Assembly (NCBI GenBank): GCA_002418185.1
Contig: DIDN01000022.1
Coordinates: 1-63,393 of the forward strand
DNA length: 63,393 nucleotides
Reading direction: 5' to 3'
Source of the DNA: Deltaproteobacteria bacterium UBA5799
Lineage (GTDB): Bacteria > Desulfobacterota > GWC2-55-46
Of this stretch, positions 1-63,393 are shown in pieces. The position numbers and the translations under genes are program-made. The first letter of the stretch is position 1. Each line of letters begins with the position of its first letter. Under the pieces are notes generated by a model that was not told the DNA's origin, did no database searches, and worked only from the letters and a program-made list of their open reading frames with translations.

Positions 1-27
1 CATCGGAAAGACTGGAAAGCCCGACTC

Positions 28-47
28 TTTGTCATTCTGAGTGCTAA
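28..47 (-). repeat. partial inverted copy of a REP-like intergenic repeat (core CTCAGAATGACA)
   Basis: tttgtcattctgagtgctaa read on the other strand gives GCACTCAGAATGACAAA. This matches the core of the ~32-nt repeats at 44576-44607 and 46014-46046. Confidence 0.4.
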
Positions 48-90
48 ACGACCCAAACCAAAGAGAGGGAACTGCCGATTTCAGGAAAGG

Positions 91-1059
91 TCAGCGCCCT
101 GAACTCCCTTTAAGCCCGGCGATCTCCCTCTCCGTAAGGTGCCTCCATTCGCCGGGCTTCAAGGCCCCCAGCTTAAGGCCCGCGAACTCTATCCTCTTGA
201 GTTTCTGCACAGGGTGGCCTATGGCCTGGCACATCCTCTTTACCAGGTGGTTCCTGCCCTCGAACACGGTAAGCTCTATCCACGAGTTCAGGCGGGTGGC
301 CCTCACGAACTTCACTTTTGCCGGAAGGGTCTTCCCGTCCTCGAGGTGGACGCCGGTTTCGAGCTTCTTAAGCTTCTCCTTTGCCGGGACGTCGCTTACC
401 TTAATGAGGTAGGTTTTCGGGACCTGGAAGGTCGGGTGTATGAGCTTATTCGAGAAGTCGCCGTCGTTCGTAAGAAGGAGCACGCCTTCGGCGTCGTAGT
501 CGAGCCTCCCCACGGGATAGACCCTCGCCTTTACTGCCGATACCAGTTGCGTCACAACAGGCCTTCCGGCCTCGTCGGATACCGAGCTTATGAAGCCCTT
601 GGGCTTGTAGAGAAGTACGTATACCCTGGGCCCGCCGTATCTGACCCTCTTTCCGTCTACATCTATCCTGTCTTTTGCGGGGTCTGCCTTTGCGCCGAGC
701 TCAGTTATTGCCCTCCCGTTCACCCTCACCCGGCCCTCGGTTATCATCTCCTCGGCCTTCCTCCGCGAGGTTATCCCCGCCGCCGCTATTATCTTCTGGA
801 GCCTCTCCAGCCGCGGCTCCTCTGGAAGCGATATCCTCTTCGGCCTCTTCCCAGCCGCCCCCTTCGCCGTCGGAGTCGAGGGCTTCCGCCCCCTCTTCAA
901 GCCCGGCGACTCCGGCCTCTTCGCCTTCTGGGGCCTCTCCGTCCCGGTCCGGCCCGCTTCCCTGGTGCTTTTCCCCTTCTGCGCCTTCGGGGCCTCCTTC
1001 CGCCCTGACCGGCCCCTCGGCTCCGTCTTCCTCGGTTCCCTGCCCTTCTTCCCGGGCAT
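91..1059 (-). CDS. rluB: 23S rRNA pseudouridine synthase, RluB/RsuA family, with S4 domain and Lys/Arg-rich N-terminal extension
   Basis: ORF 91..1158. S4 motif LERLQKIIAAAGITSRRKAEEMI and catalytic GRLDYDAEGVLLLTNDG. Start uncertain: ATG 1158, ATG 1059 (used here) or TTG 900. Confidence 0.85.
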   Translation of the reverse strand: MPGKKGREPRKTEPRGRSGRKEAPKAQKGKSTREAGRTGTERPQKAKRPESPGLKRGRKPSTPTAKGAAGKRPKRISLPEEPRLERLQKIIAAAGITSRRKAEEMITEGRVRVNGRAITELGAKADPAKDRIDVDGKRVRYGGPRVYVLLYKPKGFISSVSDEAGRPVVTQLVSAVKARVYPVGRLDYDAEGVLLLTNDGDFSNKLIHPTFQVPKTYLIKVSDVPAKEKLKKLETGVHLEDGKTLPAKVKFVRATRLNSWIELTVFEGRNHLVKRMCQAIGHPVQKLKRIEFAGLKLGALKPGEWRHLTEREIAGLKGSSGR

Positions 1060-1591
1060 ATTCTTCCTCCATTTTCTTAAGGTCCTTGAGGCTCGGCAGG
1101 CACGAGAGGTCCTTGAGCTCGAAGGTCTCCAGGAACTCCTTCGTGGTCCCGTAGACAACTGGCCTGCCCGGCGCCTCTTTACGGCCCACTATCTTTATAA
1201 ACCTCTTTTCCATGAGGGTGGCGAGCACGCCGCCAGAGTCCACCCCGCGTACGGCCTCGATATCGCCCCTTGTTACCGGCTGCCTGTAAGCCACGACCGC
1301 GAGCGTCTCCATTGCCGCCTTGCTTATCTTCTGAAGGCCGATCTTGAAGAACCTCCTGAGAAACGGCGCGAACTCCGGGTTAGTCCTGAACTGGTAGCCG
1401 TTCGCCACTTCTTCTATGAAGAAGCCTCCCCCTCTTGTCCTGTAGTCCTCTATCAACTCGTTCAGGGCTGCCCTGACGACCGCCTTGTCCTCGCCTTCGA
1501 GCACCCCTGCGATCCTCTCGAAGCTTATGGCGTTTTCGGCTGAGAATATGAGCGATTCGATGACCGGCTTGATGCTATCTTTGTCCAGCAT
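701..1591 (-). CDS. scpB: segregation and condensation protein B with ~115-aa Glu/Gly-rich C-terminal tail
   Basis: ESLIFSAE, GYQFRT and YRQPVTRGDIEAVRGV motifs. Directly follows scpA. The tail overlaps the rluB frame. Confidence 0.9.
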   Translation of the reverse strand: MLDKDSIKPVIESLIFSAENAISFERIAGVLEGEDKAVVRAALNELIEDYRTRGGGFFIEEVANGYQFRTNPEFAPFLRRFFKIGLQKISKAAMETLAVVAYRQPVTRGDIEAVRGVDSGGVLATLMEKRFIKIVGRKEAPGRPVVYGTTKEFLETFELKDLSCLPSLKDLKKMEEEYAREEGQGTEEDGAEGPVRAEGGPEGAEGEKHQGSGPDRDGEAPEGEEAGVAGLEEGAEALDSDGEGGGWEEAEEDIASRGAAAGEAPEDNSGGGDNLAEEGRGDDNRGPGEGEREGNN

Positions 1592-1596
1592 AGGCC

Positions 1597-2403
1597 CTAC
1601 TCTTCCTTGTTTTCGTTTTCTCCGGCTTCTCTCGTGTCGTTTTCCGCGTCGGCGGCAGCGCCCTCTCCGCCTTCCTCTTTCCTCTCCTCGGGCATGTAGA
1701 CCCTTATGACCCCGTCATCGGTCTGGTGCACCCGTATCATGAGGAGCTTCGCGAGCTCGAGGACCGCGAGGAATGTCACCACCACCTCGCCCCTGGTCGC
1801 GCCCCCGGGGAAGAGGGAGACGAATGTCGCGCTCTTCTCCCTTCCGAGAAACTCCATGATGTCGTTTATCTTGTCGGCTATCCTGAAGCGCTCGGAGGTG
1901 AGCTCGACCGTCCTTTCCCTGGGCGCGCGAGCGAGCACTCCCTTTATGGCCTCCATGAGGTCGAAGACCGAGACGTTCACGAACCCGACGCCTTCCTCGA
2001 GCTCTCCGAGCTCTACATCCGCGCCCCGCGCGAATACGTCCCTTCCGAGGAGGTTCCTCTCGGAAAGCTCCCTTGCCGCCTCCTTATACCTCTGGTATTC
2101 GAGGAGCCTCCTTACGAGCTCTTCCCTCGGGTCGCCGCCTTCCTCCTCCTCGGGCTTGGCCTCCTCGTCCACGGGGAGGAGCATCCTGCTCTTTATATGG
2201 ACCAATGTCGCGGCCATGACCAGGAACTCGCCCGCGAAATCGAGGTTCATCTCCTTCATCATCTCGATGTATTCAAGATACTGCTCGGTTATGGAGGCGA
2301 CAGGGATATCGTAGACGTCCACCTCGCTCTTCTTTATGAGGTGAAGCAGGAGGTCGAGCGGCCCCTCGAATATGTCGAGCTTTATGTTGTACGTCTGGGA
2401 CAT
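1597..2403 (-). CDS. scpA: segregation and condensation protein A
   Basis: N-terminal FEGPLDLLLHLIKK..VDVYDIPVASITEQYLEYI signature. Gap of 5 nt to scpB. Confidence 0.92.
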   Translation of the reverse strand: MSQTYNIKLDIFEGPLDLLLHLIKKSEVDVYDIPVASITEQYLEYIEMMKEMNLDFAGEFLVMAATLVHIKSRMLLPVDEEAKPEEEEGGDPREELVRRLLEYQRYKEAARELSERNLLGRDVFARGADVELGELEEGVGFVNVSVFDLMEAIKGVLARAPRERTVELTSERFRIADKINDIMEFLGREKSATFVSLFPGGATRGEVVVTFLAVLELAKLLMIRVHQTDDGVIRVYMPEERKEEGGEGAAADAENDTREAGENENKEE

Positions 2404-2408
2404 GGGGT

Positions 2409-3395
2409 CTACGAGAGGCCCATGGCGGACCTGACCTCCTTCATGGTCTCTGCGGCGACTGGAGCGGCCTTCTCGAAGCCCTTATCGAGTATGCCTTTTA
2501 CCCTCTCGGGGTCTGCGGCAAGATCTTTCCGCCTCTTCTGGATGGGCTCGAGCATGGCAAGCACCCTCGGGATGACCGAGCGCTTGCATTCTATGCAGCC
2601 AATGAGGGCCTTTGTGCAGCCCTCCCTCACCCAGCTTATGGTCTTCTCGTCCGAGTAGAGGTTATGGAAGGTGATGAAGAGCGGGCACAGGTCCGGGTTG
2701 CCCGCATCGGTCCTTTTTTTACGGGCCGTGTCTGTCATCATGGTGAGTATCTTCTTTTCCACCTCGCCGGGCTCGTCCGAAAGGAATATCGCGTTATTGT
2801 AGGACTTGCTCATCTTCCGTCCGTCGGTCCCGAGGACCTTTGGTATGGCGGTAAGGAGCGTCTCCGGCTCCGGGAAGACCTGTCCGTAGAAGTGGTTGAA
2901 GCGCCTGGTTATCTCCCTTGAAAGCTCCACGTGGGGGGCCTGGTCTATGCCCACCGGGACCTTGTTTGCCTTGTATACTATTATGTCGGCGGTCTGGAGG
3001 ACCGGGTAGCCCAGGAAGCCGTAGGTGTGGAGGTCCTTGTCCTTTATCTCCTGGAGCTGCTCCTTGTAGGTCGGGTTTCGCTCAAGCCAGGGTAGCGGCG
3101 TTATCATCGAGAGGAGGACCAAAAGCTCCGCGTGCTCCTTTATGGAAGACTGCCTGAAGACGACGGCCCTTTCCGGGTCTATGCCCACCGAGAGCCAGTC
3201 GAGGACCATCTCCCTCACGTTCTCCTTTATCCCCGAGGGGTTCGCGTAGTCGGTCGTGAGCGCGTGCCAGTCGGCCACGAAGAAAAAGCACTCGTGCTCC
3301 TCCTGGAGCCTGAGCCAGTTTGCCAGAACCCCGTGGTAATGGCCGAAATGGAGCTTTCCGGTCGGCCTCATCCCGCTCAGCACCCGCTGCGGCAT
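2409..3395 (-). CDS. trpS: tryptophan--tRNA ligase
   Basis: Class I signature GKLHFGHYHG and KMSKS. 328 aa. Confidence 0.95.
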   Translation of the reverse strand: MPQRVLSGMRPTGKLHFGHYHGVLANWLRLQEEHECFFFVADWHALTTDYANPSGIKENVREMVLDWLSVGIDPERAVVFRQSSIKEHAELLVLLSMITPLPWLERNPTYKEQLQEIKDKDLHTYGFLGYPVLQTADIIVYKANKVPVGIDQAPHVELSREITRRFNHFYGQVFPEPETLLTAIPKVLGTDGRKMSKSYNNAIFLSDEPGEVEKKILTMMTDTARKKRTDAGNPDLCPLFITFHNLYSDEKTISWVREGCTKALIGCIECKRSVIPRVLAMLEPIQKRRKDLAADPERVKGILDKGFEKAAPVAAETMKEVRSAMGLS

Positions 3396-3396
3396 G

Positions 3397-4038
3397 TCAG
3401 TATATACCTCCCATGAGTAAGCCTACCATGACGAAAATGACAGGCGAGATGAACTTGTGAAGGGCCCCGCTGACTATGAGAAGAAGCAGCACGAAAAAGC
3501 CGTACTGCTCGAACTTGGCCCAGGCAAAGGCCTGGCTCGGGGGCAGGAGGTTTCCCAGCACCTTGCTCCCGTCAAGCGGCGGAACGGGTATCATGTTGAA
3601 GACGGCCAGGGCCACGTTTATCCGTATGCTCAGCTCCAGCATGGCAAAAAGAGGCCAGACCAAGCCGGGAATGGAGCCCAGAAGAAAAGGGCCCGTCATG
3701 ATGAGCATCTTGTAGACCAGGGCCGACAGGGCCGCAAGGAAGAGGTTGGACAGGGGCCCTGCGACCGAGACCATTATTGTATCACGCGAGATATTGCGGA
3801 AATTACGGGGGTTTATGGGTACGGGCTTGGCCCAGCCGAAGAGGCCGGAGAAAAAGAGCATTATCGTCCCGATGGGGTCCAGGTGCTTTATGGGGTTGAA
3901 AGTGACCCTGCCGAGCATCTTGGCCGTGGGGTCGCCGAGACGGTTCGCTACCCAGGCGTGGGCGCACTCGTGCACCGTGAGCGCCAGCAGGACCGGCGGC
4001 ACCAAGAGAAGCATCCTTTGCAGAAATTCCTGAACCAT
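3397..4038 (-). CDS. site-2 protease (M50) family membrane metalloprotease
   Basis: HEXXH (HECAHAW) inside a multi-pass hydrophobic 213-aa protein. 1-nt gap to trpS. Confidence 0.8.
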   Translation of the reverse strand: MVQEFLQRMLLLVPPVLLALTVHECAHAWVANRLGDPTAKMLGRVTFNPIKHLDPIGTIMLFFSGLFGWAKPVPINPRNFRNISRDTIMVSVAGPLSNLFLAALSALVYKMLIMTGPFLLGSIPGLVWPLFAMLELSIRINVALAVFNMIPVPPLDGSKVLGNLLPPSQAFAWAKFEQYGFFVLLLLIVSGALHKFISPVIFVMVGLLMGGIY

Positions 4039-4157
4039 GCGAAATCCTTGATTTTGCCCGTAATTTTAAATTTTAACAGATGAACGAGAGACGGGTCAAT
4101 GCAAATAATTGCGGAGGGATGCCCGGCAATGGAAGCTCGCCCGTGCGCAAGGCCCGG

Positions 4158-6788
4158 CTACGCGCGCCTTCGGGCGCGGACGCGCCCCTTTTTAATGATG
4201 GATTTGACCAGCCGCTCCTCGTCTTCCCTTGTGGCCGTCTCGCCGTCTATGCGCTTTTTAAGGAGCGTCCTCAATACCTCTCCCATGAGAGGCCCTTCGG
4301 CTATGCCAAGCGTCTTCAGGTCCCCGCCCCTCAATTCAGGCCTTACGTGCCTGAGCGTCTTTATGTAGGCAGAGAGCGCCTTCCGGGCCGGCTCCTTCCC
4401 GGCCTTTGCCATGAGGTAGAGGATAAGCTCAAGCGGCAGCGGCGCGAGCAGCTCGTAGATGTCGCTGCCCTTCTTCACGGCGCCGGCCTGGAGCTTGCCG
4501 AGGGCCTTCCTGGCCTCTTCCCTCCTGCCGAGCACATCGAGCCTCTTTTTCCCGGATATCCCGAGCCTTGCCATGAGGGAGGCGATCTCCTTTTCCTTCA
4601 GCCTGTCGGTAAGGGCAAGGAAGAGTACCAGCCAGGGCTCCACGCTGTCCTTCTCGTAGAGGAGCTCGTGCCAGGCGAGGGCCTCCTTGCCGCGCCTGAA
4701 GAGTTTCTCGGACTCCCTGTCCCATACTATCGACGGGTGTATGAGCTTCAGAAGGCCCAGGTCCGAAAGCCTCTTGAGCGCCTTTCCCGATGTCTCCTCC
4801 TCGAGTATGTTCTTTAGCTCATCGGCTATCCTCGGCCCTGATACGGTAGAGAAGCCGTCGAGCTTTACCGAGTTCTTTATGAGGTTGAGCGTGTGCTTCC
4901 CGATGCTGAAATCGAACTTCTCCGCGAACCTCACGGCCCTGAGCATCCTGGTCGGGTCTTCTACGAAGCTCAGGTTGTGGAGCACCCTTATCGTCCTCTC
5001 CTTGAGGTCCTTCTGCGCGCCGAAGAAGTCTATGAGCTCGCCGAACCTGCCGGGGTTCAAGGATATGGAAAGGGTGTTCAATATGAAGTCCCGCCTGTAA
5101 AGGTCGAGCTTCAGGGACGACTGTTCGACTGTCGGGAGCGCGCCCGGCCTCTCGTAATACTCGAGCCTCGCGGTCGCAACGTCGAGCTTGTAGCCGTCCG
5201 GGAATACCAGCACGGCTGTCTTGAACCTGTGGTGCGGCCTTATCGAGGCGCCTCGCCTCCTGGCCAGGTCCTCTGCGAAGACTATCCCGTTCCCGCCCTC
5301 TATGACGATGTCTATGTCCAGGTTCTCCCGTCTCATTATGAGGTCGCGGACGAACCCGCCCACAACGTAGGCCTTCATGCCCCTTTCCTCCGCGACCTCG
5401 CCCGCCTCCCTCAGCAGGTCCATTGCCCAGCTCGGGAGCCTTTCCTTCATGAGCCCTGAGACGACGCGCACCTTCCTTGTCTCGTCGCGGGCGCCGCGCT
5501 CAAGCTCCTCCTGGAGGAGCTTGAGGAGGTCTGTCCGGGTGATTACGCCCACGATCTTTTTGTCCCTCAGGACCGGGAGAAGCCTCTGCCCGTGGCCAAC
5601 GACCTTCTCCCTTATGCTCTCGATGGAGGCGTCATGGCCTACCCAGTCCACATCCGTGGTCATGTAGTCCTTCACGGGCGCGGCCCCGAGGCCGTGGTAG
5701 ACGGCCTTGTCCACGACCTGCCTGGTTATCACCCCCTGCACCGACCCGTTCCTTGCGACGGGCGCGGCGTTAATGCCGTATCTGCGCATGACCTCCATCG
5801 CCTCGTTGAGGGGCGTCCTGGGGGAGAGCGTGATTGGCGGGAAGGACATGATGTCCCCGGCTGTCCTCGCAGGTACTATGTTCGCCCGGACGGCTTCAAG
5901 GAGCATCTCCCTGGCCTGCACGAGGGTCGCCCCCTTCAGGGTGGCGGAGGCCGCGTTCGGATGGCAGCCTCCCCCGAGTGCCTTGAGGATCCTGCCCGCG
6001 TCCGCGCGAGGGTTTCGCGACCGGGCGATCACATGGACCCTGTCCTCGGAATCGACGAGGAGGAAGAGGCACTCCATGTTCTCTATGTCACGTATCTTGT
6101 GCGCGAGCACCGCGATGTCGCCCTTGTACTTCTCGAGATAGGCCTCGGCCACTACGACCTCGACCCCGCCGAAGGAATACCTGGCCTGGGACTGCAGGAA
6201 CTCGTTCAGGAGCGAGACCTCCTCCGGGGTAAGCTCTCTCCTGAGGAGGTCGGAAACGGCCTTCAGGTCGGCCCCAGATGAGAGGAGGAAGGAGGCGGCG
6301 GCATAGTCCTCGGGCGTGGTGGATGGATAGGAAAGGAACCCTGTGTCCTCGTATATGCCGGCCATCATGATGGTGGCCTCCTCGGGCGACAGCGTTATGC
6401 CGCGCTCCCGGAGGACGTGCGTAAGAAGAGTGGTATTCGACCCGAAGGGGCGCCTGATCTCCAGGCTCCCTTCGATGTCGCCCGGGGCCGCGGGGTGGTG
6501 GTCGTATATGTGTATGTCCACCCCAGGCCTGGTTGCAGCGTCGCCAAACGGGCCTATCCGTGCGCTTGAGCTCACGTCGACCAGGATGAGGCGGCTTATC
6601 CGTCCGATGTCGACGTCCTTTATGCGGCTTACCTCGACTGGCAGGGGCAGCGCGCCGAGCGCGTCCCGGAGCGGCTTCTCTACGGAGCCGGGGAAAGCGA
6701 TGAGCGCCTCAGGGTAGAGCCTTTTCGCCGCGACCATCGACGCAAAGGCGTCGAAGTCGGCGTTCACGTGGGACGTTATTACCTCCAT
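4158..6788 (-). CDS. DHH/DHHA1 phosphoesterase - CBS pair - poly(A) polymerase/tRNA nucleotidyltransferase (CCA-type) fusion protein
   Basis: N-terminal DHH motif (HIYDHHP) and GGGCHPNAASA (DHHA1-like). Two CBS-like repeats. GGFVRDLIMRRENLDIDIVIEG nucleotidyltransferase head. 876 aa. Confidence 0.8.
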   Translation of the reverse strand: MEVITSHVNADFDAFASMVAAKRLYPEALIAFPGSVEKPLRDALGALPLPVEVSRIKDVDIGRISRLILVDVSSSARIGPFGDAATRPGVDIHIYDHHPAAPGDIEGSLEIRRPFGSNTTLLTHVLRERGITLSPEEATIMMAGIYEDTGFLSYPSTTPEDYAAASFLLSSGADLKAVSDLLRRELTPEEVSLLNEFLQSQARYSFGGVEVVVAEAYLEKYKGDIAVLAHKIRDIENMECLFLLVDSEDRVHVIARSRNPRADAGRILKALGGGCHPNAASATLKGATLVQAREMLLEAVRANIVPARTAGDIMSFPPITLSPRTPLNEAMEVMRRYGINAAPVARNGSVQGVITRQVVDKAVYHGLGAAPVKDYMTTDVDWVGHDASIESIREKVVGHGQRLLPVLRDKKIVGVITRTDLLKLLQEELERGARDETRKVRVVSGLMKERLPSWAMDLLREAGEVAEERGMKAYVVGGFVRDLIMRRENLDIDIVIEGGNGIVFAEDLARRRGASIRPHHRFKTAVLVFPDGYKLDVATARLEYYERPGALPTVEQSSLKLDLYRRDFILNTLSISLNPGRFGELIDFFGAQKDLKERTIRVLHNLSFVEDPTRMLRAVRFAEKFDFSIGKHTLNLIKNSVKLDGFSTVSGPRIADELKNILEEETSGKALKRLSDLGLLKLIHPSIVWDRESEKLFRRGKEALAWHELLYEKDSVEPWLVLFLALTDRLKEKEIASLMARLGISGKKRLDVLGRREEARKALGKLQAGAVKKGSDIYELLAPLPLELILYLMAKAGKEPARKALSAYIKTLRHVRPELRGGDLKTLGIAEGPLMGEVLRTLLKKRIDGETATREDEERLVKSIIKKGRVRARRRA

Positions 6789-6823
6789 AACGGCGATATT
6801 AGCATATTTGCAGGGGCCGGTAT

Positions 6824-6856
6824 AAAAAAAGAGGGCAGGCCCCGGGGCCTGCCCTC
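6824..6856 (-). terminator. rho-independent terminator of the cytochrome operon
   Basis: Perfect 13-bp palindrome gagggcaggcccc/ggggcctgccctc. On the minus strand it is followed by a 7-T run (plus-strand A-run 6824-6830). Lies 21 nt after the hexahaem stop. Confidence 0.8.
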
Positions 6857-6876
6857 TCTGTTCGGGTCCGTCCTTG

Positions 6877-7752
6877 TTATTCTTCCGATTCCGCCTCGTC
6901 GTCCGTCTTCTCGCCAGCCTCCCCGTCCGCTTCCCCTTCTTCCTTTCCTTCCTTGTCGGCGTCCGGGTCTTCTATCACCGGAGCGGGCTGGGAGTGGCAC
7001 CTGAAGCAGTCGTTTATGGGGAACGCCACCTTGGTATGGCATACGCCGCAGTACTGCCCGGAGATTATCTTCATCATGTTCATCTCCGGGTTGCCGCCCT
7101 GCTGCTGCTTGAATATGGACTCGTGGCACGAGGTGCAGTCAAGGAGCCTGGTATGCACGTTATGCGGGTACTTGACGTCCGGCGGGCTCGGCTTGAACTT
7201 GGTGGTTGGTATTATTATGTCCATGTCGAACTCGAAGAGCTCGTCGGTGCCGTCCGGGTTTGCCGCGGCCCTTGAAGCGCCCGTCTCCAGGGCCTTCACC
7301 CAGTCGACCTTGTTCCCGAAGTAGTCCTTGGGGTGGTCCTTGAGCCTCTCGGCCATGTTCCTGTCCTGCGGAAGGCCGTACGAATGGCACTTGTCGCACT
7401 CAAAGGGCGCGAAGGCTATGTCGCCGTTATGGCAGGTCCCGCACTGCTTGCCAGCGAATATATCAGCCATGGTTATCTCCGCAGTGCCGGCCTTGAAGCT
7501 GAAGCCCAGGTCCGTGTGGCAGACCTTGCAGGCGAATTTGTTCCTGTGCACCCAATGCGGGAACACCACGGGACGCATGTCTGCATTGCTCGCGTTCCTG
7601 TCCAGGACCACGTTCCCGTACGTCTCCGGGTTCTTGGGCTTTCTCAAGTCCGTCTCCCACGTAACTCCCGCCTGGGCCCATTGATAAACGAAAAACCCGA
7701 CGACGGCCAGGGCCGCCACGGTTGAAATTCCCATTAACTTGATGCTCCGCAC
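6877..7752 (-). CDS. hexahaem c-type cytochrome (two c7/c3-like trihaem modules) with acidic C-terminal tail
   Basis: 6 CXXCH: CKVCH, CGTCH, CDKCH, CTSCH, CGVCH, CFRCH. N-terminal hydrophobic anchor/signal. The pattern FPH..H....C..CH....GK.CG.CHNG occurs twice. Confidence 0.9.
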   Translation of the reverse strand: MRSIKLMGISTVAALAVVGFFVYQWAQAGVTWETDLRKPKNPETYGNVVLDRNASNADMRPVVFPHWVHRNKFACKVCHTDLGFSFKAGTAEITMADIFAGKQCGTCHNGDIAFAPFECDKCHSYGLPQDRNMAERLKDHPKDYFGNKVDWVKALETGASRAAANPDGTDELFEFDMDIIIPTTKFKPSPPDVKYPHNVHTRLLDCTSCHESIFKQQQGGNPEMNMMKIISGQYCGVCHTKVAFPINDCFRCHSQPAPVIEDPDADKEGKEEGEADGEAGEKTDDEAESEE

Positions 7753-7780
7753 TTTGGACCTCCTTTGCTCCCTTACAATC

Positions 7781-8203
7781 TCAATGACCGGTATGGCATG
7801 AAGCGCATAATTTCAGGTACTCTATCCTCAGAAAGCCCGGGTGAACGGACCTGCCGTGAGGGTCGTGGCATGTGTGGCACACCATCTCGCGGTCGTCCGT
7901 CAGGGGCAGCCGGGCCGGGACATCTATGCCCGTCGTCAGCCCCATGGGATGGCGCGTGACCGGGTGGTTCCCGATGTTCCCGTGGTGGCACCTGACGCAG
8001 GTGGTCACGGCGTCCCTGTTAAGGAGCGGCGGCTGCTCGGTGTGGCACATCGAGCAGAGGTCGTCCCTGCCGAAATCATGCGGGTCTACGATGACCGTCT
8101 GCCCGTCCCCCTCTTCCTCGGCTGCCCGGCAGTCCTTTGCAGCCAATACCGCAGCAGCGGCCAGGAGCCCCAGCGCGGTTATCGTGGTCAATAGTATTTT
8201 CAT
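7781..8203 (-). CDS. tetrahaem c-type cytochrome, secreted
   Basis: 4 CXXCH: CSMCH, CVRCH, CHTCH, CASCH. Signal peptide MKILLTTITALGLLAAAAVLAA. Confidence 0.9.
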   Translation of the reverse strand: MKILLTTITALGLLAAAAVLAAKDCRAAEEEGDGQTVIVDPHDFGRDDLCSMCHTEQPPLLNRDAVTTCVRCHHGNIGNHPVTRHPMGLTTGIDVPARLPLTDDREMVCHTCHDPHGRSVHPGFLRIEYLKLCASCHTGH

Positions 8204-8240
8204 AGGCTAAAAACGCGCCGGGCGCCTTCCGCTTGCTTTT

Positions 8241-10433
8241 TCAAAACGAGCAGTCGCTTATGTTATCGCAGTCGTAATTCGCGTCTTCGGGAACTATCTC
8301 GATTTCGCTGAACGAGCCGTTGCACACCTTCTCCGTGGACGGGTTTATCGTCCGGAAGACTATGCGTCCGGACGCATAGGTGCTGGGCCTCGCGTACGAC
8401 TCGACGCACGCGCCGTTCATGAGCCTGTAGCCGAGCGGGTCCGAGTCCTCGAGCGTGCCGGCCGGCGCGTTGCTCCCGTGTATGCCCTTTATCTGGTTCA
8501 CCGTCTCGGTCGGGTCGTACCACCCGCCGTGGCACGACAGGCAGAGTATGCCGAACTTGTTCGAGTCGTTGCCGGTCCCCGTCCCCTGCATATAGAAGGG
8601 AGAGCTGGTGCCAAGCCCGTCGGGCGGGTGCGAGACCCTCGCATAGTTCGCTTTGGTGCCCACGTAGCCCTCGTCCCCGTAGACCTCGCGCTTGTGGCAG
8701 TTGTAGCAGAAGTTCTCTGCCGTGCCGAAACCCGTGGTGTTCGACTTGAGTATCCATTTCTCGTTCGAGCCGTGCACGCCCAGGGGGTCGGACGAGACGC
8801 TCGAGCCGTGGCATGCGGAGCATGTGACGGTGCTGTCGTGCGAGACGCTGAAATAACCGGTCCTCTCCCAGTTGGCCGGGAGGTCGACATACCTGAAGGT
8901 ATTGGTAAGCCCGAGGCCGTTGTCAGGCCAGTTGGGGTTCGCCGGCGGGGAGCTGGAAGGCATGTTCCTGCCTTGCGCGAACACCGGGTGGAAACCCATG
9001 TTGTTGACGTTGAAGTCCGCGGTGGGGTCGGACTGCTCGACCGTCGACCCGTCGGCATTGCCTGAAGGCGCATTGGGGGGCATGTTCCCGTAGGCATAGT
9101 ACGAATGGCACTTTATGCAGAGGTAGCCTTCGAGGTTGTTGCCGCCGGGGGTTGTCGAGAGGAAATCCACCACCTCGTAGGTGGTGGCCGGTTCCCCCGC
9201 AGAAGGCCAGAACAGAGGCTTGACTCCCCAGCTTCCCAGTATGTTGGGTCCGATTATGTTCCCGTTCTCGCCGCCCATGACATGGCTGCCTTCCATGGCG
9301 CCGTGGGGGTTGTGGCAGTCGGCGCATTCCGCGTGCCTGTTGTCCCTGAGATTGTCAGCCGTTTCCCTGGCCGGGTCGCCCGGGTACGTCCTCGACGGCG
9401 CGTGCAGGTCCCACGTGCCCTTGACATCGTGCTTGTAGGGGTAGTCGAACTGGGCCCTGAGGTCCTTTTCGGCCACGTTCCCGTTGTGGCAGTCGAGGCA
9501 GAGCCATTCCTCGCCTTCGACCTCGGAGGTGGACGGGTTCGTGCCCTTCAGGAGCGTTTTTCCGGCAGCGCCGCCGTGCGAGCGGTGGCATGCGAGGCAG
9601 CTCTGCATCTCCGGCGTGTCGTCGGTAAAGCCCTCTTCGCCCATGTCCTCGTGCCAGGGGTTCTCCCCCTCGCCGTTCCAGACGGCCGTGGACGTGGCGT
9701 GTATGGACGGGTTGGTCTCCCAGTACCTCTTGTCGTGGCATATCTGGCAGAGCCCGCCGTTTGAGAGGCTCCCGAGCAGGAACTTGGGGAACTCGGTGCC
9801 GTGCGGGTCGTGGCAGCTCGTGCACTGCATCATCCCCGTGCCGTCGAGCTTGACAATCGGCTCGCCTTCGGGGTCCTTTATCTCGTCATTCGACGGATAG
9901 GAACGGGAGTACTCGAAGGATATGGGGTGGTCGTCCATCAGGTCAGTGCCTATATGGGACGTAGATATGGAACTCAGCTTCCCTTCCTCTATGCCGGTGC
10001 CGGCTACGCCCAGTTCTCCCCCCAGCCCCTTTCCGGGCATGTTAAGGAGCGAGCCGATGGCTATGGTGCCGTCGTGGCACGCAAGGCAGAGCTTCGAGGA
10101 GCCTGTCGGCTGTCCCAGCGTGGGCGAGTTGGGCTCGAGGGTTGCGGCCAGGGTCAGGCTGCTGTAAACGTCGTATGTGGCCCCCGAGTCCTGCTTGTTC
10201 CACACGGGCCCCGAGGGGTTTGCGTTGTGCGGGGTGTGGCAGAAAACGCAAATCTCCGTCGTTTCACCGGACTTTATCTCCCCGGGGGAAAGCGAGCCGA
10301 AGTTGTGCTTCGTGGCGGAGACCGCGGCAAGCGAGTACCCGCCGGCCGCGGCCAGAAGGCCGGCGACCAGGGCTGCGTAGAGCGCCTTTCGCCCGATATT
10401 GCCGCTTTTCCCGTTTCCAGCTTTGAAAGACAT
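8241..10433 (-). CDS. undecahaem c-type cytochrome (paired-CXXCH type), 730 aa
   Basis: 11 CXXCH: CVFCH, CLACH, CTSCH, CQICH, CLACH, CLDCH, CADCH, CIKCH, CSACH, CYNCH, CLSCH. KHNF...CVFCHTPHN start motif. N-terminal hydrophobic segment. Confidence 0.9.
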   Translation of the reverse strand: MSFKAGNGKSGNIGRKALYAALVAGLLAAAGGYSLAAVSATKHNFGSLSPGEIKSGETTEICVFCHTPHNANPSGPVWNKQDSGATYDVYSSLTLAATLEPNSPTLGQPTGSSKLCLACHDGTIAIGSLLNMPGKGLGGELGVAGTGIEEGKLSSISTSHIGTDLMDDHPISFEYSRSYPSNDEIKDPEGEPIVKLDGTGMMQCTSCHDPHGTEFPKFLLGSLSNGGLCQICHDKRYWETNPSIHATSTAVWNGEGENPWHEDMGEEGFTDDTPEMQSCLACHRSHGGAAGKTLLKGTNPSTSEVEGEEWLCLDCHNGNVAEKDLRAQFDYPYKHDVKGTWDLHAPSRTYPGDPARETADNLRDNRHAECADCHNPHGAMEGSHVMGGENGNIIGPNILGSWGVKPLFWPSAGEPATTYEVVDFLSTTPGGNNLEGYLCIKCHSYYAYGNMPPNAPSGNADGSTVEQSDPTADFNVNNMGFHPVFAQGRNMPSSSPPANPNWPDNGLGLTNTFRYVDLPANWERTGYFSVSHDSTVTCSACHGSSVSSDPLGVHGSNEKWILKSNTTGFGTAENFCYNCHKREVYGDEGYVGTKANYARVSHPPDGLGTSSPFYMQGTGTGNDSNKFGILCLSCHGGWYDPTETVNQIKGIHGSNAPAGTLEDSDPLGYRLMNGACVESYARPSTYASGRIVFRTINPSTEKVCNGSFSEIEIVPEDANYDCDNISDCSF

Positions 10434-10465
10434 ATCCGTCCTGCCGTTCAGGGCTCCGGGGCCGG

Positions 10466-11536
10466 TCAGCTCCCGAGGTAATCGAATACCTGCACCCTGC
10501 CGTTATACGAGTCAGAGATGTATATCCTGTTGCCGTCGTCTATGAATACGCCGCTCGGGAGCCAGAAGGTGCCGGCTGACTTGCCGAGGGTGCCGAAGTT
10601 CAGGAGGAACTCCCCCTGCCTGTTGAATATCTGTACCGTGTCGAAAAGGGCGTCCGCGACGTAGATGTTGCCGTCCCTGTCGACGGCGATGCCCTTGGGC
10701 CTGCCGAAATCACCGGTCCCGTCCCCCTGACTGCCGAAGGAGCCCAGGAACGAGCCGCCACTGTCGAACATCTGGACCCTGAAGTTGAGCGAGTCCACGA
10801 CGTACAGGTCGCCGCCCCTGTCCAGTGCGAGGTCCACCGGGTAATTGAACTCTCCTATTTCCTTCCCCCTCCTGCCGAAGGAGCCGACCTCCGCGCCGAC
10901 AAGGTCGTATATGCGCACGCTGTGAGAGGCGGTGTCGGTCACATACACCCTGCCGTCCGCCTTGTTTATCGCGATGCCGGTGGGCCTTTCTCCCGCGGCG
11001 AATGAAAACCGGAACTTGCCGTTGGAGTTGAATACAAAGACCTTTTGGGCTACCGAGTCCGTGACATAGATATTGTCCTCGCCGTCGGTAGCCGCGGCTA
11101 TGGGCGAAGCGAACTGCTCGCGGCCCGGTTCATCGATGACGGTGTATTTCTTCCTGACCATGTCGAAGACGTGCACCTTCTTGAAGGCCGTATCGGCGAC
11201 TATGAGCCTTCCGGCGGAATCGACCGCAACGCCGTAGGGCTTGATGATCCGTTCGCTTTTCGCACCGAGTATGAAGTCGGCCAGCCTCTTGAAAAACCCG
11301 GTATTCGCGCCTATGTCCTCAGGCCTGCTGATCGTCCTGAGATAACTGATCCTTGCCGGTTCCGGCGGAGACGGCCAGATAAGCGGCGCCTGCGGCGTAG
11401 TGGACCAGCCCGGCTGCGCCGGGGCGGAAGCGCACCCGGCAGCCGAGAGCGCGAAGAAAGCAAGCGCCACGGCGAACCTGGATACGCCGTAGTACGATTT
11501 CCCGGGAGCCCTTTTGTCTTTCAGGATTACATCCAT
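10466..11536 (-). CDS. NHL-repeat six-bladed beta-propeller lipoprotein
   Basis: Repeated G.F..P.GIAVD..G.IYV.D....RV..F units. Lipobox-like LSAAGC after a hydrophobic leader. Confidence 0.85.
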   Translation of the reverse strand: MDVILKDKRAPGKSYYGVSRFAVALAFFALSAAGCASAPAQPGWSTTPQAPLIWPSPPEPARISYLRTISRPEDIGANTGFFKRLADFILGAKSERIIKPYGVAVDSAGRLIVADTAFKKVHVFDMVRKKYTVIDEPGREQFASPIAAATDGEDNIYVTDSVAQKVFVFNSNGKFRFSFAAGERPTGIAINKADGRVYVTDTASHSVRIYDLVGAEVGSFGRRGKEIGEFNYPVDLALDRGGDLYVVDSLNFRVQMFDSGGSFLGSFGSQGDGTGDFGRPKGIAVDRDGNIYVADALFDTVQIFNRQGEFLLNFGTLGKSAGTFWLPSGVFIDDGNRIYISDSYNGRVQVFDYLGS

Positions 11537-11548
11537 CAGGGAAATGAC

Positions 11549-12187
11549 CTACTTCCTGTGACAGTACTGGCAGATATCAAGTCCGGCGGACCTGAACCGC
11601 CTGGTGCTGTCAGCCCCCCAGTCGGCCCTGCCCGGCAGAAGCCCTCTCTCGTGCGGGTTGTGGCAGGTGGAGCATATTATCTGGCCTGTATTCGGGTCGA
11701 GCGGCAGGATAGTGGGTATGTCCTTCAAGGTCATCCTGATGTTGTCGTAAATGGTCTTGGGAGGGACCCTCAAGTGGTTCGGCGCCTTCTGAAGGACGCT
11801 CAGCATGGCTGTCGGCTGGATCTGCGGGTGGATAGGGACCGTATGGCAGCTCCTGCAAAGCTGTACCGGGTCCTCGAAATAGAGCTTCACGTCCTTTATG
11901 GTCAGGTTCTTGTCTATTGCCGGGACTTCCTTGTGGCACACCACGCACGTGCCCCAGAGCACCTCTCCGGTTTCTCCTATCTGGTTGTGCGGGTTGATTA
12001 TGGTAAGGAGCGCGTCGGCCCTCTCGTACGGAGGCGGCCCGGGCGGGGCAGCAGGAGGAGCAGGGTCGGCCGGGGCCTCTGCTGACCAGGCCTCGCCTGA
12101 GGCGAGGAGCGCGCCTGCAAGAAAGATGACCTTGAGGATGCCGTATTTCCTTGACATGTTGGCTACCTTCTCTGAGATGACGGCCAT
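11549..12187 (-). CDS. tetrahaem c-type cytochrome, secreted
   Basis: 4 CXXCH: CVVCH, CRSCH, CSTCH, CQYCH. The signal peptide follows the internal Met (MSRKYGILKVIFLAGALLASGEAWSA), so the start may be 12157. Confidence 0.88.
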   Translation of the reverse strand: MAVISEKVANMSRKYGILKVIFLAGALLASGEAWSAEAPADPAPPAAPPGPPPYERADALLTIINPHNQIGETGEVLWGTCVVCHKEVPAIDKNLTIKDVKLYFEDPVQLCRSCHTVPIHPQIQPTAMLSVLQKAPNHLRVPPKTIYDNIRMTLKDIPTILPLDPNTGQIICSTCHNPHERGLLPGRADWGADSTRRFRSAGLDICQYCHRK

Positions 12188-12206
12188 TGGCCGTTCTGGT
12201 TTTTGT

Positions 12207-13343
12207 TTACTGCTGCGTAAAGGCGTAAATGGAGCCGTCTTCCGAGCCTATGTACACCGCATTGCCCGTAACGGCCGGAGAGGACTGAATGCTCCCCTCG
12301 GTCATATGCTTCCAGACAGTCTCGCCGCTATAGAGGTCTACGGCATAGAGGCCCCCGTCGTCGCAGCCGACGTAAAGGAGGCCGTTCGCGGACACCGCCG
12401 GGGTGGAGTTGACCTCGTCCGGGAACCTGTATACGGCGAGCTCCCTGCCGTCTTTCCTGTTGAAGACGGTCACGTCGCCCTTCTTGGAGGCCACGTATAT
12501 CCTGTCGGCAGTTACCACCGGGGTGGCGTAAGCGAGCTTGCCGAGGTTCTTCCTCCAGACGAATTTGCCGTCCTCGGCGTTGAGCGCGTAGAGGGTCCTG
12601 TTATACGAGGAGAGATAGACTATGCCGTCCCGCACGACAGGTGAGGAATATATGGCGGATTCGGTCCGCAGCTGCCAGTTCCTCCCCCCGCTCCTGGCTG
12701 AGGCGGAATAGAGTATGCCGTTCTTTCCGGCGTAGTAGATTGAGCCGTCCGCATAGGCCGGGGAGGCGTATATGCCGCTGTACTTCTCGTAATCGGCGAT
12801 GTTCCTCCTCCATTCCCTCTGGCCGTCCTTTGCCCGGAGGGCGTAGAGGTAGAGGTCCTTCGAGCCTATGTAGACCTTGTCCTCTGCCACAACGGGCGAA
12901 GTGAGCACCGGGCCGCCGGTCTCGATCTTCCACACGAGCTTGCCGGTTTCTGCCTCGAGCGCGTAGACAAAGCCGTCCCTGGACCCGAAATAGACCCTGT
13001 CCCTGTCGACCGCCGGAGATGAGAAGACCTCGCCGTTGGTCTTGAACTTCCAGGCCAGGGCCCCGGTCTTCTCGTCCAGGGCGTAAAGGTGCATGTCATA
13101 CGAGCCCACAAAGACCTTGCCCTTGTAGACCGCCGGGGACGAGTAGACCCGCCCGCCGGTCTTGAACCGCCATTTTAAAGCGAGCGGCGGCCTGGGCGCC
13201 CTCTCGACAAAGGGGACGTTCTCCGGGCCCTTCAAGAACTTCGGCCAGTCCGCGGAGGCCTGGGCGAAAAAAAGCGGCAGCGCGGCCATTGAGAGGGCCA
13301 GCGCCGCTGTAATCTTCCCTGCTGTTAACCTCGATTGATGCAT
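12207..13343 (-). CDS. PQQ-like (BamB-like) beta-propeller repeat protein, secreted
   Basis: Many repeats of the V..SPAV....VY.GS.D..LYAL....G...W type. Signal peptide ending AQASA. Confidence 0.85.
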   Translation of the reverse strand: MHQSRLTAGKITAALALSMAALPLFFAQASADWPKFLKGPENVPFVERAPRPPLALKWRFKTGGRVYSSPAVYKGKVFVGSYDMHLYALDEKTGALAWKFKTNGEVFSSPAVDRDRVYFGSRDGFVYALEAETGKLVWKIETGGPVLTSPVVAEDKVYIGSKDLYLYALRAKDGQREWRRNIADYEKYSGIYASPAYADGSIYYAGKNGILYSASARSGGRNWQLRTESAIYSSPVVRDGIVYLSSYNRTLYALNAEDGKFVWRKNLGKLAYATPVVTADRIYVASKKGDVTVFNRKDGRELAVYRFPDEVNSTPAVSANGLLYVGCDDGGLYAVDLYSGETVWKHMTEGSIQSSPAVTGNAVYIGSEDGSIYAFTQQ

Positions 13344-13351
13344 AGTTCCTC

Positions 13352-13939
13352 TCAGACCTTCAACTTTGAGATTTCGTGGGATATTCTCTTCCGCTCCCGG
13401 GTTATCCCTTCGAGGGCTGCGGCAAGCTTGTTTGCGTCTCGGACAGACCCCTCAAGCACCCTGGACTCCCTCTCAATCGTTTGCCCGGATTTTTTGAGGG
13501 AACCGAAAAGAGCGGCGAGCGAGAGGGTCATTGAATTGAACGCGTCCGCCAGCCCGCCCGGCATATCGTTCGAGACCCGCCGGGCAAGCTCTCCCCGGGA
13601 GGCCCCTTTTACGGCCTCCCTCAACTCGAGGAGCGGGACCTCTATTCGGCGGAGGACAAAGTAGCCGATGACCGCGGAGGCGGCCAGGACCGCGGAAATG
13701 GTTGCGGCTCCGAGTTTCAGCAAGACAGGGACCGCGATTTCCGAGGTGGTCCGTATCTTTATATGGATTTTATATAACCCCTGTCCGAGTTCCCTGTCAA
13801 TTAAAAAATAGGCTGCGAGGAGGTTCAGCAGAAGCCCCAGGAGGACCGTTGCGGCAAAGGCCGCCGCGAACCTCGACTGAAGCCTCCTGTCCACGAAATA
13901 ATTTCTTCTCCTCCACCTGGTCTCGCGCGCATGCGGCAT
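13352..13939 (-). CDS. two-TM HAMP-domain protein without output domain (paralogue 1)
   Basis: RRRNYFVDRRLQ N-terminus, two hydrophobic segments, and a HAMP-like RRIEVPLLELREAVKGASRGELARRV..GGLADAFNSM followed by a short coiled coil. 195 aa. Confidence 0.7.
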   Translation of the reverse strand: MPHARETRWRRRNYFVDRRLQSRFAAAFAATVLLGLLLNLLAAYFLIDRELGQGLYKIHIKIRTTSEIAVPVLLKLGAATISAVLAASAVIGYFVLRRIEVPLLELREAVKGASRGELARRVSNDMPGGLADAFNSMTLSLAALFGSLKKSGQTIERESRVLEGSVRDANKLAAALEGITRERKRISHEISKLKV

Positions 13940-14035
13940 CAGGCCTCCTGGCCCGGGCTCGATTCCGGGCTATATGATAGTACCCTGGAATTAAAACCCC
14001 ATTAAACCACGGTTAATTCGTCGAACCCCCCCCCT

Positions 14036-14845
14036 CTACTTGTTATGGCACGAAAGGCAGAGCGCGCTGCCCTCGTTGCTCATGACGAGCTCGTTATGGA
14101 GCTTCGAGAACGGGTTATGGCAGCTACCGCATCCTACGTTCCCGGCAAAGAGCTTTATCTCGGGCGGGAGCTTGCCGACCGGGTTGTACGCGCCGCGGTA
14201 CCTTCGGCGGGCGTCGATGTAGGACACGCCGATGGGGTGGCTGAGTCCCGAGAGGCCTGACCTGTGGAAGAGCGCCCCTCCCATTTCCCTCCCCTCCGAG
14301 ACGGCGTCAGTCCCTGTCAGGGCGTCGTGGCACGCCATGCACCTCAATGAAAGCTCGTCGAGCACGCCCCCGATCTCTTCGGGGAGGTATTTCAACGAGG
14401 CTGAGCCCGTGACATGGGCCGAGCCGAGCGAGAACTGGTGGAGCTCGCTCTCCAGGTCGTTGTGGCAGAGCATGCAGAAGCCCGGACCCGCGGCCCTGGA
14501 GCGGAGGCGGAACGGCCCGTGCCCCTCCATGTGCACCGGGTGGCATGTAGTGCAGGTCACTTCCCCTTTCCAGTCGAGCGGCAGGTTCAGGGGCACCCGC
14601 ATCGAGGGCCTCATGTCGACCGGGTGGGAGAGCTCGAACTCGGAGGCGTGGCACTCAACGCACATCTTCGATATGTCCTGCAGGAATGCGCGCGGCTCAT
14701 CACCCGGCGCCGGTTCCCTTATGTGGCACTCGAGGCACCTGCCCTCGAAGTCGTGGTAGCTTGTCCACTGCCGGGAGTAGAGGAGCGCGGCGCCCGCGAC
14801 GGCTATCGCCGCGACTATCCCGATGGCCGTCCTACGCGCCTTCAT
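14036..14845 (-). CDS. heptahaem c-type cytochrome, membrane-anchored or secreted
   Basis: 7 CXXCH: CLECH, CVECH, CTTCH, CMLCH, CMACH, CGSCH, CLSCH. N-terminal hydrophobic helix. Confidence 0.9.
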   Translation of the reverse strand: MKARRTAIGIVAAIAVAGAALLYSRQWTSYHDFEGRCLECHIREPAPGDEPRAFLQDISKMCVECHASEFELSHPVDMRPSMRVPLNLPLDWKGEVTCTTCHPVHMEGHGPFRLRSRAAGPGFCMLCHNDLESELHQFSLGSAHVTGSASLKYLPEEIGGVLDELSLRCMACHDALTGTDAVSEGREMGGALFHRSGLSGLSHPIGVSYIDARRRYRGAYNPVGKLPPEIKLFAGNVGCGSCHNPFSKLHNELVMSNEGSALCLSCHNK

Positions 14846-15458
14846 GGGTCTTCACGCCCGAGAGGGCCTGCTGGAGCCTCTTTGCGTTCTCGCGTATTTC
14901 GCGGACCGCTTCCCGGGCCCCGGCCTGGTGCGGCCCTCCTCTTTCGAGGAACACGTAAAGCTCCTCTTCCGCCTTTTCGAGCGCTTCAATTGCGTCGGCT
15001 GCGCTCCTTGCCGAGTGGTTTACCGACCGGACCATCGAGTTCAGGTCTTCGGCAAGCTCAACGAGCTGGTCTTTCCCTCGAAGGCGCGTAACGACCGTAA
15101 GGTCGCCCGAGCCGATCTCTTCCATATTCCGGGCGAGCCTGAAGACCGGCCCCGCTATCCTGTGGGAATAGAGTACCGAGACTGCCGCAACGGCCGCGGT
15201 CGCCACCCCGAGGACGAGCACCGCGTACGAGGAGGCGAAAACGAGCGGCAGGGCCTTTACCTTGAGCTCGTAAAGCGTGAATACGGCCTCGCCGTAGGAG
15301 CCCCCCACGCCCCTGGAGAGTGAAAATACAAGGAGCGCGAGTAGCCCGGCTGCCCCGGCAAGCGTCGCGAGGCAGAGCTTGAGCCCGAACCTGAGCTTGA
15401 AGCCGAGCCCGAGGAGGCGCGGACCTTCCAAGTTTTTACGGGTATCCGAAGAAGCCAT
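14832..15458 (-). CDS. two-TM HAMP-domain protein without output domain (paralogue 2)
   Basis: Two hydrophobic segments, then HRIAGPVFRLARNMEEIGSGDLTVV..LVELAEDLNSM (HAMP) and a helical tail. Overlaps the heptahaem start by 14 nt. Confidence 0.7.
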   Translation of the reverse strand: MASSDTRKNLEGPRLLGLGFKLRFGLKLCLATLAGAAGLLALLVFSLSRGVGGSYGEAVFTLYELKVKALPLVFASSYAVLVLGVATAAVAAVSVLYSHRIAGPVFRLARNMEEIGSGDLTVVTRLRGKDQLVELAEDLNSMVRSVNHSARSAADAIEALEKAEEELYVFLERGGPHQAGAREAVREIRENAKRLQQALSGVKTHEGA

Positions 15459-15550
15459 CTTTCCCGGCTATAAATAGGATTCAAAACCGGACTGGGAGAA
15501 AAGATTCGAGGTGAGTGCGCGAAAAACCGAAGCGGCGGGATTCCACAGGC

Positions 15551-15579
15551 ATTATATCCGAATACGCCGCAGTTGTGAA
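15551..15579 (-). promoter_or_regulatory. sigma70-type promoter for the cytochrome/propeller/HAMP operon
   Basis: Minus strand reads TTCACA-N17-TATAAT (-35 at 15574-15579, -10 at 15551-15556), about 90 nt upstream of the ATG at 15458. Confidence 0.5.
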
Positions 15580-15618
15580 GCCGGAGAAGCGCGCGCCCTT
15601 TCGCGTTGCTGAAAATTA

Positions 15619-15647
15619 TTGAAAAAACCGCACGTTATTAATATAAT
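15619..15647 (+). promoter_or_regulatory. sigma70-type promoter for hemE-hemH-hemY
   Basis: TTGAAA-N17-TATAAT (15619-15624 and 15642-15647). Lies 39 nt from the divergent promoter and ~145 nt upstream of hemE. Confidence 0.5.
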
Positions 15648-15793
15648 AAAAAGCTCTTTTCCGTTTTGCCCGCCGGAAGCGCAATTTTTACGGCAGGGCA
15701 GAAGCCGCGGGCTCGCTCCGCGGCCAAGTAGAAGCGCGGCGGGAAAGGCGGGAAGGATTTTTCCCGAACACAATCTGGGAGGAGAACCGAATC

Positions 15794-16837
15794 ATGGCAA
15801 AGGTCGTGGAAAAGGACGCGTTTCTCAAGGCATGCCGGAGGGAAAGGGCGGGCTACACCCCGGTATGGCTCATGCGCCAGGCAGGCCGCTACATGAAGGA
15901 GTACATGGCTATCAGGGAAAAACATTCTTTCCTTGAGATGTGCCGGAACCCCGAGATAGCAGCCGAGGTGACGCTCCAGCCCATAAAGGCCTTTGACCTT
16001 GACGCGGCCATAATCTTCGCGGACATACTCCTCCCGCTCGACGGCATGGGCATAAACCTCGAGTTCGCAAAGAACGAGGGGCCCGTGATCTCAAACCCGG
16101 TCAGGACAAGAAAGGACATAGACGCCGTAAGGGTGATAAACCCGGAGGAGCACGTCCCCTATCTCCTCCAGGCGATTAGGCTCGTAAAATCCGAACTCAA
16201 CGGCAAGGTCCCGCTCATCGGCTTCTCCGGCGCCCCGTTTACGCTCGCAAGCTACATCATCGAGGGCGAGGGCTCCAAGAACTACATAAACACGAAAAAG
16301 CTCATGTACTCCGACCCCGAGGGCTGGAAGGCCCTAATGGAGAAGATATCCGACGTCATCATCGTCTACCTGGAGGCGCAGATAGAGGCCGGTGTGGACG
16401 CGGTCCAGCTCTTCGACAGCTGGGTAGGCTGCCTCGGGCCGGACGACTACAAGAACTACGCCATGCCTTACAGTAAAAAGATAATCGAGACCGTGAGGAA
16501 AAAGGGCGTGCCTTTCATAAACTTCAGCACGAACACCGGCACATACCTCGAAACGATCGCCGGGACCGGCGGCGACGTCGTGGGAGTCGACTGGAAGGTG
16601 CGGCTCGACGAGGCCTGGAAGACCATAGGCTATGACAGGGCCATACAGGGGAACCTCGACCCGGTGGTCCTCTTCGGCCCCGTGAGCGAGATAAGGAAGA
16701 GGGTCAAGGAGATACTCGACATGGCGGGCGGCAGGCCCGGCCACATATTCAACCTCGGCCACGGCATCATACTCGGCACGCCCGTGGACAACGTAAGGGC
16801 CGTAATCGACAGCGTGCACGAGCTTAGCGCAAAGTAA
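15794..16837 (+). CDS. hemE: uroporphyrinogen decarboxylase
   Basis: TPVWLMRQAGRYM signature near the N-terminus. 347 aa. Confidence 0.95.
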   Translation: MAKVVEKDAFLKACRRERAGYTPVWLMRQAGRYMKEYMAIREKHSFLEMCRNPEIAAEVTLQPIKAFDLDAAIIFADILLPLDGMGINLEFAKNEGPVISNPVRTRKDIDAVRVINPEEHVPYLLQAIRLVKSELNGKVPLIGFSGAPFTLASYIIEGEGSKNYINTKKLMYSDPEGWKALMEKISDVIIVYLEAQIEAGVDAVQLFDSWVGCLGPDDYKNYAMPYSKKIIETVRKKGVPFINFSTNTGTYLETIAGTGGDVVGVDWKVRLDEAWKTIGYDRAIQGNLDPVVLFGPVSEIRKRVKEILDMAGGRPGHIFNLGHGIILGTPVDNVRAVIDSVHELSAK

Positions 16838-16860
16838 AAGGAAGAAAGAGGAGCTTCGGG

Positions 16861-17793
16861 ATGGCTGAACTTCCATTGAAGGGAATACTTCTGCTCGCGT
16901 TCGGCGGAGCGGATTCGATCGAGAACGTCGAGCCTTTTGTGAAAAACGTATTGAAGGGAAGGCCCGTAACGCCCGAGCTCGTGGCAAGGACCGTCGAGCG
17001 CTACAAGCTCATAGGCGGCAGGTCCCCGCTCCTGGAGATCACTCTCGCGCAGGCCAGTGCCCTCGAAGAGGAGCTCAACTCCGGCCCTGACGCCGCCTTC
17101 CGCTACAAGGCCTACGTAGGTATGCGCTATTGGCGCCCCTTCATAGCCGAGACCGTCACAAAAATGAAGGAGGACGGCGTCGAGGAGGCGGTCGCGATCA
17201 TCATGTCGCCCTTCACCTCGATAGTGGCCACCGGCGCCTACGAGACGGACGTGGAGGGCGCGCTCAACTCCCTCGGCAGCGGCCCGGCCGTCTCTTTCAT
17301 GCCGTGCTGGCACATAGAACGGGCCTTTCTCGACCTCATTGCCGATAATGTCAAGAAGGAGCTTTCGGCTTTCGCGGACCCCGGTGGCGCGCTCGTCATA
17401 TTCAGCTCGCACAGCCTGCCGAAGGTCGCCCTGGAGGGCGACCCGTACGAGATGATGGTGAACCAGTCGGCCTCGCTCATAATGGAAAGGGTCGGCAAGG
17501 CGGATTACAGGGTGGCGTACCAGAGCAAGGGCTCCGGGCCCAGGGAATGGCTCGGGCCGCAGACCGAGGACGTCATGGCAGAGGCCGCCAGGCTCGGAAA
17601 AAAGGGCGTAGTCATAGTGCCGCTCGGGTTCGCAGCCGACCACGTGGAGACCCTCTACGACATCGACATACTCTTTAAAGACCTCGCGCGCACGAACGGG
17701 CTCGAGTTCAGGCGCACGCCGTCCCTCAACACCGACCCGGCCTTCATCCGCATGCTCGCCGGCATCATGAAAAATCCGGCTGAAAAGAATTGA
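16861..17793 (+). CDS. hemH: ferrochelatase (possibly coproporphyrin ferrochelatase)
   Basis: GILLLAFGG N-terminus and SSHSLP motif. 310 aa soluble type. Lies between hemE and hemY. Confidence 0.9.
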   Translation: MAELPLKGILLLAFGGADSIENVEPFVKNVLKGRPVTPELVARTVERYKLIGGRSPLLEITLAQASALEEELNSGPDAAFRYKAYVGMRYWRPFIAETVTKMKEDGVEEAVAIIMSPFTSIVATGAYETDVEGALNSLGSGPAVSFMPCWHIERAFLDLIADNVKKELSAFADPGGALVIFSSHSLPKVALEGDPYEMMVNQSASLIMERVGKADYRVAYQSKGSGPREWLGPQTEDVMAEAARLGKKGVVIVPLGFAADHVETLYDIDILFKDLARTNGLEFRRTPSLNTDPAFIRMLAGIMKNPAEKN

Positions 17794-17795
17794 CA

Positions 17796-19235
17796 ATGAA
17801 AAGAGTCGTAGTCATCGGGGGCGGCATAGCCGGACTCGCGACCGCGTGGAGCCTCCGCGAGCAGGAGCCCAAGGGCGCGGACTTCGAAATAGTCCTCCTT
17901 GAGCGGAACGAGCGGTTCGGGGGCAACATACGGACAGAGAAAACGGACGGGTTCCTGATCGAAGGCGGCCCTGACTGCTTCCTTTCCGAGAAGCCCTGGG
18001 CCATGGAGCTCTGTAAGCGCATAGGCCTTTCAGGGAAGTTCCTCCCCACGAACGACAGGCACAGGAAGACCTTCGTGCTCTCGCGCGGCCGCCTGCACGT
18101 GCTCCCCGAGGGCGTAATCCTCATGATCCCCACAAAGATACTCCCGCTTGCGACCTCAAGCCTCATATCCTGGCCCGGAAAGCTCCGGATGGCAATGGAC
18201 CTCTTTGTCCCGAAGAGGACGAGCGGCGGAGACGAGAGCCTCGGCGACTTCGTAAGGAGGAGGCTCGGGAAAGAGGCGCTCGAAAAGATAGCCGAGCCGC
18301 TCGTGGCGGGCGTGCACGCAGGAGACCCCGAGACCATGTCCGTCCGGGCGAGCTTCCCCAAGTTCGTCCAGCTGGAAGAGGAGAGCGGAAGCCTCATAAG
18401 GGGCATGGTAAAGAGGATGGCCCTTGCCGCGGCCCACAGGAAGGGAAAGCCCGGCGGGCAGTCCGCCGGTCGGGTAACGATGTTCATGACCTTGAAGGAC
18501 GGCCTCTCAGAGCTCATCGATACGCTCGCGTCCAGGCTTGAGGGCATGGATAAAACGATACTCCGGAAGGGCGTCCGGGCCGCGTCTGTCGATAAGGCGG
18601 GGGCCGGGTACAGGGTGACCCTCGAGGGCGGCGGCTCGCTCGACGCGGACGCGGTAATCGTTGCGGCCCCGGCCTGGGCCGCGGCCTCGATATTGAAGGG
18701 CCTGGACGCGGCGCTCTCCGAGAAGCTCCTCACCATTCCCTATGTCTCGACCGCCACGGTCTCGATTGCGTTCAAAAAAAAGGACGTCAAGCACCCCATG
18801 AACGGCTTCGGGTTCGTGGTCCCGAAAATCGAGGGGCGGAGGATCATGGCAGCCACCTGGACCTCCATGAAGTTCGCCGGCAGGGCCCCTGAGGACTCGG
18901 TACTCATAAGGTGCTTCGTAGGCGGCTCGAAGAACGCCGATCTCGTTTCGCTCGACGACGGCGAGATGCTCGGCATGGTAAGGGAAGAGCTCCGCGACAT
19001 AATGGGCATAGAGGCCGAGCCGGTGCTCGCAAGGGTCTTCAGGTGGCGGAACTCCATGCCCCAGTACACGATCGGCCACGAGGAGCGCGTCGCCTGGATA
19101 GACGAGCGCCTCAACATCCACACCGGGCTCCACCTCGCCGGGAGCGCCTATCACGGCATAGGCATTAGCGACAGCATCCGCTGCGGCGAGGCGGTTGCCA
19201 AACGGGTAATCAAAGAGCTTGCGGGCAATCGCTGA
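17796..19235 (+). CDS. hemY: protoporphyrinogen/coproporphyrinogen III oxidase, HemY type (FAD)
   Basis: MKRVVVIGGGIAGLATAW dinucleotide-binding fold. ~480 aa. The ORF track opens at TTG 17790, but the ATG at 17796 is more likely. Confidence 0.88.
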   Translation: MKRVVVIGGGIAGLATAWSLREQEPKGADFEIVLLERNERFGGNIRTEKTDGFLIEGGPDCFLSEKPWAMELCKRIGLSGKFLPTNDRHRKTFVLSRGRLHVLPEGVILMIPTKILPLATSSLISWPGKLRMAMDLFVPKRTSGGDESLGDFVRRRLGKEALEKIAEPLVAGVHAGDPETMSVRASFPKFVQLEEESGSLIRGMVKRMALAAAHRKGKPGGQSAGRVTMFMTLKDGLSELIDTLASRLEGMDKTILRKGVRAASVDKAGAGYRVTLEGGGSLDADAVIVAAPAWAAASILKGLDAALSEKLLTIPYVSTATVSIAFKKKDVKHPMNGFGFVVPKIEGRRIMAATWTSMKFAGRAPEDSVLIRCFVGGSKNADLVSLDDGEMLGMVREELRDIMGIEAEPVLARVFRWRNSMPQYTIGHEERVAWIDERLNIHTGLHLAGSAYHGIGISDSIRCGEAVAKRVIKELAGNR

Positions 19236-19340
19236 CGCGCCTTGACGCGCCTTTTCTGAACCCACCCGGACCGAACTGCACGCAACCGCCTGAAAAAGAC
19301 CGTCTGGACTAAAACGGCCCAAAGAAGTTATAATCGACGC

Positions 19341-20063
19341 ATGGATACAGGCGTGAAGGAAAGGTCCTTTTTCTCAGCCATTTGCGTTGAGCGTTGCGGG
19401 GGCGTATGCTGCGACCCCTGGTGGGGCATAATCTCCTATCCCTTCGCAAGGGATGGCGGTCTCGGGAACCCTTCCGTCTTCAGGGCCGAGGTGCTAAAGG
19501 GCATAAAGGCGCGGGTCGGGAGGATAACCGACGCCTACAAGACGTCCGGGGAGGAGCCGCGCCGGCTCTTCGGCCAGCCTGAAAGGTATAATGTCGTCGT
19601 TCGGGATATCCGGCGCTCCGGGCAGGCGGTCACGATGAACCTGGTCGCAATGTTCGCCTTCAGGTGCTCGCTTCTGGGCGATGACAAGTCCTGCTCCATA
19701 CACCCTTCCATAATCGGGTGCGAGATAAGGCCGCCGCACTGCGGCGAGCTCGGCTCGCGGGATGCGGGCCCCGGGGAAAAGGGCTTTTGCAGGATAATCC
19801 ACGAGGCAGGCGCGGCTCAAGGCGATCAGGCGGCAATCGACGCCGCCATAGAAAGGGAGAAGGGCATATCGGCCAGGAGCTTCAACGAAGGCGCGGAAAC
19901 CGCCGAGGATGCGGCTGAACGGGTGGTCGAGGCCGTCCGGTCGTGGTGCGGGGCAAACGCGCCCGACCTCCTCCCGGATGACAGGGCTGCGCAGCAGCCC
20001 GGGCGGAACGACCCCTGCTGGTGCGGGAGCGGCGCCAAATTCAAGAAGTGCCACGGCCGGTAG
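19341..20063 (+). CDS. YkgJ-like cysteine-cluster domain fused to a C-terminal SEC-C metal-binding motif
   Basis: CGGVCCDPWW and FRCSLLGDDKSCSIHPS..RPPHC (UPF0153/YkgJ-like pattern). C-terminus is DPCWCGSGAKFKKCHG. Confidence 0.65.
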   Translation: MDTGVKERSFFSAICVERCGGVCCDPWWGIISYPFARDGGLGNPSVFRAEVLKGIKARVGRITDAYKTSGEEPRRLFGQPERYNVVVRDIRRSGQAVTMNLVAMFAFRCSLLGDDKSCSIHPSIIGCEIRPPHCGELGSRDAGPGEKGFCRIIHEAGAAQGDQAAIDAAIEREKGISARSFNEGAETAEDAAERVVEAVRSWCGANAPDLLPDDRAAQQPGRNDPCWCGSGAKFKKCHGR

Positions 20064-20074
20064 CGCCCTTGCCG

Positions 20075-20848
20075 CTAACGGCCTCCCTCTCCGGCAAGTA
20101 GCGCGACCGGTCCCTTCGGCGCTGCCGGGCCCCCGGCATTGATAAGCGCCACGTTCCGGCCGCAGACCCTGTAATCGAAAGACCTTGCTGCCGGCTGCCC
20201 ATTTCCAGTGTACTTGATGGTCACGAGTCTGCAGCCCCCGGCCTTCTTCCCGCCGTTGTAATCAGCCTCATACCTCGCGCCGTTTCCGGCCCGCACGAAA
20301 TCCATCTCCGCTGCCGACGCCTGGACGGCCATTTCCTCGAGAAGCTTTTCGTCCGGCCCGACGGTGTTTCCAGCGTCCGCGGACATTGAAAGGGCCTCAA
20401 GCCTCGCTACCTTTTCCGGTTCGTCTGCCTTTACATAGTCCAGCCATTCAAGTCCGCGGCCCAGGCTCAAGCGGTATTTGTCAGGCCCGCCAGGGTTGTA
20501 TCGGTAGTCCTTTTCGACTATGAACCTCGGCTCGCCCTCGCAAGCCAAATACCAGGGGTACTTGCCCTGGCCGGATGAAGCGATATGCCTGGCGGCCTCG
20601 TCGGGCGAGACCTCGACCAGCCTTACGAAACCGCCGAACCTTTTTGAAACGACCGCCAGGGGCCTTCCGCCCGTCTCGTTACAGAGAGAGCGCATGTGGT
20701 TGTATACCTCGATAGCGCTGAGGCTACCGGCCATGTGCCCCGCCGGCAAGGCCGGAAGCTCCTCAAGTCCGTTCCCGGTTGCGCGGGCGCTCCCTGAAAA
20801 GACCATCGCCGAAAGGAGCGCCGCCAGGACCATCCGGTATATCAGCAT
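20075..20848 (-). CDS. secreted protein of unknown function, sigma54-dependent
   Basis: Signal peptide MLIYRMVLAALLSAMVFSGSARA. GGAGGTGG Shine-Dalgarno. No recognised motif. Sits downstream of the -24/-12 promoter. Confidence 0.6.
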   Translation of the reverse strand: MLIYRMVLAALLSAMVFSGSARATGNGLEELPALPAGHMAGSLSAIEVYNHMRSLCNETGGRPLAVVSKRFGGFVRLVEVSPDEAARHIASSGQGKYPWYLACEGEPRFIVEKDYRYNPGGPDKYRLSLGRGLEWLDYVKADEPEKVARLEALSMSADAGNTVGPDEKLLEEMAVQASAAEMDFVRAGNGARYEADYNGGKKAGGCRLVTIKYTGNGQPAARSFDYRVCGRNVALINAGGPAAPKGPVALLAGEGGR

Positions 20849-20912
20849 GATTCCACCTCCTCTTCTTGGAAGACGGTCGAAATTGCCCTCTTCCCTCTGC
20901 CGGGATGTAATA

Positions 20913-20927
20913 GCAAGAGGAGTGCCA
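20913..20927 (-). promoter_or_regulatory. sigma54 (-24/-12) promoter
   Basis: Minus strand reads TGGCAC-TCCTC-TTGC, a perfect match to TGGCAC-N5-TTGC. Lies ~65 nt upstream of the ATG at 20848. Confidence 0.8.
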
Positions 20928-20990
20928 AGCTTGATGGAAAAAATTTGCAGGTATTTCAGGGGCCGGGGCAGCCGTCGAGAGCAGTCCCAT

Positions 20991-21026
20991 ATGGAATCAT
21001 TTCCATGGGAATGGAACGGCTTCCAT
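20991..21026. promoter_or_regulatory. tandem palindromic upstream activator sites (candidate EBP binding sites)
   Basis: ATGGAA-N4-TTCCAT occurs twice (20991-21006 and 21011-21026), with centres 20 bp apart, 65-115 bp upstream of the -24/-12 element. Confidence 0.6.
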
Positions 21027-21027
21027 A

Positions 21028-22455
21028 TCAGTCGAGGTTGTACGCCCTTATCTTGGTAAGTAGGGTCTTGTAATCTACCTTCAGGACGGCGGCGGTCCTG
21101 GTCTTATTGCCTGAGGACAGTTTCAAGGCGTCCCTTATCGCGGCCCTTTCCGCCTCCCGCGCCGCATGCGATGAGACCTCTTTGAGGGGCATGATCCCGC
21201 CTGGCGCGCGGCCGCTCCTGTCTCCGGCCCCGAGGTCCAGATGGGAGGGCAGTACCTCGTTGCCTGCGGCCAGGAGGGCTGCGCGTCGCATCACGTTCTT
21301 AAGCTCCCTTACGTTGCCCGGCCAGGGGTGATTGAGGAGCGCATCCATTGCGGGGCCGGAGACCGAAAGGGCCGGCCTCTTGAGCTCCTCGCACGCGTCC
21401 GCAAGGAACCTGCCGGCGAAAAAGGATATATCCTCCGCCCGCTCGCGAAGCGGAGGGAGCGTGACAGTAAACTCGTTAAGCCTGAAATAGAGGTCTTCCC
21501 GGAACTTTCCCTCTTTAACAAGGGCCCCGAGGTCCTTGTTCGAGGCCGCGAGTATCCGGACGTCCACTGGGACCGGCCTGCTCGAGCCCACCCTGCAGAC
21601 CTGCCTTCCTTCCACCGCGCCGAGGAGCTTCGCCTGGAGCGCGGCCGAGGTGTTCTCGAGCTCGTCTATGAAGAGCGTGCCGCCTGAGGCGGCCTCGAAA
21701 TACCCGCCCCGCGCCCTCTCCGCGCCGGTGAAGGCGCCTTTTTCGGTTCCGAATAGCTCGCTTTCGATTAGCGGCTCGGGGATGGCCCCCATGTCTACCC
21801 TGACGAAAGGCCCGTCCTTTCTCCGGCTCATCCGGTGGATAAGGCCCGCTACCATGGATTTGCCCGTGCCTGTCTCGCCCTGTATGACCACCGAGAAATC
21901 GCTTGACGCAACCCTTACGAGCTGGCCGGTTACGCGCCTTATTGCCTCGCCCCTGCCGAGGGCCGCTTCGAGGGAGGCGTCTACCGCGGACCTGAGCCTT
22001 ACGACCTCGCGCTCCAGCTCGAGCTTCTCGACGGCTTTCCTGATAAGGACCGCGAGGGACTCCATGTCCGCGGGCTTGGTAATGAAATCATGTGCCCCGC
22101 TCTTAATGGCCTCCACGGCCGCCTGGACGTCGGCGTGCGCGGTCAGGAAGATGACCGGGACAGCGGGGTCTATCCCCTTAAGGCCCTTTAGCGTTTCGAA
22201 GCCGTCCATGCCGGGCATCCTGTGGTCGAGGAGCACTGCGTGGGGGCGGACCCTCTCGAACTCCCTCAGGCCGGAGGGCCCGTCAGGGGCCTCGGAAATG
22301 GAGAACCCCCTCATGGCGAGGAGCTCCGAGAGGACCTGCCTTATGTTCTCCTCGTCGTCTATTACGAGCACCTTGTGAATGGGAAGCTCCCGTCTGGCAA
22401 AGGACGGCCTCGGGCTTGCTGCGGGACAGGATGCGGGCGCCTGATGCGGATTCAT
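21028..22455 (-). CDS. sigma54-dependent response regulator (NtrC family: REC + AAA+ + Fis-type HTH)
   Basis: KVLVIDDEENIR receiver, GETGTGKS Walker A, ESELFG..GAFTGA, and C-terminal HTH NKTRTAAVLKVDYKTLLTKI. Confidence 0.92.
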   Translation of the reverse strand: MNPHQAPASCPAASPRPSFARRELPIHKVLVIDDEENIRQVLSELLAMRGFSISEAPDGPSGLREFERVRPHAVLLDHRMPGMDGFETLKGLKGIDPAVPVIFLTAHADVQAAVEAIKSGAHDFITKPADMESLAVLIRKAVEKLELEREVVRLRSAVDASLEAALGRGEAIRRVTGQLVRVASSDFSVVIQGETGTGKSMVAGLIHRMSRRKDGPFVRVDMGAIPEPLIESELFGTEKGAFTGAERARGGYFEAASGGTLFIDELENTSAALQAKLLGAVEGRQVCRVGSSRPVPVDVRILAASNKDLGALVKEGKFREDLYFRLNEFTVTLPPLRERAEDISFFAGRFLADACEELKRPALSVSGPAMDALLNHPWPGNVRELKNVMRRAALLAAGNEVLPSHLDLGAGDRSGRAPGGIMPLKEVSSHAAREAERAAIRDALKLSSGNKTRTAAVLKVDYKTLLTKIRAYNLD

Positions 22456-22525
22456 GTCAAAGGCGAGAGGGGCCGTACAGGATGAGCATACTAGACTTCT
22501 TACGTCAAATCAAGGCGGCTTCGGG

Positions 22526-23143
22526 TCAGGCCGATAGCCTTCGGGAGAGCTCGTCGATGAGGAGGTTTATCCGGGCCCGCTCGCTTTCGGGCCATTCGCT
22601 GCGAGAAACGTCCCTGAATATCCCCCAGATTACAAGCCTGCCGCCCATGGCCGAGGTAAAGGCGCTTGCCTCGACCTTGACCGCGCTCCCGCCGGAATGG
22701 CGCATCTCCATCCCGACCTTCCGCGCCTCCCCGTCCTTCACGGCCTTCCGGAAGAGCGAACTGTAGTACTCGACATCCTCACAGGGGTGGAGCTCGGTCT
22801 GGTGCATCCCGGCTATCTCGTCCACGGGCCTTCCGATGAGCGCGCCCGCGGCCCTGTTTGCCTGTATTATGACTCCGCTCCCGGCATCTGCGGCGAAGAC
22901 GGCGTCGTTTACCGAATCGAGGAGCCTCCTGTTGACATGCTGGTATTCGCAGAGTGCCTGCTCCGCTTTTTCGCGCGCCCTTATCTCGGCAAGCAGTATC
23001 TCGTTGGCCCTTATGAGCTCGGTAGTGCGCGAGCACAGGAGTGCTTCGAGGTTGAGCCTTTCGTCCTCACCCCTGAAAAGCTCCCTTATTTCCTCTCTGA
23101 GCTTCCGGATCTCCTTTACAAGGCCCTTTTCCCCGGCGCCCAT
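22526..23143 (-). CDS. coiled-coil + PAS domain protein lacking a kinase core
   Basis: PAS S-box-like LLDSVNDAVFAADAGSGVIIQANRAAGALIGRPVDEIAGMH. No H-box or ATPase motifs. I prefer the MGAGEK start (23143), because the longer ORF to 23278 adds an Arg/Cys-rich leader and overlaps the upstream ORF. Confidence 0.7.
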   Translation of the reverse strand: MGAGEKGLVKEIRKLREEIRELFRGEDERLNLEALLCSRTTELIRANEILLAEIRAREKAEQALCEYQHVNRRLLDSVNDAVFAADAGSGVIIQANRAAGALIGRPVDEIAGMHQTELHPCEDVEYYSSLFRKAVKDGEARKVGMEMRHSGGSAVKVEASAFTSAMGGRLVIWGIFRDVSRSEWPESERARINLLIDELSRRLSA

Positions 23144-23234
23144 ACGCCTCCTTGAGCGGCAACAGTTCCGCGCTCGATGATTGCAGGCTCTTGTTTGTCG
23201 TAAAAGGCGCTGCCTATACGCTTCCCGACAAAAG

Positions 23235-23519
23235 CTAGGCCCGCCCGATAAGTGCGATCGCCAGGGCCGCGAGCGCAAGGGCCGACACGCCGTAAACCGC
23301 GGCGGTGAGCCTCTTCATGGTCTTTTTCGCCGACTCGATCTCTGCTTCGGCTGATTTGACCCTGAGCTCAAGGTTAACGAGGTATTCACGGAGCCGCTCG
23401 TCCTCAACGTCCCTGAACTCCCTTTTAAGGGAGCCGAGCACCGTGCGGGACGCATCGATGACGGTCCTCGATGAAATTACGAGGCCTGCTGCCCGAAATA
23501 TGAGAGTCCACAGAGACAT
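23235..23519 (-). CDS. small hypothetical protein with C-terminal TM helix
   Basis: 94-aa ORF: helical and charged centre, hydrophobic C-terminus AAVYGVSALALAALAIALIG. No recognised motif. Confidence 0.35.
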   Translation of the reverse strand: MSLWTLIFRAAGLVISSRTVIDASRTVLGSLKREFRDVEDERLREYLVNLELRVKSAEAEIESAKKTMKRLTAAVYGVSALALAALAIALIGRA

Positions 23520-23541
23520 TCGGTTTTTCCGCCAGCCGGGT

Positions 23542-24900
23542 TCAACGGCTTATTACCGGAAGCCTGGATAGGGCCTCCCTTATCTTCTCATCGGGATACT
23601 CGTAATCCGCGAGCTTCCCGGCAAGGTAATCGGCATAGGCCTGCATGTCGAAGTTCCCGTGGCCCGAGAGGCCGAGAAGGATGACCCTTTCCTTCCCTTC
23701 TTCCCTGGCGGTTACGGCCTCTTCGATTGCGGACTTTATCGCGTGCGCGCTCTCCGGCGCGGGTATTATGGCCTCTGTTCCGGCAAACAGAAGCGCCGCC
23801 TCAAAGACCCCGGACTGTGGCCAGGCTGCGGCCTCGATGAGCCCGTCATGGAAGAGCCTGCTTACGAGCGGGGCCTCGCCGTGGTAGCGGAGCCCCCCTG
23901 CGTGTATGCCCGGGGGCACGAAGTCGTGGCCCAGGGTATACATCATCAGATACGGGGTGAGGCCCGCGAGGTCGCCGAAGTCGTAGCGGTACTCGCCCTT
24001 TGTAAGCGTGGGGCATGACGAGGGCTCAACGGCAATCACGCGGAGGTCCCTGCCGTTTATCTTGTCGAGGAGGAACGGGAAGGAGAGGCCCGCGATGTTG
24101 CTTCCGCCGCCGCTGCAGCCGATGATTATGTCGGGGTAGTCGCCCGCGATCTCGAACTGCTTCCTGGCCTCCTGCCCGATTACGGTCTGGTGCAGGCAGA
24201 CATGGTTGAGGACCGAGCCCAGGGCGTAGTTGGTATCGACTCTCCCGGCCGCGTCCTCGACCGCTTCGGATATGGCTATGCCGAGGCTTCCGGGGCTTTC
24301 CGGGTCGGCCTCAAGGACCTTCCGGCCCGATTGGGTCCTGTCTGTCGGGCTTGCGAGGACCTCGGCGCCCCAGGTCTCCATGGCCACCCGCCTGTAGGGC
24401 TTCTGGTGATAGCTCACCTTGACCATGTAGACGGTTGACTCGAGGCCGAACATGCGGCCCGCAAGTGCGAGCGCGGAGCCCCACTGGCCCGCTCCCGTCT
24501 CGGTCGCTATCCGCTTGATCCCGGCCTTCTTGTTGTAGTAGGCCTGGGGTATCGAGGTATTGGGCTTGTGGCTGCCCGCAGGGCTTACGCCCTCGTATTT
24601 ATAATAGATGCGGGCCGGAGTGTTAAGCGCCGCCTCGAGGCGGCGCGCCCTGTACAGCGGGCTCGGGCGCCAGAGCCTGTATATCTCCAGCACCTCTTCG
24701 GGTATCTCGACCCACCGTTCGGTAGAGACCTCCTGCTCGATAAGCGACATGGGGAATATGGCCTTCAGGTCGTCAGGGCCGCAAGGCTCAAGGGTGGCGG
24801 GATGAAGAGGCGGGGCCGGGAGGTTCGGCATGTCCGCCATCACGTTATACCATCTTCGAGGTATATCCTTTTCAGGGAGCAGTATCTTTGTCTCCTTCAC
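23542..24900 (-). CDS. trpB: TrpB-like PLP-dependent enzyme (tryptophan synthase beta, TrpB2 long form)
   Basis: GSHKPNT lysine motif and GGGSN loop ([10 protein letters not shown]). 452 aa. GTG start. No trpA adjacent. Confidence 0.85.
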
Positions 24901-25121
24901 GGACGCCTCCGGGATGTCTGTGTACGGCTATTTTAGCATATGGCAGGGCCGATGCAAGAGTAAGCGATTGCAGGTTCGGAGTTTTCGGCCATTTGCGCGC
25001 AAGAAGGATTATAGTGGGCTGGTCGGCTGGCTGAACCGGTATGACCACTAAAAGGTCGGGGAGGCCGGTTTTGATATCAACCGAAAAGTTACCCGTTCTT
25101 AAGGGGGCCTTCCTGGCGGAC

Positions 25122-25751
25122 TTACGGGCCAGGTCTCTTCTTTCCCGAAAGTTTTCCTTTATTGCCCCGGCGTTCCGGCGAAGGCACTTCCTTCCACTCA
25201 CCTGGCTTAAGGTAATCGAGATCCCACTGGCCTATGCCGACCCTTATGAGACGGAGCACGGGGTGGCCCACGCTCGCGGCCATGCGGCGCACCTGCCTGT
25301 TCCGCCCCTCGGTTATTGTCATCCTCAGCCATGTATCGGGGACTGTCTTCCTGAACCGAATTGGAGGGACCCTTTCCCAGACAGCCGGCGGCTCTCCAGG
25401 CAGCTCTACTTCCGCAGGGAGGGTCATGCCGTCGTTCAAGAGCACGCCGCTACGGAGCTTATGAAGGGCATCTTCCGAGGGTATGCCCTCCACCTGGACG
25501 AGATAGGTCTTTGGAGTCTTATTCTCCGGCCCGGCTATGAGAGCCTGGATACGCCCGTCGTTCGTCAGCGCAACCAGGCCTTCGCTGTCGTAATCTAGCC
25601 TGCCTGCCGCATATACGCCGGGAACGGGGATGAAATCCGAAAGGGTAGAGCGGCCTTCGGCATCAGTAAACTGGCAGAGTACGCGAAAGGGCTTGTTAAA
25701 AAGGAGCACCCGCGGGCGGGTGTATGTTTTATGAGCCTGTCTTCTTCTCAC
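25122..25751 (-). CDS. rluE: rRNA pseudouridine synthase, RluE/RsuA family (no S4 domain)
   Basis: [19 protein letters not shown] catalytic motif and KTYLVQVEG. 209 aa. Confidence 0.85.
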
Positions 25752-26540
25752 GCTGACAATGTGTTTTTCTCGCTTATAACATACATAAATAGATGCCTTT
25801 GCTTGACTCTAAGGCCCCTTAGCTATAATCATGAACCTCTCCCCGCCTTAAAAGGCCGGGGGTATCGGGAACCCGTGAAGGGATATTGCCTCTGCTACGC
25901 CAGCTTTCGCTGGCTTCGCTACGGGCTGCCACTCATCCCCGGCCTAAAAAAGCCGGGGGTTGCCAGTTTCTCCAGCATAATGGACGAATGAAGGAGATAT
26001 TTCCAGAACGAACAGGTTTTTCTCTCTTATAGCATTTCCTGAGAACTGCGGGCAATTCAAAGAGAAGGGACCAGGCGATTCGATTTTCGACTGAAACTGC
26101 CGCATTGAAGGCAGGAGGTTCAAATTTTTGTCCGCCTTCCGGCCCAACCGAAAGTCGGACCATTCATCGAATTTGAGGCGCGTTGCCCATCACCCTGCCC
26201 CTCCCATGTCCCCGGTCCGTACACCATGAAGGGAGGGAAAAGGGGAGATGATGCCCCTTAATCGCAAAAAACATGCAGCGGAAGTTTTTCCCCGGAAGGC
26301 GAGGGACCTTAGATATCCCCTTGTAAGACATCAAAACCCAGGAACAGAGGGGTCGTTGAGGAGTAGAATGGGATTTTCTTCTTGTATTCTCCCGCTTATC
26401 TGGAGTCTCTACCAGGAATTAGCGCTCATGTCTTGAACAGGATATTATACAAGGAATCCAAGCGCCTCGATATCGAGGTGATGTTCAGACCCCCTGTTCC
26501 TGCTTTCATTGCCGATTAGAGGGGCGGCTTAAAAACACCC

Positions 26541-26569
26541 TTGACGGACAGGAAGAGACATATTAATAT
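26541..26569 (+). promoter_or_regulatory. sigma70-type promoter upstream of tRNA-Asn
   Basis: TTGACG-N17-TAATAT (26541-26546 and 26564-26569), ~55 nt upstream of the tRNA 5' end. Confidence 0.4.
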
Positions 26570-26622
26570 TAATAGCTTATGTCCCCCGCAAAACCAGGGA
26601 CGAGCCTTTTCATTAACATATT

Positions 26623-26698
<76 letters not shown>

Positions 26699-26705
26699 TA
26701 AAATC

Positions 26706-26738
26706 AAGGGGTTAGCCGATTTTGGGCTGCCCCTTTTT
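26706..26738 (+). terminator. hairpin + T-run after tRNA-Asn (possibly bidirectional with the helicase gene)
   Basis: aagggg-tt-agcc...ggct-g-cccctt followed by ttttc. On the other strand the same stem is followed by gatttt. Confidence 0.5.
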
Positions 26739-26783
26739 CATTGGACTGTCCTAAATTTGTGCTTTAACGTCGCTTATCGCAGG

Positions 26784-29700
26784 TCATCCCCCTCTCCGAT
26801 TATCTTCGAACATGTCGACTGGCATTGGATGCCGTAATTTCCAGACCATCTTTATAGGCCGCTCGCTTTCGTAGCTGACACGATCTGCCGGTCCAAGATA
26901 AGTAAACGGCACTGTGGTGCCGTTCCGTTTTTTCTGATCACGCGCAAAGATAAGGATCGTGTAGCCGCGCTGTTCATGATGAACCAGGTTCTGACCTGTC
27001 ACAGATTGTTGGGACGTATTGGATTGCGATTCCCAGTGGAGCAATTCGCGGCTGACAGGATAGTCGGCGTACATTGTGCTTGGTGAGAACTCGCGCTCTG
27101 TTTTCTGATAAGTGACCAGAAGGGCATACGCCTTGATGTTCGGAAAATGAAAAACCCCGACTCCTCTCTGCCCCGCTGAATCGAGGGTTGCCTGTCCTGA
27201 GGCAGCCAGAATGTCCACGCTGCCGTATTGAGCGTGCAATTCGAATGGACAGGCAAAAGGGAGGTCGGGAATCATACCGCTGACTGGCGTATCTTCCTCA
27301 GACCACGCAAGGATTTCATCCAGGTCTGAAAGAATTGAAGGGTTTCGGGAGAGCCGCACAAACGCGTCTTCAAGAGACGTTATCCCTAAATTGCCGCCTT
27401 TATCGGCCCAGAGGCGATAATACACCGATATGGCAGAATTTCCGGCGAGCTTAAGAGCATCTGCAATGGCACGCCTGGCTATTCTGCTCGTAACCTTGCG
27501 CAGTAAAGCGATTTCCCTTGGACCACTGACAGATGCCACCCTGATAAGTGCCTTTTTGAGCCGGGCAATATCCGGGTCTGTCGGTATGGGTGCCTTTTGC
27601 GCCCTAGCCTTCCACCCTGACCATGTTTCACTCGCAAGAAGCCTCTCGGGCTCGTAATCGTGGTATCTCACGAAATTTCCAAAGGTCAACTCCTGGCCCG
27701 TTTCGCTTGTGAAGGTTTGAATCCGCTCTGGTACCTGAACAGCCAGTCTGCCGAGATTCTCCCTGATGTTTTCGAGGACATACTGTCGCGAGAGACGATC
27801 GAGCTGAATGGAGCAGCCGGCCGGAAGATGAGGAAAATCGAGTTCGACCTCACGGTCGATGGGGAAGCGGTGACGAGGTAATAAGGCCTTCAGCTTGGTA
27901 TCAATCCTGTAACGCCTATGCGCCTGGCCGACAAAGTCGAGTACCATGAGACAGTCTTTACCTGGAGCGTGCCGCAGCCCCCTCCCCAACTGCTGGAGAA
28001 ATATGGTCAGGCTCTCCGTGGGTCGTAGAAATAGGACCGTGTTCACCTCTGGGACGTCGACACCCTCGCTGAGCTTGTCAACAGTAAAGAGGAACGTAAG
28101 TCGACCATCTTTTAGTTGAGCCAGCAACTCCTGGCATCGAGCATCGTCCACGCCTGACACGAATGCCCCTGAAGGGATGCCTTGCTTGCTGAACATTTCA
28201 GCCATGAACATGGCGTGCTTGATGGAAACGCAGAAGCCGATCCCCTTGATCGCTTCACGGTCGGGTTCGTAACGGTCAAGGGCCTTAAGAATTGCGTCAA
28301 TGCGCTGCCGCGCCAAAATGTGCGCACCGGTGTAGACTTTTTCCAGCGCGGCTGCATCATACCTGCCATTGCGCCAGAACCTGTCCTGGTTGATTGCGAC
28401 GGGGTCGGCAACGCCGAAATAATGAAAAGGGCAAAGCAATTTTTCTTCCAGGGCCTCGGGCAGGCGAATCTCAGCGGCAAAGCGGTTGCCGAAGTCGGCA
28501 GCCACGTTGTCTCCGTCCATCCTTTCCGGCGTGGCTGTCAGGCCGAGAAGAACCTTTGGGGCAAACTGCGTGAAGATAGGACGGTAGCTGTCTGCTGTCC
28601 CATGATGGGTCTCATCCACAACGATAAAGTCATAGAAGTTTTTTCCCACCTGTTCCCACAGACGCCGGCTCGCCAGCATGCCGACTGAGCAAAACAGATG
28701 CTCCAGTCGATTGGCCTGGTAGGGGCCGACGAGCAGTTCTCCGAAATTCTGGTCACGAAGTACGTTGCTGAAGGTCGCATGAGCCTGCTGCAGAATCTCC
28801 TGGCGGTGCGCAACGAACAACAATCGGGCCTGCCTTTGCCTCTGCTCGTAGAAACGTTTGAAATCAAAGGCGGCAACGACCGTTTTTCCAGTGCCGGTAG
28901 CGGCGATAACCAGGTTTCTCCACCGGCCATGCATAGCCCTCTCTCGTTCAAGGGCTTCGAGGATGCGCTCCTGAAAGGGATGGGGGCGAAGGTCAAAAAA
29001 TACCGTCGGCCCGGCTTTTTTTGGATTACGGGCACGAGCAATAGCGGTACGGAAGTCTGTCGGATTGGCAGGGTCGAACGGAATAAACTCCCTCGAGTTC
29101 CAGTATGTCTCGAACTCAACAGAAAATTTATCGAGAATATGCGGCATGTCCTGGGCTGTAACCTTGATATTCCATTCCAGCCCGCTGGTAATCGCTGCAT
29201 GCGACATGTTGGCCGAGCCTATGTAGGCGGTGGAAAAGCCTGTTTTTCTCCTGAAATGATAGGCCTTGGCGTGAAGCCTGGTGCGCTCGGTATCATAAGA
29301 GACGCGAACCCGGACATTCGGCATCTTTGCCAGCCATTCTACGGCCGGCGAGTCTGACGCTCCCATATAGGACGTCGTGATCAGTCGCACAGGTACATGG
29401 CGGTCGCGTAAGTCTTCAAATGCCGGCATGAGAAGGCGAAGCCCTGCCCATTTTATGAACGAAACCAGGATGTCCACCTCATCAGAGGAACGCATCTCTT
29501 GCTGAAGTTCATGGGCAAGTTGCGGCTCCCTTGGAGCGCCGGTAAAAAGACTGCTTTCGACCATAGGCGTATGGGGCCTGGGGATGCCGGATGTGCCGTA
29601 ATTCGGGGGAGTGATTTCCAGAAGCACGGCCTTCTGTTTCGCGACAAGCCGATGCTTACCAAGGTGTCCTCTGTCAGGCTCGGTTGATACCTGCTCAAGA

Positions 29701-29912
29701 ATCCTGTTGCACAAGGCAAAACGCTTTTCCGGATCAGACTCTTCACGTAATGCCTGCTCAAGCACCTTCGCAACAAAAACAGAATAACGGGATGGCTGCT
29801 CTTCAGGGTCTATCTTGCCGAAAACTGACCTGAGCTCAGGATGCTGCTCGAGCGCATCGCGGAGAGATTCATCTATCAGGGCTTCGTAAATCCCGTGTGC
29901 AGGTTGCTTCAT
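26784..29912 (-). CDS. PLD-family (HKD) nuclease domain + SF2 DExH helicase + C-terminal DUF3427-like domain protein
   Basis: HKD: RLHAKAYHF..IGSANMS. Helicase motifs: ATGTGKT, DETHH, LTATPER, QQLGRGLR. The C-terminal ~150 aa (YQKTEREFSPSTMYADY..LHWESQ..IKMVWKLRHPMP) resemble DUF3427 as I recall it. Confidence 0.85.
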   Translation of the reverse strand: MKQPAHGIYEALIDESLRDALEQHPELRSVFGKIDPEEQPSRYSVFVAKVLEQALREESDPEKRFALCNRILEQVSTEPDRGHLGKHRLVAKQKAVLLEITPPNYGTSGIPRPHTPMVESSLFTGAPREPQLAHELQQEMRSSDEVDILVSFIKWAGLRLLMPAFEDLRDRHVPVRLITTSYMGASDSPAVEWLAKMPNVRVRVSYDTERTRLHAKAYHFRRKTGFSTAYIGSANMSHAAITSGLEWNIKVTAQDMPHILDKFSVEFETYWNSREFIPFDPANPTDFRTAIARARNPKKAGPTVFFDLRPHPFQERILEALERERAMHGRWRNLVIAATGTGKTVVAAFDFKRFYEQRQRQARLLFVAHRQEILQQAHATFSNVLRDQNFGELLVGPYQANRLEHLFCSVGMLASRRLWEQVGKNFYDFIVVDETHHGTADSYRPIFTQFAPKVLLGLTATPERMDGDNVAADFGNRFAAEIRLPEALEEKLLCPFHYFGVADPVAINQDRFWRNGRYDAAALEKVYTGAHILARQRIDAILKALDRYEPDREAIKGIGFCVSIKHAMFMAEMFSKQGIPSGAFVSGVDDARCQELLAQLKDGRLTFLFTVDKLSEGVDVPEVNTVLFLRPTESLTIFLQQLGRGLRHAPGKDCLMVLDFVGQAHRRYRIDTKLKALLPRHRFPIDREVELDFPHLPAGCSIQLDRLSRQYVLENIRENLGRLAVQVPERIQTFTSETGQELTFGNFVRYHDYEPERLLASETWSGWKARAQKAPIPTDPDIARLKKALIRVASVSGPREIALLRKVTSRIARRAIADALKLAGNSAISVYYRLWADKGGNLGITSLEDAFVRLSRNPSILSDLDEILAWSEEDTPVSGMIPDLPFACPFELHAQYGSVDILAASGQATLDSAGQRGVGVFHFPNIKAYALLVTYQKTEREFSPSTMYADYPVSRELLHWESQSNTSQQSVTGQNLVHHEQRGYTILIFARDQKKRNGTTVPFTYLGPADRVSYESERPIKMVWKLRHPMPVDMFEDNRRGG

Positions 29913-30325
29913 CGTTCAACAGCCCTGATTGAAAGATATGTCTCCATTACCGGCAGATCCGCCTCGGCCCAATCCAGAGATGGCAACTCTTCGGGGGTCA
30001 GCCAGACGATGGCAGCATGTTCATGCGGGGTAATCTGCCCGGACTCGATGGCACAGATGAAAGGATGGAGTGTTACTGTAAAGACAGCATAATCATGGGT
30101 GTGTGACGGCAGCAGGCGACCCACGCTTATGCGTACGCCCAACTCCTCAACAATTTCACGCCGCAGGCATTCCTGCGGTGACTCGCCGTCATTTATCTTG
30201 CCTCCGGGGAATTCCCACTTGAGCGGAAGGCTCATGGCAGAGCTTCGCTGGGCAGCCAGGATACGACCGTCTTGTTCTATGATCGCGCAGGTGACGTGGA
30301 TGTGTTTTCTGGAAGCTATGGCCAC
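29909..30325 (-). CDS. Nudix hydrolase (MutT/NudG-like (d)NTP pyrophosphohydrolase)
   Basis: Nudix box GGKINDGESPQECLRREIVEELG. GTG start with AGGAGAGG Shine-Dalgarno. Its stop overlaps the helicase start (ATGA). Confidence 0.88.
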   Translation of the reverse strand: MAIASRKHIHVTCAIIEQDGRILAAQRSSAMSLPLKWEFPGGKINDGESPQECLRREIVEELGVRISVGRLLPSHTHDYAVFTVTLHPFICAIESGQITPHEHAAIVWLTPEELPSLDWAEADLPVMETYLSIRAVER

Positions 30326-30407
30326 GGCTTGTTGCCTCTCCTGAGGTGCTTATCAGAACCCCCTGCCACCCGCTCAGAAACTTGGCCTGCTGATTATCGC
30401 ATTATCA

Positions 30408-30433
30408 GGGCGCTGGAGACGACCTCTCTCTGA
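30408..30433. repeat. 26-nt direct repeat, copy 1 (relic of an MNT gene 3' end)
   Basis: gggcgctggagacgacctctctctga. Identical to 31227-31253 apart from one extra g in copy 2. Confidence 0.8.
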
Positions 30434-30481
30434 TTAAGGGAGGCGAACATCGGCTCTCAAATCCGGATGAGATTCCTGTTC

Positions 30482-31024
30482 CTATCCGCGCCTCATTTTC
30501 TCCAATTTCTTATCGACCCTGAGCCGTTTTGCCAGCTCTGAAAGCAGAGTGAAATCGGCCCTGCCGATCTCAAGCAGCTCTTTAGCATCGAGAATATCTC
30601 TTGGACCGCCTGCCTTAAGCTTCATTGCAATGAGATACTCAATCCTGATGACCGGCACCTTTGTACCGTGGTAATCGATTTCAACAGCATCTGTTATAGC
30701 TTCATCTTCCCACTTCCTGGTCGTGATAAGCAAATCAACCGGCACATCATTATGAATGATCTTGATAAGACAAGGCACCGGGTCCAGCTGACCGCCCCTG
30801 AATATCTCGGGGCTCAATCCAAGCTCCTTGAGAGCATCAGCGAATGCATTTAGGTCATGGACGGAAGGCAGGGAAACGAGAAGGTCAATATCCTTTGTTG
30901 CGCGAGGCAGGCCCCAAGTTGAAACTGAGAGTCCGCCAACAAGCGCATACCCGGTTATAATCCTTTGCTTCTTTAATTTAGCGAGTACCTTGGCTACTCC
31001 CTTAAGGCTTTTTGCCAGAGACAC
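30482..31024 (-). CDS. nucleotidyltransferase-fold protein (AbiEii/DUF6036-like minimal NTase)
   Basis: GG.SVSTWGLPRATKDIDLLV (G-x..D-x-D NTase pattern) and LIAMKLKAGGPRDILDAKELL helical tail. GTG start. Confidence 0.65.
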   Translation of the reverse strand: MSLAKSLKGVAKVLAKLKKQRIITGYALVGGLSVSTWGLPRATKDIDLLVSLPSVHDLNAFADALKELGLSPEIFRGGQLDPVPCLIKIIHNDVPVDLLITTRKWEDEAITDAVEIDYHGTKVPVIRIEYLIAMKLKAGGPRDILDAKELLEIGRADFTLLSELAKRLRVDKKLEKMRRG

Positions 31025-31172
31025 TATTTTTTGCCTCCTTGCCTGCTTTCAAAAGATCAAGGCAAAAATCAGAAAGCTTTGCAGCCAGATCGAGTTTTTC
31101 TGACGGGTTAAGTTTTTTTATCTCCTCAAGCTCCTTCTGCCTGCTTCTCTCAATTGTAAGTGATTTCGCCAT
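31002..31172 (-). CDS. small helical protein (56 aa), candidate partner/antitoxin of the downstream NTase
   Basis: Not in the ORF track (under 60 aa). ATG at 31172 with a GAGGA Shine-Dalgarno 9 nt upstream. Sequence: MAKSLTIERSRQKELEEIKKLNPSEKLDLAAKLSDFCLDLLKAGKEAKNSVSGKKP. Overlaps the NTase start by 23 nt. Confidence 0.45.
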   Translation of the reverse strand: MAKSLTIERSRQKELEEIKKLNPSEKLDLAAKLSDFCLDLLKAGKEAKNSVSGKKP

Positions 31173-31203
31173 TTCTTATTTCCTCATATGCCTATGTGTG
31201 AGG

Positions 31204-31515
31204 TCATCTTTCCGCATACTCTGTCCGGGCGCTGGAGACGACCTCGTCTCTGAAATACCTGCTGAGCTCGTTAGGGGTGCGTAAGTCCACTTTCCGACCA
31301 AGGATATCCGATAGCTCAAGCTCCATGTGCGAGAGCCCAAAAAAGCCTGGTCCCATGCCGGGGATAAAATCGACCAACACGTCCACATCATCGCTTTCCG
31401 GGCTGAAATCCTCCCTGAGAACGGAGCCGAAAAAGGAAAGCTTCCTTATATGCTGCTTCCTGCAAAACTCCGCTACCTTTTCCTGCGGGGTATTTATTTT
31501 TATTTCTTTATTCAT
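31204..31515 (-). CDS. MNT-type minimal nucleotidyltransferase (antitoxin of HEPN-MNT modules), no HEPN partner present
   Basis: KLSFFGSVLREDFSPESDDVDVLVDF (GS..R....SD.D motif). 103 aa. Confidence 0.8.
   Translation of the reverse strand: MNKEIKINTPQEKVAEFCRKQHIRKLSFFGSVLREDFSPESDDVDVLVDFIPGMGPGFFGLSHMELELSDILGRKVDLRTPNELSRYFRDEVVSSARTEYAER
31227..31253. repeat. 27-nt direct repeat, copy 2 (inside the MNT 3' end)
   Basis: gggcgctggagacgacctcgtctctga, encoding ..RDEVVSSAR of MNT. Copy 1 lies 819 bp away. Confidence 0.8.
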
Positions 31516-31557
31516 AGCCAGCCCACAATCACCCGAGGAATCCGCAAGTTATGTTTA

Positions 31558-31585
31558 ATTTTAGTGATTTTACATTAAAAATCAA
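31558..31585 (-). promoter_or_regulatory. sigma70-type promoter for the MNT/NTase cassette
   Basis: Minus strand reads TTGATT-N16-TAAAAT (31580-31585 and 31558-31563), ~45 nt upstream of the MNT ATG. Confidence 0.4.
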
Positions 31586-31615
31586 GGTATATCGGGGAGG
31601 GGAGGCTTCCGAGGA

Positions 31616-32155
31616 CTACTCGCTCGCAGACAGGCTCTTAAACGCCGCGAGCTGTTCCGCCGGATCTCCCAGCTTAATGATGGGTCTAAGCGATCGCTCC
31701 GTGACCACCGGCTTCCTGATGGTCTCCGGCATGGAAAGGATATACTTCTGGATATCCGACGGGAGATTAAGAAGGTCCATTATCTGAGTTACGCGAGGAC
31801 GCGAGAAGCCCTCGCGACTGGCTATCTTTGCTTGCGTAGTCCCACTTCCGTTATTGAGAAGTTCCTGCCACTCCAGCGCCTTCCTGAGAAGCTCTGCCAC
31901 CATTGGCAACTTGGGGATTTTTTGGTTTCTGGCAGGCTGCGTCAATAAGGAGTTAACCACCCCGCCAATCGCTGCCCTCCACTTTATGACCCCGACGTTT
32001 CCTTTCTCGAACACTCCCTTGGGGCCGAGGGTGACCTCCACGGTCTGCTCCTGAAAAAACTCGTCATCTCGCGGAGTTACATTAACAACTCGGAACCAGA
32101 CCTCAGGCTCGGCTACCTTTGGGCGATTAGTACTGCGGGAAAGGCGGGGAGCCAA
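31616..32155 (-). CDS. HTH DNA-binding protein (ParB/KorB-like helix-turn-helix), start uncertain
   Basis: TQAKIASREGFSRPRVTQIMDLLNLPSDIQKYI resembles ParB-type HTH. The annotated TTG start abuts a strong hairpin, so an internal start is possible. Confidence 0.5.
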   Translation of the reverse strand: MAPRLSRSTNRPKVAEPEVWFRVVNVTPRDDEFFQEQTVEVTLGPKGVFEKGNVGVIKWRAAIGGVVNSLLTQPARNQKIPKLPMVAELLRKALEWQELLNNGSGTTQAKIASREGFSRPRVTQIMDLLNLPSDIQKYILSMPETIRKPVVTERSLRPIIKLGDPAEQLAAFKSLSASE

Positions 32156-32156
32156 A

Positions 32157-32184
32157 CTAAACCCCTTGATTTCAAGGGGTTTAG
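32157..32184. terminator. perfect 11-bp hairpin, likely terminator of the sensor-kinase operon
   Basis: ctaaacccctt-gatttc-aaggggtttag. Followed by T-rich tracts on both strands (agtttattt and agtttgg). Confidence 0.5.
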
Positions 32185-32334
32185 TTTATTTGGACGTGGA
32201 CGCTAAACAAAACAGTATAACGCTGGCGCATGCTGTTGTCAGACTAACCCTCCTGTCAACTGGTGGAGTCCAGCCCGCACTATCCAAAATACATGTCCCG
32301 GTTTGCGCATGACTCCTTGCGCTTCCATATCCTC

Positions 32335-34029
32335 TCAAGCCAGGTCCGGAGTCAAGCACGCACGTATCTCCCTGAGTATTTCGGATAACTCGTAAGGCTT
32401 TTGCAGGAACTTAAAGCCCTTTTCCCGTATTACGGACCATTGAGATTCGATATCCAGGTATCCGCTTGTAAAGAGCACTTTCAGCTGCGGCCTCTTGGAA
32501 AGCATCTCCAGAATGAGATCGATGCCATTTTTGTCTTGTAGGATGATATCGCTGAAGACCAGGTGAAAATTTCCGTTCTCCCTTTCGAATATCTCGATTG
32601 CCTCTTGAGCATTGCTTGCCTCGAAAACCGAGTAGCATTTTTTTGTTAGTACCAATGAAAGGCTTTTGCGGAGATTTTCTTCGTCTTCGATGAGCAAAAT
32701 CCTCTCCCCGTTACCATCGCACTCCGCCTGCATGACCTTTGGCAGCATTATTTTTGCCGCTTCCGGGGATGCCGGCAGATAAGCCCTGAAGATTGTGCCA
32801 TGTCCGGGCTCGCTCGTAACGTCCAGCCACCCATTATGCTGTTTGATTATGCTATGGACGACCGCCAGGCCAAGCCCAATCCCCTCGCCCACCCTCTTTG
32901 TGGTATAAAAAGGCTCGAAAATGCGCTGCAGGACTTCTTTTTTCATGCCTGTCCCGCTGTCTTCGATAGAAAGGCTGATGAAATTACCTGACCGGAATTC
33001 ATGGGTGGCCGTTCGTTGTCTGTGGCCCATATGGGCATTTGCGGTCCTTATTATGATTTTCCCGCCTTTTGGCATGGAGTCTCTGGCATTGATGACTATG
33101 TTCATTATCAGCTGCTCAATGCTTCCCTTATCAGCCAGCGCCGGCGATAGGCCTGTTTCCAGATCAGTCTCTATTGTAATGACTTCACTGATGAGCCGGC
33201 GCAGCATATCGATCATGCCGGTGATTACGCCATTGATGTCAAGTGCGCTTATCTCTGTAGGTTGATTGCAGCTGAAAATGAGCAGTTGCCTTGTCAGGTT
33301 CCTGGCCCTGTCAGTGGATACGCGTATCTGTTCGAGATAATCGCTTATTAGAGCTGGACTTTTCTCCCGCATGGCGAGGCCGCAGTATGAGGAAATAACA
33401 GTCATCAGATTGTTAAAATCGTGGGCTATGCCGCTTGCAAGTTTTCCGATAGTTTCCATTTTTTGCGACTGCATGAACTGACGCTGTATGGCGGATTTTT
33501 CCTCTTCCGCAGCCTTTATACGCGTAATGTCGGTAATGGCTATCCGGAAGGAGGCGCCGTCCGCGTCCGTGATAGGCATTATCATGACCTGCACGGGCGT
33601 GTGGCCTGAACCGGACGACAGACGGATCTCCACTATGTCGCTCTGGTTGGTTTTGGCGCACTGGGCAAGGTATTTTCTAAAAGCGGCAATGCTTTCGTCG
33701 TCAATATAACTGGTTATGTGGAACCCCGAAAGGCGGGAGCGCTCGACGCCTAACATGGATGCGCCCGTGAGGTTGACCTCCCTGATGCAGCCGTTTGCAT
33801 CGAGGGTCATGTATCCCACCGGGGCAAAATCGTACAGGTCGGCATACCTGTCGCGCGACTCCTCGAGCCGTTGCTGCGTCGACTTGAGTTCCTGGTTCTG
33901 CATCTCAAGTTCGGCCTGATGGACCTGAAGGTCGTTAAGAAGCCTTGCCGTGTCGACGACCGGCTCCGCGCCACTGCTCTCAAGCAGGCCGATAAGCTCG
34001 TTCCTCGTCATTTTCTCGTAGGACGGCAT
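32335..34029 (-). CDS. hybrid sensor histidine kinase (coiled coil + PAS + HisKA + HATPase + REC)
   Basis: LQVHQAELEMQNQEL leader, H-box GIAHDFNNLMTVI, ATPase DSGTGM..GIGLGLAVV, receiver ILLIEDEENLR...FSDIIL. Confidence 0.9.
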   Translation of the reverse strand: MPSYEKMTRNELIGLLESSGAEPVVDTARLLNDLQVHQAELEMQNQELKSTQQRLEESRDRYADLYDFAPVGYMTLDANGCIREVNLTGASMLGVERSRLSGFHITSYIDDESIAAFRKYLAQCAKTNQSDIVEIRLSSGSGHTPVQVMIMPITDADGASFRIAITDITRIKAAEEEKSAIQRQFMQSQKMETIGKLASGIAHDFNNLMTVISSYCGLAMREKSPALISDYLEQIRVSTDRARNLTRQLLIFSCNQPTEISALDINGVITGMIDMLRRLISEVITIETDLETGLSPALADKGSIEQLIMNIVINARDSMPKGGKIIIRTANAHMGHRQRTATHEFRSGNFISLSIEDSGTGMKKEVLQRIFEPFYTTKRVGEGIGLGLAVVHSIIKQHNGWLDVTSEPGHGTIFRAYLPASPEAAKIMLPKVMQAECDGNGERILLIEDEENLRKSLSLVLTKKCYSVFEASNAQEAIEIFERENGNFHLVFSDIILQDKNGIDLILEMLSKRPQLKVLFTSGYLDIESQWSVIREKGFKFLQKPYELSEILREIRACLTPDLA

Positions 34030-34058
34030 ATTCCCTCCCGGTGATGGAACCCTAAAGG

Positions 34059-37000
34059 TCAGGGGGCGGCGGGCAGCTCCCGGATGGTGAAAATAAAAGA
34101 CACGACGTTTCCATGCTCGTCTCTAAGCACGGTTGCCGTCAGGGAAACCTCGATGAGCTTGCCGTCCTTTGAGCGATGCCTGGTCCTGAAAGACCTTACC
34201 TCGGCGCCGTCGAGAAGGCGTTTCATCATCGCGTCATTTTCTTTGCGCTCAGGCTCGGAAATCAGGGCCGCCGCGTCCTTGCCTACGGCTTCGGATTCTG
34301 AGTATCCATAAATGCGTTCCGCTCCGATATTCCAGGAAAGTATTCTGCCATCCAGGTCCTGCGCGAATATCGCATCGTTGGAATCGTGCACGATGACTGA
34401 GATCTTATCCAACAGCATCCTTGTAAGGCTGAGTGAGTCCAGCTCGGCCTCGTGGCTGGTTTTAATTTCAGTTATGTCGACAAACAGCAATATGGCGCCC
34501 TCGACCCTTTCTTCGACAGTCTTATATGCGGTTATCTGCATGGAATACCAGCGCCCTTCCGAGCCCATGACCTCTTTTCTCTCCGGCAGGCCCGTACGGA
34601 TGACGTTCCGAATCAACTGTTCGAGGTCAGGGACCTCGACTTTGGGTTTGATATGGCCTATTGGACGCCCGGCATCGGATGGTATAAGGTTCAACACCTT
34701 TTCAGTAGCGGGCGTAAACCGCCGCATGTTCATTGACATATCCAGCATTACTATGGGAAGGTTCGCGCTTGAAAACAGGTTAAGCAGGTCGTTATTTACC
34801 TGCACGAGCTCGTTATTCCTGTTTTCAAGCTCTTCGTTTACGGTAGACAGCTCCTCGTTCGTGGACTGCAGTTCCTCCTTTGCCGTCTCAAGCTCCTCGT
34901 TGGTCGACTGGAGCTCCTCGTTGCTGGAAAGTATCTCCTCATTCGCGGACTTAAGCTCTTCATTGGTAGTCTCCCGCTCATCTATTACAGTCTGTAAATA
35001 CTCTCTTGTTGCAGTGAGCTCCCTTTTGACCTCCGTCAATTCGTCCTCTTCCCTGTGTGGCCGGTGCGCGCGCACGGCCTTTGCGGATTTACCGCGTTTC
35101 GCCGGCCTCGACTCCTGGAACAGAACGAGAAAATAACGCTCCCTGGTGCTTATCTGCTTGAGGGGGACGACCTCGATATCGACTTCTTTTGTCATATCGT
35201 CCTGCCTTACGCGGACCCCTTCCTTTCTGACGAGCTTGCCTTCCTTCTTTGATTTTTCGACTGCGGCGCGCAGGTCAAACAGGAGCCCCTCTTTGGCCAG
35301 CTTCAGCAAATTGAGGTCGGCCATCCCGGGTTTGTGCTCAATGTATGGACCAGTGCGCCCGTGGAACTGGAGTACCTGCAGGTCTTCATTGACGACGACC
35401 CCCGCAAGCCCGTAACGCTCGACGATTATGCGGTCTACGGCATATTTCAGGTCCTGCCCCACCCATGTCTCTTTACCCTGCTTTTTTTCAGCGGGTGGAG
35501 GCTCGCCGATTGCCGGCCTTTTGGAAAAATCGATCTCAGGCCTGACCCTGACGGTCTTCCTGGAGTAGATCTTGAATTTCCGGTCGACTACGGCAAAGAG
35601 ATCAGCCGAGCCGCCTATCGACTCGGAAGTGCCCAGCATCAGAAAGCCGTCCGGCTTGAGCCCGTAATGAAATATGCTCAAAATCTTTTTCTGAAGCTCT
35701 TGCTCGACATAAATAAGCAGGTTCCTGCAGCTGATGAGGTCAAGCCTTGAAAAGGGCGGGTCCTTGAACACATTCTGCCTGGCGAATACGCATAAATCGC
35801 GTATTGATTTATTTATGTGATAGCCTCCCTCGACTTTCAGGAAAAACCGCCTTAACCGCTCCGGGGAGACTTCGGCGGCGATATTCTCCTCGTAGACGCC
35901 TGCCCGCGCTTTCTCCAGGGCCCTTTCATCGATATCGGTTGCAAATATCTGGACAGCGGCCGGCCTGTCTCCAAGCGTCTCCGTAAGGCACATGGCTATA
36001 GAGTATGCCTCTTCTCCGGTTGCGCAACCGGGGACCCAGACCCTTATCGGGTCATCGGCTCTTCTGTTTTTCAAGACGGCTGAAAATACCTTTTCCTTCA
36101 GCGCCTGAAAGGATTCCGGGTCGCGGAAGAAGCTGGTGACGCTTATCAGGATATCCTGGTACAGGGCCTTGGACTCGGACGGGTTTTCGAGAAGGTAGCG
36201 AAGGTAATGCTCTATCCGCTCTATCTTATGGAGGACCATCCTGCGCTTTATCCGGCGTAGGATGGTCGTCTTCTTGTACTGCGAGAAATCGACCCCTGAA
36301 AAGTCCCGCAGCCTTATGAATATCTTGTCAAGAAGCGCAGCGTCGCTCATTGCCTCTATCGTCTTGCCTGCCGCGGCCAGCGGGTGCCTGCTTATCTTGT
36401 TCAGTTCGGCGGCTATGGATTCTGGCGGCAGGACAAGATCAACGCACCCTGTCTCAATGGCGCTTGACGGCATCGAGAAATATTTCGACGACTTCTCGTC
36501 CTGGGCTATAACGATGCCTCCCTCGGCCTTGATAACCCTTACCCCCCTGGCTCCGTCAGACGCCGAGCCAGAAAGGACTACGCCAATCGAATTGCCGCCC
36601 TGGTCTTCGGCAAGGGATGTAAAAAAATAATCTATGGGCATATGCTGCCCGCGGACCTTCTCGACAGGCACAAGATGGAGCCTGCCCCGCAAAATCGCCA
36701 TGCTCTTCCCGGGAGGAATTACATAAACATGGTTTGGCAATACCGGCGAATTATCCTCGGCTTCCATAACCGGCATGGCCGTCACCCTTCCGATCAGCTC
36801 CGGAAGCATGCTTGTATGCTTTGGGTCCAGGTGCTGGATAATGACGAACGCCATCCTGGTATTCGGCGACAGGGCGCTGAAGAGCTTGTTGAGGGCTTCC
36901 AGCCCTCCTGCAGACGCTCCGATGGCTACAACCGGGATTGAGGCGGCATTTGAACCGGTTTTTTCGGGACTTTTTGTTTCAGGTTGTGAGTTGTTTTTGA

Positions 37001-37151
37001 CGGCGGGTGGTTTCCGGGCTTTTGGCGGTAAAATGATACTGGATTTGCGACTGGTGGCTTGCGTATCAGCTTTTTTTCGGGCAGCCCTGACTGTTTTCCC
37101 GGACTTCCCTGTATGCTTCTTTGGAGGAGCCTTCTTTTTATTTTTCATCAA
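34059..37151 (-). CDS. CheB methylesterase - CheR methyltransferase - coiled coil - PAS fusion protein
   Basis: CheB: VVAIGASAGGLEAL..IIQHL. CheR: SFFRD, VWVPGCATGEEAYS, ATDID. Heptad run NEELQSTNEELETAKEELQSTNEEL. C-terminal PAS. Lys-rich 80-aa N-terminus. Confidence 0.88.
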   Translation of the reverse strand: MMKNKKKAPPKKHTGKSGKTVRAARKKADTQATSRKSSIILPPKARKPPAVKNNSQPETKSPEKTGSNAASIPVVAIGASAGGLEALNKLFSALSPNTRMAFVIIQHLDPKHTSMLPELIGRVTAMPVMEAEDNSPVLPNHVYVIPPGKSMAILRGRLHLVPVEKVRGQHMPIDYFFTSLAEDQGGNSIGVVLSGSASDGARGVRVIKAEGGIVIAQDEKSSKYFSMPSSAIETGCVDLVLPPESIAAELNKISRHPLAAAGKTIEAMSDAALLDKIFIRLRDFSGVDFSQYKKTTILRRIKRRMVLHKIERIEHYLRYLLENPSESKALYQDILISVTSFFRDPESFQALKEKVFSAVLKNRRADDPIRVWVPGCATGEEAYSIAMCLTETLGDRPAAVQIFATDIDERALEKARAGVYEENIAAEVSPERLRRFFLKVEGGYHINKSIRDLCVFARQNVFKDPPFSRLDLISCRNLLIYVEQELQKKILSIFHYGLKPDGFLMLGTSESIGGSADLFAVVDRKFKIYSRKTVRVRPEIDFSKRPAIGEPPPAEKKQGKETWVGQDLKYAVDRIIVERYGLAGVVVNEDLQVLQFHGRTGPYIEHKPGMADLNLLKLAKEGLLFDLRAAVEKSKKEGKLVRKEGVRVRQDDMTKEVDIEVVPLKQISTRERYFLVLFQESRPAKRGKSAKAVRAHRPHREEDELTEVKRELTATREYLQTVIDERETTNEELKSANEEILSSNEELQSTNEELETAKEELQSTNEELSTVNEELENRNNELVQVNNDLLNLFSSANLPIVMLDMSMNMRRFTPATEKVLNLIPSDAGRPIGHIKPKVEVPDLEQLIRNVIRTGLPERKEVMGSEGRWYSMQITAYKTVEERVEGAILLFVDITEIKTSHEAELDSLSLTRMLLDKISVIVHDSNDAIFAQDLDGRILSWNIGAERIYGYSESEAVGKDAAALISEPERKENDAMMKRLLDGAEVRSFRTRHRSKDGKLIEVSLTATVLRDEHGNVVSFIFTIRELPAAP

Positions 37152-37255
37152 AATCCCTTTTAGGCGGCCCCAGCGTATGCAAACAGGACAAATTTTAATT
37201 GAATATTTTCATATTATCTTGAAGAAACTACTCTCTGCAAGTTAAAAAATATATT

Positions 37256-39289
37256 TTATGCAGCCGGCTTACGCTGATGCCGTTCGGGTGCGGGCAGGAA
37301 TATATTGACGGTTGTTCCGGCGCCCGGGGTGGATTCTACCGTGATAACTCCTCCATGTTTCCTGATTATGGAATGGGCGATTGTAAGTCCGAGTCCACGG
37401 CCTTTTTCCTTTGTGGTAAAAAAGGGGTCGAATATTTTAGGCAAAAGCTCCCTGGCTATCCCGCTTCCGGTGTCCTTAATTGAGATCCTTTCATACCTGC
37501 CCCTTGCAAGCTGGTATTTCGAGCTTTCATCTGATTGTATGTTTTCGCATTCTATCCGGATTCTGCCCCCTTCCGGCATCGACTGGACGGCGTTCAAAAG
37601 CACATTGCGAAAGACCTGTCCGATCTGCTCCTCGTCAGCATCGACAAACCAGAGGTCCTCCGGAATTGAAATTTCGTATGTTACCGGAGTGTCGGATAGA
37701 ACAAAATCCGTGATCTCCCTCAGCATCCTGTCCAGGTATAAGGGCTCCTTGACGGGTCCCTTTCCGGAAGAAAATGTCATAAGCTGATGGGAGAGGTCCC
37801 GTGTCATATTTATGATCTTTTCAGCCTCGCGCAATCTCACCCGGGCGTCTCCGGGCGGAATCGAATCGACCGCAAGCTCGATATTCCCTTTTAGCAGATT
37901 CAGTAGCCTGTTGAATTCAGCTGCCAATCCTCTTGACAGGACGGTGACGGATTCGAGCTTCTGTATTTTCAAGAGTTCATCAGCAAACTTGCTCTGCTCT
38001 GTGACGTCTCGAAAAACCAGGACCATCCCTGCGACGCGGTTATCGTTGCTCCTGATCAATTCCATTTCGCCCGCGATGGTCTTTTCCTGTCCGTTTCTGG
38101 CTATGAGCATCAGTCTTTCGAACGCGCCGGCGTCTTCACTCATCTGCAAAAAGACTCTCGCCGGGTCGTCGTAGCGCATCCGGTCTCTTTCACGGACAAG
38201 GTTCATGATCTCAGACAAGTGCCTGCCTAGGACCTCTTCCCGCGGCCAACCCGTAATCCGTTCACCTTCCTTATTGATGAATGATACGCGACCTTCATTA
38301 TCCAGAGTTATCACGCCTTCCCCTATGCTTTGCAGGATCACGGAAAGGCGTTCCTTTTCCTCGGCGAGCGCAGCTTCTGCCTTTCTTCGCTCCGTGTCGT
38401 CGATCTCGACATGGATAAAATGCGTAACTTTTGCGCCAAAGACCCTGAGCGGGGCGATCGAGGCCAGCTGCCAGAAGGAGCTGCCGTCTTTTCTCGTGAT
38501 GCACATGTCTCCGCGCCACACATTGCCGGCGGCCACAACACTCCATATCTGATTATAGAATGCGTCGGAGTGCACGGGGCATTTCAGGATACTGATGTTC
38601 ATCCCGACGACCTCGCTATGCTCATATCCTGTAATTTCCATAAATCTGGGATTGGAATATTCGATACTGCCGTCTATCGCGCCTATGAGTACCATGCTGG
38701 GGCTCTGCTCGATGGCCAACGCCAACTCCTGGAGGCGCTGCTCGGTCTTCCTGCGTTCGGTGATGTCGATAAGGGCTGTCCTTATGACGCTTTTCCCCGT
38801 AGTTACGTCTTCTGCAGCCACGCTCTGCAATTCGGCGTGCACTCGCTCTCCGGTTCTTTTCAGAAGGGTTATTACGTCATATATCCTTCTCCTTGTTTCC
38901 CTGCAGCGCCGGAGATGTTCGTAGAATATTTTACCGTCGCTCTGCAGGACGAAATTTCTGAAAGGGAAGCCGACGATACGGCCGCGCTCCTGGCCAAGCA
39001 TGGCCGCACCGGCAAGGTTGATCTCAAGGACCGCTCCTCGTTCATCAAGTGTTGCGTACCCTGTGGGGGCGAAGTCATAAAGTTCAGCGTACCTGTCCCG
39101 TGCCTCCTCGATCTCAGCGCGGGACTCCCTGAGCTCTCGATTTTGCATCTCGAGCTCGACCTGATGGACCTGGAGCTCATGCAGAAGACGCCTGGGATCG
39201 CCTTCAGCCTCAATGCCTCTAAGTTTTTCCTGAAGGTCCTCCAGAAGCCTGATCAGGTCCTCCTTACTCTTTTTCCAATATTCTGGCAC
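37256..39289 (-). CDS. multi-PAS sensor kinase-like protein with degenerate H-box (no phospho-acceptor His at the expected position)
   Basis: LQVHQVELEMQNREL leader, three PAS-like modules. H-box region reads KLESVTVLSRGLAAEFNRLLNLL, where the paralogue has GIAHDFNNL. ATPase N, G1 and G2 boxes are intact (NVLLNAVQSM, DTGSGI, GRGLGL). Confidence 0.8.
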   Translation of the reverse strand: MPEYWKKSKEDLIRLLEDLQEKLRGIEAEGDPRRLLHELQVHQVELEMQNRELRESRAEIEEARDRYAELYDFAPTGYATLDERGAVLEINLAGAAMLGQERGRIVGFPFRNFVLQSDGKIFYEHLRRCRETRRRIYDVITLLKRTGERVHAELQSVAAEDVTTGKSVIRTALIDITERRKTEQRLQELALAIEQSPSMVLIGAIDGSIEYSNPRFMEITGYEHSEVVGMNISILKCPVHSDAFYNQIWSVVAAGNVWRGDMCITRKDGSSFWQLASIAPLRVFGAKVTHFIHVEIDDTERRKAEAALAEEKERLSVILQSIGEGVITLDNEGRVSFINKEGERITGWPREEVLGRHLSEIMNLVRERDRMRYDDPARVFLQMSEDAGAFERLMLIARNGQEKTIAGEMELIRSNDNRVAGMVLVFRDVTEQSKFADELLKIQKLESVTVLSRGLAAEFNRLLNLLKGNIELAVDSIPPGDARVRLREAEKIINMTRDLSHQLMTFSSGKGPVKEPLYLDRMLREITDFVLSDTPVTYEISIPEDLWFVDADEEQIGQVFRNVLLNAVQSMPEGGRIRIECENIQSDESSKYQLARGRYERISIKDTGSGIARELLPKIFDPFFTTKEKGRGLGLTIAHSIIRKHGGVITVESTPGAGTTVNIFLPAPERHQRKPAA

Positions 39290-39457
39290 TGGATAATCCC
39301 CTCCCTTTTTATAAGTATATCTCAGGAGTTTATCCTTTTAGTGGGGTATCAGAATGCGGCGGAATTTTTCGAGAATGATTAGAAAAATGATTGGCTGGCA
39401 GCAAAAAGGCGTCTTTTTGCGGTGAGTTGCGGGCTGGTTTAACCCCAACCCGGAGTG

Positions 39458-39912
39458 CTAAATCTGTCCATTTTTGGTTGAAAATTCGGCATGCGGCCAC
39501 TCCAGGGAAAGTAGCTCGTCCATCCTCATTCCGGTATTCAGGTCGAAAATCACTATCTCCTGAAGCCAGTAACGGGGAATCTGGACGTTCTCTCCTTGCC
39601 GGTCGCGTAAATCACGCAAGCGTCAATGAGCCTATTTTCATCTTCCAGAGTAAGCCACCTGTCGCGTTCGTTCCTGACCTTCTCCCTTGATACCTTCTCG
39701 ACAGGGTTTTCCTTTACCCACTCCCATTCGCGGATTGCCTTCTTGAAGGCATGGCACAGGACGCCGCGCTGCGAGTTTATCGCGGCTGCGGCCACCCCCT
39801 TTGCCCTCAAGTGGGCTTTGTAGGCCGATATGCGTCCATGGGTGACCTGCGTGCCCAATATAATAACCTCTTTCTGCAAACCGCACTGGCTTTTGCATCC
39901 GTTGATTAGCAT
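39458..39912 (-). pseudogene. tyrosine recombinase (phage integrase) remnant, frameshifted and 3'-truncated
   Basis: Frame a (39553-39912) encodes a SAM-like core-binding domain (ISAYKAHLRAKGVAAAAINSQRGVLCHAFKKAI..WLTLEDENRLIDAC). Another frame continues YWLQEIVIFDLNTGMRMDELLSLEWPHAEF (catalytic Arg box) and stops at 39458. The HxxR and Tyr regions are absent. Confidence 0.8.
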
Positions 39913-40019
39913 TGGATGGTTTAGAGCAGTGTCGTGCTTGGAGGTGAATTACAGGTTGACGTGATGATGAGAAGTTATAAGGTGAAGGGAGCAGCCTGCC
40001 TTTTGCGAGTCAATCATAT

Positions 40020-40403
40020 TCATCCCTTTTCGTACTTCTCCATGTCTTCCTCGCTCAGGCCGAAGTAATGGCCTATCTCGTGGAGGACGGTCAGGCGTAT
40101 CTCTTCGAGGAGATCCTCTTTCGTGAAACAGGCGGACTCTATATTCCGCTTATAGAGCACAATCCTTTCTGGAAGCTGGCCTGTTGCGCCGCCGCACCAC
40201 TCCTGCTCAAAACGGGATATGCCGTGAAAGAGCCCGAAGAGTCCTTCGCGCGGGACCCCGGCGCTCTCAGCGTCATCTTCGGACGGGTAGTCCTCAACGA
40301 CCACGACGACGTTAGCCATGCGATTCCTGAACTCGTCGGGGAGGCTGTCCAGCACGTGAGCTGCCATTGCCCTGAAGTCCGCTTCTTTTACGATGTAAGC
40401 CAT
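40020..40403 (-). CDS. zincin-like minimal metallopeptidase (DUF1025/Zincin_1 family)
   Basis: HEIGHYFGLSEEDM motif near the C-terminus. The MAYIVKE start fits the family; the ORF extends to 40439. Confidence 0.75.
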   Translation of the reverse strand: MAYIVKEADFRAMAAHVLDSLPDEFRNRMANVVVVVEDYPSEDDAESAGVPREGLFGLFHGISRFEQEWCGGATGQLPERIVLYKRNIESACFTKEDLLEEIRLTVLHEIGHYFGLSEEDMEKYEKG

Positions 40404-40574
40404 ACCCTTAACTTTATTATTCTTCAAAGCGGAATTCAAGCGCCCTCTTCAGCCTTTCAAAGCTTATAATATAATCGGAGGCAGGTGCCCTCTGAAAACC
40501 GTCGGTGAAGGAAAGTGTGAGGATTTGAGGGAAATCAACGCTGCTTGATTTACGTATTGTTAGACAGACCCATG

Positions 40575-41714
40575 CTACCCTGCTTTTCCCTGCTCCGAGT
40601 GTTCCTTTTCAGTCTCGATTTGCGAGCACGATGATTTCACCTTCTCCCAGTCAGTTTCCGGCAGAAGCGGCTCGAATTTCTCAGTTGCGGGCCTCGTCTC
40701 AAGGTGCGCCTTCAGGCTCTCGATCCTCGCCAGTGTCGAAGGGTGCGTCGAGAGATAACTCAACAGTGTTTCCGCCCTGCTCTTTTTCTTTTTGCATTCG
40801 CATTCCCACAGGCGTTCGAAAAAAGTTATCAGGCCTTGCGGGTCTGTTCCCGACTCGACGAGAAGGTCGGCCCCGAGGCGGTCGGCCTCGTCCTCGAACT
40901 CTCTACTGTAGCTAAGGCTACCCAGGGTGCCTGCCGCGCTCGAGATGCCGTTGAAGTCTCCGAAGGCCGCCGCAAGAAGGAGCCCGGTCGAAAGCTCCCG
41001 GAGCATGCTCTGCGTCGAGTGCTTCAGGAGGATGTGCTGCATCTCGTGCGCCATCACACCTGCGAGCTCTTCTGGCGTTTCCATTGATTCGATAAGGCCG
41101 GAAAAGAGGACTATGTGGCCGCCGGGCGCCGCGAGGGCGTTAACCGCCGGGCTTTCCAGGGCATATACCCTGAACTCGTACGGGTGCCCGGGCGCAGCCG
41201 CCTCAAGCCGCTTGAGTATCGTTTCCGCAGCTTCCGCCAGCTCAGGTGATTCGCACTGCGGGACGGCGTCCGTAATGCCCTTTATCATGGACTGGCCAAG
41301 CCTGTCCTCGACCGATGGCGGGACCTTTTGCGCCGCGTACGCGGTGGATTTCGGAATGGCCCAGAAGTATACGCCTGCCACGATCAGCGCGGTAAGGGCA
41401 AGCGCCGCGGGTATTATGAAGAGGGTTTTCCGCGTCCTCTCAGGCCCGGCGAACCTCTTCCGGTGCCCGGGCGCGACCTCGCAGAGGCACCTGATGAACT
41501 CGGGGTCGTCTACGACTATGGCCTCGCGCCCCCGCTCGAGCCTGACCGGCTCTCCCTTATTGAAGCCCTGCGTCTGCCCGGTCTCGCTAAGGGGCCATGT
41601 TGCCGCGAAGCCTTCACCCTTTACGGACAGGCTCTCGGGCGAGACCGTTAGCTCGACCTCGTGCCTTTCGGCGGTCTTGCCGTCATAGTAATGCGCTTTC
41701 CAGAAGAGCTTCAT
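40575..41714 (-). CDS. M48-family zinc metallopeptidase with N-terminal non-catalytic domain and TM segment
   Basis: HEMQHI (HEXXH) with downstream EFEDEADRLG. Hydrophobic segment LFIIPAALALTALIVAGVYFW. Confidence 0.82.
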   Translation of the reverse strand: MKLFWKAHYYDGKTAERHEVELTVSPESLSVKGEGFAATWPLSETGQTQGFNKGEPVRLERGREAIVVDDPEFIRCLCEVAPGHRKRFAGPERTRKTLFIIPAALALTALIVAGVYFWAIPKSTAYAAQKVPPSVEDRLGQSMIKGITDAVPQCESPELAEAAETILKRLEAAAPGHPYEFRVYALESPAVNALAAPGGHIVLFSGLIESMETPEELAGVMAHEMQHILLKHSTQSMLRELSTGLLLAAAFGDFNGISSAAGTLGSLSYSREFEDEADRLGADLLVESGTDPQGLITFFERLWECECKKKKSRAETLLSYLSTHPSTLARIESLKAHLETRPATEKFEPLLPETDWEKVKSSCSQIETEKEHSEQGKAG

Positions 41715-41722
41715 TTATCCGC

Positions 41723-42901
41723 TTACATGGCAACATCGATGTCGAGGACGCCTGCAAGCCCTTCGCCGACCGCCTTTGCGCTCTGGGGCGCGTGCGCGAT
41801 CCCGGCGAAGTCGATCTCGCCCTTCATTGCCATGTGCCTGGAAAAGTAATTGATGCCGCGGACTACGACCCAGGGATACGCGAGGCCGAATGAGAGAAAG
41901 AGCAGAAGCATATTCCCGGCCAAAAAGGAAAAGAGCTGCCTGCCGGTCGCGTCGAAGCTGAAGCGAAGGCTGCCGAAATTCGTGTGCTGCCAGTCATAGC
42001 GGGCGACCTTGGCCGAGTACCATAGCCAGCAGAGGCCGAGGGTCGGTATGGTAAGGAGCCAGGCTTTGAGGAAGTCCTTTCTTATGTCACCGGCTTTGCC
42101 GTCATAGCTGAAGGAGCCGGTCCCGAAGTTGCTGTTTCCGCGCCAGAACCTCTCTTTCTCCGCATGGAAATACGGCCCGTAAAGGCCGAGCGTGACGAGC
42201 GAAAGGAGCGTGCCTTTGATATGTATCTTCATGAACTCCTTCGCGGTGCCGGAGAATGAAAAACTCGCGCCGTGCCAGTGGGTGCGGCTGAGCTTATACC
42301 TCCAGGCCCCGACCAAAACGGCCGGGAGCAACGCGAACATTATCGGGATTATGAGCAGTCCGAAGGCCGGGTGCACGAATGACGCGAGCGCGTTGGGTAC
42401 GCTCAAGACCACGGCGATTATAAGCATCGCCTTGAGCCAGCCTAAGAAAAGCTCCTTCCCGGTGCCGGAGAAGCTAAGCCTCTCGCCGAAGATTTCGGTT
42501 GAGCCGTACAGGTATTTTCTGATCTTTACCTTGCCCCAGAAGTGGTAGACGCCCAGGGTAAGGACAGAAAGGAGATTACTTACGACATAAAGCCGGAGCA
42601 GGGTAAGGCTTTTTCCGTGGAAGGAGACCTTCTGCGCAGGTGCCGGCTGCCTGGGTTTCGCGCCGGGGAGCGGAATTACCTTTGCACCCGGGGCCTGTAC
42701 GGCCGTTCCCTTCCCTGCCGCGTTCTCTTTCATTGCATTGGCTTCGAGAGGGACCGTGCGCTCCTCCTTCTTTTCCGGTTCGGGCTTGGAGATGTGGAAC
42801 TTGTGGCTGCATTTCGGGCAGGTCGCAGTGGTCGTCTGGAATTTCAGCGTCTGAGGGTCGATGTCCTTTTCAAATCGGCACTCCGGGCATGATATGCGCA
42901 A
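41723..42901 (-). CDS. N-terminal zinc-ribbon + YjgN/DUF898-family multi-pass membrane protein
   Basis: CPECRF...CPKCSHKF ribbon, then ~8 hydrophobic segments with duplicated F.G.G.ELF/W...L architecture typical of DUF898. 8-nt gap to the M48 gene. Confidence 0.7.
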   Translation of the reverse strand: MRISCPECRFEKDIDPQTLKFQTTTATCPKCSHKFHISKPEPEKKEERTVPLEANAMKENAAGKGTAVQAPGAKVIPLPGAKPRQPAPAQKVSFHGKSLTLLRLYVVSNLLSVLTLGVYHFWGKVKIRKYLYGSTEIFGERLSFSGTGKELFLGWLKAMLIIAVVLSVPNALASFVHPAFGLLIIPIMFALLPAVLVGAWRYKLSRTHWHGASFSFSGTAKEFMKIHIKGTLLSLVTLGLYGPYFHAEKERFWRGNSNFGTGSFSYDGKAGDIRKDFLKAWLLTIPTLGLCWLWYSAKVARYDWQHTNFGSLRFSFDATGRQLFSFLAGNMLLLFLSFGLAYPWVVVRGINYFSRHMAMKGEIDFAGIAHAPQSAKAVGEGLAGVLDIDVAM

Positions 42902-43208
42902 GGCAGGCCTCCTTTGATGAAATAGTCTTCAACTATTTCATATCGCCTGCCGGTAAATAAACTTTATTTATTTTTAAACGGGGAGTGTTTTGTTTAAGGA
43001 ACGGAAAACTTGTAAAAAGGACTTTAAGGGCTATCGGTGGGTTTTGACAGAATAGGGTGGGTAGATACAGAGCAGTGGATGAGAGAGGAGGCGCGATGAG
43101 GAAACGGAAATGGTGGGCGGAGGCCACCCTACGAGGCTTCAATCCTCAACTGGCTTCATTTTAGGCTTGACCGGCAAAACGGTATCTACCCGGCTGAGAT
43201 ATTTAAAA

Positions 43209-43240
43209 GCAAAAACCCCTCCCAAACTGCAGGAGGGGTT
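43209..43240 (-). terminator. rho-independent terminator of the AT-rich two-gene module
   Basis: Minus strand reads CCCCTCC-tgcagtttg-GGAGGGG followed by TTTTT, ~50 nt after the stop at 43287. An adjacent tandem aggaggggttag x2 lies at 43231-43255. Confidence 0.65.
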
Positions 43241-43286
43241 AGCAGGAGGGGTTAGAAGGAGACGAGCCACCTCTTTGGAATTTTTA

Positions 43287-43751
43287 TTAAGCGGCTAAGA
43301 GTTCTCCGTATTCTATCCTCACATTCTCTCGCTTCGCAAGCTCAATAGCTCGGAAATACATTTCCTTCCTACGCTCGTATTCTACAGAATTCATTATTTC
43401 TGTCGCGAGCCCGCTAGTCATTACAAGCTCAATTGCAGCTATTAAGGAAAAAAATTCTTTCTCTCCTAATTCAACCGCAAGAATTGATTTAAGACGCTCG
43501 AAAAAAAACTTAAATCCTTTAAGTTTAATTCCTACCAACTTTTTTTCATAAGGATGCCAAAGAACCGTCAAAAATTTATCTACCCGATCAGCCCTGTACG
43601 AGCAGTCTTCATTAAGATAGGTTAAGACATCCATTTCAGGAAAATAACGGGCTGCAGGCGTAAAATTTATTTCACTCCTGACTTCTTTTATTCCTGAAGA
43701 ACTTATCAAATCTTCAAAAAATGTGCCCATTTTCTCCACCTCCATTACCAT
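43287..43751 (-). CDS. hypothetical protein (147-154 aa), AT-rich gene, no recognised family
   Basis: A long ORF in ~35-40% G+C DNA, where stop codons are frequent. The likely start is ATG 43730 (MGTFFEDL), preceded by GGAGGTGGAG. The N-terminal part is faintly DUF2283-like (DVLTYL...LVGIKLKGF). Confidence 0.6.
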   Translation of the reverse strand: MVMEVEKMGTFFEDLISSSGIKEVRSEINFTPAARYFPEMDVLTYLNEDCSYRADRVDKFLTVLWHPYEKKLVGIKLKGFKFFFERLKSILAVELGEKEFFSLIAAIELVMTSGLATEIMNSVEYERRKEMYFRAIELAKRENVRIEYGELLAA

Positions 43752-44329
43752 ATTCGCTCATCATAGCGCACATCATAAAACGCCGGTAAAGTATTACATC
43801 TTTTATCAGCTAAAACCCATTCCCAATCTAAAATGATCCCAGAGGTTTTATCCTCTTTAAAAGAAACATAAGTTGCAAAAACAGAATCTATAGGCTGCGA
43901 TAGCCGAGTAGGTCCTACGACACTATATCGGTCTTTTTCCGGATAAATGTAGGTATGTTTAGGATTTGTAATATAGATATAAATTTCACCATCGTGACCA
44001 GTATCCTTAAAAGGTCTTTTAAGACCTTTGAATAGAGCAAAGGAATCAAGCAATCCATTTGTCCCTTGCATATCACATGTGGGATTAGCTTCTTCTACAT
44101 TGCCATGAACTAGCCCGCAATATTCTCCTATTTTGGCATTTAGAGAAAGGTCCATGAACTTTCTTATTATATCGGGATGAGCAGAAAGTTCAACATATTT
44201 GACCCTATCTTCTGGATGAGGAGCCAACACAACATTCGGGGTGGATCTATTGCTACGAGTAGTGGGTTGTATGATATTCATTACATTTGGACTCTTCTCA
44301 GAAGTTGTTAAACCTAGTTTTCTTAACAT
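43745..44329 (-). CDS. hypothetical protein (194 aa), AT-rich gene, no recognised family
   Basis: Long ORF in AT-rich DNA, directly 3' of tRNA-Ser. It overlaps or abuts the downstream ORF. No motif recognised. Confidence 0.6.
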   Translation of the reverse strand: MLRKLGLTTSEKSPNVMNIIQPTTRSNRSTPNVVLAPHPEDRVKYVELSAHPDIIRKFMDLSLNAKIGEYCGLVHGNVEEANPTCDMQGTNGLLDSFALFKGLKRPFKDTGHDGEIYIYITNPKHTYIYPEKDRYSVVGPTRLSQPIDSVFATYVSFKEDKTSGIILDWEWVLADKRCNTLPAFYDVRYDERIW

Positions 44330-44416
44330 GAATTTTATTTTTTGTCAAGTATTTCTTGATTATCATTGTTTCTAACAGAAATTTTCTTGCTATTTATACA
44401 TTTTCTAAATAAACTT

Positions 44417-44501
44417 TGGCGGAGGGTGAGGGACTCGAACCCCCAAGGGCGTTAGCCCGCCGGTTTTCAAGACCGGTGACTTACCATTAGCCTAACCCTC
44501 C
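44417..44501 (-). tRNA. tRNA-Ser (anticodon TGA), long variable arm, CCA encoded
   Basis: Reverse complement folds as GGAGGGT..CCGGT-CTTGAAA-ACCGG, variable arm CGGGCTAACGCCCTTG, T arm GGGGG-TTCGAGT-CCCTC, ACCCTCC-G-CCA. 85 nt. Confidence 0.92.
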
Positions 44502-44575
44502 GGTGTCATCTGGCGGGGATGGTGCTGGAAAGGTGTTGATGCCGGTTTGTTTTCATTTCTGAGCGCGTGAGTTTT

Positions 44576-44607
44576 GAGATTCTTCGCTGCGCTCAGAATG
44601 ACAGAAA
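44576..44607 (+). repeat. REP-like intergenic repeat, copy A
   Basis: gagattcttcgctgcgctcagaatgacagaaa. About 30 of 32 nt match copy B. Contains an attct...agaat inverted repeat. Confidence 0.7.
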
Positions 44608-44619
44608 CTTTCTTATAAA

Positions 44620-45939
<1,320 letters not shown>

Positions 45940-46013
45940 TTAATTATTTTTGAATATACCCCGTTTGTTGCCAGGAGGCTCGTTATTGATTCTACCGAGC
46001 TGGTCTATAAGCC

Positions 46014-46046
46014 GAGATTCTTCGCTTCGCTCAGAATGACAGCAAA
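46014..46046 (+). repeat. REP-like intergenic repeat, copy B
   Basis: gagattcttcgcttcgctcagaatgacagcaaaa, same orientation as copy A, on the other side of serS. Confidence 0.7.
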
Positions 46047-46107
46047 AATCTTCAGACAGAAGCTTCCGGAAAAAGCTCCTCACCTCGACAGACGCGGGGA
46101 TTATAAG

Positions 46108-46740
46108 CTAATCCCCCTCCTTTTTCCACCGTTTGAAGAGGTTATTCTCGACTCCGAGGACGTCCAGCACCTTTCCCGCTACGAAATCGACCATCTCTTC
46201 GACGCTGGAAGGCTTGTGGTAGAACGCGGGCATTGCCGGGAGGATAACTGCCCCGGCCTTTGAGAGCCTGAGCATGTTCTGCAGATGTATCGTGCTCAAG
46301 GGGGTTTCCCTCGGCACGAGCACCAGCGGCCGCCGCTCCTTCAACATGCAGTCGGCGGCCCGCTCGATGAGGTTGCCGGAGACCCCGGACGCTATCCTTG
46401 CGAGGGTGCCCATTGAGCACGGGCAGACTATCATGGCCTTTACGAGGGATGAGCCGCTCGCGGCAGAGGCGGCCAGGTCGTTATGCGGGATGAGCCTCAA
46501 GCGCCCCTTGGCCGGGCACCCTTTTTTTTCGAGGAAATGGATAAGGCGCGAAGCCGCGTCCGCCTCAGTGCACTCTATCCCCAGCTCCTCTTTCAGAATT
46601 ATATAACCCGAAGGGGAGATGACGAGCTCCACGTCGTCTCCCCTTGAAAGAAGCTCATTCGCTATCTTGAGTCCGTAAGCGGCGCCGCTTGCCCCGGTAA
46701 GGGCCAGAAGATATCCAGCCACTCTGCTTATTCCCTTCAT
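46108..46740 (-). CDS. ubiX: UbiX-family flavin prenyltransferase
   Basis: LALTGASGAAYG N-terminus and VCPCSMGTLA motif. 210 aa. Confidence 0.88.
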   Translation of the reverse strand: MKGISRVAGYLLALTGASGAAYGLKIANELLSRGDDVELVISPSGYIILKEELGIECTEADAASRLIHFLEKKGCPAKGRLRLIPHNDLAASAASGSSLVKAMIVCPCSMGTLARIASGVSGNLIERAADCMLKERRPLVLVPRETPLSTIHLQNMLRLSKAGAVILPAMPAFYHKPSSVEEMVDFVAGKVLDVLGVENNLFKRWKKEGD

Positions 46741-46901
46741 CGCCGCCGTTTAAGTCCAGGATGTTGAACGCCTGCAGCGGCTTTCTTCTCCCTTTCAGGG
46801 GAAGGCCGGGAGGGGGCGGGATATCTTACCCTCCCCTCTGTCCCTCCCGCCTGATATGGGAGGGGCCGTCTGAAAGATACCCGGCTGCTTGCGTGAGGTG
46901 T

Positions 46902-48401
46902 TTATTTCCGGGGCTTCACGATAACGTAAATCGTATTGCCGCCCCTCTCGACAAGGAAGAGTACGATATCGTTCTTTTCCGCCTCGTTGAGAGCCCTGCT
47001 GTAATCGGCCATGCCCCTTATGGGCTTCCTGTCAATTTCCTTTACGAGGTCTCCCCTCTTCAGACCCGCTTCGGAAGCGGCGCTGTCGGGCTTTACGGAG
47101 CTTATTATGACCCCGTCCGTCTCCTTTTTGCCGAGCCGCTTGGCTATCTCCGGGGTTATGGGCTGCGCCGAGATTCCGAGCCTCTTGTCCGGAGAGCCGT
47201 TATCCTGGTTTGCCGCAGGCTCGTCAATGTCCTCATCGACCTTGGTCCCCACCTTCACGAAGAATACCCGCTCCTTGCCGTCCCGGAGGACCTTCACTTC
47301 CGCGTTCTTGCCCGGGGGAGTGGTGGCGACCACCCTCGGCAGGTCGCTCAGCTCGTTCACCTGCCTGCCGTCGAAGGATATGATGATGTCCCCGGCCTTC
47401 AGGCCCGCCTGGTCCGCCGGCTCGTTGGGGTTGACCGAAGAGATAAGCACCCCCCTCGCCTCCTTGACCCCGAACGACTTTGCGAGCTCGGGAGTGAGAT
47501 CCTGTATGCTCACGCCTATCCAGCCCCTGGTCACCCTGCCCGTTTCCTTGAGCTGCAGGAGCACCTCCTTCACCATGTTAATGGGTGTAGCGAAGCCGAT
47601 GCCCTGGCCGCCGGCCACGATAGCCGTGTTTATGCCAACGACCTCGCCATTCGTGTTGAAAAGAGGGCCGCCGGAGTTACCGGGGTTGATGGACGCGTCA
47701 GTCTGGAGGAAGTTGTCGTACGGGCCGGCTCCGATTACCCTCCCCTTCTGGCTCACTATTCCGGCGGTGACAGTGCCGCCGAGGCCGAAGGGGTTCCCTA
47801 TGGCGAGCACCCACTCCCCTATCTGGAGCTCGTCCGAGTCGCCAAGTACGGCAATCGGGAGCTTCTCCTCGGGTTTTATCCTTATGAGGGCGATGTCGAG
47901 CTTCTGGTCCTGGCCCACCACAGTCGCCTTGTATTCCTTCTTGTCCTCGGAGAGAGTGACGATTATCTCGGTGGCATTCTCGATAACGTGGAAGTTGGTG
48001 AGTATGTATCCTTCGGAGTTGAGTATGAAGCCCGAGCCCAGGCTCTGGCGCTTCATCTCCCCTCCGGGCGGCTCCTCGAAGAACCTCCTGAAGTCGTCTC
48101 CGAAGAACTCCTCGAAGGGGCCACCCCTGAACTCGGGGAACGGCATGGTGGGCCTCTCCTTCATCACCTGGGTGGTCGATATGTTCACGACCATCGGGGA
48201 GAGCTTCTTTGCGAGCTCCACGAAGTTATTGGGCACGGCCCCTGTCACCAGCGGGCTCGAGTCCGCGTCCTGCCAGAAGTTCTGGGCCGTGGTGGTGTCG
48301 GTCATATCGAAACGGGCCGTGATCATCACGCCCGCGATTACCGAGATAAAGGCGACAAGCACGATTGTCTTCAGCCCGAAACCTTTTTTCTTTTCGTCCA
48401 T
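46902..48401 (-). CDS. htrA: HtrA/DegP/DegQ-family periplasmic serine protease with two PDZ domains
   Basis: Catalytic GNSGGPL, His and Asp regions, two PDZ-like repeats (AGLKAGDIIISFDG and AGLKRGDLVKEID). N-terminal anchor. Confidence 0.92.
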   Translation of the reverse strand: MDEKKKGFGLKTIVLVAFISVIAGVMITARFDMTDTTTAQNFWQDADSSPLVTGAVPNNFVELAKKLSPMVVNISTTQVMKERPTMPFPEFRGGPFEEFFGDDFRRFFEEPPGGEMKRQSLGSGFILNSEGYILTNFHVIENATEIIVTLSEDKKEYKATVVGQDQKLDIALIRIKPEEKLPIAVLGDSDELQIGEWVLAIGNPFGLGGTVTAGIVSQKGRVIGAGPYDNFLQTDASINPGNSGGPLFNTNGEVVGINTAIVAGGQGIGFATPINMVKEVLLQLKETGRVTRGWIGVSIQDLTPELAKSFGVKEARGVLISSVNPNEPADQAGLKAGDIIISFDGRQVNELSDLPRVVATTPPGKNAEVKVLRDGKERVFFVKVGTKVDEDIDEPAANQDNGSPDKRLGISAQPITPEIAKRLGKKETDGVIISSVKPDSAASEAGLKRGDLVKEIDRKPIRGMADYSRALNEAEKNDIVLFLVERGGNTIYVIVKPRK

Positions 48402-48463
48402 TGGTGCTCCTAATTTGGAAATCCTGGGGTCTTTCGAAGCGCCGGTCAGGTGCGACCCGGGGT

Positions 48464-48781
48464 CTATGAGGCCAGTTTCACATACCAGAGGCGGAGTTCA
48501 TGGAGGACCTCGTCCATGAGCTTCGCTTCCTCTTCCGTGAGGTTTCCGTTCGTCTTTTCCCTCAATAGAGCGATAAGCTCTATCGTCTGCTTCGCCACCT
48601 CGGGCTCCTTTTCGGTCTTTTTGGTGACCGGGTTCTCGACAAGCCCGAGGTTCATGAGGGCCGAAGTAGAGAGCGAGAGTATGAACGCGGAGAAGTCCAG
48701 CGCCGGGAGCTGGGCGTTCTTTTTCCCGCCCTCTTCTCCTTCTTTATTGATTTCCACGTTCTTTTCGCCGTTCTCTTCCAC
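48464..48781 (-). CDS. DUF1844 domain protein
   Basis: LDFSAFILSLSTSALMNLG....A...I.LLREKT.GNLT.EE..L....L.ELR pattern typical of DUF1844. 105 aa. Confidence 0.7.
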   Translation of the reverse strand: MEENGEKNVEINKEGEEGGKKNAQLPALDFSAFILSLSTSALMNLGLVENPVTKKTEKEPEVAKQTIELIALLREKTNGNLTEEEAKLMDEVLHELRLWYVKLAS

Positions 48782-48804
48782 TTGGCACCGCCGCCCTTTC
48801 TTTT

Positions 48805-49242
48805 CTACTGCACCTTTATCCTGATGCTCCCGGGCCCGATGTCCTTCGGCTTGGGGACGGTGATTCTCAATACGCCGTCCTGAAAATTCGCTTTTATGTC
48901 GCTACTTTCCACTGTGTAAGGCAGGCTGAAGGCCCTCTGGAAACTGCCGTAGAACCTCTCCATCCTGAAGTAGTTCTCCTCCTTGAGGTCCTTCTCGAAC
49001 TTCCTTTCCCCCTTGATGGTGAGCGTATTTTCGCTCGCCTCGACGCTCACGTTGCCGGGCTCGACCCCCGGGAGCTCGGCCTTTAACACCAGGAAGTCCT
49101 CTGTCTCGTATATGTCGACCGGGGGGTACCAGTGATTTCCCCCTGAAGTCTTGTATTTAAGGAGCGTCTCGTCGAATATGCGGCTCATCCTCTCCTGGAG
49201 GAAGAGGAGGTCCTTGAAGGGGTCTTTCTTTTTAAGGGCCAC
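48805..49242 (-). CDS. Hsp20/alpha-crystallin small heat-shock protein
   Basis: WYPPVDIYETEDFLVLKAELPGV...NGVLRITVPK-type motif (DGVLRITVPKP). 145 aa. Confidence 0.92.
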   Translation of the reverse strand: MALKKKDPFKDLLFLQERMSRIFDETLLKYKTSGGNHWYPPVDIYETEDFLVLKAELPGVEPGNVSVEASENTLTIKGERKFEKDLKEENYFRMERFYGSFQRAFSLPYTVESSDIKANFQDGVLRITVPKPKDIGPGSIRIKVQ

Positions 49243-49301
49243 GGAAGCACACCTCGGTTCAGAGCCCGGAGCTGACCGGCGAGAAAAAACTCATAAATCC
49301 T

Positions 49302-49330
49302 AATTTATTTTATAATCAAGCATTTGTCAA
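49302..49330 (-). promoter_or_regulatory. candidate sigma70-type promoter of hsp20
   Basis: Minus strand reads TTGACA-N17-TAAATT (49325-49330 and 49302-49307), ~60 nt upstream of the ATG at 49242. Confidence 0.3.
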
Positions 49331-49356
49331 GGAAACAGACGGGCTGAAGGCCGCTC

Positions 49357-51999
<2,643 letters not shown>

Positions 52000-52069
52000 G
52001 TCCTCCGCTCCTTTTCCCCTTCCTCCCGGAAAGGCGTATGTATGGCCGCCCTCCGGCCAATTCCATTAT

Positions 52070-52098
52070 AATGTAGGCGCGCCCCGTCGTTTTGTCAA
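52070..52098 (-). promoter_or_regulatory. candidate promoter of clpB
   Basis: Minus strand reads TTGACA-N17-TACATT (52093-52098 and 52070-52075), ~70 nt upstream of the clpB ATG. Confidence 0.3.
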
Positions 52099-52178
52099 GA
52101 AAGAGGCGGGTTTACATGGCCCGTTTCCGGCTCGGAGGGATATTGCCTTTTACGACGCGATGCCTTATCATCCCACAC

Positions 52179-55100
52179 ATGGCAAACGACTTGCTTGGCA
52201 AGGCTGAAAAGGAAGCCGCTCTCGATCTCGCCTCCCTCGGCTATGCAGACGGCATGGGGGCGCTCAGGAACCTGAAGCTCCTTTCACGGGGCCCGCTCTC
52301 TGCCCGCCTGGACGCTCTCTTGAGACTTTCGCTTCAGGCGCCCTCGCCTGATGCGGCCCTCAACAACCTTGAAGGCGTGGTCTCCGGCTCAGGCGAGCGC
52401 GTAAGCGCGCTCTCGGACATCGAGCTCGGGCAGCTCCTCTTTGTCTGCGGCTCGTCCTCGTTTCTCTCGGGCATCCTGGCCCGGAACCCCGATTACACCG
52501 GATGGCTCTTCGGTGGTGCGCTCGAGCTGTCGCGCGATGCTGTATCGCTTAAAAACGAAATAGAAGAGAGGACCTCGGGCCTTGATTCCGCCGACGAGGT
52601 CTCAAGGGAGATACGCCTTTTCAAGCAGAAGGAATACCTCCGTATAGGCTCAAGGGACCTCTTGAGGGCCGCGGACCTGAAGGAGACGACAAGGGAGCTG
52701 TCCGACCTCGCTTCCGCGTGCCTCGAAGCTGCCGTTGCCTTCTCCCTCAGGTCCCATAAAATGACGTTCGGCGCCCCGTTGTACGAGGACGCCACGGGAG
52801 AGAAGAAAGAGGCGGGGTTCGCGGTCATAGGCATGGGTAAGCTCGGCGGACGTGAGCTCAACTTCTCGTCCGACATAGACATACTCTACATCTACTCGTC
52901 CGACCGTGGCGAGACTCTGGGCGTCGAGGGCAGGCCCGGCTCGGCAATAAGCCTCCATGCCTTCTTCGTCAAGGTCTCGATGCTCATCACAAGGCTCATA
53001 TCGAACGTAACGGACGAGGGGTTCGCCTTCAGGGTGGACCTCGACTTAAGGCCCGAGGGCCGAAGCGGCGATATCGCGAACTCCATACGGAGCGCCGAGG
53101 TCTACTACGAGTCCTGGGGCCAGCCCTGGGAACGGGCGGCCCTCATAAAGGCGAGGCCGGTCGCCGGCTCAAGCGAGCTTGGCGAGGAATTCCTCTCCAT
53201 GATAAGGCCCTTCGTCTTCAGGAAGTACCTGGACTTCACGGCCATAGACGAGATAAAGACCATGAAGGAGAAGATAGACCTGAGCCTTCTCAGGAGAAAC
53301 CCGGACGCCGTGGACGTGAAGCTCGGGGCCGGCGGCATCCGCGAGATAGAGTTCTTCTGCCAGGCCCTTCAGCTCATACACGCGGGCAAGGACCCGCTCA
53401 TAAGGGAGAGGAACACCCTCAAGGCGATCGGGAAGCTCAAGGAGCGCAACTACGTCCGTGACGAGGAGGCGGAGCGCTTGTCTTCGGGGTACGTATTCTT
53501 GCGCGACCTCGAGCACAGGATCCAGATAATCGAGGGCAGGCAGAGCCAGGCCATACCCGCGGGCGAGGCCGCAATCGAAAGGCTCGCCAGGATGATGGGC
53601 TTTAGTCCCTCGCGCGGGGAAAAGGCGGGAGCCCGGTTCTGGGACGAATACAGGCGGGTGACCTCGATCGTGCACGAGGGCTTCAGGTCGCTTTTCTACA
53701 GGTCCGGCGAGGCCCCGGAGGTGCCGGAGGAGGTAGGGCTCCTCTTTGCAGCCGACCTCCCGGAAGACGAGGCGCTCTCAAGGCTCCGCGCCCTCGGCTT
53801 CGGCGACCCTGCGGCGGCTTACTCGAACCTCAGGCTCCTCAGGGACGGCCCGCCGTTCGCCCGTCTCTCGGCCAAGGCCCGCCTCATCCTGCAAAAGCTC
53901 GCGCCCATGTTCCTCCAGAGGGCAGCGGGCTCGCCAGACCCGGACAGGAGCCTCGCCCACCTCGAAAGGTTCGTCTCGTCCGTGGGCGCGCGCACGACTT
54001 TCTATTCGCTCCTGTACGAAAACCCGCCCGTCCTCGAGGAGCTCATGCGCCTTTTCGGCACGAGCGACTTCCTCTCGCGGGACCTCATAGAGCACCCCGA
54101 GAGCCTCGACATACTGCTCTCCGACGAGCTCTCCATCGCCTACAAGAAGCGCGAGGAGATAGCGGGCTCCTTCATGTCAGAGGCTTCGTCGGGCAAGGAG
54201 TACGAGGAGGTGCTCGACGGCTTGAGGAAGCTCAAGAGCCAGGAACTGTTCAGGATAGGGCTTAACGACATTGGCGGGGCGCTTACACCCAGGCAGGTCT
54301 CCAACCAGATATCTTTCGTGGCCGAGGCGGCGCTCGAGGCCGCACTCCGGACCGCCCGGGACGGCCTGAAGGAGCGCTTCGGCGGGCCTCCGGCCTCCGG
54401 CAGGTTCGCGGTCCTGGGCATGGGGAAGCTCGGGGGCAGGGAGCTCATCTACGGCTCCGACCTCGATATAGTCTTCGTCTACACGGGCGATCCCCAGGAG
54501 AGGACGGACGGGCCCAGGGAACTGTCGCTTCACGAGTATTACGTGAAACTCGGCCAGAGGATGATAAGCGCGCTTACGCTAAGGACCAGGGAGGGCTTCG
54601 TCTTCAACGTGGACGCCCGGCTCCGGCCCTCGGGGAGCGCGGGCCCGCTGGTCGTATCCGAAGAGGCGCTCTTCAAATACCACTCCGGCCCGACGCTCGT
54701 CTGGGAAAGACAGGCCCTTACCAGGGCACGCGCCGTTGCCGGGGACCTCGGGTTCGGCAGCGGCATCGTCGCCGGCCTCTGGGACATCCTCTACTCCAGG
54801 CCCCTCACCGGGGCCGACATCGAAGAGATGCTCCGGATAAGGAAGAGGATGGAAGTTGAAATTGCCAAGGAGGACGCGGGGCGGTATAATGTCAAGACCG
54901 GGGCGGGCGGAATCGTCGACATTGAGTTCCTGGTGCAGGCGCTTCAGCTCAGGCACGGCTCCGGGAACGCCTCTCTAAGGACCCAGTTCACCCAAAAGGC
55001 GCTCCTCAGGCTCAAAAGGAGCGGGCTTATTCGCGACGACGACTTCCGTTTCCTCGCCGGCGCCTGGTCTTTCGTGCGGCTCATCGAAACGAGGCAGCGG

Positions 55101-55313
55101 ATCGTGCACGACAGGCCCGAGGGCCATCTCCTTAAGGGCTCGGAGGAGCTTACGACGCTTGCGAGGAGGACCGGCTACTCAGGCCCCGATGCCGCCGAGA
55201 GGCTCCTAAAGGATTACGCCCGCATTGCCGAAAGGGTAAGGGGTTTTTATTCAAAGACGCTCGAAGGGCTCAAGACGGCCCCTTCCGCTACGCGGAACGG
55301 GAAGGACGGTTGA
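52179..55313 (+). CDS. glnE: bifunctional glutamine synthetase adenylyltransferase/adenylyl-removing enzyme
   Basis: Two nucleotidyltransferase repeats (GMGKLGGRELNFSSDIDILYIY and GMGKLGGRELIYGSDLDIVFVY). I prefer the MANDLLGK start over the upstream extension to 52092. Confidence 0.9.
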   Translation: MANDLLGKAEKEAALDLASLGYADGMGALRNLKLLSRGPLSARLDALLRLSLQAPSPDAALNNLEGVVSGSGERVSALSDIELGQLLFVCGSSSFLSGILARNPDYTGWLFGGALELSRDAVSLKNEIEERTSGLDSADEVSREIRLFKQKEYLRIGSRDLLRAADLKETTRELSDLASACLEAAVAFSLRSHKMTFGAPLYEDATGEKKEAGFAVIGMGKLGGRELNFSSDIDILYIYSSDRGETLGVEGRPGSAISLHAFFVKVSMLITRLISNVTDEGFAFRVDLDLRPEGRSGDIANSIRSAEVYYESWGQPWERAALIKARPVAGSSELGEEFLSMIRPFVFRKYLDFTAIDEIKTMKEKIDLSLLRRNPDAVDVKLGAGGIREIEFFCQALQLIHAGKDPLIRERNTLKAIGKLKERNYVRDEEAERLSSGYVFLRDLEHRIQIIEGRQSQAIPAGEAAIERLARMMGFSPSRGEKAGARFWDEYRRVTSIVHEGFRSLFYRSGEAPEVPEEVGLLFAADLPEDEALSRLRALGFGDPAAAYSNLRLLRDGPPFARLSAKARLILQKLAPMFLQRAAGSPDPDRSLAHLERFVSSVGARTTFYSLLYENPPVLEELMRLFGTSDFLSRDLIEHPESLDILLSDELSIAYKKREEIAGSFMSEASSGKEYEEVLDGLRKLKSQELFRIGLNDIGGALTPRQVSNQISFVAEAALEAALRTARDGLKERFGGPPASGRFAVLGMGKLGGRELIYGSDLDIVFVYTGDPQERTDGPRELSLHEYYVKLGQRMISALTLRTREGFVFNVDARLRPSGSAGPLVVSEEALFKYHSGPTLVWERQALTRARAVAGDLGFGSGIVAGLWDILYSRPLTGADIEEMLRIRKRMEVEIAKEDAGRYNVKTGAGGIVDIEFLVQALQLRHGSGNASLRTQFTQKALLRLKRSGLIRDDDFRFLAGAWSFVRLIETRQRIVHDRPEGHLLKGSEELTTLARRTGYSGPDAAERLLKDYARIAERVRGFYSKTLEGLKTAPSATRNGKDG

Positions 55314-55316
55314 CAT

Positions 55317-57806
55317 ATGAAAAACGATCTCGGCGATATCGGGCTACCGAGGCTCCTTCACCTCATTTACCTCAAGCAGGACGAGACGGCAGTCCTCGAC
55401 ATCATGAGGGAGCCCGTAAAGAAACGCTTCTTCTTCAGGCGCGGCCTCCCGGTGGCCGCGAGCTCGAACGTGCTCGGAGAGGTCCTCGGCAGGCTCCTCA
55501 TGCAGGAGGGGATTATCACCGAGAAGGAGTACGAGGGCTCGCTCGAAGCGGTCCTCAGGGACCGGAAGCGCCACGGAGAGGTGCTGATCTCCATGGGGCT
55601 CCTCACGAAGGAGAAGCTTGTCGATTTCCTCAAGCTTCAGCTGAAGAGGAGGCTCCTCAAGGTTTTCGACTGGGAGGAGGGCTCCTACAAGTATGTGAGG
55701 GCGCCCATCCCCGAGGGGCTTCCCGACAACCCGCTCCACCCGGCCGAGCTGATACTCGAAGCCATAAGCCTCGGCTTCTACCCGGTATCGAACATTAAAA
55801 AAGAGCTCGGGCCCTACATGGGAAAGCGGCTCGCCTTCCATGACGGCGAAGGCCCGTACAGGCTCGACGACTTCCGTTTCAACCTGCAGGAGACGCGGTT
55901 CATAGAGTCGCTCTCCGGCGGGGGCACGCTCGAGGACGCGCTCGGCTCATCAGACCTCCTCCACCACCGCGCCCTGTCCATAGCCCTCGCGCTCATAATG
56001 ACCGGGCTCCTCGTGGAGAGCGGCGACGGGGCGGGCGAGGCGGCTTACGAACTCAAGGAATCGGCGCCCGAGGCGCGGGCGCCCGAGGCGCAGGTCGACT
56101 CCCAGCTCAATGCCGAGCTGCTTTTCATGCGCGCCAAAACCGCCCTCCAGAAAAGGGACTTCCGCGCCGCCATCGGCATGCTCAAGGACATCACCACCAT
56201 CTCGCCCGGAGAGGGCGAGTACTGGGCCGCGCTCGGCTGGGCCCTTTATAACGACGACCCCGAAAGGATTTCCGAGGCCGAGAAGCTCTTAAAGGAATCC
56301 ATAGACCTCAATAACGACCTCGACGGCGCCTGGCTCTATCTCGGAAAGGTCTTTCTGGCCCGGGGCCGCGCCGAAGAGGCCGCGGCGGCCTTCTCGACCG
56401 CTTTATCGAAGAACCCCTGGAATACCGAGGCGCTCTCGGAGCACAAAAGGCTTCTGCTGAACAGCCGCACCCCGCAAGAGGCCGGGCCGTTCGCGGGCTT
56501 CCCGCCCGAGCCGCCGTTTTCAAGGTCGCAGTCCGGAGCGCTCGACCTGCTCGTCAAGGCCGTAAGGAAGCATTCCGGCCCGGTCCTCCTCGAGGGAGAG
56601 CCGGGCGCGGGGAAGACGACCGTGCTCCTTGAACTCCTGAAAAGGGTCGCGCACGACAAGGTCCTTGCCGCGCTCGTCCTTACGCCGCCCGCCAGGGAAA
56701 TCGATTTGGTCAGGGAGCTTAACGACGAGTTGGGCTCCGGAAGCGGCACCCGGACCGTCAAGGACCAGCTCCTTAACCTCGGCATGCGCGTATCCCAGAA
56801 CAAGATCCAGGGCGGCTTGAGCCTCGTTGTAATAGACGGCGCGGACTCGCTAACGCCCGGGTGCCTTAAGCTCATACAGTACCTTACCAGGCTAAAGACC
56901 CTCCAAGTAATCCTTGCCGCAGGGCCCGGCCTTGCAACGAAGCTCAAGGACCCCGCCTTCAAAGAACTCGACGAGCGGCTTTCCATCCGCATACCCATAG
57001 AAAAGATGTCGCCGGAGGAGACCGCCCTCGTCATCGACACGCGGGTTAAATCCGCATGCGGCGAGGCCGCCGTCCGTGCAGCGCTCTCCGCCCCCGACCC
57101 CCGAGCGATTTTCGAGAAGACCGGCGGCATCCCATCGGCAGCGCTCAAAGAGGCGGCCGCGGTCTTCGAGAGCACGACGCCGAAGACTCTCGAACGGACC
57201 GGCGACGAGCCCCCCAGGGCCGTGCCGATAAAGCCGGAAGAAGGGGCGGCGCCAAGGGACCTCCCTGAAGCGCCCGGAGAAATGCATGGCGTAGAGTTGA
57301 TGGAATACGAGCACGAACTGGAACCGGCGCCACCGGAACCTTCCGTGGAGGCCCCTTCAAGGCCCGCTCCCCCGAAAAGGCCTGCAGAGGCGGCGCCTGT
57401 CGCGCCCCCTGCTCCTCCTGTGGAAAAGGCCGCTCAGACGGCGGCTCCCGAGAAGCCCGTTCCGCCGGTAGAGACGGCGGCCCCGAAAGAGGTCGTGGAA
57501 TTGGGCATGCCCGCAAAAAAGGGGTCTTCAAGCGTTATCCTCTGGTTTATCCTCATACTCGTCGCAGCACTAGCCGCCGGATATTTCATTTGGACGTACC
57601 GGCTGGGCAGCGGCGATCAGGGAGCGGATGCGCCGATAGCAGTGCCCGCACCCTCCGAGGAAAGGCTCCCCGGGCCGGGTGAGAGAGGCGGGCCAATCCA
57701 GGCCGGTTTCGAGAAAGTCGACGAAGGAGAGGCCCCCGTGTCGGCGCCTCTTGATACAGAGGCCATGCCTCCCTCCCTTGACACGGCGCCTCAGCATGGT
57801 GAATAG
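55317..57806 (+). CDS. DUF4388/GspE-N-like + TPR + ExeA-like AAA ATPase + Pro/Ala-rich linker + single TM protein
   Basis: N-terminus LPRLLHLIYLKQDETAVLDI and LGEVLGRLLMQEGIITEKEYE. TPR-like helices around 280-380. Walker A GEPGAGKTT. PAPP-rich region. TM segment VILWFILILVAALAAGYFIW. Confidence 0.65.
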   Translation: MKNDLGDIGLPRLLHLIYLKQDETAVLDIMREPVKKRFFFRRGLPVAASSNVLGEVLGRLLMQEGIITEKEYEGSLEAVLRDRKRHGEVLISMGLLTKEKLVDFLKLQLKRRLLKVFDWEEGSYKYVRAPIPEGLPDNPLHPAELILEAISLGFYPVSNIKKELGPYMGKRLAFHDGEGPYRLDDFRFNLQETRFIESLSGGGTLEDALGSSDLLHHRALSIALALIMTGLLVESGDGAGEAAYELKESAPEARAPEAQVDSQLNAELLFMRAKTALQKRDFRAAIGMLKDITTISPGEGEYWAALGWALYNDDPERISEAEKLLKESIDLNNDLDGAWLYLGKVFLARGRAEEAAAAFSTALSKNPWNTEALSEHKRLLLNSRTPQEAGPFAGFPPEPPFSRSQSGALDLLVKAVRKHSGPVLLEGEPGAGKTTVLLELLKRVAHDKVLAALVLTPPAREIDLVRELNDELGSGSGTRTVKDQLLNLGMRVSQNKIQGGLSLVVIDGADSLTPGCLKLIQYLTRLKTLQVILAAGPGLATKLKDPAFKELDERLSIRIPIEKMSPEETALVIDTRVKSACGEAAVRAALSAPDPRAIFEKTGGIPSAALKEAAAVFESTTPKTLERTGDEPPRAVPIKPEEGAAPRDLPEAPGEMHGVELMEYEHELEPAPPEPSVEAPSRPAPPKRPAEAAPVAPPAPPVEKAAQTAAPEKPVPPVETAAPKEVVELGMPAKKGSSSVILWFILILVAALAAGYFIWTYRLGSGDQGADAPIAVPAPSEERLPGPGERGGPIQAGFEKVDEGEAPVSAPLDTEAMPPSLDTAPQHGE

Positions 57807-57872
57807 TTGAATAGGGGCGCGTTCCGCCATTTTTAGCGCACACCAGACCCGCATCAGAGTCAAGGGGGCGTC

Positions 57873-59120
57873 ATGGCCGATAAAGGCGTTTTTGGGGAGG
57901 TGCTTTTGGTCCTTGAAAAGGCGAACAGGCACCTGAACCTCCCCAGGTCCATATACGAACGGCTTAGGACCCCTAAGCGCTCGCTCATAGTCTCTGTCCC
58001 GGTAGAGCTGGACGACGGGTCGGTTGCGAACTTCGCCGGCTACAGGGTGCAGTACGATTTCGCGAGGGGGCCCGCAAAGGGCGGGGTCCGCTTCCACCCG
58101 AAGGTCGACCTGGACGAGATGACCGCGCTCGCCGCGCTCATGACCTGGAAATGCGCCCTGGTGGACATACCCTTCGGCGGCGCAAAAGGGGGGGTTGCCT
58201 GCGACCCGACCGTCTTGAGCAGGCGCGAGCTCGAAAGGCTCACGAGGAGGTACACCTACGAAATCGGCCTATTCATTGGCCCCGAGTCCGACATACCAGC
58301 GCCCGACGTCTATACCGACGAGCAGGTGATGGCCTGGATGATGGACACCTATTCCATGATGAAGGGATATTCGGTCCCGGGCGTGGTGACAGGCAAGCCC
58401 GTAAGCCTCGGCGGCTCGCTCGGCAGGAACAAAGCCACCTCGACCGGGCTCGTAACCGTCGTCCTCGAGACGCTCAAGCACCTGGAGACAGAGGCCGAGG
58501 GGCTCTCGGCCACGCTGCTCGGCTTCGGCAAGGTCGGGCTTAACGCTGCTTACATGCTCGAAGAGGCAGGGGTCAGGATAATCGGGGTAGCCGATTCGAA
58601 GGGCGGGGCATACAACCCGCAGGGGCTCGATATAAAGGAGCTCGCCCGCCATAAACGCGCATCCGACACGGTGCAGGGCTTCAGGGGCGCGGAGGACCTC
58701 TCCTTCGACGAGCTCATATCCATTGAGACCGACATCCTGATACCGGCCGCACTCGAAGGGCAGATAAACGCCTCGAACGCGCACCTGGTCAAGACGAAGA
58801 TCCTGGCCGAAGGCGCGAACTCGCCCCTTACGGCGGAAGCTGACGAGCTCCTTGGCTCGAAGGGCGTCTTCATCATACCCGACATACTGGCGAATGCCGG
58901 TGGGGTGGTCGTCTCGTATTTCGAATGGGTCCAGGGGCTTCAGAGGTTCTTCTGGGACGAGGCCGAGGTGGATGAGCGCCTTTCTGCCGTTATGAAAAGG
59001 GCTTTTCACGAGGTCCTCGCGCTATCCAGGGACAAGGGCATGGACATGAGGACCGCCGCCATGGTGCTCGGGGTAAAAAAGGTGGCCGACGCGGTCCAGA
59101 TAAGGGGGCTATATCCATGA
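57873..59120 (+). CDS. gdhA: Glu/Leu/Phe/Val-family glutamate dehydrogenase
   Basis: IPFGGAKGGV lysine motif and Rossmann GFGKVG. 415 aa. Confidence 0.92.
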   Translation: MADKGVFGEVLLVLEKANRHLNLPRSIYERLRTPKRSLIVSVPVELDDGSVANFAGYRVQYDFARGPAKGGVRFHPKVDLDEMTALAALMTWKCALVDIPFGGAKGGVACDPTVLSRRELERLTRRYTYEIGLFIGPESDIPAPDVYTDEQVMAWMMDTYSMMKGYSVPGVVTGKPVSLGGSLGRNKATSTGLVTVVLETLKHLETEAEGLSATLLGFGKVGLNAAYMLEEAGVRIIGVADSKGGAYNPQGLDIKELARHKRASDTVQGFRGAEDLSFDELISIETDILIPAALEGQINASNAHLVKTKILAEGANSPLTAEADELLGSKGVFIIPDILANAGGVVVSYFEWVQGLQRFFWDEAEVDERLSAVMKRAFHEVLALSRDKGMDMRTAAMVLGVKKVADAVQIRGLYP

Positions 59121-59303
59121 CCCGGGAGGGCGCGCAGGGCCCTTTTCCATGAAGACCCGGCTTGAAGCCGCCCCCTTGCCCGCCCTAACCGCCTGGCTGC
59201 CTTACGTTTTCCCGGAGACGTAAAATTCTTTCCGCCTGCCCTTCAAAACCCTTGAAATCACCCTTCCACTCTGATAAATTGGCTCCCTACAAAAAGGCCC
59301 CAG

Positions 59304-59335
59304 TTATCAACATCTGTGTATAACCCTGTGAATAT
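59304..59335. promoter_or_regulatory. cluster of three DnaA-box-like 9-mers upstream of dnaA
   Basis: TTATCAACA (59304-59312); tgtgtataa, reverse complement TTATACACA (59315-59323); tgtgaatat, reverse complement ATATTCACA (59327-59335). Each has 1-2 mismatches to TTATCCACA, with 11-12 nt spacing. Confidence 0.55.
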
Positions 59336-59409
59336 CTTCCGGCGGAAGTGCAATCGTTCTGGCCTCGTTTGCCCCTCTCTATCCAGAGCTGCCGGAACCC
59401 GTGGAGCAA

Positions 59410-60741
59410 ATGGATTCCGAAGCGATCTGGAAAAACTGCCTTGAAACGATAGAAACTCACGTAAGCCCGCAGCACATTGCCACGTGGTTCAAGCCCATAA
59501 AGGTGCTGGGCGGGAACTCCTCCCGCATCGACCTGGAAGTGCCGAACCGTTTTTTCCTCGAGTGGATAAAGGAGCACTATCTCGTGCTCCTGGAGGATGT
59601 GCTCCGGAAGGTCTCGAAGAAAGGGGTTGAGCTCGCCTGGTCGGTCGGCGACGAGTCCCAGGCCGCCCCCCTGAAGAAGCGCGAGAAGGAAGGCGGCAAG
59701 GCGCCGAGGCAGGCCGGCTCGACGCTCAACGGCAAGTACACCTTTGAAAACTTCGTCGTGGGCAAGGCCAACGAGTTCGCCCATGCCGCCTGCTCGGCCG
59801 CAGCCGGAAACCTCGGGAGCAAGTACAACCCGCTCTTCATCTACGGCTGCGTGGGCCTCGGCAAGACCCACCTCCTCCAGGCCATAGGACACAAGGTGCT
59901 CGCCGCGAGCCCCGGCGCCAAGGTCTGCTATTACACCTCCGAGCGCTTCGTGAACGACTTCATAAACTATGTAAGCCGCCAGAAGATGAGCGAGTTCAGG
60001 AGCAGGTTCAGGAACGTGGACGTGCTCCTCATCGACGACATACAGTTCTGGGCCGGCAAGGAAGGCACCCAGGAGGAGTTCTTCCACACCTTCAACACCC
60101 TGTATGAAAACCACAAGCAGATAGTGGTGACGAGCGACAAGTTTCCCAAGGACCTTAACGGCCTCGAAGAGAGGCTCAGGTCGCGCTTCGAGTGGGGGCT
60201 TGTGGCGGACATACAGCCGCCCGATACAGAGACCAAGATAGCGATACTCAGGAAAAAGGCGAAGTCCGAGGGGGTGAAGCTCCCGGACGACGTGGCCGGC
60301 TGGCTCTCGGAGGTGAGCGGCTCAAACGTAAGGGAGCTCGAGGGCTTTCTTAACAGGATAATAGCCGTATCGAGCCTTACGAACCGCGAGATCGACCTTG
60401 CCATGGCCAGGGAGGCGCTCAAGAACCTCATAAAGGAGATGGAGGAGAAGGTCTTCACCATAGACGAAATACAGAAGGCCGTCTCCTCGTTCTATGATAT
60501 AAAGACATCGGAGCTAAAGAGCAAGAGAAGGCACCAGAAAATTGCGCTCCCGAGGCAGATTGCCATGTTTCTCGCAAGGGAGTACGGCGGCTTCTCTTAC
60601 CCGGAGATAGGCTCGTCCTTTGGCGGCAAGGACCACTCGACGGCCATACACGCCTGCAAGAAAATAGAGAAGGCGGTCAAGGAGAATGCGGAGGTCAGGC
60701 AGGCCGTGAGGTCTCTCAAGCAGAACCTCGGCATAAGGTAG
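59410..60741 (+). CDS. dnaA: chromosomal replication initiator DnaA
   Basis: MDSEAIWKNCLE N-terminus, Walker A GCVGLGKTHLL, C-terminal DNA-binding DHSTAIHACKKI. A GTG at 59401 is an alternative start. Confidence 0.96.
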   Translation: MDSEAIWKNCLETIETHVSPQHIATWFKPIKVLGGNSSRIDLEVPNRFFLEWIKEHYLVLLEDVLRKVSKKGVELAWSVGDESQAAPLKKREKEGGKAPRQAGSTLNGKYTFENFVVGKANEFAHAACSAAAGNLGSKYNPLFIYGCVGLGKTHLLQAIGHKVLAASPGAKVCYYTSERFVNDFINYVSRQKMSEFRSRFRNVDVLLIDDIQFWAGKEGTQEEFFHTFNTLYENHKQIVVTSDKFPKDLNGLEERLRSRFEWGLVADIQPPDTETKIAILRKKAKSEGVKLPDDVAGWLSEVSGSNVRELEGFLNRIIAVSSLTNREIDLAMAREALKNLIKEMEEKVFTIDEIQKAVSSFYDIKTSELKSKRRHQKIALPRQIAMFLAREYGGFSYPEIGSSFGGKDHSTAIHACKKIEKAVKENAEVRQAVRSLKQNLGIR

Positions 60742-61034
60742 CGCTTTTGAACGCTTCGGCAGGTCCCGACAGCTTTATCAACACCCTGCCTTTTTCCTGT
60801 TCGTATGAGGCCCCGTTCTGTTCGTAACCCCGGGCCGGTTGTTGACGGAGTAGCGGCGGCGGCAGAATGTTTACTGAGGCGGCTTTTTTACGAACAGCTT
60901 TGCGCGCCAGCTCCGGCTTTTATTTCAGGGACTTGCGCTGATATCAACATTTTAACAGGCCCTACTACTATCTACTACTATCTAAAGAATTTTAAAGTTA
61001 TAAGAATATATAAATCCAAACACAGGAGAACAGG
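60742..61034. other. candidate oriC / DNA-unwinding region in the dnaA-dnaN spacer
   Basis: DnaA-box-like TTATCAACA (60775-60783) and ATATCAACA (60941-60949). 9-mer CTGTTCGTA three times (60797, 60818, inverted at 60889). Tandem decamer ctactactat x2 (60962-60981). A ~34-nt stretch that is ~88% A+T (60983-61016). Confidence 0.5.
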
Positions 61035-62138
61035 ATGAAGTTCACTATCGGTAAGCCAGACTTCATAAAGGTGCTCCAGAGGATACAGGGCATCGTGGAG
61101 AAGAGGAACACCATGCCCATACTCGCGAACGTGCTCCTGGACGCCTCAAAGGGCAAGGTTACCATAATGGCTACCGACCTGGAGGTCTTCATAAGGGACG
61201 CGGCACAGGCGGGCGTGTCCGAGGAAGGCTCAGTTACGGTGAACGCCCGCAAGGTCTTCGAGATAGCAAAGGAGCTCCCCGGCGACCAGATAGACGTATC
61301 CACAGGCAAGGACGACAAGCTTACGCTCAAGGCCGGCAAGGCGAGGTTCAACATAATGGGGCTTCCGGCAAAGGAGTTCCCCTCTTTTCCGGAACCGGAT
61401 GAAGGGGCTTTGCAGCCGATTGACGGCGAGACCATGAGGAACATGATAGAAAAGACGTCTTTTGCCGTCTCTACCGACGAGACGAGATACAACATAAACG
61501 GTTTCCTCCTCGAAAGGGAGGACGGCAGGATAAAGATGGTCGCAACCGACGGGCACAGGCTTGCCCTCGTCGTGAGCGAAGGCGACAACATAGCCAAGGG
61601 GCAAAAAGAAGGAGTGCTGCTGCCGAGAAAGGGCGTAATGGAGATGAAGAAGGTCCTTGACGAAAAAGAGGGGGGCTTCTTCCTCGGCATAAGCCAGAAG
61701 AACGCTGTAATGAAGCGGGACAACACGGTAATCACGGTCCGGCTCCTTGAGGGCGAGTTCCCGGACTACAGGAGAGTAATCCCCAAGGACAACGACAAGA
61801 AGGTGAGCGCGAAAAGGGAGGACCTTCTTGCCTCACTGAAGAGGGTCTCTATACTCTCCACCGACAAGATCAAAGGCGTCAAGTTCGGCTTTTCCGACTC
61901 CAGGCTGGTCCTCTCGTCCTCAAGCCCCGAGATAGGGGAGGCTACCGAAGAGGTCGACATAAACTATTCTGAAGACGAAATAGAGATAGCCTTCAACGCA
62001 AGGTATTTCATAGACGTGCTCGAGGCGCTTAAAGACGAAGAGGTAAGCATCAATCTCAAGGACTCTCTTTCCCCGGGCATAATAAGGCCTGCAGGAGGAG
62101 AGGACTACACCTATATCATCATGCCCATGAGGCTCTGA
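61035..62138 (+). CDS. dnaN: DNA polymerase III beta sliding clamp
   Basis: MKFTI start, LEGEFPDYRRVIP, C-terminal YIIMPMRL. 367 aa. Confidence 0.96.
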   Translation: MKFTIGKPDFIKVLQRIQGIVEKRNTMPILANVLLDASKGKVTIMATDLEVFIRDAAQAGVSEEGSVTVNARKVFEIAKELPGDQIDVSTGKDDKLTLKAGKARFNIMGLPAKEFPSFPEPDEGALQPIDGETMRNMIEKTSFAVSTDETRYNINGFLLEREDGRIKMVATDGHRLALVVSEGDNIAKGQKEGVLLPRKGVMEMKKVLDEKEGGFFLGISQKNAVMKRDNTVITVRLLEGEFPDYRRVIPKDNDKKVSAKREDLLASLKRVSILSTDKIKGVKFGFSDSRLVLSSSSPEIGEATEEVDINYSEDEIEIAFNARYFIDVLEALKDEEVSINLKDSLSPGIIRPAGGEDYTYIIMPMRL

Positions 62139-62195
62139 CCCCTCGGGCCGCCACGGGCAGCTTTTACTGGCAGCCCCGTAAACCTCAGAAACCGC

Positions 62196-62225
62196 TTGAC
62201 ATTCGAGTAGACCCTGTGTCTAAAT
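62196..62225 (+). promoter_or_regulatory. candidate promoter of rpmH
   Basis: TTGACA (62196-62201), N18, then CTAAAT (62220-62225) preceded by a TG (extended -10). Lies ~75 nt upstream of rpmH. Confidence 0.4.
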
Positions 62226-62299
62226 AATGGTTTGACCAGGGCCCTGCCCCGCTATTTACCCCGAACTGACAGCAGAACTAACAGGAAAAGGGACACGCC

Positions 62300-62455
62300 A
62301 TGCCGAAAAGGACATTTCAGCCGAGCAATAAAAGGAGACTCAGGACCCACGGGTTCCTCGTGAGGATGGCCACAAAGGCCGGAAGGGCCGTCATTAAAAG
62401 GAGAAGGGCCAAGGGAAGAAAGCGCCTCTCCGTGACAGTAAGCGCCAGCAAGTAG
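62300..62455 (+). CDS. rpmH: 50S ribosomal protein L34
   Basis: Not in the ORF track (51 aa). [45 protein letters not shown]... is the canonical L34 sequence. Confidence 0.95.
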
Positions 62456-62697
62456 GCCGGGCGCGACTACCCAGGAAACCCCGGGTAACCGAGGACCGGG
62501 GCACGGAGGCGACATACCCCCGCTTGCCGAGAAACCACCGGCACTTCGGGCAGGCCGGGCGCGAAAAAGATGCAGCAGGCGACCAGCCGCTTGAGCCCTT
62601 TGTGCGTCCAGCGGATCTGAAGCCTCTTTCAGCCCAGGAGCGCACCCGGCGGAACTACCGGTTTTTTCCGACCGGAATCATACAAGGAGCCGGGCGG

Positions 62698-63060
62698 ATG
62701 AAAGGGAAAACCGGGCTTTCCTTTCCGAAGGAGGAACGGCTTCTCAGGCCCGAGGACTTCAGAAAGGTCCGGAAGGACGGCAAAAGGCTCTCTACCAGGA
62801 GCTTCACCCTGTACCTGATGGCGAACGGGCTCGGGAAGAAAAGGCTCGGGATCGCGGTTAGCGCCAAAACCGGCGGCGCGGTCAAAAGGAACAGGATGAA
62901 GAGGCTCTTACGCGAGTTCTTCAGGCAGAACAAAGACCTCTTTCCGGCATCCACGGACATACTCGTCTCTGTCAGGACCCTCGAGCACGCAACCGGGCTC
63001 AAAGGCGTGGAGGAGGAACTTAAAAAAGCGCTCGGCCCGCCGGGGCCGGCTTCCGGATAG
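62698..63060 (+). CDS. rnpA: ribonuclease P protein component
   Basis: FPKEERLLRPEDFRKV and RNRMKRLLREFFR motifs. The MKGKTG start is preferred; the ORF is open from 62524. Confidence 0.88.
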   Translation: MKGKTGLSFPKEERLLRPEDFRKVRKDGKRLSTRSFTLYLMANGLGKKRLGIAVSAKTGGAVKRNRMKRLLREFFRQNKDLFPASTDILVSVRTLEHATGLKGVEEELKKALGPPGPASG

Positions 63061-63062
63061 AA

Positions 63063-63317
63063 ATGCTCAAGCAACTCCTGATATTCCTTATCTCCGTTTA
63101 CAAGACCCTTATTTCACCGGTCCTTCCGCCCTCCTGCAGGTTCTACCCGAGCTGCTCGGAATACGCCAGGGCCTCTATAGAGGCGCACGGCGCCCTGAAG
63201 GGGTCGTACCTCGGCGCCAGAAGGCTCTTGAAGTGCCATCCCTATCACGATGGCGGGTTCGACCCGGTGCCGCCCGCAAGGGAAAAACAACCGAACAGGA
63301 CTCCACAGCATGGATAA
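63063..63317 (+). CDS. yidD: membrane protein insertion efficiency factor YidD
   Basis: LISVYKTLISPVLPPSCRFYPSCSEYA signature. Confidence 0.92.
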   Translation: MLKQLLIFLISVYKTLISPVLPPSCRFYPSCSEYARASIEAHGALKGSYLGARRLLKCHPYHDGGFDPVPPAREKQPNRTPQHG

Positions 63318-63393
63318 GAAAGTCTGGATCGCCTTGATACTCTCAATGGCGGTGCTCTTCTTCTACCCCTATTTCATACAGCAGTTCTACCCT
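63310..63393 (+). CDS. yidC: membrane protein insertase YidC, N-terminal fragment (runs off the window)
   Basis: MDKKVWIALILSMAVLFFYPYFIQQFYP. Position after yidD, overlapping its stop by 8 nt. Confidence 0.75.
   Translation, partial: MDKKVWIALILSMAVLFFYPYFIQQFYP

Follow-up and report, generated by a model that had tools for sequence, protein, structure and literature searches.

A nine-gene multihaem cytochrome operon of class GWC2-55-46 as a possible barrel-less derivative of OmcE/Uet-type clusters

Introduction

The operon described here encodes five multihaem cytochromes, two beta-propellers and two HAMP-type membrane proteins, and raises the question of how its products might carry electrons through the cell envelope when neither the operon, as a first-pass annotation had already reported, nor the 63-kb window (the whole stretch of DNA analysed) encodes a porin. 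We estimate at roughly even odds (about 0.5) that it represents a lineage-specific, barrel-less derivative of the OmcE/Uet-type conduits with a new inner-membrane module, in the class GWC2-55-46 (uncultured Desulfobacterota).

Organisation of the operon

Gene content, homologies, synteny and conservation are shown by the sequences. The operon comprises nine tightly packed minus-strand ORFs, g1 to g9 (Table 1), with successive intergenic distances of -14, 96, 8, 19, 12, 32, 37 and 28 nt; the re-derived coordinates and gaps agree with the earlier description of nine ORFs that overlap or lie at most 96 nt apart. The haem-motif counts of 7, 4, 11, 4 and 6 (g2, g5, g7, g8 and g9, in operon order) were reproduced on recounting, giving 32 CXXCH in total, and a scan of the operon proteins found no additional CX3-4CH or CXXCK motifs. 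The first-pass annotation proposed an envelope multihaem electron-transfer operon and suggested signal peptides on the cytochromes as a check. All nine proteins open with a hydrophobic signal or anchor segment, so that every product is predicted to be exported or membrane-bound, in line with that proposal. The suggested gene-neighbourhood search found the identical nine genes in identical order in two further species, with 43-73% protein identity, and the haem motifs of g2 and g7 are invariant in the relatives.

The sigma-70-type promoter identified earlier was recovered. Its -35 hexamer is identical in the related species GWC2_55_46 and L003, and the -10 hexamer is TATAAT in the former and TATACT in the latter (alignment A3). 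The terminator was essentially right as first drawn, with its ends moved from 6824-6856 to 6828-6859 and its stem extended from 13 to 14 pairs; it begins 17 nt past the g9 stop. The conserved block in the g2-g3 gap contains two copies of TTTAAT spaced by roughly one helical turn, followed by TAT[CT]AT. It was rejected as a canonical sigma-70 promoter in the promoter scan, and the RNA fold of the gap was no better than that of shuffled sequences.

Table 1. Features of the operon, with positions in the window.
Feature	Position	Strand	Evidence
Sigma-70-type promoter, TTCACA-N17-TATAAT	15551..15579	-	11/12 positions match
g1, 'HAMPa', 208 aa	14832..15458	-	PF00672 E 7e-8, 33 bits (Pfam cut-off 25)
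g2, heptahaem cytochrome, 269 aa	14036..14845	-	7 CXXCH
g2-g3 gap, 96 nt	13940..14035	-	Conserved AT-rich block (alignment A4)
g3, 'HAMPb', 195 aa	13352..13939	-	HAMPa HMM match E 4e-8
g4, PQQ-repeat/BamB-like beta-propeller, 378 aa	12207..13343	-	PF13360 (PQQ_2) E 2e-55
g5, tetrahaem cytochrome, signal peptide, Pro-rich linker	11549..12187	-	4 CXXCH; Paired_CXXCH_1 E 3e-8
g6, NHL-repeat beta-propeller	10466..11536	-	PF01436 E 2e-38
g7, undecahaem cytochrome, 730 aa, signal peptide	8241..10433	-	11 CXXCH
g7, OmcE-like tetrahaem domain, residues 18-235	9729..10382	-	A1 profile vs 7TFS_A E 5e-42
g8, small secreted tetrahaem cytochrome	7781..8203	-	4 CXXCH
g9, secreted hexahaem cytochrome, two c7-type trihaem domains	6877..7752	-	TIGR04257 E 2e-35, two stretches
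Intrinsic terminator	6828..6859	-	14-pair stem, 4-nt loop, T-run

Propellers, undecahaem and small cytochromes

Both propellers named in the first-pass annotation were matched by their Pfam families. The g4 protein carries a Sec signal and no lipobox, and is predicted to be secreted. It matches BamB structures (E ~1e-28) and designed 'Cake' propellers (E 1e-88), and its length is that of BamB and not that of PQQ dehydrogenases of 550-690 aa. Among the related loci, g4 is confined to the operon of its own lineage and L090. The g6 protein is probably a lipoprotein, with a lipobox-like LSAAG-C35 (AAGC at Cys35), and a lipobox-like motif is present in 85 of 138 homologues. Of 80 related species loci, spread over many phyla, 76 have a g6 homologue, and it lies directly upstream of the undecahaem gene in at least 60 of 79.

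All 11 haem motifs and 12 other histidines of g7 are invariant in 20 homologues (alignment A1), and 76 related ORFs have exactly 11 motifs. The N-terminal domain aligns with OmcE (7TFS) at four CXXCH and at the TKH, CHxPH and DHP histidines. The A1 profile also matches 9YUQ_N (E 1e-35), and an HMM built from 51 free OmcE-like ORFs matches the same domain (iE 1.6e-51).

The true start of g5 is likely Met11 (12157). It shares 32-38% identity with part of the 8-10-haem proteins whose genes precede the 7-haem/cytochrome-b genes of L005 and L028, and with a 10-haem protein in L040. The soluble g8 is, by profile alignment, a paralogue of the N-terminal four-haem portion of g2, with positions 30-130 of the g2-family HMM aligning to g8 residues 40-138 (E 5e-18). 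The c7 domains of g9 are of the GSU1996 type (PDB 3OV0, E 1e-40), and the protein ends in a C-terminal acidic tail of ~30 aa.

Comparison with OmcE- and Uet-type clusters

A large barrel-like ORF (~600-670 aa, putatively outer-membrane) is present in 57 of the 80 related species loci and a free OmcE-like ORF in 53. The gene order of these clusters (free OmcE-like tetrahaem, NHL, barrel-like ORF, NHL, undecahaem) fits both the omcE and the uet clusters, and gene order identifies the NHL and undecahaem pair as the conserved core of widespread OmcE/Uet-type clusters. The gene set had been described as uncharacterised, which holds for the exact nine genes but does not amount to stand-alone novelty, since the core pair is of the OmcE/Uet type.

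The omcE cluster of Desulfuromonadia (G. sulfurreducens GSU0615-0618 region; D. soudanensis WTL; Petersen et al., bioRxiv 10.1101/2025.10.22.684050) likewise combines multihaem cytochromes, of which the Geobacter cluster is described as having two, with beta-propeller lipoprotein(s), and g7 carries a full OmcE-type tetrahaem domain. In contrast, the operon has no free OmcE subunit of ~200-230 aa, no large beta-barrel and only one NHL lipoprotein, and its extras are a HAMP-heptahaem-HAMP triad, the BamB-like propeller, two small tetrahaems and the double-c7 hexahaem. The undecahaem electron transfer (uet) cluster of Ca. Tenderia electrophaga and Gallionella, proposed to serve in electron uptake (bioRxiv 10.1101/2022.05.06.490989; PMC10734462), appears equivalent to the operon in architecture and by description: it also has an 11-haem doubled-CXXCH cytochrome after an NHL propeller, and c7-type trihaem domains. 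Proteobacterial homologues of g7 (33-38% identical) occupy the UetJ position, beside NHL and ccsAB/resB genes in L005, L010 and L011 and beside NHL genes only in L028. The uet parts absent from the operon are UetA (free tetrahaem), UetB (PPIase), UetC (28-strand barrel) and UetF (cupredoxin).

Without a barrel, the propellers themselves might stand in for the porin and hold together a cytochrome assembly able to span the envelope or reach the surface by itself, as the first-pass annotation had proposed. Two propellers are present, the porin is missing from operon and window, and clusters of NHL and multihaem genes also occur in Dethiobacter, a single-membrane bacterium. Moreover, NHL propellers were proposed to stabilise an outer-membrane cytochrome complex in D. 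ferrophilus IS5 (DFE_0448-0451 and DFE_0461-0465; Deng et al. 2018, PMC5815863), whose clusters, in the part of that paper drawn on here, resemble the operon by description in combining multihaem cytochromes and NHL propellers with no recognised porin; the same part mentions no HAMP triad. However, NHL propellers accompany the barrel across the wider family, in those 57 loci, and are not found instead of it, so propellers do not generally replace the porin. Furthermore, no way is known for a propeller that is soluble or lipid-anchored to pass a haem chain through the bilayer, and g4 has no lipid anchor. We consider this proposal very improbable; as judged from the related loci, the barrel-less state is specific to this lineage.

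The missing parts could instead be encoded elsewhere in the genome, with the operon forming part of a full OmcE-type extracellular nanowire system that includes a barrel and a polymerising OmcE-like subunit. The g7 protein would then be the membrane-proximal base that docks the filament via its OmcE-like domain, where all the OmcE haem and His positions are kept. The frequency of barrel-like and free OmcE-like ORFs in related loci points this way, as does the sister-lineage operon of L090, immediately preceded by two OmcE-like genes and a barrel-like gene of 883 aa (C-terminal ...VRFF). However, the 63-kb window contains neither gene, and two related species lack both within ±10 kb and have hemE at the upstream position; we hold this possibility only tentatively.

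An unlikely alternative, in our assessment, is a purely periplasmic network that stores or distributes electrons, a 32-haem 'capacitor' for soluble redox partners in the periplasm that plays no part outside the cell. It would account for the lack of an encoded outer-membrane component and for the haem-dense carriers, including the GSU1996-type double-c7 protein, and the lineage makes ubiquinone by an O2-independent pathway, which implies high-potential acceptors. However, the NHL and undecahaem pair is otherwise tied to clusters with a barrel and OmcE, and the OmcE-type domain with a lipoprotein partner suggests a function close to the outer membrane.

The heptahaem cytochrome and its HAMP partners

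In g2, an N-terminal hydrophobic helix (residues 5-25) is followed by haems 1-4 and an OmcE-like region. Similarity to OmcE spans residues ~124-269, which leaves haem 4 assignable to either part; the OmcE-like HMM matches residues 161-269 (iE 3e-19), and the match to PDB 7TFS has E 7.5e-7. The seven CXXCH and five other histidines are invariant in 21 homologues (alignment A2). Structure predictions gave pLDDT values of 35 and 52, and the AF2 model of g2 was confident in helix 2-29 only.

No NapC/NirT, NrfD, cytochrome b or porin family reached threshold in the Pfam/NCBIfam search of the operon, which bears out the earlier statement that an NrfD-type subunit is absent. The accompanying statement that nothing resembles NapC/NirT/CymA was too strong. 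Haem 1 of g2 sits 13 residues after the hydrophobic segment, a layout that we take to be CymA/NrfH-like, and the g2-family profile aligns to the N-terminus of NrfH (2J7A_C) through haems 1-2, a weak but position-matched similarity (profile positions 17-70, E 1.4e-4). The absence of a quinol dehydrogenase is doubtful on these grounds, although the Pfam NapC/NirT model (PF03264) failed threshold for g2 and matched 6 of 21 family members (best E 0.0024). The likeness has limits: NrfH and CymA bind four haems compared with seven in g2, the CXXCHxM motif carried by haem 1 of NrfH is absent from g2, and NapC/NirT proteins have no HAMP-type 2-TM partners, of which g2 has two. Alternatively, the hydrophobic N-terminus could be a cleavable signal peptide, with a possible AGA|A site, in which case g2 would be soluble. 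TM-anchored g2-like hexahaems with no HAMP partners adjoin three Planctomycetota clusters.

The g1 protein is N-in, with TM segments at 26-53 and 69-98, a periplasmic loop of ~25 aa with an invariant Tyr, a HAMP domain at 97-146 and a helical tail of ~60 aa with no output domain; its IAGP motif is invariant in eight lineage copies, and its stop overlaps the g2 start. The g3 protein has a very basic N-terminus (RRRNYF), TM segments at 23-48 and 67-97, an invariant His in the periplasmic loop, a divergent HAMP region with the canonical AS2 motif GLADAFNSM, and a helical tail. Pfam did not call this HAMP, and the NCBIfam matches of g3 are weak and fall on HAMP regions of histidine kinases. The two proteins had been described as paralogous, which is valid at the profile level only: the family HMMs match reciprocally (E 4e-8 and 4e-13), but pairwise BLAST was not significant.

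The HAMP genes are not simply interleaved with the cytochromes, as first described, but bracket g2 as a conserved, tightly linked triad. The heptahaem gene always lies between two HAMP-type 2-TM genes, and the reading frames mostly overlap or nearly touch. In six of eight contexts the heptahaem gene starts before the HAMPa stop, the exceptions being L090 and L091 (gaps of 130 and 253 nt), and the heptahaem-HAMPb spacing ranges from an overlap to 101 nt, with two TPR genes in between in L090. The triad was found in the window, L001-4, L090, L014, L027 and L091, and partially in L010; it recurs beside OmcE/Uet-type clusters in at least four other lineages. None of the 11 loci with a cytochrome-b module has the triad, and the maps of triad-bearing clusters contain no cytochrome-b ORF match and no obvious NrfD- or NapC-like gene, a mutual exclusion based on ±10-kb windows of about 20 loci. 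The triad is an undescribed membrane unit that probably links the operon to the respiratory chain.

To our knowledge, HAMP domains are signalling modules and are not known as subunits of redox complexes, and the triad may thus be a redox sensor or transducer rather than an electron entry point. The heptahaem would report the periplasmic redox state to the HAMP pair via lateral TM contacts and/or the loop His of g3, possibly as a switchable haem ligand, and the cytoplasmic helical tails would act on a further partner. The HAMP domain of g1 is genuine, canonical AS1/AS2 motifs occur across the pair, genes for sigma-54 regulators or histidine kinases lie beside the clusters of L027 and L091, and in Magnetococcus (L089) the triad stands alone, with no other cytochromes seen nearby. 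In the PDB, g1 comes closest to the HtrII transducer, at a non-significant E of 0.11; in the sensory rhodopsin II/HtrII system, an analogy only, a 2-TM protein with a HAMP domain after it likewise pairs in the membrane with a separate protein that bears the cofactor. However, a full chemoreceptor signalling domain follows in HtrII, whereas g1 and g3 have no output domain and end after ~50-60 poorly conserved residues. In addition, seven haems are many for a sensor, and triad-bearing clusters would be left with no candidate link to the quinone pool, for which triad-less clusters have the cytochrome-b module. A sensory role is doubtful in our view.

Proposed electron-transfer route

For the barrel-less conduit derivative that we favour, the formation of a complex, its coupling to quinone, the carrier sequence and the direction of electron flow are inferred. 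The N-terminal helix of the heptahaem g2, together with g1 and g3, would keep this protein at the inner membrane, where it would exchange electrons with the quinone pool, the role that the cytochrome-b module appears to fill in sister clusters. The tetrahaems g5 and g8 and the double-c7 hexahaem g9 would serve as soluble periplasmic carriers, and electrons would arrive at g7 with its N-terminal OmcE-type module, acting close to the outer membrane alongside the NHL lipoprotein g6, with the BamB-like g4 as an extra scaffold. The outer-membrane crossing is not encoded in the operon, and the chain would end in the periplasm or use parts encoded elsewhere; 'conduit' may thus be the wrong word for this lineage.

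The genes hemEHY adjoin the operon. The omcE cluster neighbours resB/ccsB, and the neighbours of both are genes of haem maturation or biosynthesis.

Gene order and control signals

The operon is a cluster of the OmcE/Uet type in which barrel and filament subunit are missing and an unnamed HAMP-heptahaem-HAMP module is present. It is comprised of nine consecutive minus-strand ORFs (intergenic gaps −14, 96, 8, 19, 12, 32, 37 and 28 nt), encoding in order HAMPa (g1), a heptahaem cytochrome (g2), HAMPb (g3), a PQQ/BamB-like propeller (g4), a tetrahaem cytochrome (g5), an NHL protein that is probably a lipoprotein (g6), an undecahaem cytochrome of 730 aa (g7), a second tetrahaem (g8) and a double-c7 hexahaem (g9); g1-g2-g3 are referred to as the triad. 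The 32 CXXCH motifs are distributed over the five cytochromes as 7, 4, 11, 4 and 6. Pfam and NCBIfam analysis identified NHL repeats in g6 (E 2e-38), PQQ_2/BamB-like repeats in g4 (E 2e-55), and, in the cytochromes, doubled-CXXCH and c7 modules. Each of the nine products starts with a signal or membrane-anchor segment. The operon promoter, TTCACA-N17-TATAAT, matches at 11 of 12 positions, and the far end is a terminator with a hairpin of 14 pairs and a T-run. The first-pass annotation, which had reported these ORFs, haem counts, control signals and domains, was thus correct in its description; its interpretation was borne out only in part. The two HAMP proteins it had called paralogous are matched reciprocally by their family HMMs (E 4e-8 and 4e-13), although pairwise BLAST was not significant.

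Inside the operon, no convincing sigma-70 promoter or terminator was found, and an Rfam scan of the operon identified no RNA element. The g2-g3 gap (96 nt) contains an AT-rich block conserved in three species of a lineage with ~60% GC, comprising two TTTAAT repeats ~10 nt apart, followed by TAT[CT]AT. A canonical promoter was rejected, as sigma-70 spacing is not fitted, and so was a stable RNA fold, as the folding equals that of shuffles. The block may serve for regulation or processing within the operon.

Three haem-biosynthesis genes lie divergently on the plus strand, behind a TTGAAA-N17-TATAAT promoter located 40 nt from that of the cytochrome operon. Two related species keep both this divergent layout and the AT-rich promoter block, so that haem synthesis and the 32-haem operon have one control region in common. 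In the alignment of the operon promoter (A3), the −35 hexamer is identical in both of these species; the −10 is kept unchanged in one and reads TATACT in the other.

Coordinates of the features in the window and in related loci
Feature	Sequence	Positions	Strand
Nine-gene operon	window	6877-15458	-
Operon promoter	window	15579-15551	-
Operon terminator	window	6859-6828	-
g2-g3 gap	window	13940-14035	-
g9 C-terminal acidic tail	window	6877-6970	-
hemE-hemH-hemY promoter	window	15619-15647	+
hemE	window	15794-16837	+
hemH	window	16861-17793	+
Protoporphyrinogen-oxidase-like gene (hemY)	window	17790-19235	+
240-aa Cys-rich protein, C-terminal SEC-C metal-binding motif, directly 3' of the haem-biosynthesis genes	window	19341-20063	+
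Low-GC stretch	window	26622-44501	
tRNA-Asn	window	26622-26697	
tRNA-Ser	window	44417-44501	
ORFs read as DnaA and DnaN	window	59401-62138	+
Sister-lineage operon	L090	1-20711	
Undecahaem opening with a full OmcE-like module	L027	7396-9177	
Undecahaem opening with a full OmcE-like module	L028	5335-7068	
Secreted conserved protein between undecahaem and triad	L014	5739-6491	
Secreted conserved protein between undecahaem and triad	L027	9292-10077	
Isolated triad (Magnetococcus sp. DMHC-1)	L089	9436-11802	

The undecahaem-NHL core and its published counterparts

The g7-family profile matched two PDB entries over residues ~19-229: 7TFS (E 5e-42), which the tool named only 'Cytochrome c' and which we take to be the G. 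sulfurreducens OmcE filament, and 9YUQ (E 1e-35). The latter contains 16 chains of 218 aa and is presumed to be the OmcE bundle of D. soudanensis from the OmcE preprint. Four haem motifs and the histidines of TKH, CHxPH and DHP all align. While OmcE ends right after haem 4, g7 continues with seven further haems. The AlphaFold2 models of g7 (mean pLDDT 35) and of g2 (mean pLDDT 52, confident only for the N-terminal helix 2-29) were of too low confidence to be used.

One genome per species was scanned for related loci, and the 80 best, from many phyla, were kept. An NHL homologue was present in 76 of these 80; in at least 60 of 79 it directly precedes the undecahaem gene. Exactly 11 CXXCH were counted in 76 g7-related ORFs. 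A separate OmcE-like tetrahaem of ~200-280 aa was found in 53 of the 80 best loci and a haem-free ORF of ~600-670 aa in 57. A signal peptide is present in the haem-free ORFs examined, and the last residue is Phe or Trp in five of six; this ORF is therefore taken to be a putative outer-membrane barrel.

The architecture of the 80 loci fits two published descriptions. One is the OmcE cluster (bioRxiv 10.1101/2025.10.22.684050); the other is the uet cluster of Ca. Tenderia and Gallionella, with the tetrahaem UetA, the barrel UetC, the c7 trihaems UetDEG, the NHL proteins UetH/I and the undecahaem UetJ, then ccsAB (bioRxiv 10.1101/2022.05.06.490989; PMC10734462). The window operon therefore belongs to a known, widespread kind and is not an isolated invention. 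A full OmcE-like tetrahaem module opens the conserved undecahaem across many phyla (L009-L088), and an xKHDLS-type N-terminal motif is present in 78 of 100 g7-like ORFs. It looks as if UetA, known from work on uet, and OmcE, known from work on nanowires, belong to one family. The OmcE-bundle preprint reports that omcE operons of Desulfuromonadia yielded no OmcE-like candidate for a tip or base; the OmcE-like start of the undecahaem partner bears on the question of filament base or capping.

The window operon shares with the OmcE cluster additional co-encoded multihaem cytochromes, of which five are present. The OmcE cluster's gene for a large outer-membrane beta-barrel and its free tetrahaem subunit of ~200-230 aa, which can polymerise, have no counterpart here. 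The OmcE cluster has two beta-propeller lipoproteins. Here, one NHL protein has a lipobox-like motif (g6, AAGC) and the second propeller, g4, is of the PQQ/BamB type with a plain signal peptide. The g4 protein scored 215.6 bits against the BamB equivalog TIGR03300 (cut-off 285), and there is no Cys in its signal region and so no lipobox. A PQQ dehydrogenase is unlikely, since g4 has 378 aa and is nearest to BamB and non-enzymatic PQQ-repeat propellers; against dehydrogenase models it scored far under every cut-off. The Uet pairing of an undecahaem with an adjoining NHL protein is shared, the NHL gene lying directly upstream of g7 with its 11 CXXCH. In Proteobacteria loci, g7 homologues occupy the UetJ position beside ccsAB/resB, and they are equated with UetJ by architecture and description. 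The c7-type trihaems of Uet are represented by g9, which consists of two GSU1996-type c7 domains (two TIGR04257 domains, E 2e-35; 3OV0, E 1e-40). In contrast, the UetA tetrahaem, UetB PPIase, UetC barrel and UetF cupredoxin are absent from the window operon, and no Pfam or NCBIfam match to a PPIase, cupredoxin or porin was obtained among the nine proteins.

In MtrCAB/PCC-type conduits, a porin-like outer-membrane barrel is encoded along with periplasmic and surface multihaem cytochromes, and the window operon has no such barrel; DmsE/MtrA-family NCBIfam scores of its proteins were far under cut-off. That the operon has no porin, as first proposed, was upheld: Pfam, NCBIfam and barrel-like queries found no barrel in the operon or the 63-kb window, where six barrel-like ORFs of related loci gave a best E of 0.037. 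With the g7 N-terminal domain as query, there was no free OmcE-like ORF in the window, in the close relatives L001-4 or in L009. The OmcE-like module is present in the window only as fusions, in g7 (residues 18-235) and in part in g2. Neither a barrel-like nor a free OmcE-like ORF was found within ±10 kb of the operon in two related species. The sister-lineage operon L090 shares the order PQQ-like propeller, g5, NHL, undecahaem (901 aa), g8 and g9; upstream it has an 883-aa barrel-like gene ending …VRFF and two extended OmcE-like cytochromes of 386 and 433 aa. The barrel-less state of the window lineage is thus derived. The parts g4, g5, g8 and g9 are specific to the operon of the window lineage.

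The earlier suggestion that propellers take the place of a porin did not hold for the wider family, in which NHL propellers occur together with the barrel and are thus no general porin replacement. Dethiobacter is a single-membrane bacterium. Clusters of NHL and multihaem proteins have been reported there, which fits a porin-independent scaffold or chaperone role of NHL propellers. The window operon, with the NHL-undecahaem core kept and the barrel and filament subunit lost or encoded elsewhere, is a stripped-down natural variant that helps to show which parts depend on which.

The HAMP-heptahaem-HAMP triad

The link of OmcE-type systems to the inner-membrane quinone pool is unsettled, as are the roles of their conserved accessory genes. 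In the triad contexts, g2 is flanked by both 2-TM HAMP-type proteins, in L010 (Polarisedimenticolaceae) only in part. These contexts include the window lineage and L090, and the triad lies within full omcE-type clusters, or at their end, in L027 (Nitrospiraceae), L014 and L091 ('Deltaproteobacteria'). In six of eight contexts, the heptahaem gene starts within the 3' end of the HAMPa gene; the spacing from heptahaem to HAMPb ranges from overlap to 101 nt, and two TPR genes lie between them in L090. In Magnetococcus sp. DMHC-1, the triad stands alone in overlapping frames beside lptD/surA/pdxA/ksgA, followed by a 129-aa secreted protein, and no other cytochrome was found near it. A conserved secreted protein of ~250-260 aa lies between undecahaem and triad in two unrelated lineages and is absent from the window.

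In g2, a hydrophobic helix (residues 5-25) precedes the first CXXCH at 37; four haems are followed by an OmcE-similar region that, as in OmcE, ends at the last CXXCH. The NrfH chain 2J7A_C aligns to the g2-family profile at 22-73 (E 1.4e-4), a weak match at the matching N-terminal position. Membership of the NapC/NirT family was rejected: g2 has no PF03264 match, 6 of 21 relatives have a weak one (best E 0.0024), and g2 scored 19.8 bits against TIGR03153 (cut-off 134). It is possible that the g2 N-terminus is a cleavable signal peptide. The ~265-aa heptahaem family is broad: in an exhaustive profile search, ~100 of the top 150 clusters at 50% identity were near full-length proteins (~250-300 aa). 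In three Planctomycetota clusters, a TM-anchored hexahaem resembling g2 is encoded that lacks HAMP partners.

A cytochrome-b (Ni_hydr_CYTB-like) module with multihaem genes next to it was found in 11 loci, none of which has the triad, and there was no cytochrome-b match in the triad loci. In several clusters the triad is the sole candidate membrane link. It is read here as the inner-membrane module of the pathway, most likely coupled to quinone. The main rival explanation, by analogy with SRII-HtrII, is that the triad would be a sensor or transducer. The g1 protein matches PF00672 HAMP (33 bits, cut-off 25) and, as in signal transducers, its HAMP follows TM2; g3 had no Pfam call and has a canonical HAMP AS2 motif. 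On the other side of this comparison, no cytoplasmic output domain (HisKA/HATPase, MCP signal, GGDEF etc.) was found in g1 or g3, which end ~50-60 residues past HAMP. Residues invariant in HAMPa are the IAGP motif where TM2 meets HAMP and a Tyr of the loop; in HAMPb, a His of the short periplasmic loop is invariant. The N-terminal RRxYF of g3 was rejected as a Tat signal, since the hydrophobic stretch begins ~13 residues after the motif. A literature search on a HAMP and multihaem module found nothing relevant. The triad can thus be tested either for the missing inner-membrane step or for new redox sensing.

Proposed electron pathway

With quinone coupling as the preferred reading, electrons would be exchanged, in either direction, between the quinone pool and a g1-g2-g3 complex. 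The next carriers would be the periplasmic g8, g9 and g5, then g7, which would work near the outer membrane together with the NHL protein g6, a probable lipoprotein, with g4 as a possible extra scaffold. Outer-membrane passage is not encoded by the operon. The four-haem N-terminal part of g2 has a soluble paralogue in g8 (E 5e-18), and g5 gave no informative match in the PDB. The g9 C-terminus is a strongly acidic, low-complexity tail of ~30 residues (…DPDADKEGKEEGEADGEAGEKTDDEAESEE).

As the heptahaem C-terminus (…CLSCHNK) and the undecahaem start (…TKHNF…) exactly resemble the end and the start of an OmcE subunit, g2 and g7 might dock via the nanowire polymerisation interface, including the cross-subunit His-haem bond. 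If so, the result would be a heteromeric wire of defined size, with 18 haems, spanning the periplasm, and the nanowire interface would have been reused for a finite intracellular cable. The combined proposal, in which such docking accompanies a triad that is an undescribed inner-membrane redox module (a new quinone-coupled cytochrome complex or an SRII/HtrII-like cytochrome-coupled transducer), is speculative, and we would give it roughly one chance in seven.

A link to Fe(III) oxide reduction has been described for OmcE, and one to cathode or Fe(II) oxidation for Uet. The host belongs to an uncultured class with anaerobic ubiquinone synthesis; the operon could therefore serve an unusual physiology, such as electron uptake or use of a high-potential acceptor.

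Conservation in the lineage and other features of the window

All nine genes were present in identical order in two further species, Deltaproteobacteria bacterium GWC2_55_46 (GCA_001595385.3; operon proteins 56-73% identical) and GCA_040961595.1 (43-57% identical). Both have the divergent hemE-hemH-hemY genes on one flank and a DHH-CBS-poly(A) polymerase gene on the downstream flank. The GWC2_55_46 genome has been assigned in a preprint to the Desulfobacterota class GWC2-55-46, with a working O2-independent ubiquinone pathway. The CXXCH motifs are invariant across 20-21 homologues (11/11 in g7, 7/7 in g2), so both genes are under selection.

Elsewhere in the window, the stretch between tRNA-Asn and tRNA-Ser has a low GC content (48-58%, compared to ~60%) and encodes a PLD-nuclease/helicase/DUF3427 protein, a NUDIX protein, an AbiEii-like nucleotidyltransferase, a CheB-CheR-PAS fusion and PAS histidine kinases. 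Its appearance is that of an integrated island bearing defence-like genes. Two further ORFs were read as DnaA and DnaN from their N-terminal sequences, and the window thus probably adjoins the replication origin.

Follow-up and report, generated by a model that had tools for sequence, protein, structure and literature searches.

Several described systems bear on the gene pair reported here. Type II toxin-antitoxin modules of the toxin-first kind, such as higBA, mqsRA, and hicAB, provide one point of reference; when the larger protein is encoded first, as it is in the present case, the order is the toxin-first one, which is the less common. In the type VI system SocAB, the toxin SocB is a ClpXP substrate and SocA serves as the adaptor (PMC5422525). 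A terminal Ala-Ala is the critical element of the ssrA-like degrons of ClpXP, being necessary but not sufficient for recognition (PMC10862746). Also, soil metagenomes are reported to contain irregular and suppressor tRNAs in the neighborhood of toxin-antitoxin loci (Mukai et al. 2017, PMC5389517).

The locus considered here lies in a stretch of DNA of 63,393 nucleotides from Deltaproteobacteria bacterium UBA5799, called the window below, and consists of two small genes, A and B. A and B represent two hitherto undescribed protein families that are widespread and mobile and strictly occur together, and the segment that carries the pair in the window is clearly foreign DNA, as judged from its composition. 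The best reading of its history is that a self-contained A-B operon was acquired recently and entered the host genome at the 3' end of the native tRNA-Ser(UGA) gene.

A foreign segment at the 3' end of a native tRNA gene

An earlier examination of the letters of this DNA, made without database searches (the sequence-only reading), had noticed a drop in G+C content between tRNA-Ser and a strong terminator, had taken it as a sign of horizontal origin, and had proposed sliding-window G+C and tetranucleotide analyses. The drop is real, with 36% G+C in the segment and 58% in the window outside it. Positions 43287-44416 have a G+C fraction of 0.363 versus 0.583 +/- 0.042 for all other 1130-nt intervals (z = -5.2), which is the lowest value anywhere in the 63 kb. 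Their tetranucleotide L1 distance (0.748 versus 0.335 +/- 0.061) is likewise the maximum of the window. The codon usage of the two genes points the same way: GC3 is 0.27 for A and 0.35 for B compared to 0.73-0.85 for the neighboring genes, and the distance of A and B to the host codon-usage reference is about 1.0, the highest in the window, compared to 0.3-0.5 for the neighbors. Overall, the composition supports the proposed foreign origin.

The segment is bounded on one side by a tRNA-Ser(UGA) gene (44417-44501, minus strand), which specifies an 85-nt class II tRNA with an encoded CCA and is identified both by ARAGORN and by the Rfam model RF00005 (57.6 bits). This gene is located downstream of serS (44620-45897, minus strand). 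The same succession of serS and tRNA-Ser(UGA) is present in 26 of 75 diverse serS loci, and because this arrangement is so widespread, the tRNA gene can be regarded as native. The compositional break falls exactly at its 3' end, where the sequence-only reading had placed it. Insertion at a tRNA 3' end and deviant composition, which are two of the marks of a tRNA island, are both found here. The surroundings of the pair in the window are otherwise of the housekeeping type, with no defense island, and the best match to SerS among species-representative genomes is just 65% identical, which leaves no close relative for an empty-site comparison.

A 12-nt exact direct repeat, TAAATAAACTTT, revealed by a repeat search, is a candidate att site or target-site duplication. 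The proximal copy (44406-44417) abuts the last base of the tRNA and shares just 1 nt with it, and the distal copy (42954-42965) is located in an AT-rich spacer just upstream of a DUF898 gene. Composition-preserving shuffles give a probability of about 8e-4 that the repeat recurs by chance. If the distal copy is the true boundary, the island measures 1452 nt, of which about 320 nt (42966-43286) are noncoding DNA that is not conserved elsewhere. The terminal 30 nt of the tRNA have no further copy within 6 kb, with up to 7 mismatches allowed. Furthermore, no conserved noncoding elements were found in the flanks, and the sole match to Rfam besides the tRNA is a sub-threshold one to ylbH, which lies inside a coding region.

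The earlier statement that no integrase is attached holds for the island itself, as the AT-rich segment contains none, but a frameshifted and truncated remnant of a tyrosine integrase is present at 39458-39912 (minus strand), 3.4 kb beyond B. A single large island extending from the tRNA to this remnant was considered and rejected: the codon usage of the genes between resembles that of the host, and an att copy is lacking. Two further candidates were also discarded. A 23-nt imperfect repeat (43170-43192 versus 43564-43586), which would encode RVDTVLPV, might have marked an older B-like remnant downstream of B, but the resemblance is attributed to chance because tblastn searches with all family members find nothing there. 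Weak tblastn matches in the right order at 58.2-59.1 kb (minus strand) had the appearance of a second, divergent A-B pair; these are spurious, since the region is antisense to a genuine gene of normal G+C content for a 415-aa glutamate dehydrogenase.

The first ATG of A is separated from the tRNA by 87 nt of leader and promoter DNA (44330-44416, minus strand) with a G+C content of 22-30%. This region contains a perfect TTGACA (44348-44343) and a GATAAT (44364-44359), and a promoter scan of the leader yields no canonical -35/-10 pair. Because no terminator separates the tRNA from A, transcription could read through from serS and the tRNA gene. At the other end, the strong terminator that had been noticed is confirmed by a terminator scan as an intrinsic terminator and can be refined to a hairpin at 43240-43214 on the minus strand, with a predicted RNA folding energy of -24.6 kcal/mol. 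Its G+C-rich stem of 10-11 bp is followed by the U-run UUUUUGCUUUU, and a 13-nt tandem duplication (two copies of GCAGGAGGGGTTA, 43229-43254) overlaps its 5' arm. The description of the locus as a self-terminated bicistron is therefore accurate: there are two genes with a terminator of their own.

Two conserved protein families without annotation

Two long same-strand ORFs overlapping at 43745-43751 had been proposed, and these are indeed present, with 194 and 154 codons and an overlap of 7 nt. Both are supported by the ORF list, by homologues, and by AlphaFold models. The term orphan, which had been applied to the pair, does not fit, as A and B both belong to conserved, if unannotated, families. 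Because both models are confident and compact, A and B can be taken as real folded proteins.

Gene A (43745-44329, minus strand) is a 194-aa ORF, for which a start at ATG 44281, giving 178 aa, is plausible because the conserved core does not begin before residue 23 and pLDDT is low over the first 20 residues. Relatives of A form 323 clusters at 50% identity. Residues R105 and R188 are invariant, W169, G102, P146, and P182 are 99% conserved, Y119 and Y189 are retained in about 91% of members, and E170 is retained in 87%. The protein is cytoplasmic and of the alpha/beta type (AlphaFold pLDDT 89.8, pTM 0.83). Longer members of 215-245 aa carry no informative fused domains. A profile from the 76-sequence alignment is too divergent for pattern-based locus scans, and a word-indexed search with the A profile added only a few unnamed proteins. 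Assignment of A as an ADP-ribosyltransferase (ART), a candidate raised by an H-G motif and by the top viral fold match, was rejected: the match to PolyVal ART has E = 0.096 and a TM score of 0.30, of the H-Y-E or R-S-E catalytic triad expected of ART toxins, the candidate residues H75 and S149 are poorly kept (67% and 66%), and there is no ART among the PDB structural matches.

Gene B (43287-43751, minus strand) is a 154-aa ORF, but the protein probably comprises 147 aa starting from ATG 43730, the eighth codon, because most homologues begin at that position. A ribosome-binding site had been proposed before the second ORF, and the Shine-Dalgarno-like GGAGGTGGAG at 43741-43732 on the minus strand indeed precedes this ATG. 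At least 35 relatives of B are known. In the AlphaFold model (pLDDT 90.3), residues 31-80 form a beta domain of five strands; this domain is highly conserved, with S51, R56, T62, H66, P67, G74, K76, and K78 invariant. The C-terminal half is formed by a long helix (97-141) and ends in ...LLAA. Of 44 distinct B homologues, 38 (86%) end in Ala-Ala; the residues before it vary, with LLAA in the window copy and K, E, or Q as the antepenultimate residue in many homologues. The faint DUF2283-like beta pattern that had been suspected at the start of B was not sustained. PF10049 matches none of the 36 B-family members at E <= 0.1 and does not match the isolated beta domain at E <= 10, and hhalign of the B profile against the DUF2283 consensus, which was verified as PF10049 (E = 7.7e-27), gives a probability of 1.4% over 9 columns.

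The earlier impression that neither protein contains a recognized domain is borne out by family and structure searches, none of which produced a significant match. Neither window protein matches Pfam, NCBIfam, PHROGs, or PADLOC, and Pfam likewise has no match among 76 A members and 36 B members. When 111 members were searched against PADLOC-DB v2, the only result was a stray sub-threshold PtuA match in 2 of the 111 (best E = 7.7e-4). Profile searches against the PDB yielded no match for A or B, and Foldseek comparisons with the PDB and BFVD yielded none at E <= 0.001. No family library and no structural comparison thus supplied, for A or B, the confident match to a housekeeping family that would have spoken against a foreign defense pair. 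Moreover, no HTH, RHH, AbrB, or Phd DNA-binding domain was detected in A or B, and no homology to a known toxin, antitoxin, or defense protein was found.

Pairing and genomic contexts

Conserved adjacency of the two genes, another point that had been singled out for checking, is without exception. In all 35 loci with sequence, which represent about 18 independent contexts, A directly precedes B and has the same orientation, and this also holds for loci L117 and L120. In 15 of 16 loci, the stop of A and the start of B range from a 16-nt overlap to a separation of 31 nt (14 nt in the window, counted from ATG 43730), and several loci have ATGA overlaps at the junction. The small genes are adjacent, co-oriented, and co-transcribed in the manner of type II modules, with a single terminator, after B. 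The divergence of A is correlated with that of B (r = 0.48), and B is the more conserved protein, with a mean identity of 40.5% versus 32.4% for A; in pairwise comparisons of loci, B has the higher value 110 times out of 120. The two families are mildly acidic (median pI of 6.0 and 5.5).

The pair occurs mostly in uncultivated bacteria from soil, sediment, and freshwater, and the genes that flank it are unrelated from locus to locus. Its G+C content is 0.04-0.20 below that of its flanks in most loci. Placement in mobile or defense settings had been anticipated, and the roughly 18 independent contexts are mostly of this kind. Specifically, IS1595 transposases adjoin the pair in L008, L094, and L106, and an IS has inserted into B in L110/L111; decayed or IS-interrupted copies exist. 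Locus L004 is an integrase island with a type IV restriction/PbeA-like helicase gene near the pair, and L117 carries the pair together with a relaxase/KfrA/primase element that includes GAPS4. The PADLOC candidate PDC-M34A is near the pair in L094, an SNase effector-like gene is near it in L120, and neighbors in other loci match PADLOC defense models. Housekeeping contexts are also represented, namely the str operon, cobN, dnaN-gyrB, and serS. None of 72,556 plasmids, 50,697 phages, and 2.9 million viral contigs contains the pair: tblastn searches for plasmid or phage carriage with the window proteins and central family members returned no matches, and IMG/VR likewise returned none.

In 4 of the approximately 18 independent contexts, a tRNA gene lies within 550 nt of the pair, which gives a binomial P of about 1e-3 against a background of 2.6% for a pattern that was noticed post hoc. 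The tRNAs concerned are the tRNA-Ser(UGA) of the window, a 74-nt UGA tRNA (L093-96), and class II UUA tRNAs (L008 and L009), and all four share the anticodon loop CUU(G/U)AAA. A fifth island with the pair is located at tRNA-Tyr(GUA). The flanking genes of L008 and L009 differ. For these two loci, joint movement of the tRNA and A-B was considered as a possibility; the DNA homology between them covers the tRNA and the genes and excludes the spacers, including the one between the tRNA and A. The UUA tRNAs are genuine and read a stop codon, and they come from genomes in which TAA serves as an ordinary stop.

Possible functions of the A-B pair

It is possible, if somewhat short of probable, that A-B is a toxin-antitoxin-like addiction or abortive-infection cassette in which A is the effector and B is a labile neutralizer. 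A toxin-antitoxin, abortive-infection, or defense function is consistent with the predicted operon architecture, with the contexts, and with the Ala-Ala end of B. Under this scheme, A would be a growth-arresting effector whose conserved polar residues R105, R188, E170, Y119, and Y189 are candidates for an active or binding site, and B would bind and neutralize A via its conserved beta domain. The C-terminal Ala-Ala of B may keep it short-lived in the ssrA-like, ClpXP-type manner. If B is short-lived, then loss of the element or a phage-induced shut-off of expression would free A. Several observations oppose this view. Neither protein has sequence or structural kin among known toxins, antitoxins, and defense proteins, and their acidic pI is unlike that of basic RNase toxins or DNA-binding antitoxins. 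No plasmid, phage, or viral contig among those searched has the pair, and its neighborhood in the window is of the housekeeping type. Also, Ala-Ala is insufficient alone as a degron, and many B homologues have K, E, or Q in the antepenultimate position. Regarding the proposed polarity, an upstream toxin gene is the less common arrangement. Moreover, the putative antitoxin B is more conserved and has densely invariant charged residues, which is the opposite of what is usual for type II modules.

This last point would be explained by a reversed polarity resembling that of type VI (SocAB), with B as the effector that is continuously removed by ClpXP via its Ala-Ala tail and A as an upstream antitoxin acting as proteolytic adaptor or as direct inhibitor. 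B occupies the downstream position that is canonical for a toxin, many of the invariant residues in its 50-residue domain are polar, and the degron-like Ala-Ala sits on this more conserved partner. However, A, at about 180 aa, globular, and with invariant arginines, is more enzyme-like than a simple adaptor, and no Pfam or NCBIfam family matches either protein; SocAB is compared by description, and a reversed arrangement is considered unlikely. Perhaps a little easier to accept, though still doubtful, is the proposal that the pair is nontoxic accessory cargo of mobile elements, for example a two-subunit regulatory, anti-defense, or stress-related heterodimer. The Ala-Ala of B would then serve ordinary turnover control or partner binding rather than addiction. 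Two acidic proteins without nucleic-acid-binding or known toxin features, both well conserved and co-evolving, could be expected of such a heterodimer. So could the many plain housekeeping contexts and the absence from sequenced plasmids and phages, which are the usual home of abundant addiction modules. The distribution is harder to reconcile with cargo: scattered single copies at unrelated sites, with foreign composition and no linked pathway genes, are typical of selfish or defense cassettes, as are the recurrent IS, integrase, ICE, and defense neighbors and the decayed or IS-interrupted copies.

The nearby tRNA genes suggest a further proposal, namely that the pair acts on, or depends on, tRNAs with U-N-A anticodons, for instance by cleaving or modifying tRNA-Ser(UGA) or by using a co-carried ochre-suppressor tRNA, and that the adjacency is functional. 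The shared anticodon loop of the four tRNAs, the fifth island at tRNA-Tyr(GUA), and the precedent from soil metagenomes (PMC5389517) all fit, but about 14 of the 18 contexts have no nearby tRNA, and where one is present no two cases agree in its side, strand, and distance. Furthermore, the tRNA of the window is the host's own and follows serS, integration at tRNA 3' ends is a general phenomenon and a decayed integrase lies in the vicinity, the homology of L008 and L009 stops in the tRNA-to-A spacer, and the pattern was recognized only after the fact. A functional link of this sort is therefore very improbable. A broader version, in which the pair represents a new class of mobile two-gene systems with unseen folds, a B protein timed by ClpXP, and ties to tRNAs for codons starting with U, is slightly more remote still. 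Within that version, the target of A might be tRNA-Ser(UGA), with cleavage or modification in the anticodon loop CUU(G/U)AAA, and the ochre-suppressor or atypical tRNA that some elements carry would replace it as a resistant form, act as a decoy, or switch read-through. Finally, the ORFs might be chance open frames in AT-rich junk or in scraps of a decayed prophage, which would accord with the lack of family annotation and with AT-rich DNA being poor in G+C-rich stop-free constraints. Yet frames of 194 and 154 codons are unexpected by chance, because AT-rich DNA is rich in stop codons, and hundreds of homologues under purifying selection with invariant residues, confident AlphaFold models, and conserved pairing and spacing leave this explanation with a negligible probability; the conservation data already refute it.

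If the toxin-antitoxin or defense reading is true, a widespread new family pair, with the 323 clusters of A, joins the known repertoire. Because A-B is unconnected, in sequence and in structure, to the known toxins and antitoxins, it could bring new effector chemistry. The near-universal Ala-Ala of B offers a simple handle on proteolytic timing and on which partner is the effector. The recurrent neighbors with U-N-A anticodons constitute a separate lead, that of natural suppressor tRNAs carried with selfish cassettes. Even as harmless cargo, the pair would be a clear-cut case of how a minimal islet, lacking an integrase, occupies a tRNA hot spot.

Comparison with known systems

As a piece of mobile DNA, the segment resembles tRNA-associated genomic islets in its sharp break at a tRNA 3' end, its short direct repeat, and the degraded integrase nearby. 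It differs from them in that it measures just 1.1-1.45 kb and has no integrase of its own, the repeat excludes the tRNA 3' segment, and host-like genes lie between the pair and the integrase remnant. At the level of the proteins, the short beta-rich domain of B, with its L-V-G-I-(K/E) strand, recalls DUF4258/DUF2283 pairs, whereas B is twice as long as DUF2283 and has a long helical half, and A is not DUF4258.

The organization of A-B is shared with type II toxin-first modules, which likewise consist of two small co-transcribed genes that often overlap and which occur as scattered, mobile, single-copy insertions near tRNAs, IS elements, integrases, ICEs, and defense genes. One partner, here B, bears a tail that resembles a protease-recognition signal. 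Unlike these modules, A and B have no known toxin or antitoxin homology and no recognizable domain with which to bind DNA and regulate their own operon. The two proteins are acidic, and conservation is higher in the putative antitoxin than in its partner. SocAB of Caulobacter offers a different parallel, as the ClpXP-type terminal motif is found on the conserved downstream protein B, as if the toxin were the substrate; this likeness is one of description, and recognition of SocB requires the SocA adaptor rather than a plain ssrA-like tail. With regard to the tRNAs of Mukai et al. (2017, PMC5389517), related loci similarly combine a UUA-anticodon tRNA or an atypical 74-nt UGA tRNA with A-B. The tRNAs near A-B have canonical 7/5 cloverleaves instead of the 8/4 or 9/3 forms of allo-tRNAs, and the tRNA-Ser of the window is an ordinary one.

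An insert at the 3' end of a native tRNA gene

The AT-rich feature is real and was clearly acquired by horizontal transfer. Its core (43287-44416, 1130 nt) has a G+C content of 36.3%, compared to a mean of 58.3 +/- 4.2% for all other windows of equal length (z = -5.2), which is the lowest value in the 63-kb window, and its tetranucleotide distance to the window profile (0.748 versus 0.335 +/- 0.061) is the window maximum. The two minus-strand genes it carries, termed A (upstream) and B, have GC3 values of 0.27 and 0.35, respectively, versus 0.73-0.85 in serS, degP, clpB, and the M48 and DUF898 genes, and in codon usage they lie ~1.0 from a host reference set, versus 0.3-0.5 for their neighbors. 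The sharp drop in G+C at the tRNA-Ser 3' end that the sequence-only reading had described by eye is confirmed.

By composition alone, the foreign part spans 43270-44416. A terminator comprising an 11-pair hairpin and a U-run (43240-43214, minus strand) closes the segment, and this terminator could be the host's own. A perfect 13-nt tandem duplication (GCAGGAGGGGTTA twice, 43229-43254) overlaps the 5' arm of the terminator stem, giving the 3' arm two alternative pairing partners. A 12-nt exact direct repeat, TAAATAAACTTT, is found abutting the tRNA (44406-44417) and again at 42954-42965, a recurrence with P ~8e-4 in composition-preserving shuffles. If these copies are boundaries, the islet is 1452 nt long and includes ~320 nt of non-coding DNA, for which no counterpart was found among the other loci. 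Promoter-like sites in the AT-rich DNA are not above expectation (5 versus 3.6 from shuffles); the best sigma-70-like match of the region (TTGAAC, 16 nt, TATAAT; 10/12; 44166-44193, minus strand) falls within the A coding sequence, ~415 nt upstream of B.

The adjoining class-II tRNA-Ser(UGA) gene (44417-44501, minus strand), recognized by ARAGORN and Rfam, encodes its CCA end and lies directly downstream of serS (44620-45897). A tRNA-Ser gene follows serS within 600 nt in 26 of 75 serS loci from many phyla, and it is the UGA isoacceptor every time. Thus, the tRNA is a host gene, and what was inserted at its 3' end is the AT-rich DNA. In serS loci, tRNA-Ser(GCU) is often next, sometimes with tRNA-Arg(ACG) as well; the serS locus of the window has the UGA tRNA only, and foreign DNA occupies the place of the missing GCU tRNA. 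The nearest SerS proteins among species-representative genomes, from Deltaproteobacteria, Acidobacteria, and Nitrospirota MAGs, reach only 65% identity.

The earlier statement that no integrase is attached holds for intact integrases, none of which is present at the islet, but a degraded tyrosine-type integrase lies 3.4 kb beyond B. This pseudogene (39458-39912, minus strand), frameshifted and truncated, is located in a patch of lower G+C. It is similar to 'site-specific integrase' genes of D3-type phages and of plasmids, with matches covering 90-98% of 126 residues at E values as low as 5e-11, and it breaks off just past the first catalytic-arginine motif. Because the genes between this remnant and A-B have host-like codon usage, and because the tRNA 3' end is not duplicated, the remnant reflects an earlier event at this hot spot rather than the vehicle of A-B. 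The intervening genes form a conserved-looking trio of host-like composition (40020-42901, minus strand), encoding a zincin-like 139-aa protein with a HEIGH motif, an M48 peptidase with DUF7092, and a zinc-ribbon DUF898 membrane protein. Glutamate dehydrogenase (57873-59120, plus strand) and dnaA (59401-60741, plus strand) place the window near the chromosomal origin, and the A-B pairs of two loci from other genomes, L008 and L009, likewise are located within a few kb of dnaA-dnaN-gyrB.

Two new protein families

The open reading frames for A (194 aa; 43745-44329) and B (154 aa; 43287-43751) both lie on the minus strand. The GGAGGTGGAG motif stands before the eighth codon of B (ATG 43730), which is the start position in most homologues, and B therefore probably has 147 aa and starts 14 nt past the A stop. 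In A, family conservation sets in at residue 23 and the model is poor over the first 20 residues, making ATG 44281 (178 aa) a plausible start.

No Pfam, NCBIfam, PHROGs, or PADLOC model matches either protein. The description of these genes as orphans does not survive deeper searching. A word-indexed search across 5.8 billion proteins yielded three relatives of A and 35 of B, and searching 1.84 billion cluster representatives exhaustively with a profile expanded the A family to 323 members at E <= 1e-3 (148 at <= 1e-10, 35 at <= 1e-30). Pfam gave no consistent family match for members of the 76-sequence A and 36-sequence B alignments, PADLOC models gave no meaningful match to 111 family members, and source records use the name 'hypothetical protein' only, in one case from a SAR324 MAG. 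A and B are a new, widespread pair of protein families that belong to no described family.

R105 and R188 never vary among the 76 diverse A sequences, W169, G102, P146, and P182 are 99% conserved, Y119 and Y189 are kept in ~91% (otherwise Phe), and E170 is kept in 87%. If A is an effector, as proposed below, R105, R188, E170, Y119, and Y189 would be its candidate active site. In B, the invariant residues (S51, R56, T62, L64, H66, P67, G74, K76, and K78) and a dozen near-invariant positions all fall within 50 residues. The B C-terminus is Ala-Ala in 38 of 44 distinct full-length homologues (86%), preceded by variable residues; B of the window ends L-L-A-A.

AlphaFold2 models computed with the family alignments predict an alpha/beta protein for A (pLDDT 89.8, pTM 0.83), with two strands and two helices followed by a seven-stranded antiparallel region, and for B (pLDDT 90.3) a beta domain of five strands (residues 33-78) that leads into a helix of 45 residues. 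At E <= 0.001, Foldseek returned nothing from the PDB for either model and nothing from BFVD for A, and profile searches of PDB sequences were empty. The predicted folds are confident yet unmatched. An ADP-ribosyltransferase identity for A was considered because the top viral match was a PolyVal ADP-ribosyltransferase (E = 0.096, TM 0.30), but the match is not significant and the signature residues are not conserved (H75 67%, S149 66%). The DUF2283-like pattern earlier glimpsed in B also dissolved on comparison of profiles, with the PF10049 consensus (identity confirmed by Pfam, E = 7.7e-27) aligning to the B profile over nine columns only at an hhalign probability of 1.4%.

A conserved pair in mobile settings

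When HMMs of both families were applied to six-frame translations of every fetched locus, all 35 loci with sequence showed an A homologue directly upstream of B in the same orientation, representing ~18 independent contexts after removal of duplicates, and so did L117 and L120. The adjacency of the two genes is strictly conserved. In 15 of 16 loci, the spacing between the A stop and the B start lies between a 16-nt overlap and a 31-nt gap, ATGA overlaps occurring several times, and the divergence of A and B is correlated (r = 0.48). The flanks differ by locus (str ribosomal operon, cobN, dnaN-gyrB, pyrF, mannose-1-phosphate guanylyltransferase, TamAB), and in most loci the G+C of the pair is below that of the flanks by 0.04-0.20.

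Mobile and defence neighbors recur. An IS1595-family transposase gene is immediately beside the pair in three independent loci (L008 8529-9419, L094 5112-6002, and L106 8386-9396), and a different IS (DDE_Tnp_1) interrupts B in L110/L111. The L004 pair is in an integrase island at tRNA-Tyr, where the adjoining helicase is recognized by type IV restriction and PbeA models (E = 4e-17), the L117 pair is in a relaxase/KfrA/primase element with GAPS4, and a gene resembling an SNase effector is near the pair in L120. In L094 (6398-7102) and L010 (5984-6679), A is directly preceded in the same orientation by a DUF5343 gene, which corresponds to the PADLOC candidate defence component PDC-M34A (E = 2.7e-9), and DUF5343-A-B may be an occasional three-gene arrangement. 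However, the pair occurs in none of 72,556 plasmids, 50,697 phage genomes, and 2.9 million viral contigs, and its neighborhood in the window is housekeeping.

A tRNA gene is located within 550 nt of the pair in four of the ~18 contexts (P ~1e-3 versus a 2.6% background), one being the native tRNA-Ser(UGA), and all pair-adjacent tRNAs score 58-64 bits with the Rfam model. In L093 (2093-2166), L094 and L096 (8562-8635), and L095 (4870-4943, minus strand), a 74-nt class-I tRNA 127 nt from the B end has a serine-type UGA anticodon but lacks a long variable arm. With its G2.A71 mismatch and its U73, this tRNA either is irregular or had its 3' end altered by integration. L008 (6911-6996) and L009 (6905-6989) carry minus-strand class-II tRNAs with A73 and a UUA anticodon, which reads the UAA stop; these tRNAs are 435-533 nt upstream of A-B, share an identical CUUUAAA loop, and differ by compensatory changes in three stems (acceptor, anticodon, and variable). 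The flanking genes differ between these two loci, and their homology stops short of the spacers. The L008 tRNA would be a true ochre suppressor, since TAA is the normal and commonest stop codon there (6 of 11 genes).

The simplest reading is that tRNA genes act as integration hot spots. Each of the four contexts has its tRNA on a different side or strand or at a different distance, and ~14 contexts have no nearby tRNA. Irregular and suppressor tRNAs were reported to be often near toxin-antitoxin loci in soil metagenomes (Mukai et al., PMC5389517). A functional link between the pair and its adjacent tRNAs has low probability.

Possible function and polarity

Compact, translationally coupled, and always found together, A and B form a horizontally scattered bicistron with no pathway genes linked to it. 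This pattern is typical of toxin-antitoxin and abortive-infection cassettes, making such a role the putative function of the pair, which has the arrangement of a toxin-antitoxin or defence cassette. The Ala-Ala end of B fits the cassette reading. The pair could possibly be a non-toxic accessory heterodimer instead. Islands commonly hold conserved hypothetical pairs; the unmatched folds, the near-universal Ala-Ala on the more conserved partner, and the unusual tRNAs alongside make A-B a good experimental target.

If the pair is such a cassette, the roles of its members might be suggested by the B terminus. A terminal Ala-Ala is the critical element in ClpXP degrons of the ssrA-like type (consensus [L/F/Y/W]-[L/A/R]-L-A-A), being necessary but not sufficient (PMC10862746). 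Given this precedent, B is proposed as the putative labile partner and A as the putative effector. Several points make this assignment uncertain. B is better conserved than A (mean identity across loci 40.5% versus 32.4%, with B ahead in 110 of 120 locus pairs) and occupies the downstream position, A and B proteins alike are acidic (family median pI 6.0 and 5.5), and no DNA-binding domain was detected in either protein. These same features are accommodated at least as well by a type VI arrangement like that of SocAB, in which the ClpXP substrate is the toxin (PMC5422525).
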